64,000 bases of DNA, from assembly GCA_965203465.1 (NCBI GenBank), contig CBDBCR010000003.1, positions 416,001-480,000 of the forward strand, written 5' to 3'. Below, one piece after another: positions 1 through 64,000 of the stretch (position 1 is its first letter; each line of letters begins with the position of its first letter). Position numbers and translations under genes: made by a program. The stretch is from Nitrosopumilaceae archaeon (lineage in GTDB: Archaea; Thermoproteota; Nitrososphaeria; Nitrososphaerales; Nitrosopumilaceae). The notes beneath the pieces are model-generated. The model ran no database searches, was not told where the DNA came from, and worked only from the letters and a program-made list of their open reading frames with translations.

Positions 1-3000
1 GGCGCCCCTCACGGCGCCCGCGTCCAGGTACAGGTGCGGATCGGACATGGCCACGATCGCGGCCGCCGATTCCTCCGAGAGGTGGAACTTTACGGAGTCG
101 CCCCCTTCGGTGCCGGCCCTCAGCTCGGCCGGCGTCGGCGTGATCTGGCCTGCCGCATCCGAGTTGCCGGCCCCGTCGCGCACGTGGAACTTTGACGGGT
201 CTGTCCGGGCGGCCCACAGCCCCTCCGAAAAGGTCACGGTCAGCGTGCCGCCGACGCTTCCGAATACGGGCGCCTCGGAAGAGTCGAGGGCGGGCCCCGT
301 CCCGTCGGGGTTGCGCAGCGGCGCGCTCGCCTCCCCTATGCCGTAGCCGAACAGGTCAGTCACGGCGCTCAGGCCCCCGTCGAGCACCATCGCGAGCACC
401 AGGTCCTTGTGGCTCCCCATGGCCGCAGCCTGCGCGGGCGTCAGCGTTATGGTGACCGCGTCGGAGTCCAAAGTGGTGGCTATGGACGCGTCCGGCGTGC
501 CGTCGGTGCCGTCGTCCAGGTACGTCGGGTTGGCGCTGTCTCCCTGCCTGTAGAACAGCATCTGATCCAGGTCGAAGTTTTCCGGCTCTACCTTTACCTG
601 TTCGGTGAACGTCAGCACGAGCGTGCCGGCGCTGCGCACGGCAGAGACCAGCTGCGGCGGCGTGCTGTCCCCGTACACCCGCGTGAACGCGTTGGCGCTA
701 GATGCCTCCGAGCCGTGCCCGCCCTCCGAGCTGCGCACCGCGCCTGCCTCCAGATCCATGACGGGTATGTCGTTGAGGGACGCGATGCGCCGGCGGTCCG
801 CCTCGTCCAGCTTTACCACCAGCGTCCTGTCGTCCGATCCGGTGACCAGGCTGGACGAAGATAGCGAGATCTTTTGGCCCGGCGCCTCCAGTTTGTACAC
901 CTTGAACTTCGAAAGATCCACGCGGGAGGCCGGCGTGGCGTCCACCGCCTCGCTGAAAAAGATCCGCACCAGGCCGGGGCCCAGTTCCAGCACCGAATGC
1001 TGCAGCATCGGCGAGGTCGTCACGCGCTTTATCTCGATGTCGTCCCGCGCGGCGATGTCGTTACCGGCCTGGTCGTCGAACGCGCCCGCGGACACGTCCA
1101 ATTCCGGGTAGGGCGTCGATTCAAACGCGGCTGCAAACTCGGTCTTTTGCGCGTCCGAGAGCGATATCTGCATCTTGGTGTCGTCCGAGGCCGTGATCAG
1201 CTCGGCGCCAGACAGCCTGCCGTCGGCGTCGGCGCCCGCCTCCGAGTTCACCGCCAGTCGATCGAGGAACACGTGGGCGGATCCCGTGCGCACGAGCTCG
1301 TCGAATGTTATCTCCAGTATGCCCCTGTCCGGGTTGAAGCCGACCTCCCGTATGGCCGGCTTTTTTGTGTCGGCGACGGTGCCCAGCCGTATTATCTGCA
1401 CGCCGCTGTCCCCGAACGAGGCCACGGCGCCGTAGGCCGTAGTTCCCGACACGAACGTGTCGATGCCGCGCGGATCGGCCAGCCTGACGTCGTCGGCGTC
1501 GGTGTCTTCTACGTATCCGCGCTGCGCTATGTAGTGCGGGGCGGTGATCTCAAAGATGCTCGCCCCGCGGCAATGGTGGCCGGTGTTTGATAAAGTCCCG
1601 TTGCACGTGAGCGCCGCGTACGCCTTTTCCCCCAGGTGGTACGTATCGACGCTGTACGCAGACGCCGCCCGGGCGCGCGTGTCCCCGGGCTGCCGCGTGT
1701 AGTAGTGCGTCGAGATTCCGTTTGTAAAACTGGGAGAAGAGGGATCCGAAACGTCCAAGAGGAACAGGCGCCCAATAGCCTCGGGAACCGCCACTGCCAC
1801 GTACGTCTTTTCGGCGTTGCCAGTGTGGGAGTTGTTTATGTTGATCGTGCTCAGGCCTCGCACTTTTTGCAGCAGATAGTTAGTGTACGAGCTTGCCCTC
1901 TCCGGAAGTGCGGGGTTCGTGATGTCTATGATCTGCAGGCCGCCGAGGCCATCGCCTCTGCCTTGGACGGCGCTCACTACGGCGTACGTCTTTGAGCCGA
2001 TCTTGAACGTTTCCACGTCGAACGGCCGTGTCAACATGTCGAATGGGGCGCGTTTGCTATCGGCAGAATCGCGCTCTATCCACGAGACCGGCTTTGGGCT
2101 TACGGGGTTTGTGACATCCACTATGGAGACGCCTTCCTTTGAGACGTTTTTCAGTTCGTAGTTTGACGCGATCACGGCGTACGTGCGGCCGCCGATCTCG
2201 GTCGTGTCGACCCCGATGGGCCCGGTCAGGTTGAACTTGTCCGGGCCGTCGTAGGCGGGATCGCTGTCGCTGTAGGGCTGCCCGCCCAAGATGCCGGCCG
2301 CGCGCCGCGGATTCTCCGGGTTCGTCACGTCCAGTATCATGAACGCGCCGAGCCCCTCGCGCTTGGTCGCCGACTCGTACCCGTACTCGCCCTGCGCGGT
2401 GACGATGGCGTACGTGCGGCCGCCCCGCTCGAATATGTCGATGTCCCCCACGCCCTTTAGCAGATCGAACTGCGTGTTGTCCGTGTCCACCAGGCCGGCC
2501 ACCGGGCGCGGGCGCTCCGGGTTAGTCACGTCGATTATCTGCACGCCGCCGCCATCTCCGACTATGCGCCCGGCGTCCTCGTCGAGCGCCTCCTTGTACG
2601 AGCCGGCGAACACGTACGTCCTGCCGTTTATCTGCGCCACCGTGGAGCTTCGCGGCGAGCCTAGCGCAAAGTAGCCGCCCGAGTCGTCCGTGATGGCGTC
2701 TACTACCGTCAGCGTGGAGCCGCGCCGCGACAGATCCATCTGCACCAGCTGGATGCCGTCGTCGAACATCCCCGTCACTACAGAATACAGCTTGCCGCCT
2801 ATCACCGCCGTGTCCGCCGATGTGGCTCCGCCCAGCGCGTTGTACCGAGACGCGGTCGAGCACCGCTCGCCGTCGCGGCCGTTGCCAGCGGGCACCGGGC
2901 GCGCCGGATCCGTAATGTCTACCAGCTGGAACCCGCCGCCCCCACGATCCTCGTCGTAGCCGGTCGCCGTGATCATGGCGTACGTCTTGTCGGCGCCGGC

Positions 3001-5835
3001 CACGGTCCTGGAGAAGGTGTGCACGCCGGTGGCCCCGTCGAGCGTCGAGAACCGGCCCTGCCCCCGCCCCGGCGCGTCCGAGCGCGAAGACGTAGCCTGC
3101 GGCGAGGCCGGATCCGAAAGGTCGATTATCTGGAAGCCGTCGTCGTCGTAGGAGGCCACGATCGCGTACACTTTTGCGCCGACCGTGACCGTCTCTATTC
3201 CGGTCGCCCCGTCCAGCTCCGCAAACGTCCTGTCGCCCGGGTCGAGGTCCCCGTCCAGCACGGCCTTGACCGCCAGCGGATCCTCCGGATTCGAGACGTC
3301 TATTATCTGCACGCCGTCGGAGACCTCGGCCGCTATGGCCGCGTACGTTTTCGTGGCGCCGTTCTTCGTTACGGCGAACGTGTCCACAGAAGCTGCCCCC
3401 TCCAGCGCCGCGAATGCCGTGCCTGCCGAATCCTGGCCGCGCCGCGTGAACGGATCCCCGGAGGCGTCTACCGACAGCAGTTTGCTGTCGCCGTCGTTGG
3501 GCGTCTGCCTCTCCGATATGGGGCTGCGGAATATGCTCCCTTTGGAATAGCCGTACCCGAAGGACGCCTCGAGCCAGTCGTCGGACTTGAGGCCGGGGGT
3601 GTCGTTGTCGTTCATCACCAAAAGCCTGCTGGGCGCCGTCTCGATTCTGTCTATCTGGACCGGATGCCCGTTGGCGTCGGTGGTTCTGGCGTTGCCCCGG
3701 CTGTCCGTGAGCGACTTCCAAGCGGTCGCGCGGTTTGCAGGATCCGCCCAGTCGGATCCCTTGTCCACTACCAGCACCCACGTGTTTATGGAGACCCCGC
3801 CCAGCGGCACCTCGAACTTGGTGTCGTATCCCCGGATGGGCTCGCTCCTCGTCACCGGGATCGGATCCCCTGCACTGTCAAAGTAGGCGAACGGATCGAA
3901 CGTGGCCTGGCCGTACCCTCCCCTGCCCTGCGCGTAGAGCACCTCCCTGCCCTGCGAGTCGGTCTGCTTTTGCTGGTTGGAATACACGGACCTGAAGTTG
4001 GGCGCAGAGGCGGTCCCGTCGGCCGCCACGTTTTCGTTGAACTCCATTATCAGGAATCCGCCCGGGAACAGCGTCGTCTTGCCCGCGTCCGAGGCCACTA
4101 TGACGTAGTGCTTCGAGTTGACGGTAAAGTAGTCCAGATCTTTGGCGCCGCGCAGCTGCGAAAAGGCTCCCCCTGCCGGATCCAGCGCGTCGTGCCTTAC
4201 GGTCCTGACCTTTTGAATGTCGGTTATGTTCGTTATGTCGAATATGTCGACGGCGCCGCTGCGGTGAGTCGCGACCAAGGCGAACTTTTTGGAGCCCACA
4301 TCGGCGATTTCCATGTCGTACGGTACGCCAGAGGTGGCGTGGGAGGACACGGGCGCGGAGTTGTGCGGATCGCCGATGTCTATGAGCTGCAGGCCGTCCT
4401 CGGAGCCCGAAGCCACCAAGGCGTACGTCTTTCCGCCCTGCTCTAGCAGCTTTACGTCGCGCGGCCCTCCCAGCGTGGTGAATATGCCCTGCCCGTCGTG
4501 CGCCGAAGAGATTGCACTCGGGTTGCCCTGTGAGACGATGGTGTTGAGTGTGAATTCCACGTAAGCCGACGCTTGCGTGACCGTGTTCTTTGTGGATACG
4601 GCCCGTATGCTGTTGGGGCCGGCCTTCAGCACCACATCGATGCTCCACGCGCCGGTGGTCGCATGCGCGCTGCCGGTCGCCAGCGCCACGCTCCCGTCGC
4701 CGTCACGGTACAGACTCACCGAAGAAGCGGCGGGGGCCGTGCCCCGTATGGTCTGCGTGGCCGCCGTGAACGTGCCCGGCTGAGTGGTGATCACCGTGCC
4801 GGGCGGATCGTACCTTATCGTGACGGCGGCCGAAGCTGGCGACGTGTTGCCCGACCTGTCCGTCGCCTTCGCCGTTATGGCGTTGTCTCCGGGGGCGAGG
4901 CGCACCGTCTTTGACCACGCGCCGGCCGCATCTGCCATGACCGTGCCGCGCACGGCCTCGCCGCCGATGTACACGGCCATCCTGGAGTTGGCCTCGGCCG
5001 TCCCCTTCACGTCGAGGTACGGCGTGGTCTGGAGGCTGGCCGCGTTGGTGACGGCGGGCGCGGGCGGCGCGATGCGGTCGAGGACGCGAACCGTGCCGCC
5101 CGGCTCGTTGCCGGCAGAATCGGCCAAGTCGCCCGGGCCCCGGTTGTACGTGAGCAGCAGGTCGGGGTTGCGGTTCGCCAGGTTGGCCGATATAGTCAGG
5201 GCCGTCGGGGCGTTCCCCTGCGACGAGATCGTCCGCGTGCCGGCGTCGCTGCCGGACAGCGTCCATGTGCCCGTCGCGTCGCCGCCCATGCGGATGATCT
5301 CGCTGAACGTCAGTGTTATGCTGTCGAGCGAGGTCGCGCGCGCCGTGAACGTGGGGCCGATGCCGTCCGATACAGGTATGCCGGAGCTGTCGGCCAGCTT
5401 GTTGCCCGCAAGATCCGCGATGTCGCCGGCCGGAATCAGGTTGGGGCCGCACTCGTACTGCGCGAATATGCCCCACCTGGCCGTGTCGCGGATGCACCCC
5501 GCGCCGGTCGTCGAATATGCGACTGTTATGCCGTCCGGCGTCGTGTCCGGCAGGTTTCCGTTGAGCGTAAAGACGACGGTGTCGGTCCCGGAATTCAGAT
5601 TCAGTGAAGTTCCGATGGATATGCGCAGCGTGCCCAGATCCCCGCCGGCCGCGCTCCACCCGGTGCGCGCGTTCTGTGCGGTCTTGACCGGCTCGCTGAA
5701 CTTTACCGTGATCTCGTTGGGGGCAGTAGCCGTCGCGCTGAGTATGGTGGGCGTAGTGGCCTCTGCCAGCGGAACCGCGAGCGCGAGGGCGGCAGATACG
5801 GCGATCGCCGCTACCAGTCGGCTAGGCGTGCCCAA
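1..5835 (-). CDS. Giant secreted surface protein, 3' end outside window (>1,940 aa): signal peptide, Ig-like/SwmB-like repeats, LVIVD-type beta-propeller repeats
   Basis: Hand translation gives a continuous minus-strand frame from TTG 5835 (MGTPSRLVAAIAVSAALALAVPLAEA-TTPTILSATATAPNEITVKFSE) to the window edge. Repeated GVQIIDVSNP/GFQIIDLSDP/GLQIIDITNP motifs at about 1400-4500. All S/T/A/V-rich shadow ORFs on the + strand (47, 605, 1175 ... 4784) share one frame, consistent with one uninterrupted gene. Absent from the ORF track because it has no stop in the window. Confidence 0.88.
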   Translation of the reverse strand, partial: MGTPSRLVAAIAVSAALALAVPLAEATTPTILSATATAPNEITVKFSEPVKTAQNARTGWSAAGGDLGTLRISIGTSLNLNSGTDTVVFTLNGNLPDTTPDGITVAYSTTGAGCIRDTARWGIFAQYECGPNLIPAGDIADLAGNKLADSSGIPVSDGIGPTFTARATSLDSITLTFSEIIRMGGDATGTWTLSGSDAGTRTISSQGNAPTALTISANLANRNPDLLLTYNRGPGDLADSAGNEPGGTVRVLDRIAPPAPAVTNAASLQTTPYLDVKGTAEANSRMAVYIGGEAVRGTVMADAAGAWSKTVRLAPGDNAITAKATDRSGNTSPASAAVTIRYDPPGTVITTQPGTFTAATQTIRGTAPAASSVSLYRDGDGSVALATGSAHATTGAWSIDVVLKAGPNSIRAVSTKNTVTQASAYVEFTLNTIVSQGNPSAISSAHDGQGIFTTLGGPRDVKLLEQGGKTYALVASGSEDGLQLIDIGDPHNSAPVSSHATSGVPYDMEIADVGSKKFALVATHRSGAVDIFDITNITDIQKVRTVRHDALDPAGGAFSQLRGAKDLDYFTVNSKHYVIVASDAGKTTLFPGGFLIMEFNENVAADGTASAPNFRSVYSNQQKQTDSQGREVLYAQGRGGYGQATFDPFAYFDSAGDPIPVTRSEPIRGYDTKFEVPLGGVSINTWVLVVDKGSDWADPANRATAWKSLTDSRGNARTTDANGHPVQIDRIETAPSRLLVMNDNDTPGLKSDDWLEASFGYGYSKGSIFRSPISERQTPNDGDSKLLSVDASGDPFTRRGQDSAGTAFAALEGAASVDTFAVTKNGATKTYAAIAAEVSDGVQIIDVSNPEDPLAVKAVLDGDLDPGDRTFAELDGATGIETVTVGAKVYAIVASYDDDGFQIIDLSDPASPQATSSRSDAPGRGQGRFSTLDGATGVHTFSRTVAGADKTYAMITATGYDEDRGGGGFQLVDITDPARPVPAGNGRDGERCSTASRYNALGGATSADTAVIGGKLYSVVTGMFDDGIQLVQMDLSRRGSTLTVVDAITDDSGGYFALGSPRSSTVAQINGRTYVFAGSYKEALDEDAGRIVGDGGGVQIIDVTNPERPRPVAGLVDTDNTQFDLLKGVGDIDIFERGGRTYAIVTAQGEYGYESATKREGLGAFMILDVTNPENPRRAAGILGGQPYSDSDPAYDGPDKFNLTGPIGVDTTEIGGRTYAVIASNYELKNVSKEGVSIVDVTNPVSPKPVSWIERDSADSKRAPFDMLTRPFDVETFKIGSKTYAVVSAVQGRGDGLGGLQIIDITNPALPERASSYTNYLLQKVRGLSTININNSHTGNAEKTYVAVAVPEAIGRLFLLDVSDPSSPSFTNGISTHYYTRQPGDTRARAASAYSVDTYHLGEKAYAALTCNGTLSNTGHHCRGASIFEITAPHYIAQRGYVEDTDADDVRLADPRGIDTFVSGTTAYGAVASFGDSGVQIIRLGTVADTKKPAIREVGFNPDRGILEITFDELVRTGSAHVFLDRLAVNSEAGADADGRLSGAELITASDDTKMQISLSDAQKTEFAAAFESTPYPELDVSAGAFDDQAGNDIAARDDIEIKRVTTSPMLQHSVLELGPGLVRIFFSEAVDATPASRVDLSKFKVYKLEAPGQKISLSSSSLVTGSDDRTLVVKLDEADRRRIASLNDIPVMDLEAGAVRSSEGGHGSEASSANAFTRVYGDSTPPQLVSAVRSAGTLVLTFTEQVKVEPENFDLDQMLFYRQGDSANPTYLDDGTDGTPDASIATTLDSDAVTITLTPAQAAAMGSHKDLVLAMVLDGGLSAVTDLFGYGIGEASAPLRNPDGTGPALDSSEAPVFGSVGGTLTVTFSEGLWAARTDPSKFHVRDGAGNSDAAGQITPTPAELRAGTEGGDSVKFHLSEESAAAIVAMSDPHLYLDAGAVRGA

Positions 5836-5841
5836 GCGCTA

Positions 5842-5854
5842 CCCCCCCCCCCCC
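5842..5854 (-). repeat. G13 homopolymer (coding strand) 6 nt upstream of the giant-protein TTG
   Basis: 13 consecutive C on the + strand at 5842-5854. Confidence 0.95.
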
Positions 5855-5949
5855 GGAGCGGCCCGCTGCATGCGGGTGCCGAAGCTCGGGCTGGAGCGCG
5901 CCCGCTCCCGCGTCATGCCTGCTCATCTAGTGGACGGATTTGTCTGCGG

Positions 5950-5957
5950 TATTTAAA
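5950..5957 (-). promoter_or_regulatory. TATA box (TTTAAATA) for the leader ORF / giant protein 1
   Basis: AT-rich octamer in a GC-rich context, 31 nt before ATG 5926, the same spacing as at housekeeping genes here. Confidence 0.6.
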
Positions 5958-5999
5958 CGAAAAGCGGGCTTCGAGGCGCGGCCAAGCGGGCGGGCCCGG

Positions 6000-6080
6000 C
6001 TACTTCCACGGCAGCAGGTAGTTTATGCCGTACCAGACGAGGCCGCCGGAGAGCGCCATGCCGAGCCACCAGTACCTCAC
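6000..6080 (-). CDS. Small 26-aa hydrophobic protein MRYWWLGMALSGGLVWYGINYLLPWK
   Basis: GTG 6080 lies 30 nt after TTTATTA (6110-6104). Codons are GC3-rich like the host genes. One hydrophobic segment. Confidence 0.6.
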   Translation of the reverse strand: MRYWWLGMALSGGLVWYGINYLLPWK

Positions 6081-6154
6081 GGGGCGGGGCGGGGCGGGCG
6101 CGCTAATAAACCTAGGCGCATGACGTTTATTCCGGCCGGCCCGGCGCGCCGGAG

Positions 6155-7198
6155 TTGAAGGTGTTGGTGGGCGGATCCAGCACAAAGCTGCTAAAGCTGG
6201 CCCGGTTCTGCCAAGAGCTCCGCAAGGCCGGCGTCGGGTGCAGGCTCGTCAGGGACGACGCGGTGTACCGCGCTTTTCCGAGCAGGCGCCCGTCGGACTG
6301 GCTGCGCACCAGGTCCAAGTTCAGAAAGCTGGCCTCGCAGTACAAGCCCGACTTTGTGCTGACCGACAGGCCCGGGCATTTCGGCGCGGCCGCGGCGCGC
6401 GAAAAGCTGCCCCTGCTCGTGTACCTAAAGGGCGACTGGTGGGAGGAGCGCAGGGCCGACGCGCGGACGCTGTACAGGGCCCCGCACATGAGGCTGGCGC
6501 TGTGGCAGTGGCAGAGGATAGGGAAAGAGTGCTTTGCGGGGGCGCGCGCGATACTGGCCGTCTCGAAGTACCTGGCCGGCATAGCGGAGCGCCGCTGCCC
6601 GGGCAAGAGGGTCGTGCCCTCGTACATCGGCATCGACACGGAGGGCTGGGACGGGGCCGGCGCCATGGAGCTGCGCCACCCGTGCGTCGGGATGGTGCAG
6701 AGCGCGGTGCTGCACGGCAAGACGCGCGGCATGCTCGCGATCGAAGAGGCCGTAAAGTCCATGCCGCGCGTCACGTTTTACTGGGCCGGCGACGGCCCGC
6801 ACAGGGACATGGTGCTCTCGCGCCTGAAAAAATACCCCAACTTTTGCTGGCTCGGATCGCTCGACTACAGGACGGACTACAAGAGGTTCATGAGATCCAT
6901 AGACGCGTACTGCCTGCCCAGCGGCCTCGACATGCTGCCGGCGAGCCTGCTCGAGGCGCAGCTTGCATCAAAGCCGGTGATAGCGTCGGGCGTGTGCGGC
7001 GTGCCCGAATGCCTCGAGGAGGGCAGGACAGGCCTGCTCGTAAAAGAGGGGGCCGGCTGGCCCGAAAAGATATCGCGCGTCCTGGAGGACGAAAAGCTGC
7101 GCCGCTCGATGGGATCGGAGGGCCGCAGGTTCGTGCTGGAAAACTACTCCATGCAGAAGCGGGCAGCCGAGTTTGCGGCCCTGCTCGAAAAGCTCTAG
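6155..7198 (+). CDS. Glycosyltransferase, GT-B fold (GT4-like)
   Basis: C-terminal LPASLLEAQLASKPVIASGVCGVPE...G.TGLLV motif. TTTATT 29 nt upstream of TTG. Confidence 0.88.
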   Translation: MKVLVGGSSTKLLKLARFCQELRKAGVGCRLVRDDAVYRAFPSRRPSDWLRTRSKFRKLASQYKPDFVLTDRPGHFGAAAAREKLPLLVYLKGDWWEERRADARTLYRAPHMRLALWQWQRIGKECFAGARAILAVSKYLAGIAERRCPGKRVVPSYIGIDTEGWDGAGAMELRHPCVGMVQSAVLHGKTRGMLAIEEAVKSMPRVTFYWAGDGPHRDMVLSRLKKYPNFCWLGSLDYRTDYKRFMRSIDAYCLPSGLDMLPASLLEAQLASKPVIASGVCGVPECLEEGRTGLLVKEGAGWPEKISRVLEDEKLRRSMGSEGRRFVLENYSMQKRAAEFAALLEKL

Positions 7199-8067
7199 GC
7201 CCAGCCAAGGTCGCGGCCGAGCATCCTGTACAGTTTTGAGTTGTGCTCGGCGAACCTGCCCGCGAGCATGCGGCGCGTGGACGGCCTCATGGGGGGATAG
7301 ATCCCCTCGTTTAGTTTGGGCGGCCCGCCGCCGCAAGGCCCGAGGCCCAGAAACTCGGCCACCCTGCTGGCCACGCCGCCCGGATCCCGGGCCATCTCCT
7401 CGAGCGTCTCTACCAGGATGCGGCCCCCGTAGTGCCTCTCCCACCTTTCCAGCTGCTCCGCGTACTCGCCCTTTGCAGCGTACGAGTAGTTTGGCACGTA
7501 GAACCACCGCTTTTTCGGATCCGAGCCGACGGCCCTCCTTTCGGCCGATGTGCGCGCCTCTTCGGCCTCGAGCGCGTCCTCGAACGACATGTACTCCATG
7601 CCGGCGCGAAGCTGCATCTGGTAGTCCGAGTACGCGCGCTCGGCCGGATCGCGCAGCATCGCTATCACCTTGGCGTCCGGCGCCGACCTGCTCATCCTCT
7701 CGGGCGCCAGCGGGTGGAGCAGGTACGTGGTGGTCGCCTCGCCGGTGATGCCCCGCCCGCGGACGGGAAAGTTGTGCCGGTACCACAGATCCCCCAGCTC
7801 GTACTTTTGGGCCTCGTCAAAGTAGTGGATCTCTTTTGTCAGCGCCGGCTCCACTCCCGGCTGCGAGCACAGGAACGAGTACAGCGACGTGGTGCCGCAC
7901 TTTGGCGCCCCGATGATCGCAAAGTCGGGCGCCGGCCGCAGGAACGCGGTGGCCTTGCGGAGCTTGTGCGGGCCGCCCAGCCAGCGCACGCGCGGGTGCC
8001 GGTACCGCTTCCAAAAGCGCCCCGCCACCCTGCCGGCCCCCCCGCAGGCCGGGCACGGCCCGCTCAC
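7195..8067 (-). CDS. PAPS-dependent sulfotransferase
   Basis: 5'-PSB motif IIGAPKCGTTSL, KEIHYFD and 3'-PB motif LRDPAERAYS. GTG start overlaps the upstream stop (GTGA). Confidence 0.88.
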   Translation of the reverse strand: MSGPCPACGGAGRVAGRFWKRYRHPRVRWLGGPHKLRKATAFLRPAPDFAIIGAPKCGTTSLYSFLCSQPGVEPALTKEIHYFDEAQKYELGDLWYRHNFPVRGRGITGEATTTYLLHPLAPERMSRSAPDAKVIAMLRDPAERAYSDYQMQLRAGMEYMSFEDALEAEEARTSAERRAVGSDPKKRWFYVPNYSYAAKGEYAEQLERWERHYGGRILVETLEEMARDPGGVASRVAEFLGLGPCGGGPPKLNEGIYPPMRPSTRRMLAGRFAEHNSKLYRMLGRDLGWA

Positions 8068-9113
8068 CGCAGCCCCCCCAGGATCTCCAGCAGCCTGCCA
8101 GAGACGGCCCCGCTGTCCGCCTCCGAGGCGGCAAACTCGCGGCCGCGCCTGCCCATCTGGCGCGCCCGGCCCGGATCGCCCAGCAGCCCGGATATGGCCC
8201 GTATCCATCCCTCCGCGTCGCCGCGCCCGACCAGCAGCCCCGTCTCCCCGTCGCGCATCGTGTCGGGTATGCCACCGGCCGCGGTGGCCACCACGGGCAG
8301 CTCCATGGACTGCGCGGCCTTTAGCGAGTACGGCGACATGTCCATGCTGCACGCGAGGCCGTACACGTCCAGCGAGCCCAGGAATTCGCGCACCGGCCCC
8401 GGGTACTCGAGCCTGCCGAGCCACTCGAAGTTGGCGCGCCCCCCGATGGCCCGCGCCACCCTGCCAGCGAACCTGCCGTCGCCGGCCCAGTAGAACCGGA
8501 CGTGCGGCAGCGCGTCTGCCACGCGCGGCATCACCTCGGCCAGCTCGTCCACCTTGCGCCACCTGCGCGCGTCCTGCAGAAATCCGACGGCCGGCCGCCG
8601 CAGGCTTTGTCCGCCGCCCCTCCTCCAGTACCCCGCGTCTATGCTGGAGTACATGACCGTCTCGACGCGGCACGACGGGTAGCTCGCCCGTATGGCCGAG
8701 GCCATGGCCCCGTTCTCGGCCAGCACCGCAGAGGCGGCCTCGACGCACTCGCGCACGATCCTGCGCCTGCGCGGGCCGGCCAGCCGGGCGCGCGCCGAGC
8801 CGCGCTCGGCCGCCTCCAGCCTCGAGTCCAGCTCGTAGTCCCAGAAAAACACGGCGAACGGCACCCCCCTGCCGGCGGCCTGCCTCCACAGCGCGCTCGG
8901 GGAGTCTAGCAGCAGCGCGTCGGGCCGCGTCGAATCTATCAGCCTGCCGAGCCGGCCCGCGCGCCGGCCGAGCGGCAGCGCCCCGCGCGCGAAGCCGTCG
9001 AGGAACTCGTCGCGGCAGACCGCGGAGCACTCTGCCCCGCGCGCGCGCATGGAAGAGACGAGCGGCTCGAGCTGGGCGCGCTTTGCGCGCGTGTACACGA
9101 GGAGGATTCTCAT
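8064..9113 (-). CDS. Glycosyltransferase, GT-B fold (GT4-like), paralogous to 6155-7198
   Basis: MRILLVYT start (ATGA overlap). FYWAGDG and LPVVATAAGGIPD...GETGLLV motifs. Confidence 0.88.
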   Translation of the reverse strand: MRILLVYTRAKRAQLEPLVSSMRARGAECSAVCRDEFLDGFARGALPLGRRAGRLGRLIDSTRPDALLLDSPSALWRQAAGRGVPFAVFFWDYELDSRLEAAERGSARARLAGPRRRRIVRECVEAASAVLAENGAMASAIRASYPSCRVETVMYSSIDAGYWRRGGGQSLRRPAVGFLQDARRWRKVDELAEVMPRVADALPHVRFYWAGDGRFAGRVARAIGGRANFEWLGRLEYPGPVREFLGSLDVYGLACSMDMSPYSLKAAQSMELPVVATAAGGIPDTMRDGETGLLVGRGDAEGWIRAISGLLGDPGRARQMGRRGREFAASEADSGAVSGRLLEILGGLR

Positions 9114-11273
9114 GCGTCGGGGCAGCCGTCGGCGTCCTCGACGCCGTCGTAGTCTTCCGGCTCGGCCGGGCAGGCGTCGAGGTCGTTGAGTATCCCGTCG
9201 AGGTCGGTGTCGTGGACGAACCGCGACTGCTCGGGGAACGAGTCGGGGCAGCCGTCCTGATCGAGGTACTTGTTCCACGTCTCGGGGCTGTTGGGGCACG
9301 AATCCTCCGAATCGGCAAAGCCGTCCAGGTCCGCGTCGGGGTACCCGGCCGCCTCGGCGCCGTCGGGGATCTGGTCGGGGCAGCCGTCCCAGTCGAGGTA
9401 CCCGTTGGGCGTCTCCGATCTGGAGGGGCACGCGTCGCGCCTGTCGTCGACGCCGTCGCCGTCGCCGTCCGAGTCGGGCTGCCCGAACCCGGCAAATCCG
9501 GACGTTACGGAGTCGGGGCAGCCGTCCGAATCCAAGTAGCGGTTGTACGTCTCGGGTTCGGCGGGGCACCTGTCCGCGTCGTCGCGCACGCCGTCCGAAT
9601 CAGAGTCGGGCGCGTCGGACGTGCCGTCCGGGCAGCCGTCCGTATCCCGGTAGCCGTTGTACGTCTCGGGCTGCGAGGGGCACGCGTCGCGCCTGTCGAG
9701 TATCCCGTCAGAGTCCGAGTCGCCCGGCGTGGCCTCTTCCGAGACGGTGTCGGGGCAGCCGTCCGAATCCAGATACATGTTGAACGTCTCGCCGGCGAGC
9801 GGGCAGGCGTCGAGGTCGTCGGCAAAGCCGTCGCCGTCAGAATCGCCCACGAACCCGTACTGGACAGAGTCGGGGCAGCCGTCCGAATCCCGGTAGCCGT
9901 TGTAGCGCTCCGGCTCGGTCGGGCACGCGTCGGCCGAATCCGGTATGGCGTCGTAGTCCGAGTCTGCCAGCTGGGTCGCGTCTTTTGCCGGCGTCTCTGG
10001 GCAGCCGTCCCGATCGAGGTACCCGTCGATGTTCTCGGCCACGCCGGGGCAAGAGTCGAACCTGTCGATTATGCCGTCGCCGTCAGAATCGGGAAACTCG
10101 AAGACGGGGCGGTCCCGGAGCGTGGAATCCGGGCAGCCGTCCGAATCCATGTACCTGTTGTAGGTCTCGGGCTCGTCGGGGCACCGGTCGGCCGAATCTG
10201 GTACGGCGTCCGAATCAGAGTCGGCCTCGCCCATACCCGCGTCCGGGCAGCCGTCCGTGTCCTGTATCCCGTTGAACGTCTCTGGCTGCGTGGGGCAGCG
10301 GTCGGCCAGGTCGATGTACCCGTCGCCGTCCGAATCCTGCACGCCGCCGCCGGCCCTGCCTGCAAAGTCGGGGCAGCCGTCCGTATCGAGGTACATGTTG
10401 TAGGTCTCGGGCGAAAAGAGGCACGCGTCCTGGTCGTCGGGGACGCCGTCGGCGTCAAGATCCCCCACGAACTCGTACTCTGCAGAGTCGGGGCAGCCGT
10501 CGGCGTCCTGGTAGCGGTTGTAGTTTTCCGGCTCTTGCGGGCACTCGTCGGAGGCGTCGGGTATCCCGTCGCCGTCTTCGTCCGGTATGCCGTCGCCGTC
10601 GCGCGCCGGCGTCTCGGGGCAGCCGTCCCGATCTAGGTAGCCGTCGAAGTTTTCGGCCTCGTCGGGGCACGCGTCTAGCCGGTCGATTATGCCGTCGAGA
10701 TCAGAGTCCGGAAACTGGAAGGAAGAGCCCCCGCTGGGCGCCGAATCCGGGCAGCCGTCGGCGTCCTGGTAGCGGTTGTACGTTTCCGGTTCGGCGGGGC
10801 ACCTGTCCGCGTCGTCGCGCACGCCGTCCGAATCAGAGTCGGGCGCGTCGGACGTGCTGTCCGGGCAGCCGTCCGTGTCCCGGTACCCGTTGTACGTCTC
10901 CGGGGCAGAGGGGCACGCGTCGCGCACGTCCATCACAGAGTCCCCGTCGGCGTCGGTGTTGGCCGGCCCGCCCGACGGCGAGACGTCCGGGCAGCCGTCC
11001 GTGTCCTGGTAGCGGTTGTACGTCTCGCGCACAGTCGGGCACGAATCGAGGTGATCCTGTATCCCGTCGTAGTCGGCGTCGTACCACGGGACGAAGCCTG
11101 CCGGGCAGCCGTCTATCGTCCCGTACTGCGGATCGTAGTCTTCCGCCAGGCGCGGGCACAGGTCGGCCGAATCCGGCACCCCGTCCGAATCGATGTCGGG
11201 CGCCTGCGCGTACGCGGTCCCCGACCCGACCGCCGCAGCTATGAGCGCCAGCAGGCACGCCGCGCGCGCGCCG

Positions 11274-11281
<8 letters not shown>
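9110..11281 (-). CDS. Secreted thrombospondin type-3 (Ca-binding) repeat protein B
   Basis: Signal peptide MPDGARAACLLALIAAAVGSGTAYA, then tandem DxDxDGxxDxxDxCPxxxExYNxYxDxDGCPD repeats. Confidence 0.9.
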
Positions 11282-13700
<2,419 letters not shown>

Positions 13701-13741
13701 TATGCGGCCTGTCTGCCAGACGGGCGTTATTAAACCTCGCG

Positions 13742-14395
13742 TTAAATTGGTCTGCGTTCCGGCGAGTGGCGGCCGGGGAGCCGGCCGGCCGCGCGATCGC
13801 TCCCGCCCGGAGGCGATCCCGGGGCGCGCGGGCGCCGGGCCGGCGGCTCGAACAGCCGCTCTGCGAGCTTGCGCATCGCCGCGCCCCGGTGGGAAGCCGA
13901 ATCCTTGTCCTCCATCTGTGCGAAGGTGAGCTGGCCGCCGCGCGGCACGAATACGGGATCGTAGCCCCACCCCTCGCCGCGCGCCTCGCGCGCTATGGAG
14001 CCGGGCGCCGAGACGTTGAGCGACTTTAGCCGCACGCCGGGCCCGCCCGGCCGGTACCAGACCGAGGCGTGGAACCGGGCCAGCCTGCGGCGCCCCTCCA
14101 GCAGCCGCAGTATCCCGTCCAGCCCGATCGTCTCGAGCACGTACGAAGAGTACGTGCCCGGAAACCGGTTCAGCGACGCTATCTCCAGCGCGTCGTCCTC
14201 GACGAAGAACGGCCCGTCGCAGAGTGGCTCTGCCGAGCGCGCCTTGTGCCCGGCTATCATGCTCGTGCTGTCCGTCTGCAGCTCCGCCAGCGACACCGAC
14301 AGCATGCGCACGCCCACGCCGAGGCCGCCCAGTATCCTGCGCGCTTCTTCGTACTTGTGCCCGTTGGACGTCACGAACGTGATCTCAAACGACAT
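13742..14395 (-). CDS. rdgB: Non-canonical purine NTP pyrophosphatase (Ham1/RdgB family)
   Basis: FVTSNxHK, VEDD.L, FPG.YS, GWGYDPVF and K...SHRG motifs. Confidence 0.92.
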   Translation of the reverse strand: MSFEITFVTSNGHKYEEARRILGGLGVGVRMLSVSLAELQTDSTSMIAGHKARSAEPLCDGPFFVEDDALEIASLNRFPGTYSSYVLETIGLDGILRLLEGRRRLARFHASVWYRPGGPGVRLKSLNVSAPGSIAREARGEGWGYDPVFVPRGGQLTFAQMEDKDSASHRGAAMRKLAERLFEPPARRPRAPGSPPGGSDRAAGRLPGRHSPERRPI

Positions 14396-14999
14396 CGGCG
14401 TACCTCCCGCGCGCCTCTATGTCCGAGACCGTGCGCAGCGCCTCGGCGGTCTTTTCGGCGCCCGCGCGCGAGCGGTACCCCGAGACGAACGCGCGCCACG
14501 CGCAGTCCATGTCCGCCGCGTGCGCGCTGCCGAGCACCTCCTTGAAGAGGCGCATGTCCACGGCGTGGTCTTCGGGCCTGTGCGTGAACGAGGCCAGCCC
14601 GAAATCGACGACGAACAGCAGGCCTTTTGACACGATCAGGTTCGACGTGGTCAGGTCCCCGTGCGCCATGCCGCCCGAATGCAGCGCGGCCGCCATGGCG
14701 CCGGCCTGCCGGCACCCGCGCGCGAGCTCTTTCCCGCGCGATCCTGCCAGCGTCGCGCCGCGCAGGCGCTGCATCAGTATCTCGCATCTTTTCTGGTCCA
14801 CCGCGTACACCAGCGGCGTGCGCACGCCCAGCGAGCGGGCGCGAGCGAGCGCCTGCGCCTCGCGGACGGTGCGCTGGCGGCGCAGGCGCGCGTCGAGCTC
14901 GGGGTGCCTGTACTTTTTCCGGGGGCGCGCCTTTAGCAGCGCGGGCCTTCCGTCCCACATGGCCTCGTGCAGATCCGCCTCGGCGCCGCGCCGGTACAC
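14385..14999 (-). CDS. bud32: KEOPS complex kinase/ATPase Bud32
   Basis: RGAEA, K.YRHPELD, HGDLTTSN, DFGL, AVD motifs. GTG 14999 lies 29 nt after TAATATAT. Confidence 0.9.
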   Translation of the reverse strand: MYRRGAEADLHEAMWDGRPALLKARPRKKYRHPELDARLRRQRTVREAQALARARSLGVRTPLVYAVDQKRCEILMQRLRGATLAGSRGKELARGCRQAGAMAAALHSGGMAHGDLTTSNLIVSKGLLFVVDFGLASFTHRPEDHAVDMRLFKEVLGSAHAADMDCAWRAFVSGYRSRAGAEKTAEALRTVSDIEARGRYADVV

Positions 15000-15103
15000 G
15001 GGGCGCGCCGGGGCGCGGCCATATATTACGACAGCGATCGGGCCCGCGCGCCCGCGGCGAATCTTTTCCGCCCCGGGGCGTTTTCGCAAAGCGGCGCGCG
15101 GGC

Positions 15104-18100
15104 CTATTCGGGCCGGTCCATCTGCCCGTACCTGTCCAAAAAGATCCGCTCGGCGCGCTCGCGCTCGGACTGCAGGCTCTCCTGGAGCCGCTCCATCCTG
15201 TCGATGGCCGCGTGGACCGACTGCTCCGATTCTTCAAAGCCCTCGTGCCAGCCCTGCCTCCCGAGGTTCATCCTCTCGAGGACCGCCTTGGCCAGCTCTA
15301 TCTGCTCCTCCAGCATGCCGGCGAATTCGGGGTCCGACCTGTCGTAGCCCTGCATGGGGGTCCCGCGGTACGTGTACATCGACTCGTCTATGCTGTGGAA
15401 CAGCGACGAAATGTTGCGCAGCGGCTCGTATAGGCCGCCCGGCGAGAGCCGGTACAACGCGCCGTCCTCGCCGGCCATGACCTCGACGTTGTTGGAGCCC
15501 TCCGCTATGGGGTGCAGTACCAGGGAGCCCCCGTTGACGGCCACGCCGGGCACCGGGTTCATGGATTCGCCGGTTATCCGCAGGCCGTGGTTGAAGTAGT
15601 TCTGCCACGAGTTGCGCTGCGAATCCCACACGTCGGTGCCCACGATGTCGAATTCCAGCGGGGCGCGGAACGAGTGGTTTACTGTCACGGACAGGCACTC
15701 CAGGGCCGAGCCGGCGGCGCACTCGACCACCTCGTGCGAGGCCGACGGGGAATCGCCTATGGCGTTCTCCGGGTCTATGACCGAAAGGGCGCCGGTGCCG
15801 TCGTGCAGAATGTCGTAGTTTATGACGGCCTTGCTCTCCGATATGACCTCGCCGGAGCGCAGGCCGAACGCTATCGAGACGCGCTGTACGTTCTGCGGCC
15901 CCTCGTTCTCGTATATCTTTAGGGAGACGGTGTTTTGCTTTCCCACCTCGGATTCGATGAGCGGGTACGGGGTGAAAAAGTATTCCACGTCCGAGGCAAG
16001 GCCGTTGTAGGCAAAGCCGCCGTCCACCAGCCTGGCCCCGTACGCGTCGTAGCCGAGCGTCGGCGGGGTGCAGTCGTCGCATTCCGAGCCGCCCGAGACG
16101 CGGTAGGCCACGCCGAACACCGAAAAGTGCAGCGTCCAGACCGAGTCTTCCGAGACGCACGCGAGCGGATCGTAGGTCTCCGGCGGCCACAGGTCCGGCG
16201 CCTCCTGCAGCAGGGGCACGGCGCCCCCGTAGCCTTCGGCGCACGCGGGTATCGGCAGCACGTCTCCTGCCGCGTTTACGGTAAAGACCAGCCCCGAGAG
16301 CGGCACGTCGAATTCGATGCGGACCGGCTTGCTGAACGCTATATCGGATACGGGGCTGCCCACCAGCACCGCGGTCGCCGGGTTGCGCAATTCCGGGTAC
16401 GCGTCCAGCGCGGGCGAGCCTGACGGCACCTCGTAGTCGGACGGGGAGACCAGCACCGCCGCCTCCAGGCTGACGTCTGCCACAGTCAGCCCGGCAAGGC
16501 CTCCCACCTCTGTCCCGGCCTGGAAGAACAGGTCGGGCAGGCCCGGCTCGCGCGTGATCACGCTGAGCGGGTTTTCCAACTCGGCCGTCCGGCCGCCGGC
16601 GGACAGCACCCTCGGGTCGGTGGCCGAGGCCGAAGACAGATCCAGCGCCGGCTCTATGCCGGCCGGAACGGTGACGGTCCGCAGGGTGGTGCCCTTTGCT
16701 ATCGGCAGCACGCCGGTCGGGCCCGGCGAGGCCGCATCCGAGGACGCGCCTGCGCTGACCGGGCCCGACGGGCCGGGGTTGCCGGCGATGTCGCGCACTG
16801 CCAGGCCGCGCAGTATTGCGGACGGGGGCACCTCTCCCGCGCCGTCCCAGTACACCAGTATAGTTTCGCTGCCCGACCCGGAGACCGATGCCGCATACGT
16901 GACGGAGCTGACCTCGACCGAGGCGCCCGAGGCGCCGGCCAGCACGGGCTCGGAGTACCGGATCGTGGCCGAATCCGTGCCGCTCGCCGAGGCCGAGAGT
17001 ATCTCCGGCGGCACCGTGTCCACCGAGACGTTGGGGCCGGTCAGATCCCTCTCCGTGAACGAGGCCGGCGTGCCGGTCCTCGATTCTACTGTCAGCGAGA
17101 CGGACAGCGGGCCCTGTGGCGAGCCGGGCGGCACGGCGTACGAGGCCGTGAAGCCGTTCTCGGCAGGCATCACGGGTACCGAGTCCCCGTTTATCGACAG
17201 CGCCGGGTTTTGCACCTGTTCGGTCGCCCTGAACGATATAGATATCTGCTCGCCTGCCACGGCCAGGCCGCCCGAGGCCGACACCGTGAATTGGGATATC
17301 GCGACGCGCACGATGTTGTTCACCGACTGCACGGATCCCGAGTTTTGCGTATTGCCGAACAGGTCCGAGACGGGGCCGGCCAGCGAGACTGTCGGCGCGG
17401 AGCGCTCGTCGTATTCCGCGTCCAGTTTCAGCGTTACGGTCCCGCGCTCTTCCGATGCGGATACGGGCACCAGGCCGCCCACGTCAAAGTCCGACGGCGC
17501 CACCGTCGAGCCGTCCAGATCCTCGTGGAATATGGCGAGCACCGTGTCCGGCGATATCACGCTGGCAGAGACCAGCCTCGGAGGCGAGTCGTCTCCGATG
17601 GCAAGCTCTACGTCGGCCTGCGGGGCCGCGTTGCCCGACGTGTCCTCGAACTGCGCGCCGCGCGTCTCGAGGCGCAGGCTGGCAGATATGCTGTCCAGCA
17701 CCGCGTTCAGCGTGGACCGATCCACCTGCACGCGCACCTTGACCCCGTCCAAAGACACCGTGCCCGAGACGGGGATCTCTTGCGCGCCGCCCGTGACGCG
17801 GACGTGCGGGAGCTGCGCGCTAAACGCCGATGCGTCCATGGTCTCGTCGAATTCGAGCACTAGGACGGAGGTGTCTGTGTTGAGCGCGGCGGTGACCAGC
17901 CCCGGCCTGTCGTCGTCAGGCACCGTCCGCAGCGGCAGCGTGGCCGGCGCGCTGCCCGTCCCCGAGACGTCCCGAAACGCGCCCGCGCCCAATACCAGCG
18001 AGGGCGAGGGCTGCCCTATGGCGGCCTGCCTCTGCTGCTCGGTGAGCGTGACCGTCGCCGTGGAGCCCGATACCGAGACTTGGGCTCCGGCCAGGGAGCC

Positions 18101-21100
18101 GGATATGGAGAGCGGCGACGGATCCGCGGCCGGGCCCAGGTTCTCGTCGAACGATATTACCAAGATGCCGGTGCCCAGATCCAGGAAAGCCGAGCCGGCG
18201 ACGGGCGGCACCGCGTCTGCCGTCGCCGACACCCGCACGTCGGCCGCCTCCGAGGAGAGCCCGGCGCCGTCGGCCGCCGCGCCGGCGTCCATGCGCAGCG
18301 ACGGGGTCTCGAAGGCGACGGCCTGCTGGCGCTGCGCCTCGGAGAGGGTGAACGAAAGCACCGTTCCGGATGCGGACGGCAGCGGTATGCCGCCGGCCGA
18401 GCCGGACTCGCGCAGGTGCAGGCCGGAGGTAACCGTCACCCGCTCGGTGAACGTGACGGTCAACACCCCGGTGCCCTCGTTGAGCGCCGCGCCGTCTATG
18501 CGGGGTTTGAGGCCGTCCGATACCGGCACGGTCTGATCTGTCATCTGCTTGCCCGCCGAGTCTGCTATGTCGCCCACGCTGGCGTTGTACGAAATGGAGA
18601 GATCCGGCGCCGTGTCGGGCAAGTTCCCCGAGAGCGCCAGAATTACCGTGTCCGACGAGATTCCCGGGTACCCCGAGACGGACAGCCCCGTCGCGTCCGT
18701 CCCGGAAAGCGTCCAAGTGGTGCCCGCGTCGGTGGCAGAGCCCGCCGAATTCCGGGTGAGCGTGACCGTTATGGAATTGTCGGTTCCTGCCACAGCCGAG
18801 TCGATGCTCGGGCGCTGCTCGTCCGAGACGGCAGCGTTCGAGACCGAGGCCAGCACGTTGCCGGCCGAATCCGAGACGGTGCCGGCCGCCGAGTACGATA
18901 TCTTTAGATCCGCCACGTTGGCCGCAAAGTCCGCGCCGACCGCGATCGTCATCGTGCCCGAGTTGGACAGGGCAGAGACCGACGATACGGCCTGCGCGTC
19001 GGCGCCCGAGAGCGTCCAGTGCGATTTGTCGTTGTCCGAGCTGCTCACCTGCTCGCTGAACGCGACCAGTACCGTCCGGGAGTCGGTGACGCCGGCCGAG
19101 AACGTGGGCGCCTGGCCGTCCGTCAAATTCCGCTGCACCGAAGACGTGCCCAGGTTCAGGACGCCGTCGGATATTTTCGACTGGTCTATCGTCAGGGTGC
19201 CGGCGGCCCCGGTTCCGGCCGCCGGGCCGCCGAAGACCAGCACGTGCGCGGCGGCCGAGGTCTGGGTGTACGAGGTTATGGAGCGGGCCGTGCCCACGGT
19301 CAGGCCCGAGTACGCCCCTGCCGACGCGGTGACCGGCTCGCTGTACGTTATCGTGGCCCGGTTGGGCCCGGTTATTTTCGCCGAGGAGATCGTCGGGGGC
19401 AGGTTCTGCGAGACCGACACGGACTGGGCGGCGAGGGCGTTGCTAGAGCCGTCCCGGATATCCCCTGCGCTCGCTACGTAGGCGAGTTCTACGACGCCGA
19501 TCGGCGTGCTGAGGTTGCCGCTCAGCGTCAGCACGGTGCTGGAGGACGATATGGCCGGGTTGCCGCTGACCGTCACGCCGGCGGGCAGCCCGGAGCCCGA
19601 GAGCTGCCAGGTGGCCGAGGCGCCCGTGGAAGTGGCGCTGACCGCCTCGCTGAATGTGACGGTGATCTCGTTGAGAGCTCGCGACTCTGCCGAGACTATC
19701 GTGGGGGCGATGCCGTCCGACGGGCTAGCAGAGTAGGAGGCGAGCGCGTTGCCGCCGACGTCCTCGAGGTTGCCGCTTGACGCGTACGAGAGCGTGAAAT
19801 CAAGATTGGTCTTGTCCGCCAAGTTGTTGTCGAGCGTAAGCGTTGCCGTCGGGGCGGAATCCGAAGTCGGAAATCCGGCCGCCGCCGAGGCCCCCGTCGC
19901 GTCGCCCCTGTCGGTGCCCGAGACGTGCCAGCCGGACGGCACGGAACCGGAGGCGAGCCGGACCGGCTCGCTGAACGTGACTTCCACCGAGGTGCGCGAG
20001 ACGTATTTCGAAGACGAGACCGTCGGCGCGACGCCGTCCGACACGGTGGCGGTCGCCGGCTCCATGGCGTTGGACGAGGGATCCTGTATCGTTCCGGATC
20101 CCGAGCCGGCATCGCCTGGCACGTCGGTACCCGACGTCTCGTAGCGCAGTACCACGCCGTCGGGCCTGGTGTCTGCCAAGTCGGAGCTGAGCGTCAGTAC
20201 CACGGAGCTGCCCTCCGATACGGGGGTGCTCGAGTCGACCGTGTGGCTGGGCGCGTCGGTGCCCGATATGGACCAGCCTTGGCCGGTCTCGTCCGATACC
20301 GAGAGGTCTTCGCTGAACGTGACCGTTATCTCGTCGGGGGCCGTCGCCTTTGCGGTGAAGGTCGGGGCTATGCCGTCGCCTGCCGCAGTCGCCGGACGGG
20401 CCGCAAGGGCGTTGCCCGCCATGTCCTCTATGTTGCCGCCCGAGTACGCCACGTTGATCCTCGGCTTGGTGCTGTCCGCGATGTCGCCGTCCAGCGTCAG
20501 TGTTGCAGAATAGGCGACGCTGCCCGTCGTGATTCCCGATATGGACGATACCTGCCTGCTTTCCGCGTCGGCGCCCGATATCGTCCAGCCGAACGGCGCC
20601 GTGCCTGTATTTGCCAGCCCGACGCGCTCGGAAAACTGCACTTCTATGGTATTGCGCGAGGCGACCGTGGCGGACGAGACGGACGGGGCCGTCGCGTCCT
20701 TTGCTACGTCCATGGTGGCCGCCTCCGTCTCCCGGGACGGCCCGGCGCTGAAAGCTGCGGACTGGAGCACCAGTTCGGGCTGCGTCATGGACTGGACGCC
20801 GTCCAGATTCGTTCCCAGATCCACCAGTATCGTAGAATCGGAGGCGCCGGCCGTCAGGGTGGAGTTTGCCAGCTCCACCACGGGCGACGTGGTGCCCTTT
20901 TCGCGCACCGACGCCTTTGTCAGGTCGGACAGCTCCACGTCCATGTCCACGTCGAAACCCAGCACCAGCATGCCGTCGCCGATCCGGGCCGACTGCAGCT
21001 GGGGTATAGATATCTCCTGGTACCCCACCGTCTTTTCGTACACGTACCCCGCGCCGGAGCCTACGTGACCGCAGGTGACGCCAGCAGTGCAGCTCCACGA

Positions 21101-24100
21101 AGACGGATGGTATTCGACGCGCACCGTCGTGTCCTTCGTCCTGTCCAATACCGAGACGTCGAACGCGGCGGTCGCGATCAGCGTGTTGAACGGGTGCGTG
21201 CCGCCTACAAGCGCGGTGCTGCCGGACTCCCGCTTGTCGGCCACCACCGCCCCGTCCTGTATGAGGAATACGTGCCCCGTCCAGGCGCTGGAGCCCGGAC
21301 GCGACTGGTACCCCTCGCCGCTCTCGCCGTCGTCGGCCGTCACCGCGAACCGGTCGTTGGCGCCCAGCGCCGCGGTGAAGGACTTGCGGGGCTCAAAGCT
21401 CGTCAGCGAGGTGCTGGTGCTGGTCCTGTACTCTACGCTGTACATGCCGGCGGCGTTGGAGGCGCCGCCCGGCTCTTCCCACGCGCCCGCGCGCGCCTCC
21501 ATCCTGTACCCCGAGACCAGCCTGATTATCCCGTCGAACTCGTTCTCTATATCGGTAAGGGACGATTGCCCGGTGGCGTTATTTTTTATGCCGATGGTGA
21601 CATCGTTGCCCGAAAAAGTCGGGGCCAGCGACAGGTCCACCGAGCCGCGCGTCTTTTGCGGGGTGCTGTTGGTCACGAATATCTTGGTGGGATCGAAACT
21701 GGCCTGGTCGACGGGCCCGTCGAACGACAGTACGAGCCGCGGGTTGTCGAACTGCATGTCCAGTACCGCCGAGGAAATGTCCGACGTCTGGCCGTCGGCC
21801 AAGTTGCGCGAAAGGGACGCGCTGGTGCCCAGCGCGTTGCCTGCCGCGTCCTGTATCTGCGTGGCGTCCAGCGTCACGGAGCCGGTCGCGTCCGAGCCGG
21901 CAGCCGCCCCGGAGAACGTCAGGGTGTGCGTGTCGGTGGTGCCGCCGGACAGCGTCGATATGGTGCGCGCGGTCCCTACCAAGGCGGACGCATAGTCGGA
22001 CTGGGCCGCCGTGACCGCCTCGCTGTACGTTATGGTTATCTCGTTGGGGCCCGTTATCCGGGCGGACGTTATCTCGGGCTTTATGCCGTCCGATACCGCG
22101 ATGTTCGAGCGCGCTGCCAGCGCGTTGTTCGAGGTGTCCGCGACCGCCCCGGAGCCCGAGCCGGCGTCGGATCCCACGTCCGTGCCAGATATTTCGTAGC
22201 GCAGCGCGATGTCCGGATTCGTGTCGGGCAGGTTCCCCGAGAGCGTCAATACCACCTCGGTCGCGCCCGACGAGATGTCCGAGTTTTGGGTCACATGCAG
22301 AGTTCCCGCGTCGGTCCCCGATACGGACCAGCCCTCGCCGCCCGTGTGTGTTGTCTTGGCCTTTTCGCTGAAAGTCACCGTTATCTTGTTCAGCGCCGTA
22401 GCCTCTGCGGACACGATCGTGGGGGCCACGCCGTCGGGCGTGAGGCCGATCACCGTGCCGTCCGTGTTTGCCGCGATGGCGTTGGGCGGCACGCCGCTGT
22501 TTGTCATAGTTATGGCGTCGTTTATGGCGCCGGCCGCGACGTACAGGTGCGGGGCGGTCATGGCGATGGCGCCCTGCCTGCTGTCCTCGGTCAGCTCGAA
22601 CTTGAACTCGGCGCCGTCCTGCTGCCCCGACTGGATCTCCGCGGTGGACAGTACTACCTCGCCTGCGAGGTTGTCCGTCGCGCTGGCGCCGTCGCGCAGC
22701 TCGAACTGCGCGCCGTTCGCGCTGGAGACGTCGACGGTCTCGTCGAACGTGATGGTCAATATTCCGGTGCCCTCGTCTAGCGCTACAGAAGAGACCTCCG
22801 GGGGCGAGGTGTCGAAGGTCTGGTCCATGTCGGTGCCGTCCGCGTCGGCATCGTTGGCGTTGGGCGCCCTGCCGCTGTTGGCCATCGTTATGGCGTCGTT
22901 TATGGCGCCGGCCACCGCGTACAGGTGCGGATCGGCCAAGGCGATGACGCCCTGGCGGCTGGTCTCGCTGAGCTTGAACTTTAGCTCCAGCCCGTCCGAC
23001 TGCCCCGGCTGGATCTCCGCGGTGGACAGTACTACCTCGCCGGCGAGGTTGTCCGTCGCGCTTGCGCCGTCGCGTATCTCGAACTTTGCTCCGTCCGCGC
23101 TGGAGACGTCGACGGTCTCGTCGAACGTGACGGTCAGTATTCCGGTATCCTCGTGCATGTCCGCAGACGAGACTGACGGGGCGTCGTCGTCGAAGGTCTG
23201 CGAGATGTCGGTGCCGGCGGCCTTTGCAGCTATGGAGTTGGCCGTCGGCGTGGCCGTGTCGGTTATGGCGCCGGCGGCGATGTACATGTGCGGATCGCTC
23301 AAAGATATGACGGCCTGTCGGCTCGTCTCGTTTAGAACGAACTTGAACGCGGTGCCGTCCGACTGGCCCGACTGGATCTCGGCCGTGGACAGGGTCACCT
23401 CGCCGGCGGAGCCGTCGGCCGCGCTGGCGCCCCCGCGTATCTCGAACTGCGTGCCGTCGCTGGCGCTCGACACGTCTACTGTCTCGCTGAACGTGAGCGT
23501 CAGTATCCCGGTGCCCTCGTCGAGCGCGGCCGACGAGAGTGTAGGCGCGGTGGTGTCGTTTGTGGTCGACACGGCCTTGGTCACGGCGTGGAGCGGGTTG
23601 CTACTCATATCCCGTATCGCATCGACTATGACAAACCTGACGTGCAGGTCGGCGTACCCGGCCGCGGCCGTCCGCTGCCCCGAGGTCAGCGTTACCGTTA
23701 TGGACACGCCGTCGACAGACTGGACGGTCGCCCCGCTCAGCGCGGTGCCGCCCGAGGCGGCGGCGCCGTCTTGCAGGCGCACGTGCTGAAGGCGGAGGCT
23801 CGAAGCGTCCATAGCCTCGTTGAACGTGAGTGTCAGGACGCCGGTTGCGTCGTCGAGCGAGGCCGAGACGAGCGTGGGCGGCGTCCCGTCAAGGGTTCGC
23901 GTGTCCACCGTCCGGGTATCGGCGGGGTTGTTACCGCCCAGGCCGCTGACCGCCCCGGACGGCAGGCGCACGACGTTCAGCGCGGTCGCCTGAGCCAGCC
24001 CCTTTTGGCGCTGCGCATCCGTCAGGGTGAAGATCAGATTTTTGCCGGAGACGGTGGCGTCTGCCACCGAAAGCCGCACGTGCGTGGCCGCGTTGTACGT

Positions 24101-26053
24101 GGCCCCGACGCTGTCGAGCATGTCGATGCTGCCGGCGCCCCGCGTCACGTCGTAGGAGAACGTTATCGTCACGACGCCCGGATTGGGGTTGAAGTTGAAA
24201 TGCGTGTGGGTTACGCGCGGGGGCTCGATGGTCAGGGGCACTGACTGCGCCGCGTTCGAGAGGCCCGAGACGGTGGCCGCGTTGGCCTCGGCGTACATCG
24301 TCGGCGTGTTCATGGCCGCCACCCGCGCGTACTCGGCGGCCGTCAGCTTTGCAGAGTGTGTGACCGCCGTGCCGGACAGCGTCAGATGTACGTCGGTGCC
24401 CGGCGTGAACGCGTCGTCCCCGGCGGGCCCCACGTACACCCTGCCCGGGATAGGCGGCGCGGCGACCCGCTCGCTGAACGTGGCCGACAGCGTCAGGCTC
24501 GACGGCGCCAAGTGGGCGGAGGCAAGCCGCGGCGAGAGGACCACGTCCTGCCCCGAGGTCAGCGCGTCGTTGCCTGTGCCGCCCGAATCGACTGCCGCCG
24601 AGGCGCCCAGGTACACGTACGGGCTGGACATGGCGTTGATCTTGGTCAGGGCGCTCGAAGCCCACGTGAACGTGAGCGCGGAGCCGGATGCTGAGACCGC
24701 GCTGTGGCTTGCGGCCACCCGCACGTCCGTCGCGGCGTCGTGCGCGGCGCCGGGGCCGTCGCGTATGTCGATGTTGCCGGTCCCCTTCGTGACGGACTTG
24801 TCGAACGTGAGCACGGCCGCCCCCGAGGCCCGGTCTATCGTGGCGGCCGACAGGCGCGGGGGCGGCTCGCCGACCGTCAGCGACACGACCGCCTTGCCGT
24901 TGGCCGCGCCCTCCGAGTCTTTGACGGCCCCGGCCTCGAGGTGCAGGTGCGGCGTCTGCATGGCCTGCACCTTTGCCACCCCGCCCGACGTGAGCGTCGA
25001 GGTGCCGACCGTGCCGGATATGGCCAGGACGCCGGCCACGTCGGTGGCCAGGTCGTAGTCGCCCGAGGCGCTTCCGCGTATGTAGAACGCGCCGTTCTCC
25101 CTCGTGACCGCCTCGTCGAACGTGACCGACAGGGCGCGCGTGGAGGGTAAAAGATCCGCCACGGTGGGCCGCGGCAGGAAGTTTATCGCCTTTTGCATGA
25201 CGGCGTTGTCCTGTTGCACAGTAGAGCTGAAATTGTTGTTCACGCCAGAAAACGCCTTGGCGTCGACGTGCAGGTGCGGGTGCGCGTACGCGACGACCGT
25301 GTTGACCTGGGTCGAGGTGAGAACGAACCGTATCTCGTGCGGAGGCCAGCGGTGCACGCTGGGGGTGTTGTCGTCCTTGTTCATGGTGATGCCCCCGGTC
25401 GAGGCCGTCGAGCCGTCGCGTATGTGGAATTTTGTGGAGTTGTCTCCGTGCGTGTTGTATAGGTTGTCAGGAAAACTGGCGCCGTTGAGGTAATTCCCAT
25501 AAGTCAGGGCCTCGTCCGCGACTATGGACAGCACCCCGCTTGCCCTGTCCAGCGTGAGGGTGACGATCTCCGGCTTGGCGTCGTCGTGTGATACCGGCAC
25601 ACGCGGCCCGTGCCGCCCGTCCTGGCCGGGCACTCCGTACTGCGGGAGGGCCGTCTGGGTGTCTGCTGACCGCAGCGCCGAGCCGTCTATGTAAAGGGAC
25701 ATAGCACCTGCGGTAATCCTGCGTATGATTTCTCCGGCATACGGCAGATAGTACACCTTTACCGTGTTCCCTTCGAATTCCATGGAAGAGCCGGTCGCGC
25801 TGCGGATTTCGCTGGAGGAAGAGTAGCCCCTCTTGAGCACTATCTTGCCCAGCGCGTCCTCTTCGCTGGTCTGCCATTCCATCGGGGTGTTGAGGGTTAT
25901 GGTCAGGACGCCGGCCCACGTGCCGTCGTTGTTGGTGTCCAAGGCCACGCTGGACACCGAAGGCGTCGTGGCGTGCGCCTCCGATACGGCGCCGGCCGCC
26001 GCCAAGCAGAGGACCGCCGCCGCAAGCGATCCCGCGCACAGCCTGCTTTGCAT
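15104..26053 (-). CDS. Giant secreted surface protein (3,649 aa) built of Ig-like/SwmB-like repeats with a Cys-containing C-terminal domain
   Basis: ORF track. Signal peptide MQSRLCAGSLAAAVLCLAAAGAVSEAHA. Many P..SSA.LD..TG.LT.TF.E and P....A..T..N.ITVTFSE...D..GN.L repeats. Confidence 0.92.
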   Translation of the reverse strand: MQSRLCAGSLAAAVLCLAAAGAVSEAHATTPSVSSVALDTNNDGTWAGVLTITLNTPMEWQTSEEDALGKIVLKRGYSSSSEIRSATGSSMEFEGNTVKVYYLPYAGEIIRRITAGAMSLYIDGSALRSADTQTALPQYGVPGQDGRHGPRVPVSHDDAKPEIVTLTLDRASGVLSIVADEALTYGNYLNGASFPDNLYNTHGDNSTKFHIRDGSTASTGGITMNKDDNTPSVHRWPPHEIRFVLTSTQVNTVVAYAHPHLHVDAKAFSGVNNNFSSTVQQDNAVMQKAINFLPRPTVADLLPSTRALSVTFDEAVTRENGAFYIRGSASGDYDLATDVAGVLAISGTVGTSTLTSGGVAKVQAMQTPHLHLEAGAVKDSEGAANGKAVVSLTVGEPPPRLSAATIDRASGAAVLTFDKSVTKGTGNIDIRDGPGAAHDAATDVRVAASHSAVSASGSALTFTWASSALTKINAMSSPYVYLGASAAVDSGGTGNDALTSGQDVVLSPRLASAHLAPSSLTLSATFSERVAAPPIPGRVYVGPAGDDAFTPGTDVHLTLSGTAVTHSAKLTAAEYARVAAMNTPTMYAEANAATVSGLSNAAQSVPLTIEPPRVTHTHFNFNPNPGVVTITFSYDVTRGAGSIDMLDSVGATYNAATHVRLSVADATVSGKNLIFTLTDAQRQKGLAQATALNVVRLPSGAVSGLGGNNPADTRTVDTRTLDGTPPTLVSASLDDATGVLTLTFNEAMDASSLRLQHVRLQDGAAASGGTALSGATVQSVDGVSITVTLTSGQRTAAAGYADLHVRFVIVDAIRDMSSNPLHAVTKAVSTTNDTTAPTLSSAALDEGTGILTLTFSETVDVSSASDGTQFEIRGGASAADGSAGEVTLSTAEIQSGQSDGTAFKFVLNETSRQAVISLSDPHMYIAAGAITDTATPTANSIAAKAAGTDISQTFDDDAPSVSSADMHEDTGILTVTFDETVDVSSADGAKFEIRDGASATDNLAGEVVLSTAEIQPGQSDGLELKFKLSETSRQGVIALADPHLYAVAGAINDAITMANSGRAPNANDADADGTDMDQTFDTSPPEVSSVALDEGTGILTITFDETVDVSSANGAQFELRDGASATDNLAGEVVLSTAEIQSGQQDGAEFKFELTEDSRQGAIAMTAPHLYVAAGAINDAITMTNSGVPPNAIAANTDGTVIGLTPDGVAPTIVSAEATALNKITVTFSEKAKTTHTGGEGWSVSGTDAGTLHVTQNSDISSGATEVVLTLSGNLPDTNPDIALRYEISGTDVGSDAGSGSGAVADTSNNALAARSNIAVSDGIKPEITSARITGPNEITITYSEAVTAAQSDYASALVGTARTISTLSGGTTDTHTLTFSGAAAGSDATGSVTLDATQIQDAAGNALGTSASLSRNLADGQTSDISSAVLDMQFDNPRLVLSFDGPVDQASFDPTKIFVTNSTPQKTRGSVDLSLAPTFSGNDVTIGIKNNATGQSSLTDIENEFDGIIRLVSGYRMEARAGAWEEPGGASNAAGMYSVEYRTSTSTSLTSFEPRKSFTAALGANDRFAVTADDGESGEGYQSRPGSSAWTGHVFLIQDGAVVADKRESGSTALVGGTHPFNTLIATAAFDVSVLDRTKDTTVRVEYHPSSWSCTAGVTCGHVGSGAGYVYEKTVGYQEISIPQLQSARIGDGMLVLGFDVDMDVELSDLTKASVREKGTTSPVVELANSTLTAGASDSTILVDLGTNLDGVQSMTQPELVLQSAAFSAGPSRETEAATMDVAKDATAPSVSSATVASRNTIEVQFSERVGLANTGTAPFGWTISGADAESRQVSSISGITTGSVAYSATLTLDGDIADSTKPRINVAYSGGNIEDMAGNALAARPATAAGDGIAPTFTAKATAPDEITVTFSEDLSVSDETGQGWSISGTDAPSHTVDSSTPVSEGSSVVLTLSSDLADTRPDGVVLRYETSGTDVPGDAGSGSGTIQDPSSNAMEPATATVSDGVAPTVSSSKYVSRTSVEVTFSEPVRLASGSVPSGWHVSGTDRGDATGASAAAGFPTSDSAPTATLTLDNNLADKTNLDFTLSYASSGNLEDVGGNALASYSASPSDGIAPTIVSAESRALNEITVTFSEAVSATSTGASATWQLSGSGLPAGVTVSGNPAISSSSTVLTLSGNLSTPIGVVELAYVASAGDIRDGSSNALAAQSVSVSQNLPPTISSAKITGPNRATITYSEPVTASAGAYSGLTVGTARSITSYTQTSAAAHVLVFGGPAAGTGAAGTLTIDQSKISDGVLNLGTSSVQRNLTDGQAPTFSAGVTDSRTVLVAFSEQVSSSDNDKSHWTLSGADAQAVSSVSALSNSGTMTIAVGADFAANVADLKISYSAAGTVSDSAGNVLASVSNAAVSDEQRPSIDSAVAGTDNSITVTLTRNSAGSATDAGTTWTLSGTDATGLSVSGYPGISSDTVILALSGNLPDTAPDLSISYNASVGDIADSAGKQMTDQTVPVSDGLKPRIDGAALNEGTGVLTVTFTERVTVTSGLHLRESGSAGGIPLPSASGTVLSFTLSEAQRQQAVAFETPSLRMDAGAAADGAGLSSEAADVRVSATADAVPPVAGSAFLDLGTGILVISFDENLGPAADPSPLSISGSLAGAQVSVSGSTATVTLTEQQRQAAIGQPSPSLVLGAGAFRDVSGTGSAPATLPLRTVPDDDRPGLVTAALNTDTSVLVLEFDETMDASAFSAQLPHVRVTGGAQEIPVSGTVSLDGVKVRVQVDRSTLNAVLDSISASLRLETRGAQFEDTSGNAAPQADVELAIGDDSPPRLVSASVISPDTVLAIFHEDLDGSTVAPSDFDVGGLVPVSASEERGTVTLKLDAEYDERSAPTVSLAGPVSDLFGNTQNSGSVQSVNNIVRVAISQFTVSASGGLAVAGEQISISFRATEQVQNPALSINGDSVPVMPAENGFTASYAVPPGSPQGPLSVSLTVESRTGTPASFTERDLTGPNVSVDTVPPEILSASASGTDSATIRYSEPVLAGASGASVEVSSVTYAASVSGSGSETILVYWDGAGEVPPSAILRGLAVRDIAGNPGPSGPVSAGASSDAASPGPTGVLPIAKGTTLRTVTVPAGIEPALDLSSASATDPRVLSAGGRTAELENPLSVITREPGLPDLFFQAGTEVGGLAGLTVADVSLEAAVLVSPSDYEVPSGSPALDAYPELRNPATAVLVGSPVSDIAFSKPVRIEFDVPLSGLVFTVNAAGDVLPIPACAEGYGGAVPLLQEAPDLWPPETYDPLACVSEDSVWTLHFSVFGVAYRVSGGSECDDCTPPTLGYDAYGARLVDGGFAYNGLASDVEYFFTPYPLIESEVGKQNTVSLKIYENEGPQNVQRVSIAFGLRSGEVISESKAVINYDILHDGTGALSVIDPENAIGDSPSASHEVVECAAGSALECLSVTVNHSFRAPLEFDIVGTDVWDSQRNSWQNYFNHGLRITGESMNPVPGVAVNGGSLVLHPIAEGSNNVEVMAGEDGALYRLSPGGLYEPLRNISSLFHSIDESMYTYRGTPMQGYDRSDPEFAGMLEEQIELAKAVLERMNLGRQGWHEGFEESEQSVHAAIDRMERLQESLQSERERAERIFLDRYGQMDRPE
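22440..23560 (-). repeat. Three tandem ~121-126-aa repeat units within giant protein 2
   Basis: CTGGATCTCCGCGGTGGACAGTACTACCTC at 22631 and 23009 (378-bp period); variant copy at 23372. Confidence 0.85.
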
Positions 26054-26057
26054 CTCG

Positions 26058-26069
26058 CCCCCCCCCCCC
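26058..26069 (-). repeat. G12 homopolymer (coding strand) between the TATA box and ATG of giant protein 2
   Basis: 12 consecutive C on the + strand. Minus-strand context TTATAA-GAGCC-G12-CGAG-ATG. Confidence 0.95.
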
Positions 26070-26074
26070 GGCTC

Positions 26075-26080
26075 TTATAA
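26075..26080 (-). promoter_or_regulatory. TATA box (TTATAA) of giant protein 2
   Basis: Same TTATAAG heptamer as upstream of aroC (36892-36886). A second AT-rich box lies at 26104-26097. Confidence 0.6.
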
Positions 26081-26205
26081 CCATAACCGTCGCGGGTTAA
26101 ATATCCGCTAGGCCGCGCCGGGCCGCAAGTACGCGCGGGGCCGCAGATTCCCGTCAACGCCGCCCGCGTGAAGAGATCGGCGCCCGCGCCGGGCCGGGGC
26201 GCGCA

Positions 26206-27093
26206 TCACCTGCGCCCGAGCATCGCAAGCAGCAGCGCCTTTTGCGCGTGCAGCCGGTACTCGGCCTCGTCCCAGACCGCCGAGCGAGGGCCGTCTATGA
26301 CCGAGGCGTCCACCTCTACCCCGCGCTTCGCCGGCAGGCAGTGCAGGAACACCGAGTCGCCGGCCGACGCATTCATGAGGGCCTCGGTGACGCGGTACTT
26401 TGGGGACAGTTTCTTGATCCTGCCCGTCCCGCCGTGCATGGAACTGAACGTGTCGGTGGCCACCACGTCGGCCCCCGCCGCCGCCTCGGCCGGATCGCGC
26501 AACAGTTCCACGGCGCCGCCGGCCGCCTCGACCACCCCGCCGTCCGGCTCGAGGCCCGCCGGCGTGGCCACCCGCATCCGGGATCCGGCCAGCGCGCACG
26601 CCTCTATGAGTGAGTTGCACACGTTGGAGCCGTCCCCTATCCAGGCGATCTCGAGCTTGTCCGTCCTGCCCTTGCGGTCCAGCATGGTGGCAAAGTCGGC
26701 CAGCGCCTGGCACGGGTGGTGCGTGTTGGACAGGCCGTTGATGACCGGCACCGAAGAGTGGCGGGCCAGCTCCTCGACCTCCGAGTGCGCATAGACGCGC
26801 GCCATGATGCAGTCTACGTACCGCGAGAGCGTCCGGGCGGTGTCGGCCGCCGACTCTCCGCGCGATGTCTGCATGGATTGCTGATCCAGGTTGAGCGCGT
26901 GCCCTCCGAGCTGCGCCATGCCGGCCTCGAAGCTTGCCCGCGTGCGCGTGGACGGCTTGCAGAAGATCATCGCCATCGTCTTTCCCTTCAGCGGCTGCCC
27001 GCGCGCGCCGCGCTTTTTAATCGAGACGGCCCGCCTCACCAGGTAGGAGAACTCTTTCCTGCCCAGATCCGAGACAGCCAGAAAGTCCTTCAT
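26206..27093 (-). CDS. argF: Ornithine carbamoyltransferase
   Basis: STRTR, HPCQ and HCLP motifs. ATGA overlap with the ftsY stop. Confidence 0.95.
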   Translation of the reverse strand: MKDFLAVSDLGRKEFSYLVRRAVSIKKRGARGQPLKGKTMAMIFCKPSTRTRASFEAGMAQLGGHALNLDQQSMQTSRGESAADTARTLSRYVDCIMARVYAHSEVEELARHSSVPVINGLSNTHHPCQALADFATMLDRKGRTDKLEIAWIGDGSNVCNSLIEACALAGSRMRVATPAGLEPDGGVVEAAGGAVELLRDPAEAAAGADVVATDTFSSMHGGTGRIKKLSPKYRVTEALMNASAGDSVFLHCLPAKRGVEVDASVIDGPRSAVWDEAEYRLHAQKALLLAMLGRR

Positions 27094-28373
27094 TTGAAGA
27101 ACCTCGAAAACCCGCGCTTTTTCTTTGAACCGGGCCGCCCCTGCGCTATCCACTCCCTGATGCGCTCGGCCGCCGCGGCCGCCTCGGAGTCGGACTCGGG
27201 AGGCGGCATGTCGTGCAGCTTTGCGTATTCGGAAATGTCCGCGTCCTCGATGCCGGCGAACGGATCGGATTCTGCCTGCTCTGCCCGCGGTTCCGGCGCA
27301 GGTTTCGGTTCGGGTTCGGGCGCCTCTGCGGGTTCCGCACGCGGTTCCGCGGGCCCGGGCTCTGCCGGTTCCGGCGGCGCTGGTTCCGGCGCAGGTTTCG
27401 GTTCGGGTTCGGGTGCCTCTGCGGGTTCCGCACGCGGTTCCGCGGGCCCGGGCGCCGGATCGATCGCCGGGGAGGCCTGCGATCCGAAGACGGCCTCCAT
27501 GAACAGGTCCTTGTCGAACGGCCTCAGGTCGCCGTACTCCTGCCCCGTGCCGACGAATATGACCGGCCTGCCGGTAGCGTGCGCTATCGAGAGCGCCGCG
27601 CCGCCGCGCGCGTCCGCGTCGGCCTTTGTGAGCATGGCCGCGTCGAACTCGGTGTGCCTGTAGAACTCGCCCGCCTGGCTGAGCGTGTCGTTGCCGGCCA
27701 GCGAGTCGCCGACGAATATCTTGAGGTCCGGCTTGACCACGCGCGTTATCTTGGATATCTGCTCCATGAGGTTGGAGCTTGTCTGCATGCGGCCGGCCGT
27801 GTCCACCAGGACGCAGTCGGTGCCGTGCGACTTCGCGTACAGGACCGCGTCGCGCGCCACCGCGGCCGGATCCGATCCGTAGTTCTGCGCCACTATCTTG
27901 ACGTTGAGCCTCTTTGCGTGCTCTTTGAGCTGCTCGATGGCCCCCGCGCGGAACGTGTCGGCGGCGGCTATGACCACCGAGTGCCCCGAGGCGCGCAGCA
28001 TGTGGGCCACTTTGGCCAGCGTGGTGGTCTTGCCCGTGCCGTTTATGCCGACGAACACGACCACGCACGGCCCCTCCGAGCCGGACACCCGGGACAGCAG
28101 GTCCACGCTCCCGGCGCCGTCGAGCACCGACGAGACGGCCCCGACCAGCGCGGCGCGTATGGCCTCCTGCGCCGACTTTTTCTCCACCACGGCGCCCACC
28201 AAGCTTTCGCGCGCGCGCCCGCGTATGGCAGAGGCCACCTCCACCGAGACGTCCGACTGCAAAAGCGCCATCTCCAGCTCCTCGAGCGCCCCGTCCACCT
28301 CGCCGGCCCCCAGCGCCCGCTCGCCGAGGCGCTTCGAGGCGGCAGAGAACGCCCCCTTTAGCCGCTCAAACAT
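27090..28373 (-). CDS. ftsY: SRP receptor GTPase FtsY with Pro/Glu-rich C-terminal linker
   Basis: GINGTGKTTT, DTFRAGAIEQL, DTAGR, TKAD, GGAALS motifs. Confidence 0.95.
   Translation of the reverse strand: MFERLKGAFSAASKRLGERALGAGEVDGALEELEMALLQSDVSVEVASAIRGRARESLVGAVVEKKSAQEAIRAALVGAVSSVLDGAGSVDLLSRVSGSEGPCVVVFVGINGTGKTTTLAKVAHMLRASGHSVVIAAADTFRAGAIEQLKEHAKRLNVKIVAQNYGSDPAAVARDAVLYAKSHGTDCVLVDTAGRMQTSSNLMEQISKITRVVKPDLKIFVGDSLAGNDTLSQAGEFYRHTEFDAAMLTKADADARGGAALSIAHATGRPVIFVGTGQEYGDLRPFDKDLFMEAVFGSQASPAIDPAPGPAEPRAEPAEAPEPEPKPAPEPAPPEPAEPGPAEPRAEPAEAPEPEPKPAPEPRAEQAESDPFAGIEDADISEYAKLHDMPPPESDSEAAAAAERIREWIAQGRPGSKKKRGFSRFFK
27289..27453. repeat. 72-bp direct repeat (two copies, 93-bp offset, 1 mismatch) in the FtsY linker
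   Basis: 27289-27360 vs 27382-27453, encoding PGPAEPRAEPAEAPEPEPKPAPEP twice. Confidence 0.9.
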
Positions 28374-28779
28374 TCCCGCCCGCCTGCATCTTGCTTGCAA
28401 GCGCGTCTAGCTCGGCGCGCGCCCTCTCCAGGCGCTGCCGCGTCTCCCCCAGCCTGGCCGACGCCTGGGCGGCGGCGGCCTCCAGTTCCTTGGAGCGCGC
28501 CTCCAGGTACAGCATCGCCTGGTCGCGGCCCTTTTCGACCGCCACGCCCGAGCCCACAGAGACCACCACGGCGCTGTCCGGCTCCACCCGGGCCCGGACG
28601 AAGACGCCGGCGCCGACCGGCATGAGAGCCTCGCCCGAGGCCGCCCGCACGGCCTCGATGGCCGCGTGCGTGTTGCGCATGGCCCCGTCGATGGCGGCCA
28701 AGTGCTGCGACAGGGCCTGCTCGGCGCCGGCCAGCTGCTCGGCCTCTGCCACCAAGCGCATGCCTTGCTCCTGGCTCAT
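28366..28779 (-). CDS. pfdA: Prefoldin alpha subunit
   Basis: Coiled-coil arms with LMPVGAGVFV and VVSVGSGVAVEK hairpins. TTTATAA 30 nt upstream. Confidence 0.9.
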   Translation of the reverse strand: MSQEQGMRLVAEAEQLAGAEQALSQHLAAIDGAMRNTHAAIEAVRAASGEALMPVGAGVFVRARVEPDSAVVVSVGSGVAVEKGRDQAMLYLEARSKELEAAAAQASARLGETRQRLERARAELDALASKMQAGGNV

Positions 28780-28826
28780 GGCCCGCCGGCCCCGCGCGGC
28801 GGTTATAAACCGTGTTTCGGCGTCGG

Positions 28827-29318
28827 CAGTTAACCCAAAAGTTCCGCCGACGGGCGGACGGTTTCCGATCGCGAATCGGCCAAAACTGGGCAAAACGGCG
28901 GCAGCATCCAAAAGACTGGCGCGTCCAGCTCTGTCCTGCGCGCGGCCCGAGCCGGCCGGCGCCGGCGCCTGCGCCCGGATCCGGGAGGCGGCGCGGACCG
29001 GGCCACGGGGGGGCGCAGCGTCCCCGCCCGCCCCGGGCCGTCTTGTCGGATCAGCCGGGCGGCCCGGGTCCGGACTGCAGTACGAACAGCATCGCCGGCT
29101 CCGGTCCCTGCACGGAGCAACCCCAGGCGGCCCACGGCCTCGGTGAACCCGTCCATCATCCGTTCATGTGTGGGACGATCGTCCCTGCGAGCTCGTCCCG
29201 GGCGGTTCCTTTCCATTCCTGTTGAGGCGTCGTCCAGGGACGGCCGTTTTTGGATCTTTCGGTGGGCCCTGCCGGCGATCGCTTTTCCGGCCTTGGCAAG
29301 GTGCTTTTGGGTTAACTG
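28827..29318. mobile_element. Non-autonomous IS derivative (MITE-like) with perfect 15-bp terminal inverted repeats CAGTTAACCCAAAAG
   Basis: CAGTTAACCCAAAAG at 28827-28841 and its reverse complement at 29304-29318. No intact gene inside. A homologous degenerate end occurs at 52767-52870. Confidence 0.7.
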
Positions 29319-29386
29319 GGCGGCTGCCGCTCCCCGCGCGCGGGCCCCTGCGCGGGCGCGGAACTTGCAAAAAAGAAAAGGCCGGC

Positions 29387-30004
29387 CTAGCGGGCCTTTG
29401 AGAACCTGGATTCTACCTCGTCCCAGTTTACGGTGTTCCACCACGCCGCGACGTAGTCGGGGCGCCGGTTCTGGTACTTTAGGTAGTAGGCGTGCTCCCA
29501 CACGTCGCAGCCGAGCAGCGGCACGAGGCCCTCGGTGCGCGGGCTGGTCTGGTTCGGCATCGACTTGTAGGCCACCTTGGAGGAGGACGGATCGTAGACG
29601 AGCCACCCCCACCCGCTACCCTGGATGACGGCGGTAGTCGACGAGAACTTTTCCTTGAACTGGTCGAACCCCCCGAACGCCGACGATATGGCGTCGGCGA
29701 CGGATCCCCCGGGGGCGCCTCCGCCGCCCGGCTTCATCGACTCCCAGAACAGGCGGTGGTTGTCGTAGCCGCCCCCGTTGAAGTTGACCGCGCCCCGGAC
29801 GCCGTCCGGCACGGAGCCGAGCTTGGCGAGCAGCTGCGGCACCTGCAGTTCCTGCAGGTCCGCTGGGCACTTTTCGAGCGCCGCGTTGAGCTTGTCGGTG
29901 TAGGCCTGGTGGTGCTTTGTGTGGTGTATCTCCATGGTGCGCGCGTCTATGTGCGGCTCTAGCGCGTCGTACGCGTACGGCACGGAGGGAAGTTGGTGCT
30001 TCAT
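29387..30004 (-). CDS. sod: Fe/Mn superoxide dismutase
   Basis: HHTKHH and DVWEHAYY motifs. AATAAAT 30 nt upstream of ATG. Confidence 0.95.
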   Translation of the reverse strand: MKHQLPSVPYAYDALEPHIDARTMEIHHTKHHQAYTDKLNAALEKCPADLQELQVPQLLAKLGSVPDGVRGAVNFNGGGYDNHRLFWESMKPGGGGAPGGSVADAISSAFGGFDQFKEKFSSTTAVIQGSGWGWLVYDPSSSKVAYKSMPNQTSPRTEGLVPLLGCDVWEHAYYLKYQNRRPDYVAAWWNTVNWDEVESRFSKAR

Positions 30005-30035
30005 TGGCCCGGCCCGGCCCGCTCGCCATTTATTG

Positions 30036-32030
30036 CTATCGAACCGGGCGGCGGCGCCCCGGCCCGCGCGGCTTCCGGGCGGGCGGCCCGGCCCGCCTGA
30101 GCGCGCTGCCCGTGTGCAGGTGCGAGGCGTCCTGGTCCCAGACAAAGTCGTGATCCAGCATCTGGGCGTGCAAGAGCTGCTCTCCGGCCTCGTCGTCCCT
30201 GCCGGACAGGAAGAGCAGGCGCGCCTTTACAAAGTAGGCGTACGCGTACCCCTCGTCCATCCCGACCGCCTTGTCGGCCAGCGCCAGCGCCCTCGCGTAC
30301 CACTCTGTCCCGGCGGCCGGCGCCCCCCTCGCCCGCTCTTCTGCGTGCGCGTTCGAGAGCGACGTGGCCATGTTGGCGTAGGACTGGGGCTGCGGCGCGA
30401 TCTCGGCGGATCTCGCGTAAGAGTCGTACGCCTCCCCGTATCTGTCCAAGTTAGACAGCGCGGTGGCCCTGCCGTAGTGCGCCTCGGCGTCGTCGGGCGC
30501 GATCAGCAGCGCCGCATCGAAGCATTCTAGCGCCCCGCGCGCGTCGTCGGCTGCCAGGAGCGATTCGCCCAGGCGCACGTACGCCTCGGGCGACTCTGGC
30601 AGGGCGCGCGCGGCCTCCCTCAGCACCCGCGCGGATTCGGAGAACCTGCCCATGCCGGCCAGCGCCTCGCCCTTTGCGATGTTGGCCAGCGGATCGCCCG
30701 GCTGGACGCGCAGCGCCCCGTCGGCAGCCCTTAGCGCCTCGGCGCTCCTGCCCTGCTGCAGGTAGATTTTTGCGAGGTTGAGCTTGCCGACCGTCTGCGC
30801 CGAGCCCGCCGAGGACGACTTGCGGTAGCACTCTTCGGCCTCTTTTTTCCTGCCCATCGCGTCGTACACGTTGCCCATGTTGGAGTACGTGGCCGCGCGG
30901 CTGGCGCCCAGCTCTAGGGCCTTGTTGAATTCCTTGATCGACGAGTCAAAGGCGCCAGACATCCCGAGGGCGGTGCCGAATGCCGCGTGCGCGTTCCCGT
31001 AGTCGGGCGCGTCCCTGACCATGGCCCCAAAGTGCGACAGCGCGCCGGCCGCGTTGCCGTCTTTTAGCAGGCGCATCCCCCTCGCGAGCTGGACGCGCAG
31101 CGGATCTTTCGTGCGGTCCGGCGCGCCGGGCCGCTCGCCCCCGTGCTCTGGGTCTAGGCGCGCGGCCGCGCCCCTGTGCTCCTTCGAGTCCATGCCGGCC
31201 ATCTCCAGCAGGCGCGCCTTTACGAAGTGCGCGTGCGCGTGGCCCGGCTGGTTGCCGATGGCCCGGTCGGCCAGGACCAGCGCCTCGGCGTGCCATCCCC
31301 CGATGTCCTGCCCCTCGTGCATGCCGGCGAGCGACGCGGCCATGCCCGCGTACGCGGCAGCGTCCGGCTCCAGCTCCGCCGCTTCGGCGTACGCCCTGTA
31401 GGCTCCGCCGTGATCCCCCAGCTCCGAGAGCGCCAGGCCCCTTTTGTAGCGGGCCTGCGGATCCGACGGATCGGCGCCCGCCGCGTCCCCAAAGCATCGC
31501 GACGCCCCCTCCGCGTCCCCGGCGGCCAGGAGCGCCTCGCCCAGGCGCGCGCGGAGCCTGGCCGGCGCGGCCCCGCCGCGCGCCGCCTCCTCGAGGATGC
31601 GGACGGCCTCTTTGGGCTTGCCGGAGTTGAGCAGCGCCGAGCCTTTGGCGAGCTTTGCCTCTACCGATCCCGGGCGGAGCCGCAGCGCCTCGTCGGCGCT
31701 TTTTTCCGCGTCCGCGTACCTCCCCCAGCTGTCGTGTATGCCGGCCATTTTGACGTGCGCCTCTGCAAGATCCGGCCGCCCGGCCAGCGCCTCGCGGTAG
31801 CACGCCATGGCCTCGTCGTCCATTCCCAGCATGCCGTACGCCTCGCCCATCCCCATGCGCGCGTCGGCCGTCTCGCCCCCCCTCAGCGCCGCCCCGAAGC
31901 TCTCCAGCGCGCCGGCCGCGTCCCCGCGGCGGAGTTTTTCGAGCCCCTCGTCGCGGGCGCCCCGCGCGATCCGCCTCTTGCGCCCCGGCGGCCTTTTGCG
32001 CGCGCCGCTCGGGGAGACTCTACGGGCCAA
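30036..32030 (-). CDS. Tetratricopeptide-repeat protein with an internal two-fold duplication
   Basis: Successive TPR-like helices (A..cF..A....P....a.y..G.AL). Start TTG 32030 is tentative. Confidence 0.8.
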   Translation of the reverse strand: MARRVSPSGARKRPPGRKRRIARGARDEGLEKLRRGDAAGALESFGAALRGGETADARMGMGEAYGMLGMDDEAMACYREALAGRPDLAEAHVKMAGIHDSWGRYADAEKSADEALRLRPGSVEAKLAKGSALLNSGKPKEAVRILEEAARGGAAPARLRARLGEALLAAGDAEGASRCFGDAAGADPSDPQARYKRGLALSELGDHGGAYRAYAEAAELEPDAAAYAGMAASLAGMHEGQDIGGWHAEALVLADRAIGNQPGHAHAHFVKARLLEMAGMDSKEHRGAAARLDPEHGGERPGAPDRTKDPLRVQLARGMRLLKDGNAAGALSHFGAMVRDAPDYGNAHAAFGTALGMSGAFDSSIKEFNKALELGASRAATYSNMGNVYDAMGRKKEAEECYRKSSSAGSAQTVGKLNLAKIYLQQGRSAEALRAADGALRVQPGDPLANIAKGEALAGMGRFSESARVLREAARALPESPEAYVRLGESLLAADDARGALECFDAALLIAPDDAEAHYGRATALSNLDRYGEAYDSYARSAEIAPQPQSYANMATSLSNAHAEERARGAPAAGTEWYARALALADKAVGMDEGYAYAYFVKARLLFLSGRDDEAGEQLLHAQMLDHDFVWDQDASHLHTGSALRRAGPPARKPRGPGRRRPVR

Positions 32031-32190
32031 CGCCGGGCCCGCGGCGCGGGCTGTATTTGTGGTTGTTGCCCGCCCGATCCCCAAACCGTTCCGGCGCCGG
32101 AGCGGGGGCGGAAAGCCCCCCGGACGGGCCCGCCGATCGGCGCCCGGGCTGCAAGTACTCTTTAAATCAGGCCGCCCGCGCCGGCGCCCC

Positions 32191-33534
32191 ATGCCCACGC
32201 AGATGAGCCGCGCCAGGAGCGGCGAAGTCACCGACGAGATGCGCCAGGTCGCGCGCGACGAGGGCGTGGAACCGGAGTGGCTCGCCCCGAGGATAGCGTC
32301 CGGCTCTGTCATAATACCGGCCAACACCGGGCGCAGGCAAAAGGCCCACCGCGTCGGCATAGGCAGGGGCCTGAAGACGAAGGTCAACGTCAACATCGGC
32401 ACGTCCACGCTCAGCGCCGACCTCGAGGCCGAGAGGGAAAAGGCCAGGGTGGCCGTAAAGTACCACGCCGACACGATAATGGACCTGAGCGACGGCGGCG
32501 ACGTGGCCTCGGTGCGCAGGGCGCTCCTGGACGAGGCGCGCATCACGTTCGGGACGGTCCCCATATACCAGGCGTACAACGCCGGCGTGGCGCGCAAGAA
32601 CCCCACGGACCTGACCGAGGACGACTTTATCGGCGCGTTCGAGGACAACGTGCGCGACGGCGTCGACTACGTGACCATACACTCGGGGATAACCCTCGAC
32701 ATAGCGCGGCGCATAATGTCCGTAAAGAGGAGGGGCGGCGTGGTCAGCAAGGGCGGCACGATAACGGCCGCCTGGATGCTAAAGCACGAAAAGGAAAACC
32801 CGTACCACTCGCACTTTGACTACCTGCTCGAGGTGGCGCGCAAGCACGACGTCACGTTCAGCCTGGGCGACGCGCTGCGGCCCGGCTCCATACTCGATTC
32901 CCACGACGAGCTGCAGGTGCAGGAGATGATCAACATAGCCAGGCTGACAAAGAGGGCCCACGCGCAGGACGTGCAGGTGATGGTCGAGGGGCCCGGCCAC
33001 GTCCCGCTGGACCAGGTGGCCGCCAACGTGCGCCTGGCAAAGTCGCTCATAGGCGACGTCCCCTACTACGTGCTCGGGCCGCTGGTCACCGACGTGGCCT
33101 CGGGGCACGACCACATAGCCAGCGCCATAGGCGCGGCCGTCTCGGCCGCCGAGGGCGTGGACCTGCTCTGCTACCTGACCCCCTCGGAGCACCTGGCGCT
33201 GCCCGACGCCGGCGAGGTGCGCGCCGGCCTCATAGCGTACCGCATCGCGGCGCACGCGGGCGACCTGGTAAAGATGCGCGAAAAGGCGATAAAGTGGGAC
33301 GAGCAGATGACCGAGGCGCGCAGGAGCCTCGACTGGGAGAGGCAGATAGCCCTCTCGATAGACCCCGAGGAGGCGGCCCGCATACACTCGCGCACCGGAC
33401 AGCACCCGGGCAACAACGTGCCGTGCACCATGTGCGGGGGCGCGTGCGTGTACATCATGCTGCCCCAGCAGCGCAAGTACGCCGAACGGCCCGAGGCCAC
33501 GCCCGGCGGGGCGCAGGCCGCGCGCGCCGACTGA
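32191..33534 (+). CDS. thiC: Phosphomethylpyrimidine synthase
   Basis: TKVNVNIGTS, DTIMDLS, LGDALRPG, EGPGHVP and C-terminal CTMCGGAC. TTTAAA 30 nt upstream. Confidence 0.96.
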   Translation: MPTQMSRARSGEVTDEMRQVARDEGVEPEWLAPRIASGSVIIPANTGRRQKAHRVGIGRGLKTKVNVNIGTSTLSADLEAEREKARVAVKYHADTIMDLSDGGDVASVRRALLDEARITFGTVPIYQAYNAGVARKNPTDLTEDDFIGAFEDNVRDGVDYVTIHSGITLDIARRIMSVKRRGGVVSKGGTITAAWMLKHEKENPYHSHFDYLLEVARKHDVTFSLGDALRPGSILDSHDELQVQEMINIARLTKRAHAQDVQVMVEGPGHVPLDQVAANVRLAKSLIGDVPYYVLGPLVTDVASGHDHIASAIGAAVSAAEGVDLLCYLTPSEHLALPDAGEVRAGLIAYRIAAHAGDLVKMREKAIKWDEQMTEARRSLDWERQIALSIDPEEAARIHSRTGQHPGNNVPCTMCGGACVYIMLPQQRKYAERPEATPGGAQAARAD

Positions 33535-33550
33535 AAAAAACCGCCAGTCC

Positions 33551-34411
33551 CTACCTTTCCAGAACCGAGACCATCGAGGTGACGCGCTTGTACGAGGTAG
33601 CCGGATCCGAGACGGCCGCCAGCCTCTCCTGGCAGGCCTTTACGTACTCTACGACCTCCTCGGTCTTTGATTCCTGGACGGCCGTGAGCAGCCTGCCCAC
33701 GTCCTTCCAGAACTCTTCTGCCACCTTGCGCAGCTCCGGGTTGGAGATTATCGTCTCTATGAGGTCTGGGGATTCGGTGAGTATGCTTTCGGCGAGCGCG
33801 CGCTGCACCTTGAACGTGGTGCCGGCCATCTTGTCGGTGAGGCCCGTCTTTTCGTCCTTTGATATGATGCTGGCGAAGACCAGGTTGGACAGGTGCGTGA
33901 GGCCCAGCACCACCGCTATGCGCTTGTCGTGCTCGGCCGCGTCCATGGTGACGAAGCTGGCGCCGGGCAGCAGCGACTTTGCGACGGCCAGCTCTTTTTT
34001 GGCGTCGCGCACCGGCACCGATATGACGTTCTTGTTCTTGAGGCGGCGCGTGCCGGGCCCGAACATGGGGTGTATGCAGACGGGGCTTATCTTGGCGGGC
34101 ATCTTTGAGAGCGCCGAGACGGTCTTTGTCTTTTCCGACGAGATGTCTATGAGGTGCGTGCCCTTTTTCATCTCCTTTGCTATCAGCCTGATGATCTCGG
34201 GGGTCCGGCGCGTGGGGGTGCAGAGCATCACGTACTCGGTGTTCAGTATGGAGCCGACCAGCGAATCGGAGACCTTTATGCCCTTGGCCGAGACGGGGTT
34301 TTCCGGATCGTGGCCGGTCACCTCGAAGCCCAGGTCGGCAAAGTGCCTGCAGAACCAGCGGCCCATCCGGCCGCCGGCCCCAATCACCGTTATGCGCTTT
34401 TTCGCCATCAC
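33551..34411 (-). CDS. tyrA: Prephenate dehydrogenase
   Basis: IGAGGRMG Rossmann motif, DISSEK, HPMFGP, EHD...A...LTH. Confidence 0.9.
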   Translation of the reverse strand: MMAKKRITVIGAGGRMGRWFCRHFADLGFEVTGHDPENPVSAKGIKVSDSLVGSILNTEYVMLCTPTRRTPEIIRLIAKEMKKGTHLIDISSEKTKTVSALSKMPAKISPVCIHPMFGPGTRRLKNKNVISVPVRDAKKELAVAKSLLPGASFVTMDAAEHDKRIAVVLGLTHLSNLVFASIISKDEKTGLTDKMAGTTFKVQRALAESILTESPDLIETIISNPELRKVAEEFWKDVGRLLTAVQESKTEEVVEYVKACQERLAAVSDPATSYKRVTSMVSVLER

Positions 34412-35772
34412 AGCACCCTGGCCAGCCTCCCGACTGCCTCCTTTAGTATTTTTTCGTCCAGGCAGGCGCAGAGCCTCACGAACTCCTTATAATCCCCGAA
34501 CGCCTCGCCCGGCGAGACGGCCAGGCCCTCCCCGAGGGCCCGCGAGCAGACCCCGGCGCCGTCCGCGCCGGTCCGGACGAAGAGGTAGAACGCCCCGTCC
34601 GGCTTTGCGAACTCCAGCCCCGCCTCCGAGGCGGCCGACTCTAGGGCGCGCATGCGCGACTCGACGATGCGCGCGTTGCCCGAGACGTCCGCCTCTAGGG
34701 CGGCCAGCGCGGCGCGCTGCACCGGGGCCGGCACGCAGGTCATGGCGTCGGCCTGCACGCGCGCCATCGCAGAGACGATGCCGGGCTCGGCCACCGCGTA
34801 CCCCGCCCGGAACCCCGTCATGGCGTGCGACTTTGAGAGCGACTGGACAGATATCGACTTTTCGTACCCGTACTCCGAGACCGGCTTTGTCCGCACGCGC
34901 GAGTACGGCCTGTATATCTCGTCTGCGAGAACGTACAGGCCCGCGTCCGAGGCGATGCCGACCAGCTCGTCCTGCGTCTTTTCGGGCAGCACGGCGCCGG
35001 TCGGGTTGTTGGGGTAGTTTAGCACGAGCATGCGCGTGTTGGAAGATACGGCCTCGGAGACGGCGGCCGGATCCGGCACCCAGCCGCCTTCCAGATCGGT
35101 GCGCACTGTCCTGGCCTTGGCGCCCGCGCGCGCGGCGCAGTCTTTGTACGCAGGCCACGCCGGCTCGATCACGATCACTTCGTCGCCCGGATCAAGCAGG
35201 GCCGTCATGGACGCAAATACCGCGAACCTGGCGCCGGCGGTGACCAGCACCCTTGCCGGCTCGGCGCCCTCTTTTCGCGCTATCGCCGCGCGCAGATCCT
35301 CGTCGCCCTCCGGCGCGCCGTACTTCCAGTGGCCGTCCTGCACGGCGCGCGCCAAGGCCCTTCCGGCCTCGGGCGGCGGCGGCAGGTCGAGCTCGCCTAT
35401 CTCCATGTGCATTATCTTCCTGCCCCCCTTTTCCAGCTCGCGCGCGCGCGCGAGCACCGAGGTCGGCGTCTGGGATCCGCAGCACGAGCACCCGTCCGCG
35501 CCGCGCGCCTGCCGGGCGGATCTTTGCACCGAGTGCGATTCGCGCAGCAGCACGCTGAGCAGCCTGGACGCTGTCCCCCTCCCGAGGCCCTCGCGGTCGG
35601 CCTCGCGCAGGACCGCCTCGCGCAGCTGCGCCTCGCGCCGCGCGTCCTCGACGGCCACGCCCAGCTCGCGCTTGGCCTCGCCTATCTGCCGCGCGAGGCG
35701 CGTCCTTTCTGCCATCAGGCGCGTCATCTCGAGGGTGACCCGCTCCATGCGGGCGCGCAGCTCGTCCATCAT
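34408..35772 (-). CDS. Chorismate mutase (AroQ-type) fused to a class I/II PLP aminotransferase
   Basis: N-terminal LRARMERV..EM..LMAER...IG..K......D..RE. C-terminal NYPNNPTG, DEIY, SLSKSHAMTGFRAGY. Confidence 0.88.
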   Translation of the reverse strand: MMDELRARMERVTLEMTRLMAERTRLARQIGEAKRELGVAVEDARREAQLREAVLREADREGLGRGTASRLLSVLLRESHSVQRSARQARGADGCSCCGSQTPTSVLARARELEKGGRKIMHMEIGELDLPPPPEAGRALARAVQDGHWKYGAPEGDEDLRAAIARKEGAEPARVLVTAGARFAVFASMTALLDPGDEVIVIEPAWPAYKDCAARAGAKARTVRTDLEGGWVPDPAAVSEAVSSNTRMLVLNYPNNPTGAVLPEKTQDELVGIASDAGLYVLADEIYRPYSRVRTKPVSEYGYEKSISVQSLSKSHAMTGFRAGYAVAEPGIVSAMARVQADAMTCVPAPVQRAALAALEADVSGNARIVESRMRALESAASEAGLEFAKPDGAFYLFVRTGADGAGVCSRALGEGLAVSPGEAFGDYKEFVRLCACLDEKILKEAVGRLARVL

Positions 35773-36863
35773 TTGAGCACCGCCCCGATAAAGCCCCCCT
35801 GCAGGGCAAGGTCGGCCAAGACCAGCGAGGCGAGCGCGTCGACTACGGGCGGGGCGCGCGGGACCACGCACGGGTCGTGCCTGCCCTTGACCCGCAGCGT
35901 CTCCTCGGTGCCCGACTCCAGGTCCACTGTCTTCTGCGGAGAGGCTATCGACGAGACCGGCTTGAAGGCTATGCGCGCCGTTATCGGCATGCCGTTGGAT
36001 ATGCCGCCGAGTATGCCGCCGGAGCGGTTGGTGCGCGTGACCACCCGGCCGCCCCTGTAGGCGTACTCGTCGTTGTTCTGCGAGCCTGTCCTGCGCGCGC
36101 CGGCAAAGCCGGAGCCGAACTCGACGCCCTTTACGGACGGTATGGAAAAGAAGGCCCGGCTCATCTCCGATTCTACGGACGCAAAGACCGGCTCGCCCAC
36201 GCCGGCCGGCACGCCCTCGGTGATCGACTCCACCACGCCGCCTAGCGAATCGCCGCGCTTGCGCGCCCCGACTATGGCCGCGCGCATCAGCTTTGCGGCC
36301 CCGGCGTCGGGGCACCGCACGTCGTTCGAATACGCGAGATCGGGCTTGCCCGAGTACCTGCCGCGCATCGACACGGTTCCTATGCTGTGCGTGTACGAGT
36401 GAGTCTTTACGCCGAGGCACTCGGAGAGCAGCTTGCGCGCGACCGCGCCGCCCATCACGTGCGCCGCCGTCAGCCTGCCGGAGAACCTGCCGCCGCCGCG
36501 CACGTCGTTGTGGCCGGCGTACTTTACCGTCGCCGCATAGTCCGAATGGCCCGGCCTCGGCCTGCGGAACAGTTCCTCGTAGTCGGACGAGCGCGCGTCG
36601 GCGTTGCGTATCACCATGGCCACGGGCGCGCCGGTGGTCTTGCCGCGGAACGTGCCGGAGAGTATCTCGACCCTGTCGGATTCGCGGCGCTGCGTCGATA
36701 TGGAGGACTGCCCCGGCCGCCGCACGTCGAGCATCGGCTGTATGTCGCCTTCGTCCAGCGCCAGCCCGGCGGGGCAGCCGTCTAGCATCGCCCCGACGCA
36801 CTTGCCGTGGCTCTCGCCAAAGCTCGAGAGCACCAGCCTGCTTCCCATCGAGTTGCCCGGCAA
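35769..36863 (-). CDS. aroC: Chorismate synthase
   Basis: GESHG, RRPGQS, PRPGHSD, GGGRFSGR, GRHDPC motifs. TTG 36863 lies 29 nt after TTATAA. Confidence 0.95.
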   Translation of the reverse strand: MPGNSMGSRLVLSSFGESHGKCVGAMLDGCPAGLALDEGDIQPMLDVRRPGQSSISTQRRESDRVEILSGTFRGKTTGAPVAMVIRNADARSSDYEELFRRPRPGHSDYAATVKYAGHNDVRGGGRFSGRLTAAHVMGGAVARKLLSECLGVKTHSYTHSIGTVSMRGRYSGKPDLAYSNDVRCPDAGAAKLMRAAIVGARKRGDSLGGVVESITEGVPAGVGEPVFASVESEMSRAFFSIPSVKGVEFGSGFAGARRTGSQNNDEYAYRGGRVVTRTNRSGGILGGISNGMPITARIAFKPVSSIASPQKTVDLESGTEETLRVKGRHDPCVVPRAPPVVDALASLVLADLALQGGFIGAVLK

Positions 36864-37109
36864 CGCCCTTGCCGCCCCCGCGGTGCTTATAACTTGAGCG
36901 GCCGCGGCGGGGCGCAGCCGACTCGGCCGGCGCTGCCCGCGCCCGGCTTGCCGAGGCGACGGCGTTGCGCACTGCGCATGTGCGACTCCCAAGGCAGCGC
37001 GCTTGCAGTGAAAAGTTCACGGTCGCGCTTTCGGCTTCGAAAGTCCTCGAAAAACGGCCGGACTTTTCCGCGCGGGCAAGGCGTGGAACCTTCCGTTCCC
37101 GCGGCGGTG

Positions 37110-38120
37110 CTATGATCCGATGCTCATGCCCCCTACGTTTTCGTACGCTTCGCTCTCGTCAACGTCCACGCGTATGGGTATTGCGACTTCCGATCCGGCA
37201 TGCTCGGCGCGCTTGTCCACTATGGAGATCGTCCTTTCGATCGGCTCGTATTCGTTTTCCATGTTGTCCTTGTAAAAAAATCGCACTCGCACTTCTGCGC
37301 TAGGCGGCCGCGCCGGCGCCGTCCCGGCTCGTGGTTCTTGCGGACTGTCGCCTGCCGAGCTCGGAGACGGCGCTCGGCGCGAATACCGCATCCTGGTCGG
37401 CGATTCCAGACGAGAATTGGCGCCCAAGTGGCGCCCCAGCGCTTCAGAGACGATCTGCGAAAGGCACGATTCTACAGCACGGCGGGCCGCGTCTGCCGCT
37501 TTTTGTCCGTCGTTGTGGATCAACTCGTAAAGAGCCCGCACGTAGTCGTCCGCGCCCGAGGACACGCCTTCGCCGACTGCTCTGAGCAGAGTGTCGCCCG
37601 TCAGCGGCGAGCTTTCGGATATGATTCTGCCGCCCGTCTTGCATTCTGCGCGCAGGCGGATCTCTCCGAAGCCGAGAAACTTGAGACTGATCGGCACGGC
37701 CGGCCCGCCCTTGGCGTCAGACAAAACCAGTTTTTCCTGCATGCGGGCAAACTCTACGCGGGGCCTGAATATTCGCGCGTGTGCGAAATGGCGGTCTTTG
37801 GTGCCGTCCCGGTACACCACGTCGATGGGGATCGGGATCTGCGTCTTGAGGGAATCGGGTAGCGCCTTTGTGGCGACCGCGATGCCGAAATAGTCATAGT
37901 CGCTGCGGGCCGATTTTCCTATCTCCCTGACCGTTATGGTCTGGCCGTTTTCGTATTCCGATATGTTGATCGTGTCTGCTAGTTTGAGGCGCTCGTCCAG
38001 GAATATTCGCACGCAGTCGATCTTGTGCGTGACAGCCTTGTTTATCTTGACGTGCACCGGAATCTCTTCCCTAGGCAACGCCCACTTGGGACAGGTTATT
38101 TCAAACCCGGATACATGCAC
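37110..38120 (-). CDS. Hypothetical protein (~336 aa), AT-richer than flanks
   Basis: Globular-looking C-terminal part of track ORF 37110..39839. Tentative GTG 38120 downstream of ATATA (38147-38143). Confidence 0.6.
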   Translation of the reverse strand: MHVSGFEITCPKWALPREEIPVHVKINKAVTHKIDCVRIFLDERLKLADTINISEYENGQTITVREIGKSARSDYDYFGIAVATKALPDSLKTQIPIPIDVVYRDGTKDRHFAHARIFRPRVEFARMQEKLVLSDAKGGPAVPISLKFLGFGEIRLRAECKTGGRIISESSPLTGDTLLRAVGEGVSSGADDYVRALYELIHNDGQKAADAARRAVESCLSQIVSEALGRHLGANSRLESPTRMRYSRRAPSPSSAGDSPQEPRAGTAPARPPSAEVRVRFFYKDNMENEYEPIERTISIVDKRAEHAGSEVAIPIRVDVDESEAYENVGGMSIGS

Positions 38121-38344
38121 CCCCGGAATTTCCACAATGTCGTATATCTGAGTTTCGTGCCGGATCCGGACAACTTGGCGAGTTGCGCCTACCGTAGTCT
38201 TGTGGCAGCAGTTTCCGTGCGGGCAAGCGGATGCCGAAACCGCAGGACGGGCGGCTGGGCCTGAAACCGGATCCGCAGACGGCCCGCCGCGCTTGAAGCA
38301 CCCGACGGATCCCAATTTGCGCCAAGCTGCCCGATACGACCAGA

Positions 38345-39839
38345 TCATCCGCCGTACTGCAGAACTTCCACCGAGGCGCCGCGCGCGGCCCACCGGCCGT
38401 GCTCGAAGAACGGCGACTGGCCCGTCTGGGGATCCAGCGCCCTGCGCAGATCCGCGTAGAGCTCGCCTGCGTACCACCGCTGCCACGGCCCGCCCAGGCC
38501 CGGCCCCTCGAAGTAGGCCAGCGAGCGCGAGCCGTCGCGGAATTCGGCCAGCCTGCCGCCGTTCTCCATCATCCAGGATCCGGCCACCAAGACCATCCCC
38601 TCCTGCGGCTCGTCTGGCAGCTCGCCGTAGGGGACAAACTCGGCGCCGCGCAGGTGCGACGGGAGCCACCCGTACGTCTGGTTTGAGACGAGCGGGGACG
38701 CGCCGTCGTGGTTTTGCAGCACCCACGACATGGCGGCCAGCTGCGCCTCGGTCGCGTCGGCGTGTATCACCGTGCCGCTCACGGAGAGGCCAAAGGCGGC
38801 CAGGGCCGCGACGGCTGCCATCGCCGCGCGCCCTCCGAGGCGGGGGCGCGGCCCGGCAGGCCAGCTTGTCGATCATGGCGGCGGCCGCCACGCACGCGGC
38901 CGGCAGCAGCAGCACGAGGTGATAGTACACCACGTACCCGAGCAGGCCGAAAAAAACCAGGACGGGCAGCATCCACAGCAGCAGGAACCTGTCCCGCGTT
39001 GCCAGCGCGTAGGCCAGCCCGCACGCGCCCAGCGCCGTCATGACCGGATCGGTCATGAACAGCACCGCCAGGGCCGACGGCAGGCCCGCGTTGGCCCGGC
39101 CGGCCTGCCACAGCACGGCGTCGAGCCACGCGGGCAGCTGCCCGGCAAGGGCGGCAACGGCAGGCCAAGCCGACGCCGTCAGGGCGGCCGGCGCGACGTA
39201 CAAGACCGCGTGCGATGCCTGCCGGCGCGCCGCGTAGGCCAGCCCCGCGGCCAGCGGCAGCGCCGCCAGCGACGGCACCTTGGTCAGCAGTGCCAGCCCC
39301 ATGCAGGCGCCGGCCGCGGCCAGCAGCGGCGCGCGGCGGCTCGGGGGGCACCTTCCCGCGCGCATCGCAAGAAAGACGGACAAGAGCACGAGGGGTAGCA
39401 TCACCGAATCCAGCAGGACGTGGCGCAGCACCAGCGAGACGGGCATCACCGCAAACATCACCGAGGCCAGCAGGGCGGCGCGCGGCCCGTACCGCTCGTC
39501 GGCTATCCGGTACACCAGGAACGCGCCGGCCACTGCCAGCAGGCCCATGAACGTGCGCGGCACCGCGTAGAACTTTTCCAGCTGCTCGGGATCGGCGCCC
39601 TCGCCGACGTCCGGATAGCCCGCGGCCGCCATGAACCCGGCGATGGCCACCTGCCCGAAGAACGGGTGGTCGTAGCCGTGCAGCACGTCGCCGTCCAGCG
39701 CCCCGAGGCTGCGCGAGATGTACGCCGACTCGTCGTCGTACAGATCCGGAAACCCCGCCGGGTTCCACATGTGGGTGTAGGCGCACAGCGCCACCGGGAT
39801 CAGCACCCACAGGCGCCTGTCCGAAAGCCTGCCCGACAC
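38345..39839 (-). CDS. Membrane glycosyltransferase, GT-C (PMT/ArnT-like), with an apparent +1 frameshift at ~38845
   Basis: DDESAY and YDHPFFG motifs, multiple TM helices. Removing one base from the G5 run (38842-38846) joins the upstream frame to ORF 38345..38821. Confidence 0.75.
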
Positions 39840-39861
39840 GCGCGCTTTTCGCGCGCGTCAC

Positions 39862-41133
39862 TTAAAACCCGTCCGAAGGCGCGCCGCCGGGCAGCTCGTC
39901 GATGCGCGCCCCCAGGCCCCGCATCTGCTCGACGAACCCGGGCCACGAGACGGCCGCGGACTCTGGATCCGCCACCCGGAACCCGCCCACCCGCATGCCG
40001 GCCGCGCAGAACGCCATGAACAGGCGGTGGTCGCCGCGCGGATCGAGGTCTGCGCCGCGCAGCTCGCCGCTGCCGTCGAGCACCGCGCCGTCGGGCAGCT
40101 CTTGCGCCCGCACGCCGGCCTTTGCGAGCTCCGAGCATATCAGCGATATCCTGTCCGTCTCCTTGTGGCGCGCGTGGGCCACGCCGGTTATCCTCAGCGG
40201 CCCCGAGCACCCCACCGAGAGCGCCGCGAGGGGAGGAAGCAGGTCGGGTGATCCGGACAGGTCGAACTTGCCTCCGCTCAGCCTGCCGGGCGACTCTACT
40301 GTCACCGACGAGGAATCGGATCGCACGCGCGCGCCCATCCCCTCTAGCATGCCCAGAAACGCAGAGTCGCCCTGCGGCAGGCCGCCCCCGCGCGCCTCGA
40401 CCGTCGCGCCGCCGCACAGCGCGGCTGCCGCGAGCGCCAGCGCCATGGCAGAATAGTCCGACGGCACCTCAAAGTCCGCCGGCGCGTACCGGCCCGAGGC
40501 CCGGTACACGTCGCCGTCGGCCGAGGCCTCGGCGCCGAACCTGCGCATCACCGCCACGGTGGCCTCGACGTACGGCCGCGACACCAGGCCGGGGGCCCGC
40601 ACGGTTACGCCGCCGGCCGGCGGCGCGCACATCAGCAGCGATGTGACAAACTGGCTCGACACGTCCCCCGGCACGTCCACGGTGCCGGGCCGCAGCGGGC
40701 CCCTCACCGAGAACGGCGGCCTGCCCGAATCTGACTCGCACGAGGCGCCGAGCGAAGAGAGCGCATCGAGCAGCGGCCCCACCGGCCTGGAGCGCAGGCT
40801 CCCGTCGCCCGTAAGGACGGTCCGGGAGCCGGACAGGGCCGCCACGCCGGCTGCTATGCGGATGGTCGTGCCCGAGTTGCCCGCGTCTATGCGGGCGGGG
40901 CCGCGGGAATGGTCTATGGGGGAGCAGACGCGCACGTCCCCGTCCGATTCTACCGAGGCCCCCATGGCGCGGCACGCCTCGATGCTGGCGCGCGTGTCGG
41001 CCGAATGCAGCGGGCCGCGCACCCGCCCCCCGCCGGCCAGCGCCGCCGCGAAGACGGCCCTGTGCGTGTAGCTCTTGCTCGGGGGGCAGCGCGCCCTTCC
41101 CGACAGCTCGGAGCGCTCAACCCTGCACCACAT
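39862..41133 (-). CDS. aroA: 3-phosphoshikimate 1-carboxyvinyltransferase (EPSP synthase)
   Basis: PPSKSYTHR, GNSGTT.R, SSQFVTSLL, KETDRI, DHRL motifs. ATG at 41133. Confidence 0.93.
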   Translation of the reverse strand: MWCRVERSELSGRARCPPSKSYTHRAVFAAALAGGGRVRGPLHSADTRASIEACRAMGASVESDGDVRVCSPIDHSRGPARIDAGNSGTTIRIAAGVAALSGSRTVLTGDGSLRSRPVGPLLDALSSLGASCESDSGRPPFSVRGPLRPGTVDVPGDVSSQFVTSLLMCAPPAGGVTVRAPGLVSRPYVEATVAVMRRFGAEASADGDVYRASGRYAPADFEVPSDYSAMALALAAAALCGGATVEARGGGLPQGDSAFLGMLEGMGARVRSDSSSVTVESPGRLSGGKFDLSGSPDLLPPLAALSVGCSGPLRITGVAHARHKETDRISLICSELAKAGVRAQELPDGAVLDGSGELRGADLDPRGDHRLFMAFCAAGMRVGGFRVADPESAAVSWPGFVEQMRGLGARIDELPGGAPSDGF

Positions 41134-41975
41134 GCGCGTCCGCCTTTTTGTTGCTGATGCCCGCCCTCTATCACGCGGCCGTCGTGCTCTTTGAGGAACT
41201 TCACCACGGCCGGCATGTCGGGCCTGCGCGCGACGGCGGCCACCGACGGCCCGTTGCCCGAGACCGACGCGGCTAGCGCGCCGCGCTCCATGAGGCCCGG
41301 CACGAGGCGCGGATCGGAGCCGAGCACGGCGGCGGCGGCCAGCCCGTTGATGGTCATGGCCTCCCAGTACCTGCCGTCCCGGGCCAGCTGCCATGCCGCG
41401 CCGAACGCGCCGCGCATCGACGAGAGCCGCCGCACGTTGCCCCGCCTGCGCGAGCGCGGCACGAATATGGCCACCGACGCGTCGCCCGAATACTCGCGGT
41501 GTAGCACGCGCCTCCTCTTGCGGTTGTCCGTCACGTTGAACCCCCCGTAGTAGCAGGCGCACGCGTCGTCGTAGGCGCCGGTGATGCTGACCTTGGCCTC
41601 GATCGAGGCCTCCACGCCGGCAAGCAGCACGTCCCTGTCGCCGGCCCCGTCGCCGGCCAGCCGCGAGCAGGCCATCGCGACCGCCGTCGATATGGCGCTG
41701 GAGCTCTTTAGGCCGTAGCCGGTCGGTATCGAGCTTTCCAGCGATACCACTATGCGCCTGCGCGAGAGCATGCGGCGGGGCACGGAGCGGCGCACCGTCG
41801 CGTTGACCAGCCGCGAGCTGGGCGTGCCGCCGCGGTGGCGCAGGACCACGCCCCTGCCCGGCGCGTCCTCGACGGTCACGCTCACCTGCATGTCGGTGCC
41901 CAGCGTGGCGCCCTTGCCGTTGGCGATGGCGTTGACTATCGAGACGGCCCCGTGGACGGTCGCTTTCGCCTTCAA
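41117..41975 (-). CDS. aroK: Archaeal (GHMP) shikimate kinase, apparent +1 frameshift near the C-terminus (~41165)
   Basis: GAVSIVNAIA, IP.GYGLKSSSA, TGAYDDA, SGNGPS. Removing one G gives ...GRVIEAGISNKKADAHVVQG* ending over the aroA start. Confidence 0.85.
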
Positions 41976-42779
41976 GGCCCCACCAGCGCCTTTTTCATGT
42001 GGGCGCGCGCATCGTCCCTACCGTGCCATATCTGAAACGAGCGCACCGCCTGCGGCCAGCAGCATCTCGTGTCCGTATACGGGCTCGGCGCCGGCCCCGC
42101 GCGCGGCCCGCAGCAGCTGCGTGCGGGCAGGAGAGTACACCATGTCGTATACGGTCATCCCGGAGGTCAGCCCGCCGGTCTTGACGGCCGGCGGCCCGCC
42201 CCCCGCGCCGGCCGGCGTGGCGTTGACCACCAGGTCGTGCCCCGAGACGTCGGGCATGGGCCCGGCCGCCTCTGCCTCCTGGCCGAGCCTGCCGGCGAAC
42301 CTTGCCATGTCCCTGCCGTTCTGCGCGCTGCGCGACGATATGGTTATCCTGCCCGCGCCCTCTTTTGCGAGGCCGGCGACTGCCGCGCGCGCGGCCCCGC
42401 CGGTGCCGACCACGAGCGCCGACGTTCCGCCCAGATCCAGGCCGCGCGAGAGCAGCGGCTCCAGAAACCCGTCCATGTCGGTGTTGTAGCCGCGCATCGT
42501 GCCTTCCGTATCCGAGACGGTGTTGGCCGCCCCTATCAGGCTGCACGCCTCGTCGGTCTTGTCCAGGTATTCCATGATGCCGACCTTGTGCGGTATGGTC
42601 ACGTTGTAGCCGGCTATGCGCGCCTCGCGCAGCGCCGGGACGGCCTCGTCGAGGCCGCCGGGCGGCACGCGGTAGGCGATGTACGCAGAATCCATGCCCA
42701 GCTCGCGGAACGCGGCGTTGTGCATGGCCGGCGAGAGCGACCGGCCGACCGGATCGCCGATGAGCGCGTACGTTGCCAC
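41972..42779 (-). CDS. aroE: Shikimate dehydrogenase, apparent +1 frameshift at ~42053
   Basis: SLSPAMHN, NVTIPHK, GAANT, NTD..GF, GTGGAARA, NATP. The shifted frame continues MLLA-QAVRSFQIWHG...MKKALVGP* with a TTGA overlap on the aroK start. Confidence 0.88.
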
Positions 42780-43009
42780 GTGCCGCGCGCCGTCCGGGCC
42801 GATTTAAAAAGCATTCAGAAAGTCCCCGGTCTGGCGTCGTTTTTTGCCCGTCCGAGGGCCCGGTTTGCGCCTCGGCGGCGCGCCTGATTCCGGTTCAGCG
42901 CGCGCACGTTCCACGTTGCCGCTAGCAGCGCGCCGGGCCTCTCCCGGGCCCCTTTTTCCCGTACCTGCAGAGCAGCCGGTGATCGCTCTGCGCCGGAAGC
43001 GCTTGCCGG

Positions 43010-43511
43010 CGTTGCGCCTGTTGCCGCGGTTCTCCCCGCTCTGCTCTATGTTGGGCGCATGCCGGTGTCCAAGACGGCCTTGCGGTTCCGATCCGAGCCG
43101 TATTCCCTGTCGGCGTGCAGCCGCCGTACGGCGAAACTTGCGCCCCGTCTTGATTTTTTCAAGCGAGGGCGGCATGCCGGTGTCGGCCACGTTGCTCGGC
43201 GTCACGGCGCATGCGTGGATCACCTGCCTCAGTCTCTTGCGCGCGGGCTCGGGCGGCGGTTCTTTCCTCGCCATGTATTTGCAGCCGATGACGGAATCTT
43301 TTTCCGAGGCGCGCGCTACGCGGCACCCGACCCGGTAGCCGTCTTGCCGTTGGTGCTTCAGTTGCAGGATAGCGCTGGCCGCGATCAGTAAGCGCGGCGG
43401 TTGGAATAAATCGGCCGTTTGCCGAAAAAAACCGAGCCGCCGGCCCCCGTAGGCGCCAGGCCTCGGATGCGCCCAAATCCGCCATTCCGGGGAATTGCGC
43501 AACGGCCCCGG
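43010..43511 (-). pseudogene. Decayed IS4/IS5-type (DDE_Tnp_1-like) transposase fragment with its upstream terminal repeat
   Basis: Frameshifted pieces VIHACAVTPSNVAD and LHADREYGSDRNRKAVLDTGMRPN (ADKGYDS-like). Terminus GGGGCCGTTGCGCAATTC at 43510-43492 shared with the element at 44579-44808. The left boundary is approximate. Confidence 0.65.
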
Positions 43512-43570
43512 AGCGCCCGGGGGCGCGCCGCGGGGCAAGGAATTTAACCGCCCCATCTGCACGTCAGCCT

Positions 43571-44074
43571 ATGAGCGCCACGCTTGCGGCCGAAACGCCC
43601 GTGCTACCCCGGTTCATAAAGTACCTGGAAAGGGAGAACTTGGCCGAGTTCGACATACTCGGGGACGGCGATTCCTGCTTGTGGAACTGGTTCAAGATCC
43701 AAAAGTACGCGTTTCTCGCAAAGCGCTTCGGGCTGGACTTGCCGTACGAGCACGACATTTGCCTGTGGGGGCCGTATTCCCAGATCATGGGGGACGAGTG
43801 CTGGGACTTGGCGGAAAACAGGGATCGGTACGACGGGGCCCGGCCAGAGCTGCCGCAAGAGTTCCGCAACGACGAGTTCCTCGACTTCGTCCGGGGCAGG
43901 AGCAACGACTGGCTACAGATAGCCACCACGCTGCTGGATATGAGGGAATACATCTCGAAAAGGGACGATCTCGTGGAAAACACCGAAAGTATCAACATGG
44001 GCATCACGCGGGAATTCGTAGACGGCACCCTGCGCGACTTGGAAAGCGCTAACTTGATCGAATGTAGCCAATGA
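43571..44074 (+). CDS. Panacea/SocA (DUF4065/YwgA)-like putative antitoxin
   Basis: KIQKYAFLA ... WGPYS ... WLQIATTL pattern. TTTAAC 28 nt upstream. Confidence 0.6.
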   Translation: MSATLAAETPVLPRFIKYLERENLAEFDILGDGDSCLWNWFKIQKYAFLAKRFGLDLPYEHDICLWGPYSQIMGDECWDLAENRDRYDGARPELPQEFRNDEFLDFVRGRSNDWLQIATTLLDMREYISKRDDLVENTESINMGITREFVDGTLRDLESANLIECSQ

Positions 44075-44537
44075 TCTGTAATTTTTCGTTACGAAGGCCT
44101 CTAGATCTAAGTTTTTGTTCGTGTTCTTTAATCACCTTGCTGTAAAGCATTTTTGTGTCTTTCGTAAAGAGGAATTTCGAATAGGGATCTGCCATCATCT
44201 GGGCCAGTATCATGGTGTCCGTGGCGTCGAGGCGCTCGTCCCTCTTCCTCAGATCCTCCATGATCGCGAACGCCCCCTTGGGCGCCGGAGGCAGGGATCT
44301 GCGCGCGTCGATCCCGTACTTTTGGAGCGTGCGGTCGAGTTTGTCCAGCATGCCTTCGTGCCCGTCCCGCGCGAGTATCTTGGAGACGGTCTCGCCCAGG
44401 ACCGTCTGAGGCACGAGTACCTCGAAACCGCCCCTGCTTAGCGTGTACAAGAGGTGCTCGGCAGCCGCTTTATTGTGTCTCCCAAACACCACGGCCAGCA
44501 AATAGTACGAGTCAAGGTACGCGCGGGAGGTTCCCAT
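44049..44537 (-). CDS. PIN-domain ribonuclease
   Basis: YLDSYYLL, PQTVLGE, LDATDTMI, FTKD acidic catalytic pattern. TTAAAAA 28 nt upstream. Confidence 0.8.
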   Translation of the reverse strand: MGTSRAYLDSYYLLAVVFGRHNKAAAEHLLYTLSRGGFEVLVPQTVLGETVSKILARDGHEGMLDKLDRTLQKYGIDARRSLPPAPKGAFAIMEDLRKRDERLDATDTMILAQMMADPYSKFLFTKDTKMLYSKVIKEHEQKLRSRGLRNEKLQIIGYIRSS

Positions 44538-44578
44538 GCGGAGCGCCCACAGGTTCTGTTTTTAACGGTATCTGCTGA

Positions 44579-44808
44579 CGGGGCTGTTGCAGGATTCCCC
44601 CGTGAATCGTCTGGCGAGTGCTGTCGTTTTCCGGTTTCGGCGGCAAGTGCGGGGACGGATTCTAGAGGCATGGTTCCGGCCAGTCCGGGCCCAGCGTCTT
44701 GCAGTCTGCGCAGCTGCCGGCACAGCGGCCGTTTGCGCGGCGCGCCGGATCCGGCTCGTCCTTCAGACGCGCCCAAATACGTCACCGGAGAATTGCGCAA
44801 CGGCCCCG
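44579..44808. mobile_element. 230-bp MITE with imperfect 27-bp terminal inverted repeats (same family as the 43010-43511 IS remnant)
   Basis: CGGGGCTGTTGCAGGATTCCCCCGTGA (from 44579) vs reverse complement CGGGGCCGTTGCGCAATTCTCCGGTGA (from 44808). About 50 bp of similarity to 43460-43511. Confidence 0.65.
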
Positions 44809-44922
44809 GCTCGCCCTCCGCCCGGCGCGCGCCCTGACCTGAACCCGCGCTCGCGCGTCCGGGGCGGCAAGTCCGCCGCGCGCGCTCAACGGTTTTATAG
44901 ACACGCGCCGGCCCCGCCCGCG

Positions 44923-46161
44923 TTGAGCAGGGTAAAGGACGGCAGGCTCGCCCCGAAGGGCAGGCTGGCCTACGAGTGGGCGCGCTCGCACATGGAGATA
45001 CTGGACAACACGATATCCCGCCTGAAACCCAAAAAGCCCCTAAAGGGGGTCACGCTCGGCTTTTGCCTGCACGTGACGAAAGAGACGTCCGTGCTGCTGA
45101 TGGGCGCGCGCGAGCTCGGCGCCGAGGTGGCCGCGTGCGGCGGCAACCCGCTGACCACGCAGGACGACGTGGCCGCCTTTCTTGCGTCCCAAAAGATACA
45201 CACGTACGCCTGGTCGGGCCAGAGCGCCAAAGACTACGACTGGTGCATATCGCAGGTGCTCGGGCACCGCCCGTCCATACTGACCGACGACGGGGCCGAC
45301 ATGAACGTAAAGGCGCACTTTGACAAGAGATTCTCAAAGCTTCCCGTCATGGGCGCCACCGAGGAGACCACCGCGGGGGTCACCCGCATACGCGCCATCG
45401 AAAAGCAGGGCCGCCTGCGCTACCCCGTGATACTGGTCAACGACGCGCACACCAAGCACATGTTCGACAACAGGTACGGCACCGGTCAGAGCACCATCGA
45501 CGGGTTTTTGCGCGCCACCAACCTGCTCATAGCCGCAAAGCGCGTGGTCGTCGCCGGCTACGGGTGGGTGGGCAAGGGCGTGGCCTCGAGGTTCGCCGGC
45601 ATGGGCGCGCGCGTCTGCGTCACCGAGGTGGATCCGGTCAGGGCGCTCGAGGCCCACATGGACGGCTACGAAGTGCTCCCCATGTCGCGCGCGTGCAGGA
45701 CGGGCCAGATGTTCGTCACCTGCACGGGCATGGCCGGCGTCGTACGCAGGGAGCACATGGAGGCCATGCCCGACGGGGCCATACTCGGCAACGTCGGGCA
45801 CTTTGACGTCGAGATAGACACCGACTTCCTGCTCAAAAAGTCAAAGTCAGTCAGGGAGGTGCGCCCCAACCTGGACGAGTGCGTGCTGCGCGGCGGGAAA
45901 AAGATCTACCTGGTCGGCAAGGGCAGGCTGGCCAACCTGGTCGCCGCCGAGGGCCACCCGCCCGAGGTCATGGCCCAGTCGTTCTCCAACCAGCTGCTCT
46001 CGATACTGTACATCCTCAAGAACCACAAAAAGATGCCCAACAAGACCGTGCCGGTCCCCGAGCAGATCGACGTCCAGGTGGCCAGGGACGCGCTGGCGGC
46101 CATGGAGATAAGGATAGACCGCCTGTCCGCCGAGCAGAAAAGGTACGCCTCGAGCTGGTAG
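44923..46161 (+). CDS. ahcY: S-adenosylhomocysteine hydrolase
   Basis: CLHVTKET, NPLTTQDD, TEETTAG, KHMFDNRYGTGQS, GYGWVGKG, NL..AEGHP. TTG 44923 lies 30 nt after TTTTATA. Confidence 0.96.
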   Translation: MSRVKDGRLAPKGRLAYEWARSHMEILDNTISRLKPKKPLKGVTLGFCLHVTKETSVLLMGARELGAEVAACGGNPLTTQDDVAAFLASQKIHTYAWSGQSAKDYDWCISQVLGHRPSILTDDGADMNVKAHFDKRFSKLPVMGATEETTAGVTRIRAIEKQGRLRYPVILVNDAHTKHMFDNRYGTGQSTIDGFLRATNLLIAAKRVVVAGYGWVGKGVASRFAGMGARVCVTEVDPVRALEAHMDGYEVLPMSRACRTGQMFVTCTGMAGVVRREHMEAMPDGAILGNVGHFDVEIDTDFLLKKSKSVREVRPNLDECVLRGGKKIYLVGKGRLANLVAAEGHPPEVMAQSFSNQLLSILYILKNHKKMPNKTVPVPEQIDVQVARDALAAMEIRIDRLSAEQKRYASSW

Positions 46162-46163
46162 GC

Positions 46164-46244
46164 TCAGCCGTACATCATCGGCTCTTCGGTCTCAAAGTCG
46201 CGGATCAGCCGGTACCCCCGGCGCTTGGGCTCGACGTATGCCAC
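46164..46244 (-). CDS. Small 26-aa protein MAYVEPKRRGYRLIRDFETEEPMMYG
   Basis: GTG 46244 lies 31 nt after TTTAATA (46275-46269). Fills the ahcY-regulator gap with host-like codons. Below the ORF-track length cutoff. Confidence 0.6.
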   Translation of the reverse strand: MAYVEPKRRGYRLIRDFETEEPMMYG

Positions 46245-46299
46245 GGATACGGGAGGCCGCGCGCAAGGTATTAAACACCATCAGCTTACTATGCTTACT

Positions 46300-47046
46300 G
46301 TGAATAACGAAAATCTGCGCGTCCACGTGGCCCCCATAGGCTTCGAGATAGACCGCGTCGTCATGCCCGCATCGGAGCGCAGGGCCGACAGGGTCTGGCT
46401 TTTGGTGCACGACAACCCCGCCGAGGACAGGGCGCTGGGCTTTGTGGAAGAGGTGCGCGCCGGCCTCGAAGAGGCAAAGATAGAGGTCAGGACCGAGAGC
46501 CACGACCGCCTCGACCTGTTCGGGATAATCCGGGCCGTAAAGAACGTCATAGGCGAGGAGCGCGGCAACCACGTCTACGTGAACCTGGCCTCGGGCTCCA
46601 AGATACAGGCCATAGGGTGCATGATGGCCTGCATGATGTTCAACTCGGGCCGCAACGTGTACCCGTTCTACGCGGAAGCCGAGACGTACCACGGTAGCGG
46701 CGCCATATCGAGCGGCATCCGGGAGATAAAGGATCTGCCCTCCTACGAGATACGCGTACCCGACGCCCGCCTCGTCTCGGCCCTGGAGCGCATCATCGAA
46801 TCGGGCGGGCGCATGACCAAGAAGGACCTGGCCGCGTCGGCCGAGGATGCGGGCCTGATCAAGGTCAACTCCGAAAAAAACGCGCCGCAGGCCAGGTTCG
46901 CGAGCCTCGACAAGAACATCATACAGCCGCTGCTCGGGTGGGGGTTCGTCGAGGTCGAAAAGGTCGGCAGGACCAGGTACGTCTCGGCCACGGGGTACGG
47001 GCGCGGCGCGGCGGCGTTCCTTTCGGGCCGGGCCCAAGGTTCTTAA
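46300..47046 (+). CDS. DUF6293/HFX_2341-type regulator (Rossmann/CARF-like N-domain + winged HTH)
   Basis: RVHVAPIGFEIDRV, ADRVWLL, VYVNLASGSKI, C-terminal wHTH (KKDLA ... EKVGRTRYV). Start GTG 46300 or ATG 46291. Confidence 0.75.
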   Translation: MNNENLRVHVAPIGFEIDRVVMPASERRADRVWLLVHDNPAEDRALGFVEEVRAGLEEAKIEVRTESHDRLDLFGIIRAVKNVIGEERGNHVYVNLASGSKIQAIGCMMACMMFNSGRNVYPFYAEAETYHGSGAISSGIREIKDLPSYEIRVPDARLVSALERIIESGGRMTKKDLAASAEDAGLIKVNSEKNAPQARFASLDKNIIQPLLGWGFVEVEKVGRTRYVSATGYGRGAAAFLSGRAQGS

Positions 47047-47069
47047 CGGAGCGGCCGGATTCGCGCGCC

Positions 47070-48668
47070 GTGGACAGGGCGATAATAACCAGCGCGCTGC
47101 CGTACGCCAACGGCGAGATACACCTGGGGCACGTGGCCTCGACGTACCTGCCGGCCGACGTGACCGCCAGGTTTCTGCGCCAGCGCGGCGCCGAGGCATA
47201 CCACGTCTGCGCCTCGGACGACTTTGGCACGCCCATACTGGTGCAGGCCGAAAAGGAGGGCAAGAGCCCACAAGAGTACGTGGCCCACTGGAACAGGCGC
47301 GACAGGGAGGACTTTGAATCCCTGGGCATAAGGTTCGACGCGTTCTCCGGGACCAGCTCTGCAAGGAACGTGAGGTTCGTCCAGGAGGTGTACGAAAAGC
47401 TGAAGAAAGCCGGCCACATCTACGAAAAGAGCGTCGTGCGCCCGTACTGCGAGAGGGACGGAAAGTTCCTGCCCGACAGGTACGTGAAAGGGACGTGCCC
47501 CTCGTGCGGGGCCGCCGACCAGTACTCGGACCTGTGCGAGAGCTGCGGCACCGTGCCAGAAAGGATACTGGACCCGCGCTGCGCCATATGCGGCGCCGAG
47601 CCGGTCCGGCGTTCGACCGAGCACAAGTTCTTCAGGCTGAGCGACTTTTCGGGCAGGCTCAAGGAGTGGCTCGACGGGGCGCCCCTGCAGGAGGACGTCA
47701 AGAGGTACGTCTCGGGGTGGATAGAAAAGGGCCTCGAGGACTGGGACATCACGCGCGACATATCGTGGGGCGTGCCGGTGCCCGACTCGGAGGGCAGCGT
47801 CTTTTACGGCTGGTTCGACAACCACCTCGCGTACATTTCGGCGGCCACCGGCATGCTCGAGCAGAGGGGCATCGACGGCAGGGAGTTCTGGAACTCGTCG
47901 CGCATATACCACTTTATCGGCAAGGACATCGCCTACCACCACTACCTGCTGGTGCCGGCCGTGCGCATGGGCATCGGAAAAGAGTACAAGCTGCCCGACC
48001 GGATACCCACCCGGGGCCACCTGACCCTCGAGGGGCGCAAGATCTCCAAGAGCCGCGGCTGGTACATCGGCCTGCGGCAGTTCCTGTCGGAGTACAGGCC
48101 CGACTACCTGAGGTACTACCTGCTGGCCATAGGGCCGTACTCGCAGGACGACCTCAACTTCGACTGGGGCGACTTTGCGACCAGGGTCAACTCGGAGCTG
48201 ATAGGGAACTTCGGCAACCTGGTCAACCGCGCGCTGGGGTTCGCGTCAAAAAAGTTCGGCGGGGTGCCCGAGCCCGGAAAGTTCTCCGAGGAGGACGAGC
48301 GGGCGCGCGAGGCGGCCGCAGGGATGCCGGGCGCCGTCGGGGATCTCTTGGAGGCGGGCCACACCGACAGGGCCCTGCACAGGCTGATGGACTTTTCCTC
48401 GTCGGTCAACGGGTACTTTCAGCGCTGCGAGCCCTGGAAGGGCGGGCCCGAATCTGCCACGTGCGTGTACGTGGCGGTCAACTCGGTGCGCTCGCTGGCG
48501 GTGTGCGCAAACCCGTTCATCCCGCACTCGGCGCGCGCCGTCTGGGGGCAGCTCAACCTGGACGGATCCCCAGAGGCGCCGTGGGACGGGGCCGGCGGCT
48601 TCGCGGTCGGGGCCGGCCACCAGCTCGGCAGCGTGGCGCCGGTCTTCGAGCCGGTGGTGCCGAAATGA
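47070..48668 (+). CDS. metG: Methionine--tRNA ligase
   Basis: TSALPYANG.IHLGH, zinc knuckles, WDITRD..WG, FIGKDI, KISKS. Confidence 0.96.
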   Translation: MDRAIITSALPYANGEIHLGHVASTYLPADVTARFLRQRGAEAYHVCASDDFGTPILVQAEKEGKSPQEYVAHWNRRDREDFESLGIRFDAFSGTSSARNVRFVQEVYEKLKKAGHIYEKSVVRPYCERDGKFLPDRYVKGTCPSCGAADQYSDLCESCGTVPERILDPRCAICGAEPVRRSTEHKFFRLSDFSGRLKEWLDGAPLQEDVKRYVSGWIEKGLEDWDITRDISWGVPVPDSEGSVFYGWFDNHLAYISAATGMLEQRGIDGREFWNSSRIYHFIGKDIAYHHYLLVPAVRMGIGKEYKLPDRIPTRGHLTLEGRKISKSRGWYIGLRQFLSEYRPDYLRYYLLAIGPYSQDDLNFDWGDFATRVNSELIGNFGNLVNRALGFASKKFGGVPEPGKFSEEDERAREAAAGMPGAVGDLLEAGHTDRALHRLMDFSSSVNGYFQRCEPWKGGPESATCVYVAVNSVRSLAVCANPFIPHSARAVWGQLNLDGSPEAPWDGAGGFAVGAGHQLGSVAPVFEPVVPK

Positions 48669-49372
48669 GGCGCGTGCCGCGCGTCTCGACGCGCGGATTC
48701 TACGACCTGCGCACCGCCGGCGTGATCGAGCGCGGGTACCGCGCGTACCCGCGGTACTTTTTCGACGATCCCGGCCCCGAGATGGCCGTGATGATACACG
48801 GGATGCGCAACGACGCGCGCGGCGCGCTCAAAAAGTTCGAGAGCGCCGGCAGGATGCTCAAGCGCTGCGGGTACCGGCACGGCGCGGTCGGGTTCAGCTA
48901 CGACGCCGACGTGCCCGAGGGGCCCGGCCAGCTACGCGTGGCCCAAAAGATAGCCGCGCGCAACGGGACCAACCTGGCCCGCTTCGTGCTGGACATGCGC
49001 GGTAAGGGGGCGCGCGTGCGGCTGCTGGGCCACTCGCTAGGCTCGGTGGTGGCCCTCTCGGCGGTGCGCAGGCTGGGCAAGCTGGCGGGCGGGCGCGGCG
49101 CGCTGGAGTCGGTCCACCTGTTCGGCGCCTCGCTCGAGGCCGCCGAGGCGCGCGCGGCGTGCCCGGCGCTGCGGCGCGTGTGCAGGCGCGGGCTGATCAA
49201 CGTCTATTCCGCGTCGGATCCGGTCCTTGCCGAGGGGCTCGGGGCGGGCGAGCTTGAAATGCCCGTCGGGCTCCGGGCCTGCCGGCCCTGCCGGAACTGG
49301 ACCGACAGGAAGTCCAGGCCCGCGGGGCACAGGTTCGCCCAGTACGCGCGGGCCACGCGCAGGTACCCCTAG
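48665..49372 (+). CDS. Alpha/beta hydrolase-fold protein (DUF726/DUF900-like)
   Basis: IHG oxyanion motif, GHSLG nucleophile elbow, YSASD, C-terminal His. ATGA overlap with metG. Confidence 0.75.
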   Translation: MRRVPRVSTRGFYDLRTAGVIERGYRAYPRYFFDDPGPEMAVMIHGMRNDARGALKKFESAGRMLKRCGYRHGAVGFSYDADVPEGPGQLRVAQKIAARNGTNLARFVLDMRGKGARVRLLGHSLGSVVALSAVRRLGKLAGGRGALESVHLFGASLEAAEARAACPALRRVCRRGLINVYSASDPVLAEGLGAGELEMPVGLRACRPCRNWTDRKSRPAGHRFAQYARATRRYP

Positions 49373-51093
49373 TAGTAGCGCGCCTTTACCTTCTCGATGA
49401 CGCGCTCGTGCTCGCGCCCCTTTTTGCGCGCGTACCTCTCCATGGCTCCCAGCGGCACGCCGCCCAGCGAGCGCGCTATCAGGTTGAACAGGTACCGCTG
49501 CGGGCCCTTGCCGCCCGTCTTGGTCATGAACTTGCGTATGCCGTACTTGAAGTTGTGCTGCCACGTCTTGTACATGACGCCCAGCTGCGCCGGATCCATC
49601 TCGTTGCCGATGTTGAAAAAGTCCGACTTTTCCAGCAGGCCTATGGGCACGAATGTGAGCGGCGTGGTGGTGAACATGGAGTCGGGCTGCTCCTGCTCCA
49701 GCTCGTGTATTATGCGGATGGTCTCCCAGGAATCCTCGGGCGTCTCGTCGTTGTCGAGGCCCATTATCAGCGTGAACGCGGGCACCCAGTAGTTCTCGTT
49801 GAGCGTCTTTACGCCCTCTTTTACGACCCAGTGCCACTCGTCGGGCCTGTATGGGGCGAGCTTGCGGTCGGCGTACTTTTCTATCAGGCGCAGGCTGCCC
49901 GTCTCGAAGCCGCACTGTATGCCGGTCATGTTGTCCGGCCCCGAATTTATTATGCGCGACAGGTTGGGGATGAGCTTTTCGTCGGCGATGGCGCCGGCCA
50001 GCGTGCCGTGCGTTGGGTTGGTGTGCCTTATGCCCGTGGACATTATGGCCGTGAACAGCTCCTCGAGCGCCTCGCGGTTTGGCTCCATGCCCTTCGTGGT
50101 GGTCGGATCGAGGCCGTAGACGAATATGTCGTCGCTGTGCACCCAGGCCGAGGTGGAGCCTCCCTTCTTTAGGTTGACCTCGATCTCGCGCTTTACCTTT
50201 TCCGGAGGATAGTACCGCAGGGAGCGCAGCGTGACGTCGCAGAACTTGCACCCGCGCCCGCACCCGCGCATGACCTCTATCATGCCGTGCATGCTCGGCT
50301 CGACGATCTCTGGTATCTCGTCGATGTCGGGCCGGTCCCAAAAGTTGACGAACCTGCCGTGGATCTTTTCGCCGCCGCGGTCGAACTCCTTGATGTTGAC
50401 CTTGAAGTCGCTGCGCTTGCGGAACGGATCCATGTTCTCAAAGTCCCCTTTTATCAGGTAGTCGAAGAAGCGCCCCGCGTGCCCGTCTATCTCGGGGGCG
50501 ATGCCGCCCAGCTCGCCCTCCAGTATCGCGTACAGGCCGTACTCGCCTATCTTTTCGGGGGCGTAGTTGTACTGCCACGTGCCCGAGGCGCCGGCTATGA
50601 CCTTGGCCCGGCTGCCCGTCCTCTTTTTGGCCGCGTTGATGCGGCGGTGCAGCTCTGCGTTGTAGAACTCGTCGTACGATATCTGCTTGCGGCCGTAGGT
50701 GAACGTCATGGTGACCGGCCCCATCCCGAGCGGGTCCATCTCGTAGGTGCCGACCACCTCGGTCTCGGGGCCGATGAACTTCTCGATGTGGTCTGGGTGG
50801 GCCACCACCACGTCCTCCCTCCCGTACCCGTCGCGCAGCAGGCCCGCCTCTACCTTGCGGAGGCCGTAGGGCGCGTAGTCGGCCACGCCGTTGGTGTGCG
50901 GGATGTAGTTGCAGATAAAGTCGAACAGCACCTTGGGGGTGACCTGGTTGCCGAGCACCTTGTACCAAAAGCTCTTCTTGTCCCGGTGGGGGTCGATTGC
51001 CGGCGCGCAGCCGAAGAAGGTGGCAAGCGAGAGCTTGCGGTAGGGCGACATGAGCGTGCGGTCGGCCGTGAGCACTATCTTGGGGGAGCCCAT
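49369..51093 (-). CDS. Radical SAM protein with N-terminal domain (B12-binding-type architecture)
   Basis: EVMRGCGRGCKFC, APYGLRKVEA, G.YEMDPLG, GFETGS. Confidence 0.85.
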   Translation of the reverse strand: MGSPKIVLTADRTLMSPYRKLSLATFFGCAPAIDPHRDKKSFWYKVLGNQVTPKVLFDFICNYIPHTNGVADYAPYGLRKVEAGLLRDGYGREDVVVAHPDHIEKFIGPETEVVGTYEMDPLGMGPVTMTFTYGRKQISYDEFYNAELHRRINAAKKRTGSRAKVIAGASGTWQYNYAPEKIGEYGLYAILEGELGGIAPEIDGHAGRFFDYLIKGDFENMDPFRKRSDFKVNIKEFDRGGEKIHGRFVNFWDRPDIDEIPEIVEPSMHGMIEVMRGCGRGCKFCDVTLRSLRYYPPEKVKREIEVNLKKGGSTSAWVHSDDIFVYGLDPTTTKGMEPNREALEELFTAIMSTGIRHTNPTHGTLAGAIADEKLIPNLSRIINSGPDNMTGIQCGFETGSLRLIEKYADRKLAPYRPDEWHWVVKEGVKTLNENYWVPAFTLIMGLDNDETPEDSWETIRIIHELEQEQPDSMFTTTPLTFVPIGLLEKSDFFNIGNEMDPAQLGVMYKTWQHNFKYGIRKFMTKTGGKGPQRYLFNLIARSLGGVPLGAMERYARKKGREHERVIEKVKARYY

Positions 51094-51321
51094 GGTAGCC
51101 CGGGCGCCCACGGATTCGCTTTAAACCTTGGCTTCGGGCGCGCCCCGTTTCAAGGACGTAAAACCGGCGCCGGGCAAAAGTGCGGGCTGCGCGGATTCCC
51201 GCCTGGCCAAAGCCGGCAAGGCGGGCGCCGGCCTGCCGGAAACCGGACGTCTCGCGCAGGCACCGCGCCCTTTACCCAGCGCGAACCGGCCCGCCAAGAC
51301 CGGCGCCTTGGCGCGATCGCG

Positions 51322-52719
51322 TTAGCGTGAGCCGTCCATGCGATCCTGTATCGCTAGAAAGTCGTCATACAGTCTTGCGGTCACCGCCACAAACTCTTCC
51401 GACGACAGGCCCTCCTCTTCGGACACCCGCAGTTCGCGTATGTCGTACCCGGAAGGCACGGGCTTGAACGAGTACGCGCCCACTTCTTGGGGCATGAGAA
51501 AGTCCTTTTTGAGATCGTCGGGAAAGCCGCGGCCACCATCCAACGCGGCGCCGGTCTGAATCAAATTGCTCAACTGCTCCACCACGAATGGGCTATGGGT
51601 TGTGATCAATACTTTCATGCCGCGGCGCACCAGCCTCGCCAGGAACTTGGCCAGCGCGGCCTGCGCGCGCGGATGCAGGTGCGCTTCAGGCTCTTCCAGT
51701 ATGAGCAAGCCCGGTTTTGTAATGACGTGCTTTAGGTACAGCACCAGCGGCGCCGCCCCCGACACGGCAGACGACGCCAGATCCAGCGGAAAAGCTCGCT
51801 TTCCGCTGTAGAACTTTACCTGCGGCGAAATGCCGCGCGCGAGTTCGACCCGTCCGCCGAGTATCTCGCGCTCCATGTCGGAGGCGACGTCGTGGAAGGG
51901 GAGCCTGCCGGAGGGGCGCCCGTGGATTTCCAGCACGTCTGCAACAAAATCCGACACGGCGCCGGAAAGATTCGGCGCGTCAACCTCGCGCGGGCCCGCG
52001 CCCGGAGAGTGCAGGACGATGCTGTCGGACAGTGCGCGCTGTCCCCGCAGTATGCCGGATCTGGAAGCGGGCAGGTAAAACGACGCCAAGGGTTGCATTT
52101 GTGATCGCATCGACCGGAGCGTGCCGGCTATGCTGCTCTCGGAAGGCGCGGGACGGCGGCGCGGCGCATTGCCACAGTCGTCAGAACGCGCAACGAGCGC
52201 CGTCACGGTTCCGGGCACCGCCTTGCCGGCTCTGTGCGCGAATTCGACGCGGAAATCAGAGGGGAGTATCCTGCGCCGGCGGTCGTCTGGAAGGGCGATG
52301 CTGGCCGAAAAATAACCGGTGCGTATTTTCAACGTGCATTTTTTGGCCCCCGCCCTGACCAGAGATCCCAAATCGCGGGAAAAGAACCGCCCGATCCTCT
52401 CATAGGCTTCCCCGACGATCTCGGACGCCAAGTGCTTCGAGATGTCCAGCGCCGCGCGCTTTTCCAGCACCAAGGGCATTTCCTTGCCCAACAAACCGCC
52501 GACCAGTTTCTCGATTCTGGGCGGAGGCGCGGGCGGACGCGCCGCCGGATTCAATATAGAATGCACCATCAGCGCTACGTACGACTTGCCCGAATTGTTG
52601 GGCCCCACCAGCACCGTGATCGGCTTGATCGAGACCTTGCCGGACACGATGGGGCCGAAATTGCGGATTTCCAGATCCAGAGCGCTCCCGGTGTCGGTTT
52701 TGTCAGCCTTGCTCGCCGT
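51322..52719 (-). CDS. ABC/AAA_15-AAA_21-type ATPase (AbiEii/OLD-like)
   Basis: IRNFGPI, Walker A GPNNSGKS, YLPASRSG, signature ASSAV, Walker B ILEEPEAHLHP, ITTHS. The conserved N-terminus lies upstream of the track GTG 52647, so the start is uncertain (ACG 52719?). Confidence 0.82.
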   Translation of the reverse strand, partial: TASKADKTDTGSALDLEIRNFGPIVSGKVSIKPITVLVGPNNSGKSYVALMVHSILNPAARPPAPPPRIEKLVGGLLGKEMPLVLEKRAALDISKHLASEIVGEAYERIGRFFSRDLGSLVRAGAKKCTLKIRTGYFSASIALPDDRRRRILPSDFRVEFAHRAGKAVPGTVTALVARSDDCGNAPRRRPAPSESSIAGTLRSMRSQMQPLASFYLPASRSGILRGQRALSDSIVLHSPGAGPREVDAPNLSGAVSDFVADVLEIHGRPSGRLPFHDVASDMEREILGGRVELARGISPQVKFYSGKRAFPLDLASSAVSGAAPLVLYLKHVITKPGLLILEEPEAHLHPRAQAALAKFLARLVRRGMKVLITTHSPFVVEQLSNLIQTGAALDGGRGFPDDLKKDFLMPQEVGAYSFKPVPSGYDIRELRVSEEEGLSSEEFVAVTARLYDDFLAIQDRMDGSR

Positions 52720-52766
52720 CGTGGCCCGCCGGCTCGCGGCAAATATTTAATTTTTCTTGAAGATCG

Positions 52767-52870
52767 CAGTCAGCCCGAAAGTGGCCAGAACGGGCCCGCC
52801 GAAAGATCCGAAAACGCCCGTCCCGGACGATGCCTTGGCGCAGATGTGAAGGGGCCCCCGGACGGGCTTT
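52767..52870 (+). mobile_element. Degenerate end of the 28827-29318 element family
   Basis: CAGTCAGCCCGAAAG matches the TIR at 12/15. It is followed by GGGCCCGCCGAAAGATCCGAAAACGCCCGTCCCGGACGATGCCT, matching the reverse complement of ~29226-29270. Confidence 0.7.
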
Positions 52871-52906
52871 ATGCGCCTTGGGTTGGCCGGAGGCGCAGGC
52901 ATGGAA

Positions 52907-53305
52907 TCACGCACCCAGATCCACGCCCGACCTGACAGAGGCTATTCCCGATTGGCGTGCCGCTTTCAGCATCTTTTTGTCGTCAGTGACCAGCTCCAGC
53001 CCGTGGTGCTTTGCCATTACGACGTATGCGGAATCATAAAACGTCAGCCCGTTGCGGACTAGCGTGTCAGCTACGTCTTCTTCCATGCCGATCACTTTTA
53101 GCGAGCGCATTTGGGATAAAAAATCCAGGCATGTGCGGAGTAGAGACACCGTCTCGCCGTAATCGCCTCTGGGCTTTTTCCACAGTGCGTTGCCAAGCTC
53201 GTACCTCGTAAGATCCAGCACCGCCTGCCCTTGAAAACGAACATGCTGGTCGGATCCGCGGATCAGTATGTTCAAAAACGCGCTAGCGTCGTAGAGTCGA
53301 TCCAT
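52907..53305 (-). CDS. vapC: VapC-type PIN-domain toxin
   Basis: YDASAFL, LTRYELGNALWK, LTFYDSAYV, LVTDD. Confidence 0.88.
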   Translation of the reverse strand: MDRLYDASAFLNILIRGSDQHVRFQGQAVLDLTRYELGNALWKKPRGDYGETVSLLRTCLDFLSQMRSLKVIGMEEDVADTLVRNGLTFYDSAYVVMAKHHGLELVTDDKKMLKAARQSGIASVRSGVDLGA

Positions 53306-53306
53306 G

Positions 53307-53783
53307 CTACTCGTCGTCGCGGACTGATCGCACCATCTTTACGATGTCTTCCCCGCTGAGTCTTGGCGCGAACGTGCGCCTAACCCGCTCCAAGTCGGCC
53401 GGATCGACTTCGCGCGGCTTTGGGACGGTTGGGCGGCTGTCGTCGCGTTCGTGCTCGAGCATTTCCAATAGCACGGACTCGCGCCTTTTGTGTGTCTCGA
53501 GATCCGCTTTCAACGACGCGTTCTGGCGTTTCGCTGCGTCGTGGCTGATCTTCTGCGCTCTGAGCTCGCCTTGCAAACGCGCGACCTTTTGTTCCAACAG
53601 TTCAAGGTTCGAGGTACGCAAAAGCCCCGTCTTGAATGCGGGTTTTGGATCAAATTGCGCACGAGAGTCAGGCTCCCCAAAACCGGCCAAGCGTTTTACT
53701 GTCGATTCGCGAACGAATTCTTCCCGGACAGGCTTTGCGTCTGCTGCATATCCTTTCTTTTTCTGGTTGTATGAGAACAACAC
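53307..53783 (-). CDS. Putative antitoxin with central coiled coil (start uncertain)
   Basis: Stop lies 1 nt before the vapC ATG. C-terminal SGEDIVKMVRSVRDDE resembles archaeal VapB tails. Confidence 0.55.
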   Translation of the reverse strand: MLFSYNQKKKGYAADAKPVREEFVRESTVKRLAGFGEPDSRAQFDPKPAFKTGLLRTSNLELLEQKVARLQGELRAQKISHDAAKRQNASLKADLETHKRRESVLLEMLEHERDDSRPTVPKPREVDPADLERVRRTFAPRLSGEDIVKMVRSVRDDE

Positions 53784-53789
53784 TGCGTA

Positions 53790-54188
53790 TCAACTCCCGT
53801 CCTGCGTAGCGCCGTCCTTTGGAAAGGCATCGGATGTGCATTTTATCTGAAACGCCGTGGCCGTGGATCTCATGTCTTCGAGAATATCATACAGCCGGGC
53901 CTTGTCGCCTTTGTAATCAGACAGCAGCGCACGCAAGTTCTTGGTCACGTTGTCGACCAGCCCAGTCGCGTCGTCCGAAGGAACCGCGTAGGTGTCAAAC
54001 AGCGGGCCGATTTGTGAAAAGACGCCCTCGAGCACCTCGGCGATAAAAACGCCGCGCTTAAAGTCCAACAGCGCGGACAGACGAGTCATGTTTGCGGCGA
54101 CTGTAAAGCACCCCCTAAAGTTGCGCCTGCCTGAAAGGTCCATCATGCTCTGCAAAGACTCCTCGAATGAAACATGGGCGTCCTTCAT
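53790..54188 (-). CDS. Hypothetical helical protein (132 aa)
   Basis: ORF track. TATTTAT box about 30 nt upstream. First gene of the islet operon. Confidence 0.65.
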   Translation of the reverse strand: MKDAHVSFEESLQSMMDLSGRRNFRGCFTVAANMTRLSALLDFKRGVFIAEVLEGVFSQIGPLFDTYAVPSDDATGLVDNVTKNLRALLSDYKGDKARLYDILEDMRSTATAFQIKCTSDAFPKDGATQDGS

Positions 54189-54360
54189 ACCCCCGCTGGT
54201 CGAGCCTAGCGCATAAATAGGTTATTTGTCGTCCCAGCCCAAAGGATGCCCGATCGCCGCGGCCGTCTTGGGCGGCGCGGGCCCCGCGCCTCCGCCGCGG
54301 CACCAGGCACGCGGCCTGTCCGGCGCAACTCTTAATTCCGGCCCCCGGCCCCCGCGATCC

Positions 54361-54999
54361 GTGGGCCCGATCAGCGTCGATCAGATGTACCGCATAGAGG
54401 AGGCCGGCCACGCCATGGGCTTCCACAAAAAGTTCATGATGGAAAACGCCGGCGCCGCTGCCGTCCGCCGCCTGACGGAGCGCGCCCCCGTCGAGGGCAG
54501 GAAGATCCAGGTGCTGTGCGGCATGGGCAACAACGGCGGCGACGGCATGGTCATGGCGCGCCACCTTGCCGGCCACGGCGCCGGGGTCTCGCTCTCGCTG
54601 ATGGGCGATCCCAAGGACCTGCGCACCGAAGAGTCGCGCTGGAACTGGTCGCTGCTGGAGCGCATGAAGTCGGTCGAGCTGGAAAAGAGCTACGCGTCGA
54701 GCGCGCCGGACATCATCATAGACGCGATGCTCGGCACCGGCATATCCGGCGCCGTGCGCGAGCCGTACGCGTCGGCGATCTCGCACCTCAACGGCAGCTC
54801 GTGCCTAAAGGTGGCAGTAGACGTGCCCTCCGGCCTCGACCCCCAGACCGGCCAGGCCGCCGATCCGGTCGCCCGCTGCGACATGACGGTCACGTTCCAC
54901 CGCATGAAGGAGGGCATACCCGCAAGGCCCGACCTGACCGGCGCCGTCTACGTCGAGCGCATAGGGATACCGCCCGAGGCCCAAGAGGGGATACTGTGA
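54361..54999 (+). CDS. nnrE: NAD(P)H-hydrate epimerase (YjeF N-domain)
   Basis: MMENAG, GMGNNGGDG, DAMLGTG, AVDVPSG, TVTFH. GTG 54361 lies 29 nt after TTAATT. Confidence 0.92.
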   Translation: MGPISVDQMYRIEEAGHAMGFHKKFMMENAGAAAVRRLTERAPVEGRKIQVLCGMGNNGGDGMVMARHLAGHGAGVSLSLMGDPKDLRTEESRWNWSLLERMKSVELEKSYASSAPDIIIDAMLGTGISGAVREPYASAISHLNGSSCLKVAVDVPSGLDPQTGQAADPVARCDMTVTFHRMKEGIPARPDLTGAVYVERIGIPPEAQEGIL

Positions 55000-55604
55000 A
55001 CGTGTACCCGGTGCCGGTGGGCGGCATGCAGAACTTGACGTACGTGCTGGAAGACGAGGCCACCTCCGAGTGCCTGATCCTCGATCCGTCCTGGGACCTC
55101 CACAAGGTAAAGGAGGCCATATCCCTCAATGGCATGAGGCCCTCCAAGATAGTCAACACGCACCACCACTTCGACCACACCACCGGCAACGCCGAGCTTG
55201 CCCGCTACCTCAAGGTGCCCGTCGTGCAGCACGAAGAGTCCCCGCTGCCCCACGACGTGTCCGTGTCCGACGGCGGGCAGGTACGGTTCGGCGGCTCTTC
55301 GCTGCGCGTGTACCACACGCCGGGCCACTCGCGCGACAGCATCTGCCTGGTCGGGGACGGCAGGCTGTTCTCCGGCGACACGCTCTTCGTGGGCAGCTGC
55401 GGCAGGACCGACCTGGAGGGGGGCAGCGCGCGCGAGCTGTACCGCAGCCTGTTCGGCGTGCTGTACAACCTCGACGATTCCCTGGAGGTGCTGCCGGGCC
55501 ACGACTACGGCCCCTCCCCGTCCTCTACGCTGGGCAGGGAAAAGGCCACCAACCCCGTCCTCCAAAAGCGCACCGAGGACGAGTTCGTCGCGATGCTGCG
55601 ATGA
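54996..55604 (+). CDS. Metallo-beta-lactamase-fold hydrolase (glyoxalase II-like)
   Basis: THHHFDH, HTPGHS, FSGDTLF, PGHDY. Confidence 0.9.
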   Translation: MNVYPVPVGGMQNLTYVLEDEATSECLILDPSWDLHKVKEAISLNGMRPSKIVNTHHHFDHTTGNAELARYLKVPVVQHEESPLPHDVSVSDGGQVRFGGSSLRVYHTPGHSRDSICLVGDGRLFSGDTLFVGSCGRTDLEGGSARELYRSLFGVLYNLDDSLEVLPGHDYGPSPSSTLGREKATNPVLQKRTEDEFVAMLR

Positions 55605-56662
55605 ACCGGGTCCTCTGCGCCGGGCGGCTCGGCGAGGAGTTCGTCGAGGCGGTGCGCGGCGGCAGGTTTTTGTTCTCGCTGGTGCTCTCGCACACAGAGA
55701 CCTCCTCCATACCCGGGATCACGGCGGCCGGCGCCTCGCCCGAGCTGGTCAGGCTCACGCCGCCGGCGGACGCCGAGTTCATCCACTACGGCCAGTGCCT
55801 CTCGGCCGAGTCGGTGCCCGCCACGCCGGACGGCAAGCCCACCCCGGCCCTGCTCACAAAGGCCGCCCTCGAATCCGCCAGCATACCGCACGTGGCAGTC
55901 GACGCGGGCTGCGCCTCGCCCCCCCGGCTCCCCCACGTGTGGACGGGCCTGCTCCCGGGCGGCAACATACTCGACGGGCCGGCCATGTCCGAGGCCGAGG
56001 CGGTGCGCGCCCTCGACGCCGGCAGGACCGTAGGCAGGATGCTCGCCCCGCTGGCCGACTGCCTCGTGGTGGGCGAGAGCGTGCCGGGCGGCACCACCAC
56101 GGCGCTCGCGGTGCTGCGCGGGCTAGGGTACGGTTCCGCGCGCGTCAGCTCGAGCATGCCGCGCAACCCCTCGAGCCTGAAGGAGGGGGCGGCGCGCGCG
56201 GCCCTCGCGAGGACGAAATCGGAGGATCCCATGGAGGTGGCAGCGCAGGCCGGCGACCCCATGATCCTGTTCGTGGCAGGCATGCTGGGGGCCGCCTCGG
56301 CCGTCACGCGCGTGATGCTCGCCGGCGGCACGCAGATGGCCGCCGTGCTGGCCCTCGCCGGCAGGCTGGGCTACGACGAAAGGCGCGCGGCCGTGGCGGC
56401 CACCCGGTACGTCGCCGAGGACGCCTCGGCCAACCTGGCAGAGACCGTCTCGCGGGTGTCCGGCGCGCCCCTGATAGTCTCGGATCCGGGCCTCGCCTCG
56501 TCCGGGGTGGCCGGCCTGCGCGCCTTTTCGGAGGGGTTCGCCAAGGAGGGCGCCGGCGCCGGCGGCTGCTGCGCGGCGGCCCACCTGCGCGCGGGCGTAA
56601 GCTCTGAAAAGATGAGGGAGGCCGCCGAGGCCGAATACAGGCGCGCGTTCAGCGGACCGTGA
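55601..56662 (+). CDS. cobT: Archaeal nicotinate-nucleotide:DMB phosphoribosyltransferase
   Basis: IPGITAAGA, TPPADAE, GESVPGGTTTA, LAGGTQM, KEGAGAGG. Confidence 0.88.
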   Translation: MNRVLCAGRLGEEFVEAVRGGRFLFSLVLSHTETSSIPGITAAGASPELVRLTPPADAEFIHYGQCLSAESVPATPDGKPTPALLTKAALESASIPHVAVDAGCASPPRLPHVWTGLLPGGNILDGPAMSEAEAVRALDAGRTVGRMLAPLADCLVVGESVPGGTTTALAVLRGLGYGSARVSSSMPRNPSSLKEGAARAALARTKSEDPMEVAAQAGDPMILFVAGMLGAASAVTRVMLAGGTQMAAVLALAGRLGYDERRAAVAATRYVAEDASANLAETVSRVSGAPLIVSDPGLASSGVAGLRAFSEGFAKEGAGAGGCCAAAHLRAGVSSEKMREAAEAEYRRAFSGP

Positions 56663-58391
56663 CCGACTTTGCCAGGTTGCGCGGATAGTCCGGATCGGCG
56701 TCGCGCTCCAGCGCCGTATAGTAGGCCACCAGCTGCACGGGCACCACCTCGACTATCGGGTACATCTCTTCCTGCACCGCCGGTATCGGCACCCAGTGGT
56801 CGTACGCGTCGCTGGGGCGGTCCGATATCCCCACGATGCGCGCGCCGCGCGCGCGTATCTCGCGCACGCTCGTCATGGTGTCCTGGTACGTCGAATCGGA
56901 CGGGTTGATCGCGATCACGGGGGTGCCGTCCTGGACCAGCGCCAGCGGGCCGTGCTTTAGCTCGCCGCCGGGCACGCCCTCTGCGTGTATGTACGTAAGC
57001 TCCTTTAGTTTCAGGGCCGACTCCGAGGCCGTCGGATAGTGCACGCCGCGGCCCAGCACGTACACGTCCGAGGCGCCGGCCAGCAGCCCCGCCACCGAGC
57101 GCGCCTTGGAGTGGTCCCCCAGAATCTTAGAGGCGGCGGCGGCCGCGCCGGCCAGGTCCGGCCGGAACGCGCCGCCCGAAAGAATCTCGGACATGCGCGC
57201 CACGGCCGCAAGCTGCGCCGTAAAGCTCTTGGTGGCCGCCACCCCTATCTCGGGGCCGCAGCCGAGCGGCACCGTGGCGTCCGATTCGTGCGCGAGCGAG
57301 GACATCATCAGGTTCACCAGCGAGAGCACCCGGGCGCCGGACTTGCGCGCCATGCGCGCCGCGTGCAGCACGTCGGCGCTCTCGCCGCTCTGCGAAAAGG
57401 CCAGCAGCAGCGAGCCGGGGCCGGCCTGCGCCGGATCGTGGGGCAGCTCGCTGGACACGACCGCCTCGGCCGAGACGCCCGCGTGGCGCGCCAGCATGTG
57501 CCTCGCGACCAGCGCCGCGTTGTAGCTCGAGCCGCTGCCCGTGAGCAGCACGCGCGAGGCGGAGCGCACCATGGCCGCCGCCCGCCCCAGATCCGCGCCG
57601 GCCGCAGACAGCGTCCGGGGCTGCTCGGATATCTCCTTTATCGTGTAGTGGGCGTAGTCGCCCTTGTACACGTCGGCGAACTCGCGCGATACGCGCGTGG
57701 CGCGCACCGGCGCCGGCCTCCCGTCGAAGCCGAACGCCTCGAGCCCGCCGCGCACCAGCACAAAGCTTCCGTTGTCGATGTAGACCGCCTCGTCGGTCCC
57801 CTCGATGAACCCGAGCACGTCGCTCGACAGGTAGTGCTCGCCCGACCTGCCCACCCCCACTATCATGGGCTCGTGGAAGCGCGCCGCCGCCAGCGTGCCG
57901 TTGGAGAACAGCGCCGCGAACGCGTAGTGGCCGCGCAGGCGTGCCAGCGTGGAGACCATCGCCTCGCGCTCGTCGCCCGACTCCGAGTAGTGCAGCTGCA
58001 AAAGGTGCGATATGGTCTCGGTGTCCGTCTCGCTCGAAAACTCGCACCCGCGCCCCCGCAGCTCCGAGCGCAGCTGCTCAAAGTTCTCTATTATCCCGTT
58101 GTGCACCACGGCCACCTGCCCGCTCACGTGCGGGTGCGCGTTGGCCTCGGTGATGCCCCCGTGCGAGGCCCAGCGCGTGTGGCCGATGCCGGCGCCGCCC
58201 TCCAGCCCGCCCAGGTCGGCCGAGGCCTCGACCTCGTCCACCTTGCCCACGCCCTTCCGAAGCGAGATCGAGCCGCCGCTCGCGGTCGCCACGCCGACGC
58301 TGTCGTACCCGCGGTACTCCATGCGGCGCAGCCCCTTTACCAGCACGGGCGCGGCGGGCGCCGCGCCGCTAAAGCCGATTATGGAGCACAT
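56649..58391 (-). CDS. glmS: Glutamine--fructose-6-phosphate transaminase
   Basis: N-terminal Cys (MCSIIG), EYRGYDS, GHTRWA, SQSGES, LKLKE, PRNLAKSVTV. Confidence 0.96.
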   Translation of the reverse strand: MCSIIGFSGAAPAAPVLVKGLRRMEYRGYDSVGVATASGGSISLRKGVGKVDEVEASADLGGLEGGAGIGHTRWASHGGITEANAHPHVSGQVAVVHNGIIENFEQLRSELRGRGCEFSSETDTETISHLLQLHYSESGDEREAMVSTLARLRGHYAFAALFSNGTLAAARFHEPMIVGVGRSGEHYLSSDVLGFIEGTDEAVYIDNGSFVLVRGGLEAFGFDGRPAPVRATRVSREFADVYKGDYAHYTIKEISEQPRTLSAAGADLGRAAAMVRSASRVLLTGSGSSYNAALVARHMLARHAGVSAEAVVSSELPHDPAQAGPGSLLLAFSQSGESADVLHAARMARKSGARVLSLVNLMMSSLAHESDATVPLGCGPEIGVAATKSFTAQLAAVARMSEILSGGAFRPDLAGAAAAASKILGDHSKARSVAGLLAGASDVYVLGRGVHYPTASESALKLKELTYIHAEGVPGGELKHGPLALVQDGTPVIAINPSDSTYQDTMTSVREIRARGARIVGISDRPSDAYDHWVPIPAVQEEMYPIVEVVPVQLVAYYTALERDADPDYPRNLAKSVTVR

Positions 58392-58422
58392 GGACGCGAC
58401 CGCCCCTGCGCGCTAGGCGCGC

Positions 58423-59145
58423 TCATCTGCCCTCGGCCGTATCTGCGCCCCCGGCGCCGGGGGCTTGCGCGTCGGGCGCGGCGCCGCCGTTGGAACCGGC
58501 GGGCGCCGCGCCGGCCGCGCGGCCGGAGCCGGCAGGCGGATCGGCCTCGGTTCTGGAACCGGCGGGCGCCGCCTCGGCGCCTGCCACGTCCCCGTCCGGC
58601 GCCGCGCCGGCGGCCTCCCCGGCGCCGCTCTTGTCCGCGTCGGATCTGTCGCGCACGGCCTTTTGGAATCCCGAGCCGGGCCGCAGCGATATCTGCGGCT
58701 CTTCCTCGAGCGTGACTACGTACGACGGTATGTCCACCCTGCGCTCCCCTATCATCACGTGCCCGTGCACGACGGCCTGCCTCGCCTGGTACGGCGTCCT
58801 GAATCCGAACTTTTTCATCACGACCGTCTGCAGCCGGCGCGCGAGCAGATCCGTCACCTGCAGGCTGAGTATGTCGTCGAGCGTGGATTCGGCGCCCACC
58901 AGGCCGGTGCGCGAGAGCGAGCGCAGCAGTATGGGCTCCTTTTCCCTGCGCACCTCCCTGCCGAGGGCCAGCAGCGAGCGCGCCTGGTGCCTGACGCGCG
59001 ACAGCTCGGTGCGCGCCTTCCACAGCTCCCTCTTTGTCTTTAGCCCGAACTTGCCGAGCGTCTGCAGCTCCTCCATCTTTAGGTCGTAGTTTAGGGGGCG
59101 CTTTGGCTTTTTCCAGACCCTGCGCGGGTACTTTGGATCGCCCAT
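58423..59145 (-). CDS. rps4: 30S ribosomal protein uS4 with low-complexity C-terminal tail
   Basis: MGDPK, GLK.KRELWK, RRLQT.V, QARQ.VVHGH. Confidence 0.95.
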   Translation of the reverse strand: MGDPKYPRRVWKKPKRPLNYDLKMEELQTLGKFGLKTKRELWKARTELSRVRHQARSLLALGREVRREKEPILLRSLSRTGLVGAESTLDDILSLQVTDLLARRLQTVVMKKFGFRTPYQARQAVVHGHVMIGERRVDIPSYVVTLEEEPQISLRPGSGFQKAVRDRSDADKSGAGEAAGAAPDGDVAGAEAAPAGSRTEADPPAGSGRAAGAAPAGSNGGAAPDAQAPGAGGADTAEGR

Positions 59146-59149
59146 GCCC

Positions 59150-59680
59150 CTACTCCTTGGCCGGCGCTGCCGCCGGCTCCGACTTTGCGGCCGGCGCTGC
59201 CGGCTGCGGCGAGCTCTTTTGCGGCATGGCCTTGCCGCCCTTTGCCACCCCGACGGCGCCGCCCTTGCGGCCGGACGTGCGCGTGCACTGCCCCCTGACC
59301 TTCAGTCCGAACATGTGGCGGTACCCGCGCCAGCTGCCCGTGATCCTCTCGCGCTCCACGTCGTTGCGCACGGTGAATTCGATGTCCGAAGTTATGATGT
59401 GCTTGTCGCTGCCCGTCTCGACGTCCTTGCGCCGGTTGAGGAACCAGGCGGGGAACCCTGCCGCCGCCGGATCCGTGATTATCCGCTCTATCTTTGAGAC
59501 CTGCTCTTCGGTGAGATCCCCGATGTTCGAGTTGGGCCTGATGTCCAAGGAACGGAGGATCGCGCTGGAAAACATCTGGCCTATCCCGCGCACCTGGGTG
59601 AGGCCCACCAAGGCGTTCCTGTGGCCCGGTATGTCGTTGCCCACTATCCGCACGATGTGCCGGTATTCCTGCGCGCTCAA
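59150..59680 (-). CDS. rps13: 30S ribosomal protein uS13
   Basis: [40 protein letters not shown] 59680 lies about 30 nt after TTTTATC. Confidence 0.95.
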
Positions 59681-59961
59681 GCGCCAAGCCGCCCCGGATC
59701 CTAGATAAAAACCCTGTCGGCGGGCCCGGTTTGCTCTGGTGTACAAAAAGTATGCCCTGCCCCCCGAGGCCAAAGCCGGGCCTGCGGGGGGCTCGAACGC
59801 GGCGCGCATCCGCCATGTACGGGCGCCTGCCGGGGGCCGATCCGCGCGCGGGCGCGATCGTGGTCGCGGCGGTACTCGGCCGTCGCCCCCATTCCGCCGG
59901 GGCGGCGCGCGCCGCGGGCAGGGCCTGATCCACTCATTAATGCGTCAGAAAGCCCCCGGGC

Positions 59962-60699
59962 GTGGAGGTATGGATGCTGGCGTTCGGCGCGGCCGTCGGC
60001 GTCGTGGGATCCATGATAGGGCTGGGGGGCGGGACCATCATCGTGCCGGTTCTTTCGGCGCTTGGCGTGCCGCCCACGGCGGTCGCCTCGAGCAGCATAT
60101 CGGCGGTGCTCGCCAACGCGGTCGCCTCCACCTCCTCGTACGCCCGGCAGCGCAGGATAGCCTACAGGCACGGCGTCCTGCTCGGCGCGCTGAGCGTGCC
60201 GGGGGCCGTGCTGGGCTCGCTCATAACCGAAAAGGCCGCGCCGGCCGAATTCCACACGATGTTCGCCGTGGTGCTTGCCGGCTCCGGCGTATACGTCGTG
60301 CTAAAGTCCAGGCTGGGCAGAAAGTCCGCCAAGGCGCCGGGCCGCGCGTCGGTAGTGCTGGCAGCCGCGCTCAGCTTTGCGACCGGCATCATGTCCGGGC
60401 TGTTCGGCATCGGCGGCGGCATAGTCTTCATGCCGCTGCTGGTCATAGTGCTGGGCATGGACGTAAAGAGGGCCGCGCCGACCTCGCAGATGATACTGCT
60501 GTTCTCGTCGTCGGCGGGCGCTGCCGCGCACTACGCCCTGGGCCACGCCGATCCGGGCCCGGCGCTGTACCTGGCGGCGGGCGCCTTTGCGGGCGGCCTT
60601 GCAGGCGCGCGCATGTCGCGCCGGGTGGGCGAGGGCCCGCTGCGCTGGGCCGTGGCGGCCGCCGTCTTTAGCGGCGCCGCGGCGATGCTGCTCCTGTAG
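59962..60699 (+). CDS. TauE/SafE-family sulfite exporter
   Basis: Duplicated G.GGG.I.VP motifs and multiple TM helices. Confidence 0.88.
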   Translation: MEVWMLAFGAAVGVVGSMIGLGGGTIIVPVLSALGVPPTAVASSSISAVLANAVASTSSYARQRRIAYRHGVLLGALSVPGAVLGSLITEKAAPAEFHTMFAVVLAGSGVYVVLKSRLGRKSAKAPGRASVVLAAALSFATGIMSGLFGIGGGIVFMPLLVIVLGMDVKRAAPTSQMILLFSSSAGAAAHYALGHADPGPALYLAAGAFAGGLAGARMSRRVGEGPLRWAVAAAVFSGAAAMLLL

Positions 60700-60743
60700 G
60701 CCGGATCAGAAGTTCTATATACGGCGGCCTTCGGCCGGAGCAC

Positions 60744-60832
60744 AGCGGGGTGGGGAAGTCAGTCGCTTCGGGCTAGGTCATCCCGGCGGGCTCATAACCC
60801 GCAGATCAGTAGTTCAAATCTGCTCCCCGCTA
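60744..60832 (+). tRNA. Initiator tRNA-Met (CAT) with a 14-nt insert in the D-loop
   Basis: Acceptor stem AGCGGGG/CCCCGCT (A1:U72), D-stem GGGA/TCCC, anticodon stem GCGGG/CCCGC with CAT at 60793-60795, T-loop TTCAAAT. TATA-like TCTATATA upstream. Confidence 0.92.
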
Positions 60833-62122
60833 TCAAACAATCCACGGCAGCGACCGGTCGAACCCGAACCGGTTGTACAGGCCGGCGCGCTTTGCCGGCC
60901 GCGTCAGGTGCCGCTGCGCCGAGACGAACGGGAGGTACGTGCCGGCCGACAGCCCGCGCGGCCGGCTCGCGCGCACCCTGGAGGGCGACGAGGTGGCGCA
61001 CCTGCCGCACGCAAAGCCCTGCCCGCGCCCCTTGGACTTCATGCTCTTGCCGCACGCGCCGCAGGACGGGTTTGCCTCGTGCACGTCGGGGGCCAGCCGG
61101 ACCGCCTCGATGAACTCGGCGTTGAGCACGCGCCCCAGGCCCGAGGGCGGGCGCACGCCGCCGCCGACGCGCACCACGTCGCCGGGCAGCAGCATGGAGG
61201 CGGGGCCGCCCAGGCCGCCGGGCTTGTAGGCGGCGCACTCCGTGCGGCCGCCCCCCGAGCTCACCGCGAAGAACACGTGGCCGCCCCTGCCGGTGCGCGG
61301 CGCCGCGCAGACCCGGCCCTCTAGCACGCCCGACGAGTACGGCTCGCTGCGCGGGCCGAGCGCGCGCCGCATGTGGTCGCCGGTCCCCTGGTTGGTTCGG
61401 AACACCATGTGGCCCAGCGGCTCCTCGCCCGTCTCGAGGCCCGCGCGCGCGCGGCACAGCTCGCGCGGGCTCTCGCCGCGCAGCCCGTACAGGACGGGAT
61501 CCGGCCCGCGCGGCGATATTATCTGCCGTTTCCGCTTTTCGTCAAAGCTGCTGAAAGTAGACGCGTGCCCCTCCTGCACGGCCCTCACGCTCTCGGCCGA
61601 TATCCGCCGCGGCGTGCCGGCCATCTCCGGCCTGCGGTAGCAGACAAGCTCGGCGGTGCAGTCGCCGAACCGGTACCCGATGCACGAGAGCGCCCCGACC
61701 AGCCCGCGCCCGCCGCCAAGCGCCAGCGTGCGCGCCCCGCACCCCGAGGCCAGCCGCTCCGCCTCGGACGCATTCACCAGCCCGTGCAGCGCGCGCCGCG
61801 CGAGCCCCTCCAGCTCCGGCGGCCTCGGCCCCTCGCACATGGCAAGGCCCGGGCTGGCCCCGTTTTCCAGGTCCGAGCGGAGCTCCAGCTCCGCCGAGGC
61901 CGCCTCCCACACGGCCCCGGGGTCCGCATCGACGGTGATGGAGACGGCCCCGTTGCCGCGCGTCTTCCACGGCACGTTGGGGTTGAGGCGCACCAGCCGC
62001 GGATAGTCGCGGAATTCGGCGCCGGCCTTTCGCAGGCGCCGCGCCAGCGAGTACGCAAGGTACGTGGTGCACATGCCCCTGACCGAATCGGTGTCGTCCA
62101 TCCCCACGTGCAGCAGCGCCAC
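60833..62122 (-). CDS. tiaS: tRNA(Ile2) 2-agmatinylcytidine synthetase
   Basis: GMDDTDS..GMCTTY, LVRLNPNVPWKTRGNGAV, DPVLYGLRGE, TNQGT, C-terminal zinc ribbon. Confidence 0.93.
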   Translation of the reverse strand: MALLHVGMDDTDSVRGMCTTYLAYSLARRLRKAGAEFRDYPRLVRLNPNVPWKTRGNGAVSITVDADPGAVWEAASAELELRSDLENGASPGLAMCEGPRPPELEGLARRALHGLVNASEAERLASGCGARTLALGGGRGLVGALSCIGYRFGDCTAELVCYRRPEMAGTPRRISAESVRAVQEGHASTFSSFDEKRKRQIISPRGPDPVLYGLRGESPRELCRARAGLETGEEPLGHMVFRTNQGTGDHMRRALGPRSEPYSSGVLEGRVCAAPRTGRGGHVFFAVSSGGGRTECAAYKPGGLGGPASMLLPGDVVRVGGGVRPPSGLGRVLNAEFIEAVRLAPDVHEANPSCGACGKSMKSKGRGQGFACGRCATSSPSRVRASRPRGLSAGTYLPFVSAQRHLTRPAKRAGLYNRFGFDRSLPWIV

Positions 62123-62192
62123 GCCCGGCCCCGCAAAAGCCGGAATTTGTGGCTTCGCGTGGTTTAAATTCAAAACCGCGCGCGCCCGCGGC

Positions 62193-63185
62193 CTGATAAG
62201 GATAGACGAAGAAGCCATGCACCGCGTGATCGAGGAAAAGGCGCCCGCCTCGGTGGCCATCAACGGGCCCGACGGCATGCTGCCGCAGGTGCAGAGCGCG
62301 GCCCTTGCCGTCGCCGAAAAGTTCGGCATACCCGCCTACGTGCTGGCCGATGCCACCTGGGGCACGTGCGATCTCAACACCAACGGCGCCAAGGTGCTCG
62401 GGGCCGAGGTGCTCTTCAACGTGGGCCACACAGTCGGATCCGGGATGCGCTTCGAGGGCACCTGCATGATAGACGCGTTCGACGACGCCGGCTTTGAAAA
62501 GGCGGCCTCAAAGTGCGCCCCGCTCGTCTCCGGAAAGGCCGTATGCCTGGCCACCGACAGCCAGCACCTGCGGGAGCTGGGCCGCGTCAGGAAGATCCTC
62601 GAGGAGGGCGGCGCGCGCGTGACGGTCGGCCCCGGAAAGGGCCAGCTTGGCGACGGGCAGATCTTCGGGTGCGAGTTCTACCCCGCCACCGACTGCCCGC
62701 CGGCCGACGTCAACGTCTTCATGGGCCAGAGCCAGTTCCACGCGGCCGGCATGGCCGCCTCGACGGGCAGGCCCACGTACATGCTCGACCCGTACTTTGA
62801 CGAGGTGCGCGACGTGACCGAGTTTGCGCGCAAGCTCGAAAAGAGGGCCTCGGCGCAGGTGTACGCGGCCGCCGAGGCGTCGGTGTTCGGCGTCATCGTG
62901 GGCCTCAAGGAGGGCCAGATCTCAAAGACCGCCGCGCTCTCCGTAAAGCGCGAGCTCGAGAAAGCGGGCAAAAAAGTGCAGCTGTTCGCCATGACCGACA
63001 TCACCAACGAGAGGCTGCGGTGCCTGCGCGGCATAGACGCGTTCGTGCAGTCGGCCTGCCCGCGCATATCGACGGACAACAGGTTCGACGTGCCCGTCCT
63101 CTCGATGCCGCAGGCGAGGGCGCTGGTGCGCGTGCTGCGCGGCCAGGACCCGGGAAGGTACCTGCAGGCGCCGCACTGGCTCTAG
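62193..63185 (+). CDS. dph2: Diphthamide biosynthesis protein Dph2 (ACP-transferase)
   Basis: WGTCD, GQIFGC, FHA.G, ACPRI Fe-S Cys motifs. Probable CTG start 30 nt after TTTAAA (alternative ATG 62217). Confidence 0.9.
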   Translation: MIRIDEEAMHRVIEEKAPASVAINGPDGMLPQVQSAALAVAEKFGIPAYVLADATWGTCDLNTNGAKVLGAEVLFNVGHTVGSGMRFEGTCMIDAFDDAGFEKAASKCAPLVSGKAVCLATDSQHLRELGRVRKILEEGGARVTVGPGKGQLGDGQIFGCEFYPATDCPPADVNVFMGQSQFHAAGMAASTGRPTYMLDPYFDEVRDVTEFARKLEKRASAQVYAAAEASVFGVIVGLKEGQISKTAALSVKRELEKAGKKVQLFAMTDITNERLRCLRGIDAFVQSACPRISTDNRFDVPVLSMPQARALVRVLRGQDPGRYLQAPHWL

Positions 63186-64000
63186 GGCCTCAGCAGCATC
63201 TTGCCGAAGACGCCGCCTTTGAGCATGCGCCGGTGCGCCTCGGCCGCCCGCTCCAGCGGGTATTCCGAATCGATGTGCGAGCGTATGCGGCCGCGCGACA
63301 TCCAGTACAGCCCGCGCTCCAGCTCTGCGCGCGTGCCCTGCGTGGAGCCGAGGACGGAGAGGCCCCCCTCGTGTATGAGCCTCAGGTCGGTGGGCGCCTC
63401 GTAGCCGGTCGTGGCCCCGGTGGTGACCACCGTGCCGCCCCTGCGCGCCAGCCCTAGCGCCGCGTTCCAGTGCGAGCCGCCAACGTGCTCGAATACGACG
63501 TCGACGCCGGGCTCCCCCAGCGAGCCGCATATGCGGCGCACGCGCTCGGGCCACGACGGGTCGCGGTGGTCCACCGCGTAGTCGGCGCCCATGTCCAGCA
63601 GCCTGCCGAGCTTTGCGCGGCTCGCCGTCGATATGACCGTGCAGCCGTGCAGCTTTGCTATCTGCACGCCAAAGCTGCCCACCCCCGAGGCGCCCCCCAT
63701 CACCAGGACCGTCTGGCCGGGCCGTATCCTGGCCCTGCCCGCCAGCATGTGCCACGAGGTCAGCAGCGTCATCGAGGCCGCCGCGGCCTGCTCGTACGAC
63801 ATGCCGTCGGGTACGGGCACCGCGTTGGCCTCGGGCAGCCGGGCAATCTCGCAGTAGCCGCCCCACAGCGGCCCGGTCTGGAACCCCCATATGCGGCGGC
63901 GCCGGCAGTCGTACTCCCTCCCCGAAGTGCACGGGCCGCAGACCCTGCAGGAGAGGTTGCCGTGCGAGACTACGCGGTCGCCCGGCGCCACGCTGCGCAC
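63182..64000 (-). CDS. Zn-dependent medium-chain dehydrogenase/quinone reductase, 5' end outside window
   Basis: Structural Zn motif CRVCGPC...C, GGASGVG, VFEHVG, GK.LL. Confidence 0.88.
   Translation of the reverse strand: MRSVAPGDRVVSHGNLSCRVCGPCTSGREYDCRRRRIWGFQTGPLWGGYCEIARLPEANAVPVPDGMSYEQAAAASMTLLTSWHMLAGRARIRPGQTVLVMGGASGVGSFGVQIAKLHGCTVISTASRAKLGRLLDMGADYAVDHRDPSWPERVRRICGSLGEPGVDVVFEHVGGSHWNAALGLARRGGTVVTTGATTGYEAPTDLRLIHEGGLSVLGSTQGTRAELERGLYWMSRGRIRSHIDSEYPLERAAEAHRRMLKGGVFGKMLLRP

Follow-up and report, generated by a model that had tools for sequence, protein, structure and literature searches.

What might twelve consecutive G residues do between a TATA-like box and the ATG of a gene for a giant surface protein? 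The question is raised by a locus in the stretch of archaeal DNA analysed here (64,000 nucleotides; the window). Direct reading of the sequence confirmed the layout given in the preliminary description: the minus strand is ggTTATAAGAgcc-G12-CGAG-ATG, with TTATAAGA-GCC-G12-CGAG-ATG as its core part. The following features were assigned.

15104..26053, minus strand: gene of a giant secreted or surface protein of 3,649 aa (open reading frame and domain matches).
26053..26051, minus strand: ATG start of the giant ORF, 4 nt past G12.
26058..26069, minus strand: G12 homopolymer tract, candidate slippage switch (C12 on the plus strand).
26073..26080, minus strand: proximal TATA-like box TTATAAGA, first base 27 nt before the ATG.
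26082..26084, minus strand: upstream ATG, opening an ORF (25467..26084) with which the giant ORF is out of frame at G12.
26097..26104, minus strand: distal AT-rich box ATATTTAA (sequence and PWM).
26206..27111, minus strand: upstream neighbour, an aspartate/ornithine carbamoyltransferase gene (5' end approximate), separated from the tract by a gap of 137 nt.

The 3,649-aa protein has a signal-peptide-like N-terminus ending AHA/TTPS and contains Big_5 Ig-like domains. The genome encodes AmoA, and the public sequencing runs that contain DNA of the organism carry the labels sponge and marine metagenome; no RNA run containing the stretch was found. The organism is a sponge-associated, ammonia-oxidising archaeon. 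It is scarcely credible that the tract is an assembly or sequencing artefact. Long-read homopolymer length calls are error-prone, but C12 is repeated in an independent public-run contig (X3, record 11, 26034-26533, 0 gaps, with only 24 letters on the left side), similar tracts are present in other assemblies, single-contig genomes included, and tract positions are non-random.

Is the tract exceptional? The window holds 12 homopolymers of at least 7 nt. As had been noticed from the sequence alone, only two are longer than 7 nt, C12 at 26058-26069 and C13 at 5842-5854, and they lie 4 nt and 6 nt, respectively, before the starts of giant genes (ATG 26053 and TTG 5835). Over the whole 2.26-Mb genome, G/C runs of 7, 8 and 9 nt numbered 172, 20 and 3, and runs of 10 to 16 and 18 nt numbered 4, 8, 10, 10, 7, 6, 2 and 2. 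The length distribution is therefore bimodal, with a second mode at 12-13 nt, and contains 49 runs of at least 10 nt, compared with about 0.5 expected when the decay of the shorter run counts is extrapolated. No second length mode was found for A/T runs over the whole genome. The excess of G/C runs is beyond chance, and G12 is a long, over-represented repeat of the kind that marks contingency loci.

The genome scan for long runs, which the preliminary description had called for, also revealed a strong association with gene size. Of the 15 open frames that reach 2,000 aa or more, 14 have a tract in the same sense at the 5' end; among the 56 frames of 1,000-1,999 aa, 4 have a tract in the same orientation there. 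The fifteenth giant frame has an interrupted tract, GGGGAGGGGGG, and a TATA-to-TTG distance of 31. An AT-rich box was located no more than 25 nt upstream of 13 of the 49 tracts, whereas 6% of random windows have one (p = 4e-6); on the downstream side such a box was found in 4 of 49 cases, which is not significant. Shorter runs, G5 to G8, are frequent in ordinary spacers.

Archaeal RNA polymerase starts transcription at a fixed distance from the TATA box. We calibrated this distance on the genome itself. The first base of AT-rich 8-mers peaks 30 nt before candidate starts, with 127, 158 and 136 ATG candidates at 29, 30 and 31 nt over a background of about 45. By PWM, the motif-to-ATG offset has its mode at 33; 168 of 194 promoters have offsets of 32-35, and in 5 of the 194 the offset is no more than 30. 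The base at -1 is C at 61% of leaderless promoters. This genome is dominated by leaderless genes whose TATA box stands about 30 nt ahead of the start codon, which extends to the genome scale the norm first described from a few genes of the window. At the target locus the box-to-start distance is 27 against the mode of 30, the PWM offset is 30 against 33 (lowest 2.6%, 5/194), and the ATG is preceded by G at -1. For the proximal box the spacing to the ATG is short by 3 nt, so the optimal tract length would be G15.

We put the chances at about even that the target tract is a slippage-prone contingency locus in the TATA-to-start spacer, presently in a weak or OFF state. G12 would fill most of the spacer between a TATA box conserved in the gene family and the leaderless ATG of the 3,649-aa protein. 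The fixed transcription start site (TSS) would in this genome normally fall on the start codon's first base. Since the TATA-to-TSS distance is fixed, the number of G residues would set the position of the TSS relative to the ATG, and gain or loss of G by replication slippage would shift it. With G12, the predicted TSS lies about 3 nt inside the ORF and the mRNA would lack a start codon (weak or OFF). With G15 (tolerably G14-G16), the TSS would fall on the A of the ATG (ON); the usual motif offset of a leaderless promoter, 32-35, would be reached with G14-G17. The preliminary description had proposed, from spacing, that G12 is weak or OFF and G14-15 ON. Its spacing argument is sound, with G15 as the optimum, and is joined by the links to R-M genes and to giant surface genes, the latter far stronger than the window alone could reveal; against it, no variation in length was seen at the target, where the one public contig that spans the tract likewise has G12. 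Our inference is that the population contains more than one tract length, that transcription uses the proximal box and that expression follows length.

The tract lies in the core promoter, a position from which an effect on expression may be expected. It is not a -35/-10 spacer of the sigma-70 type, since the promoters of this archaeon have a TATA box at a fixed distance of 30 nt; the likeness to the bacterial spacer switches is one of mechanism alone. For seven tract promoters with a nearby start, the predicted TSS minus start was 0, 0, 0, -1, -1, +3 and +3, the last value being that of the target, although this "leaderless-type" grouping was set after the distances were known. At six further tract-bearing surface-gene promoters the predicted TSS is 7-14 nt upstream of the start, indicating that exact leaderless registration is not universal. 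Lengths of homopolymers in a long-read assembly may also be wrong by one base, so that single ON/OFF assignments are less certain.

The 3,649-aa gene belongs to a set of eight paralogous N-termini in the genome, and a recurrent feature of the family is a TATA box placed 2-11 nt ahead of the tract. Paralog C1:343055 has no tract and an ordinary promoter, ATTAAATT-22 nt-ATG. In a decayed paralog the promoter is as at the target, with G6 instead of G12. These two cases suggest that tract length changes faster than the flanking sequences. Tract length is also the main difference between paralogs C3:507089 (G15, TSS offset 0) and C3:277247 (G11, +3).

The proximal box itself is not strong. Its PWM match, TGGTTATAAGAG at -30, scores 6.8 (13th percentile), and that of the distal box, GCGGATATTTAA at -55, scores 7.8 (21st percentile). 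The weak proximal box, the slightly higher score of the distal one and a -1 base that is G and not C are points against the contingency-tract reading. If the distal box were in use, the TSS would be near 26074-26075 and the tract would lie inside a leader of about 21 nt. The tract might then be a leader element, a G-rich sequence ending 4 nt before the AUG and serving as a Shine-Dalgarno-like site, an RNA structure or a target, whose length tunes translation gradually or not at all. We regard this as unlikely. In its favour, besides the higher score of the distal box, the end of the 16S rRNA, ...GGATCACCTCCT (CCUCC), could pair with G-runs, and at three other giant genes the tract is distant from any TATA box and 6-8 nt before a TTG. 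However, the distal box has no counterpart in the paralogs, a recent pseudogene copy excepted, whereas the TATA box close to the tract recurs; most of the tract would lie upstream of the predicted TSS in 13 loci; and no Shine-Dalgarno signal was found at the ordinary leaderless promoters of the genome.

A longer leader is suggested at the second tract of the window, which has the following features.

5842..5854, minus strand: second tract, G13 (C13 on the plus strand), 6 nt before a TTG start.
1..5835, minus strand: 5' part of the gene of a 6,134-aa giant surface protein, TTG start at 5835.
5950..5957, minus strand: TATA box TTTAAATA, 31 nt before ATG 5926.
5822..5926, minus strand: leaderless-type upstream ORF, 34 codons at G13, which reads through G13 and overlaps TTG 5835.

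More than 1,945 aa of the 6,134-aa protein are encoded inside the window, the full length being taken from the genome; LVIVD, EPTP and Ig-like domains were identified. With G12 or G15, the upstream ORF is predicted to stop at TAG 5841-5839, 3 nt before TTG 5835.

Could the G12 tract act on a reading frame as well? ATG 26084 would be in frame with the giant ORF at G11 or G14, as had been pointed out, and this arithmetic holds. A translational frame switch, in which ATG 26084 is the start and a tract of G11 or G14 joins its frame to the giant ORF, is a mode apparently used by C3:223043, C3:326667 and DndB. At the target we consider it highly improbable: 26084 has no AT-rich box some 30 nt ahead of it, as the distal box is only 20 nt away and the proximal box overlaps the ATG, and a complete signal peptide directly follows ATG 26053. 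The use of ATG 26084 as a start, put forward in the preliminary description, is thus unlikely.

Frame breaks are found at other tracts. In this genome, tracts are associated with three N6_N4 methylases, an Eco57I-type methylase and DndB, and in relatives with methylase, DndB, Mrr, GT2 and GT4 genes, so that the enrichment in surface, glycosylation and R-M functions typical of contingency loci is observed here. A frameshift at the tract is the sole defect in seven genes, otherwise intact over 300-2,400 codons. In five of them (methylases 337285, 966321 and 752279, DndB 833922 and surface gene 223043), the whole ORF is regained by -1/+2 or +1/-2 G. Surface gene 326667 has a similar break, with a downstream frame longer than the stretch read, whose end was not reached. 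For the Eco57I-type methylase 61487, frame repair adds only about 90 codons, which are taken to be the C-terminal part. The DndB tract is G14 in this genome (G000) and G10 in G016, and tract lengths differ in 3 of 4 pairs with near-identical flanks. MutS_V was not found in this genome nor in 23 of 24 relatives, and slippage errors should therefore be poorly repaired.

Poor repair could also produce tracts as a mutational by-product. Without mismatch repair, G-runs in GC-rich spacers would expand by slippage only in the replication orientation that tolerates them, and would be retained, with no switching, where genes evolve fast or can be dispensed with and at the edges of mobile elements. In the relative G003, 56 of 59 tracts are oriented with the direction of replication, with orc1/cdc6 at the switch point. 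The tallies in this genome are 16 plus and 1 minus on C1, and 1 plus and 23 minus on C3. Orientation thus goes with replication direction and not with gene function. Furthermore, many tracts in both genomes lie at the borders of repeated elements; in G003 most do, rather than at promoters, indicating that tracts can arise without a switch function. Heavy tract loads are found in several genera of the family. Nevertheless, 14 of 15 giant-gene 5' ends would be hard to reach without selection, as would the recurrence of tracts in methylase, DndB, Mrr and glycosyltransferase genes of three genomes, the broken genes have kept their remaining codons intact, and 5 of the 7 promoter tracts are within 1 nt of the optimal spacing. 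We consequently hold a pure by-product to be distinctly unlikely.

In every case the G-run lies on the sense strand of the gene that follows, as would be expected of a fixed structural element: a G:C block, rigid or prone to G-quadruplex formation, that from the non-template strand sets promoter strength or excludes chromatin proteins, with a minor role for length and no switching. G-runs of at least 11 nt could in principle form a quadruplex. But the replication rule accounts for the sense-strand bias, because the giant genes are co-oriented with replication; tracts also appear to act within coding regions and upstream ORFs; and one paralog has no tract. This explanation seems to us quite improbable.

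Returning to the contingency tract, its wider version can be put forward tentatively, at a little under even chances: some sponge-associated Nitrosopumilaceae-like archaea may possess a genome-wide poly-G "phasome" that randomly switches giant surface proteins, R-M methylases, DndB and glycosyltransferases, with one mode specific to leaderless genes and one fork orientation tolerated. If so, each G gained or lost would decide whether the transcript keeps its own AUG at its start, and the single tolerated orientation would suggest that archaeal replication constrains poly-G in a strand-specific way.

Phase variation of surface proteins by homopolymers in promoter spacers is known from Neisseria porA (poly-G) and opc (poly-C) and from Bordetella fim (poly-C). 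As in these systems, a poly-G/C tract lies here in the core promoter of a surface gene, slippage would alter a critical spacing, and many surface genes in one genome, paralogous or unrelated, are concerned. In contrast, the bacterial tracts set the -35/-10 spacing and sigma factor binding, whereas the promoter here is of the TATA/TFB type and the tract would decide the AUG content of the mRNA, not the recruitment of polymerase. Our literature searches found no description of an archaeal poly-G switch of this kind. The poly-G phasomes and mod phasevarions of Campylobacter, Haemophilus and Helicobacter also comprise tens of tracts at surface, glycosyltransferase and R-M genes, with genes broken in frame and otherwise intact. 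They differ from the present case, an archaeon in a sponge with a genome of 65% G+C and not AT-rich, giant genes of 2,000-9,000 aa as the candidate targets, and a tract orientation that follows replication with hardly an exception. Surface structures and R-M systems are given as the main phase-variable classes in a 2025 review (PMC11868660), and variable poly-G tracts are described for Campylobacter (PMC539331). In H. pylori tlpB, a variable G-repeat in the leader, just before the start codon, is reported to be under control of the sRNA RepG (PMC8295292). This precedent for a leader regulator bears on the distal-box case and on long-leader tracts such as that at 5842-5854, although its mechanism is described as post-transcriptional and gradual. 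A 2010 study proposed that homopolymers near the 5' ends of genes serve as general prokaryotic switches, archaea included (PMC2831843). Its signal comes from poly(A)/(T) tracts of 5-8 nt within coding genes; neither poly(C)/(G) nor tracts above 8 nt are nearer to 5' ends, and promoters, Thaumarchaeota and tracts of 10-18 nt are outside its treatment.

A run of twelve G residues separates a TATA-like box from the start codon of a gene for a 3,649-aa surface protein, and the minus-strand sequence and the open reading frame agree on this layout, as claimed in the preliminary description. The features of the region are the following.

26069..26058, minus strand: G12 tract in the promoter-to-start layout ggTTATAAGAgcc-G12-CGAG-ATG, with the ATG at 26053
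26104..26097, minus strand: distal AT-rich box ATATTTAA
26084, minus strand: ATG out of frame with the giant ORF
15104..26053, minus strand: ORF of 3,649 aa opened by ATG 26053, with a signal-peptide-like N-terminus and Big_5 Ig-like domains
26206: end of a carbamoyltransferase gene, the upstream neighbour of the target gene

Twelve homopolymers of at least 7 nt occur in the window, and just two of them exceed 7 nt, the target run and a C13 at 5842-5854, so that these G12 and G13 runs are indeed its only long ones. The organism (genome G000, contigs C1 to C4) encodes an archaeal AmoA, and the labels of the public sequencing runs matching the window's DNA, X8 and X3 among them, are sponge and marine metagenome.

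The genome-wide scan proposed earlier as a check, for G/C runs of at least 10 nt (tracts) and their enrichment at giant genes (open frames of at least 2,000 aa), placed the target in a larger class. G000 (2.26 Mb, 65% G+C) contains 172, 20 and 3 G/C runs of 7, 8 and 9 nt, followed by 4, 8, 10, 10, 7, 6, 2 and 2 runs at lengths 10-16 and 18. Extrapolating the decay, we calculated that about 0.5 runs of at least 10 nt would be expected, against 49 observed; the A/T runs of G000 lack such a second length mode. Tracts of at least 11 nt in the same orientation were found at the 5' end of 14 of the 15 giant frames, and same-orientation 5' tracts in 4 of 56 frames of 1,000-1,999 aa. Since 0.011 tracts are expected per oriented 1-kb window (49 tracts in 2 x 2.26 Mb), 14 out of 15 corresponds by our calculation to p ~1e-26. 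In the fifteenth giant gene, which reads ATAAATAT-9 nt-GGGGAGGGGGG-CGG-TTG, the tract is interrupted and the TATA-to-TTG distance is 31. This gene (C3:719400-719520, minus strand) is the sole giant one without a run of at least 10 nt, and its GGGGAGGGGGG tract resembles one locked at the ON spacing through a G-to-A change. An AT-rich 8-mer lies within 25 nt upstream of 13 of the 49 tracts, compared with 6% of random windows (p = 4e-6), and downstream of 4 of the 49. Tracts also occur within three N6_N4 DNA-methylase genes and within DndB, ParB_N and beta-helix genes, and an Eco57I/MmeI-type methylase gene has one close to its 3' end.

Leaderless promoters dominate G000. The distance from the first base of an AT-rich 8-mer to the candidate start peaks at 30 nt (127, 158 and 136 cases at 29, 30 and 31 nt, over a background of about 45), and C occupies position -1 in 61% of cases in this leaderless calibration. 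A 12-nt promoter motif was refined on a set of 194 ATG promoters. The most frequent distance from the start of this motif to the ATG was 33 nt; 168 promoters of the set had 32-35 nt, and 5 had no more than 30 nt. The proximal motif of the target, TGGTTATAAGAG, stands at 30 (score 6.8, 13th percentile), which bears out the claim that the spacing falls short of the genome norm. As this motif is 3 nt too close, G15 would be optimal at the target. The proposed ON state of G14-15 comes close to this spacing optimum; its effect on expression is something we infer. The predicted transcription start site (TSS) coincides with, or lies near, the start codon at seven tract promoters, a grouping chosen after the distances were seen.

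Tract promoters with a nearby start in G000: locus, tract, predicted TSS minus start
C3:507089, G15, 0
C3:519272, G15, 0
C4:5436, G13, 0
C1:1025001, G14, -1
C2:113230, G13, -1
C3:277247, G11, +3
target, G12, +3

A main rival to the spacer switch is that the tract belongs to a transcribed leader or a Shine-Dalgarno-like element. The distal motif of the target, GCGGATATTTAA at 55, has a score of 7.8 (21st percentile), and the TSS predicted from it at about 26074-26075 would put the tract inside a leader of about 21 nt. At six other tract promoters the predicted TSS minus start is -7 to -14, implying short leaders, and a GGTG word directly follows the tract in five of these six. The target tract most likely acts through the TATA-to-start distance, in which case the promoter would be weak or OFF at G12. 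Such a switch supposes variation in tract length, use of the proximal box as the promoter and an expression level that would track the length of the run.

Tract length was compared with public data. The 17 matching runs listed were all available as contigs, no RNA run being among the matches listed, and the highly fragmented contigs of four of them (X3, X4, X8 and X13) were compared. One independent X3 contig (record 11), the sole contig in these four runs to span the target tract, carries an identical, gap-free C12 with just 24 letters on one side. An X13 contig (record 5) matches as far as 26063, its other 351 letters having no match on the compared stretch; no indel at the tract was seen among the alignments listed for the four runs. 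Contigs of X3 and X8 share a 3-nt deletion at 26015, in a GCG repeat of the signal-peptide region, so that the length of a trinucleotide repeat differs between strains 40 nt from the target tract. Neither an exact 24-mer nor a protein pattern had a match in JGI metagenomes, and a DNA search within the genus matched relatives at the carbamoyltransferase neighbour only. The target N-terminus, used as query, matched nothing in 30 family genomes or in the related genomes G001-G004 and G016.

Paralogs offered another comparison, the N-terminal domain of the target protein being present in 8 copies in G000. Tract-bearing copies recurrently show a TATA box 2-11 nt ahead of the tract, and paralog C1:343055 has a plain, tract-free promoter (ATTAAATT-22 nt-ATG). 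A decayed paralog at C1:940350-941050, which matches the target 5' end with 58% protein identity and 4 stops, has retained the promoter with near-identical flanks and a G6 instead of G12. Lengths differ in three of the four tract pairs in which both 40-nt flanks are at least 75% identical. Two giant-gene paralogs, C3:193317 and C2:85243, carry CTG in place of the GTG start of paralog C3:609216 and have no alternative in-frame start ahead of the signal peptide; either CTG initiates there or both are start-dead.

To examine tracts within genes, only the tract length was altered computationally and the ORF re-read. The whole frame was regained at -1 or +2 G in three methylase genes (C1:337285, C1:966321, C3:752279) and in a 1,361-aa surface gene (C3:223043), and at +1 or -2 G in DndB (C3:833922). 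A 2,438-aa surface gene (C3:326667) was likewise regained at +1 or -2 G, its frame outrunning the 7.3 kb read. At -1 or +2 G the Eco57I-type methylase gene C1:61487 became about 90 codons longer, the gain presumably representing its C-terminal part. Such integrity outside the tract is characteristic of phase-variable genes, not of old pseudogenes, bearing in mind that assembly homopolymers may be off by one. The four methylase genes and DndB, whose G11-G16 tracts leave each out of frame in the assembly and otherwise intact, are candidate archaeal 'phasevarions'. The DndB gene of G016 likewise bears a tract (G10). Without slippage in mind, annotators would label many tract-broken genes pseudogenes.

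The second tract of the window has a different setting.

5842-5854, minus strand: G13 (C13 on the plus strand), followed at 6 nt by the TTG that opens the gene for a 6,134-aa LVIVD/Ig-like protein
5957-5950, minus strand: TATA box TTTAAATA, 31 nt before ATG 5926
From ATG 5926 (within 5822-5957), minus strand: leaderless-type upstream ORF of 34 codons, crossing G13 and overlapping TTG 5835

At G12 or G15 the upstream ORF would stop at TAG 5841-5839, 3 nt ahead of TTG 5835. The layout Gn-(0-2 nt)-stop-NNN-TTG is common to three giant genes (the 6,134-aa gene, C1:648377 and C3:790376), which suggests that tract length may couple upstream-ORF termination to initiation in these genes. An upstream in-frame ATG for this tract was ruled out by a TAG after the tract in the main frame.

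The other main rival, that the tract is a mutational by-product, has to be weighed with the strand distribution. In G003, a relative with a single 3.21-Mb contig, 56 of 59 tracts of at least 10 nt follow a strand rule.

Strand of G-runs along G003: segment, strand carrying G, fit
0.06-0.64 Mb, minus, 10/10
0.92-2.24 Mb, plus, 30/32
2.52-3.10 Mb, minus, 16/17

One of the two switch points is at orc1/cdc6 (0.90 Mb). Plus and minus tallies in G000 are 16 and 1 on C1, 4 and 0 on C2, 1 and 23 on C3, and 3 and 1 on C4, the lone minus tract of C1 lying to the left of orc1/cdc6 (C1:114,018); G016:C1 agrees roughly (~12/15 tracts). The switch at orc1/cdc6 and these tallies place the G-run on the strand running with the fork and, giant genes being co-oriented with the fork, always on their sense strand. 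Tracts directly precede methylase and DndB ORFs in G016, and Mrr, methylase-Mrr fusion, GT2, GT4 and 1,667-aa cupredoxin ORFs in G003. Among the 301 genomes of the class, 73 carry tracts of at least 12 nt (71 of 299 minus two unpublished genomes); loads of at least 10 such tracts are confined to this family, with a maximum of 129 per genome and at most 4 outside it. Very high loads within the family are those of G239 (129), G291 (116), G305 (82), G271 (69) and G209 (53). MutS_V was found neither in G000 nor in 23 of 24 relatives, and the presence of MutS or NucS did not separate tract-rich from tract-free relatives.

Several repeat families have poly-G exactly at the edge of their conserved part, the other flank being unique. 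Examples are C1:313680, C1:689437, C1:812532 and C3:87241, with a further set at C1:584527, C1:903000 and C3:85262, in G000, and 635825, 924522 and 1642589, as well as 1782772 and 2202577, in G003; the family Gn-TGRACNANTTT..GGAT is found in both genomes. Tract-bounded families gave no Rfam match at E <=0.1 and no tRNA, and the tRNA search ruled out that the 'GGGCGTTTCGTGCCTACGGGCC-Gn' repeat derives from a tRNA. These poly-G edges may be mobile-element ends. In the fragmented genomes G001 and G002, of the same genus, many tracts lie ~100-300 nt or less from contig starts (in G002, for example, C2:76, C5:39, C24:16 and C108:68), a pattern suggesting that tracts interrupt short-read assembly, perhaps through heterogeneity or reduced coverage.

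As had been supposed, a search of article main texts found no description of Thaumarchaeal poly-G tracts or of an archaeal TATA-spacer switch. Two sponge-Thaumarchaeota genome papers, checked by term, likewise mention neither; their supplements could mention frameshifted genes. According to sections of Orsi et al. 2010 (PMC2831843), short poly(A)/(T) tracts were studied in 18 archaeal genomes, and poly(C)/(G) tracts or tracts longer than 8 nt showed no 5' bias; a 2025 review (PMC11868660) names archaea, in part of its text, as ground for future phase-variation surveys. If the tracts switch, DNA-modification systems and a giant adhesin-like coat are both subject to bet-hedging in an archaeal symbiont, which bears on the ways in which sponge symbionts evade phagocytosis and viruses. 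They would also provide a natural experiment on the TATA-distance dependence of archaeal TSS selection and on the 5' sequence tolerated by leaderless mRNA. The strand rule is a separate, testable clue to how the archaeal replisome handles poly-G. In bacteria, phase variation is central to interactions with hosts and with phages, and the class to which the target tract belongs behaves like bacterial contingency loci.
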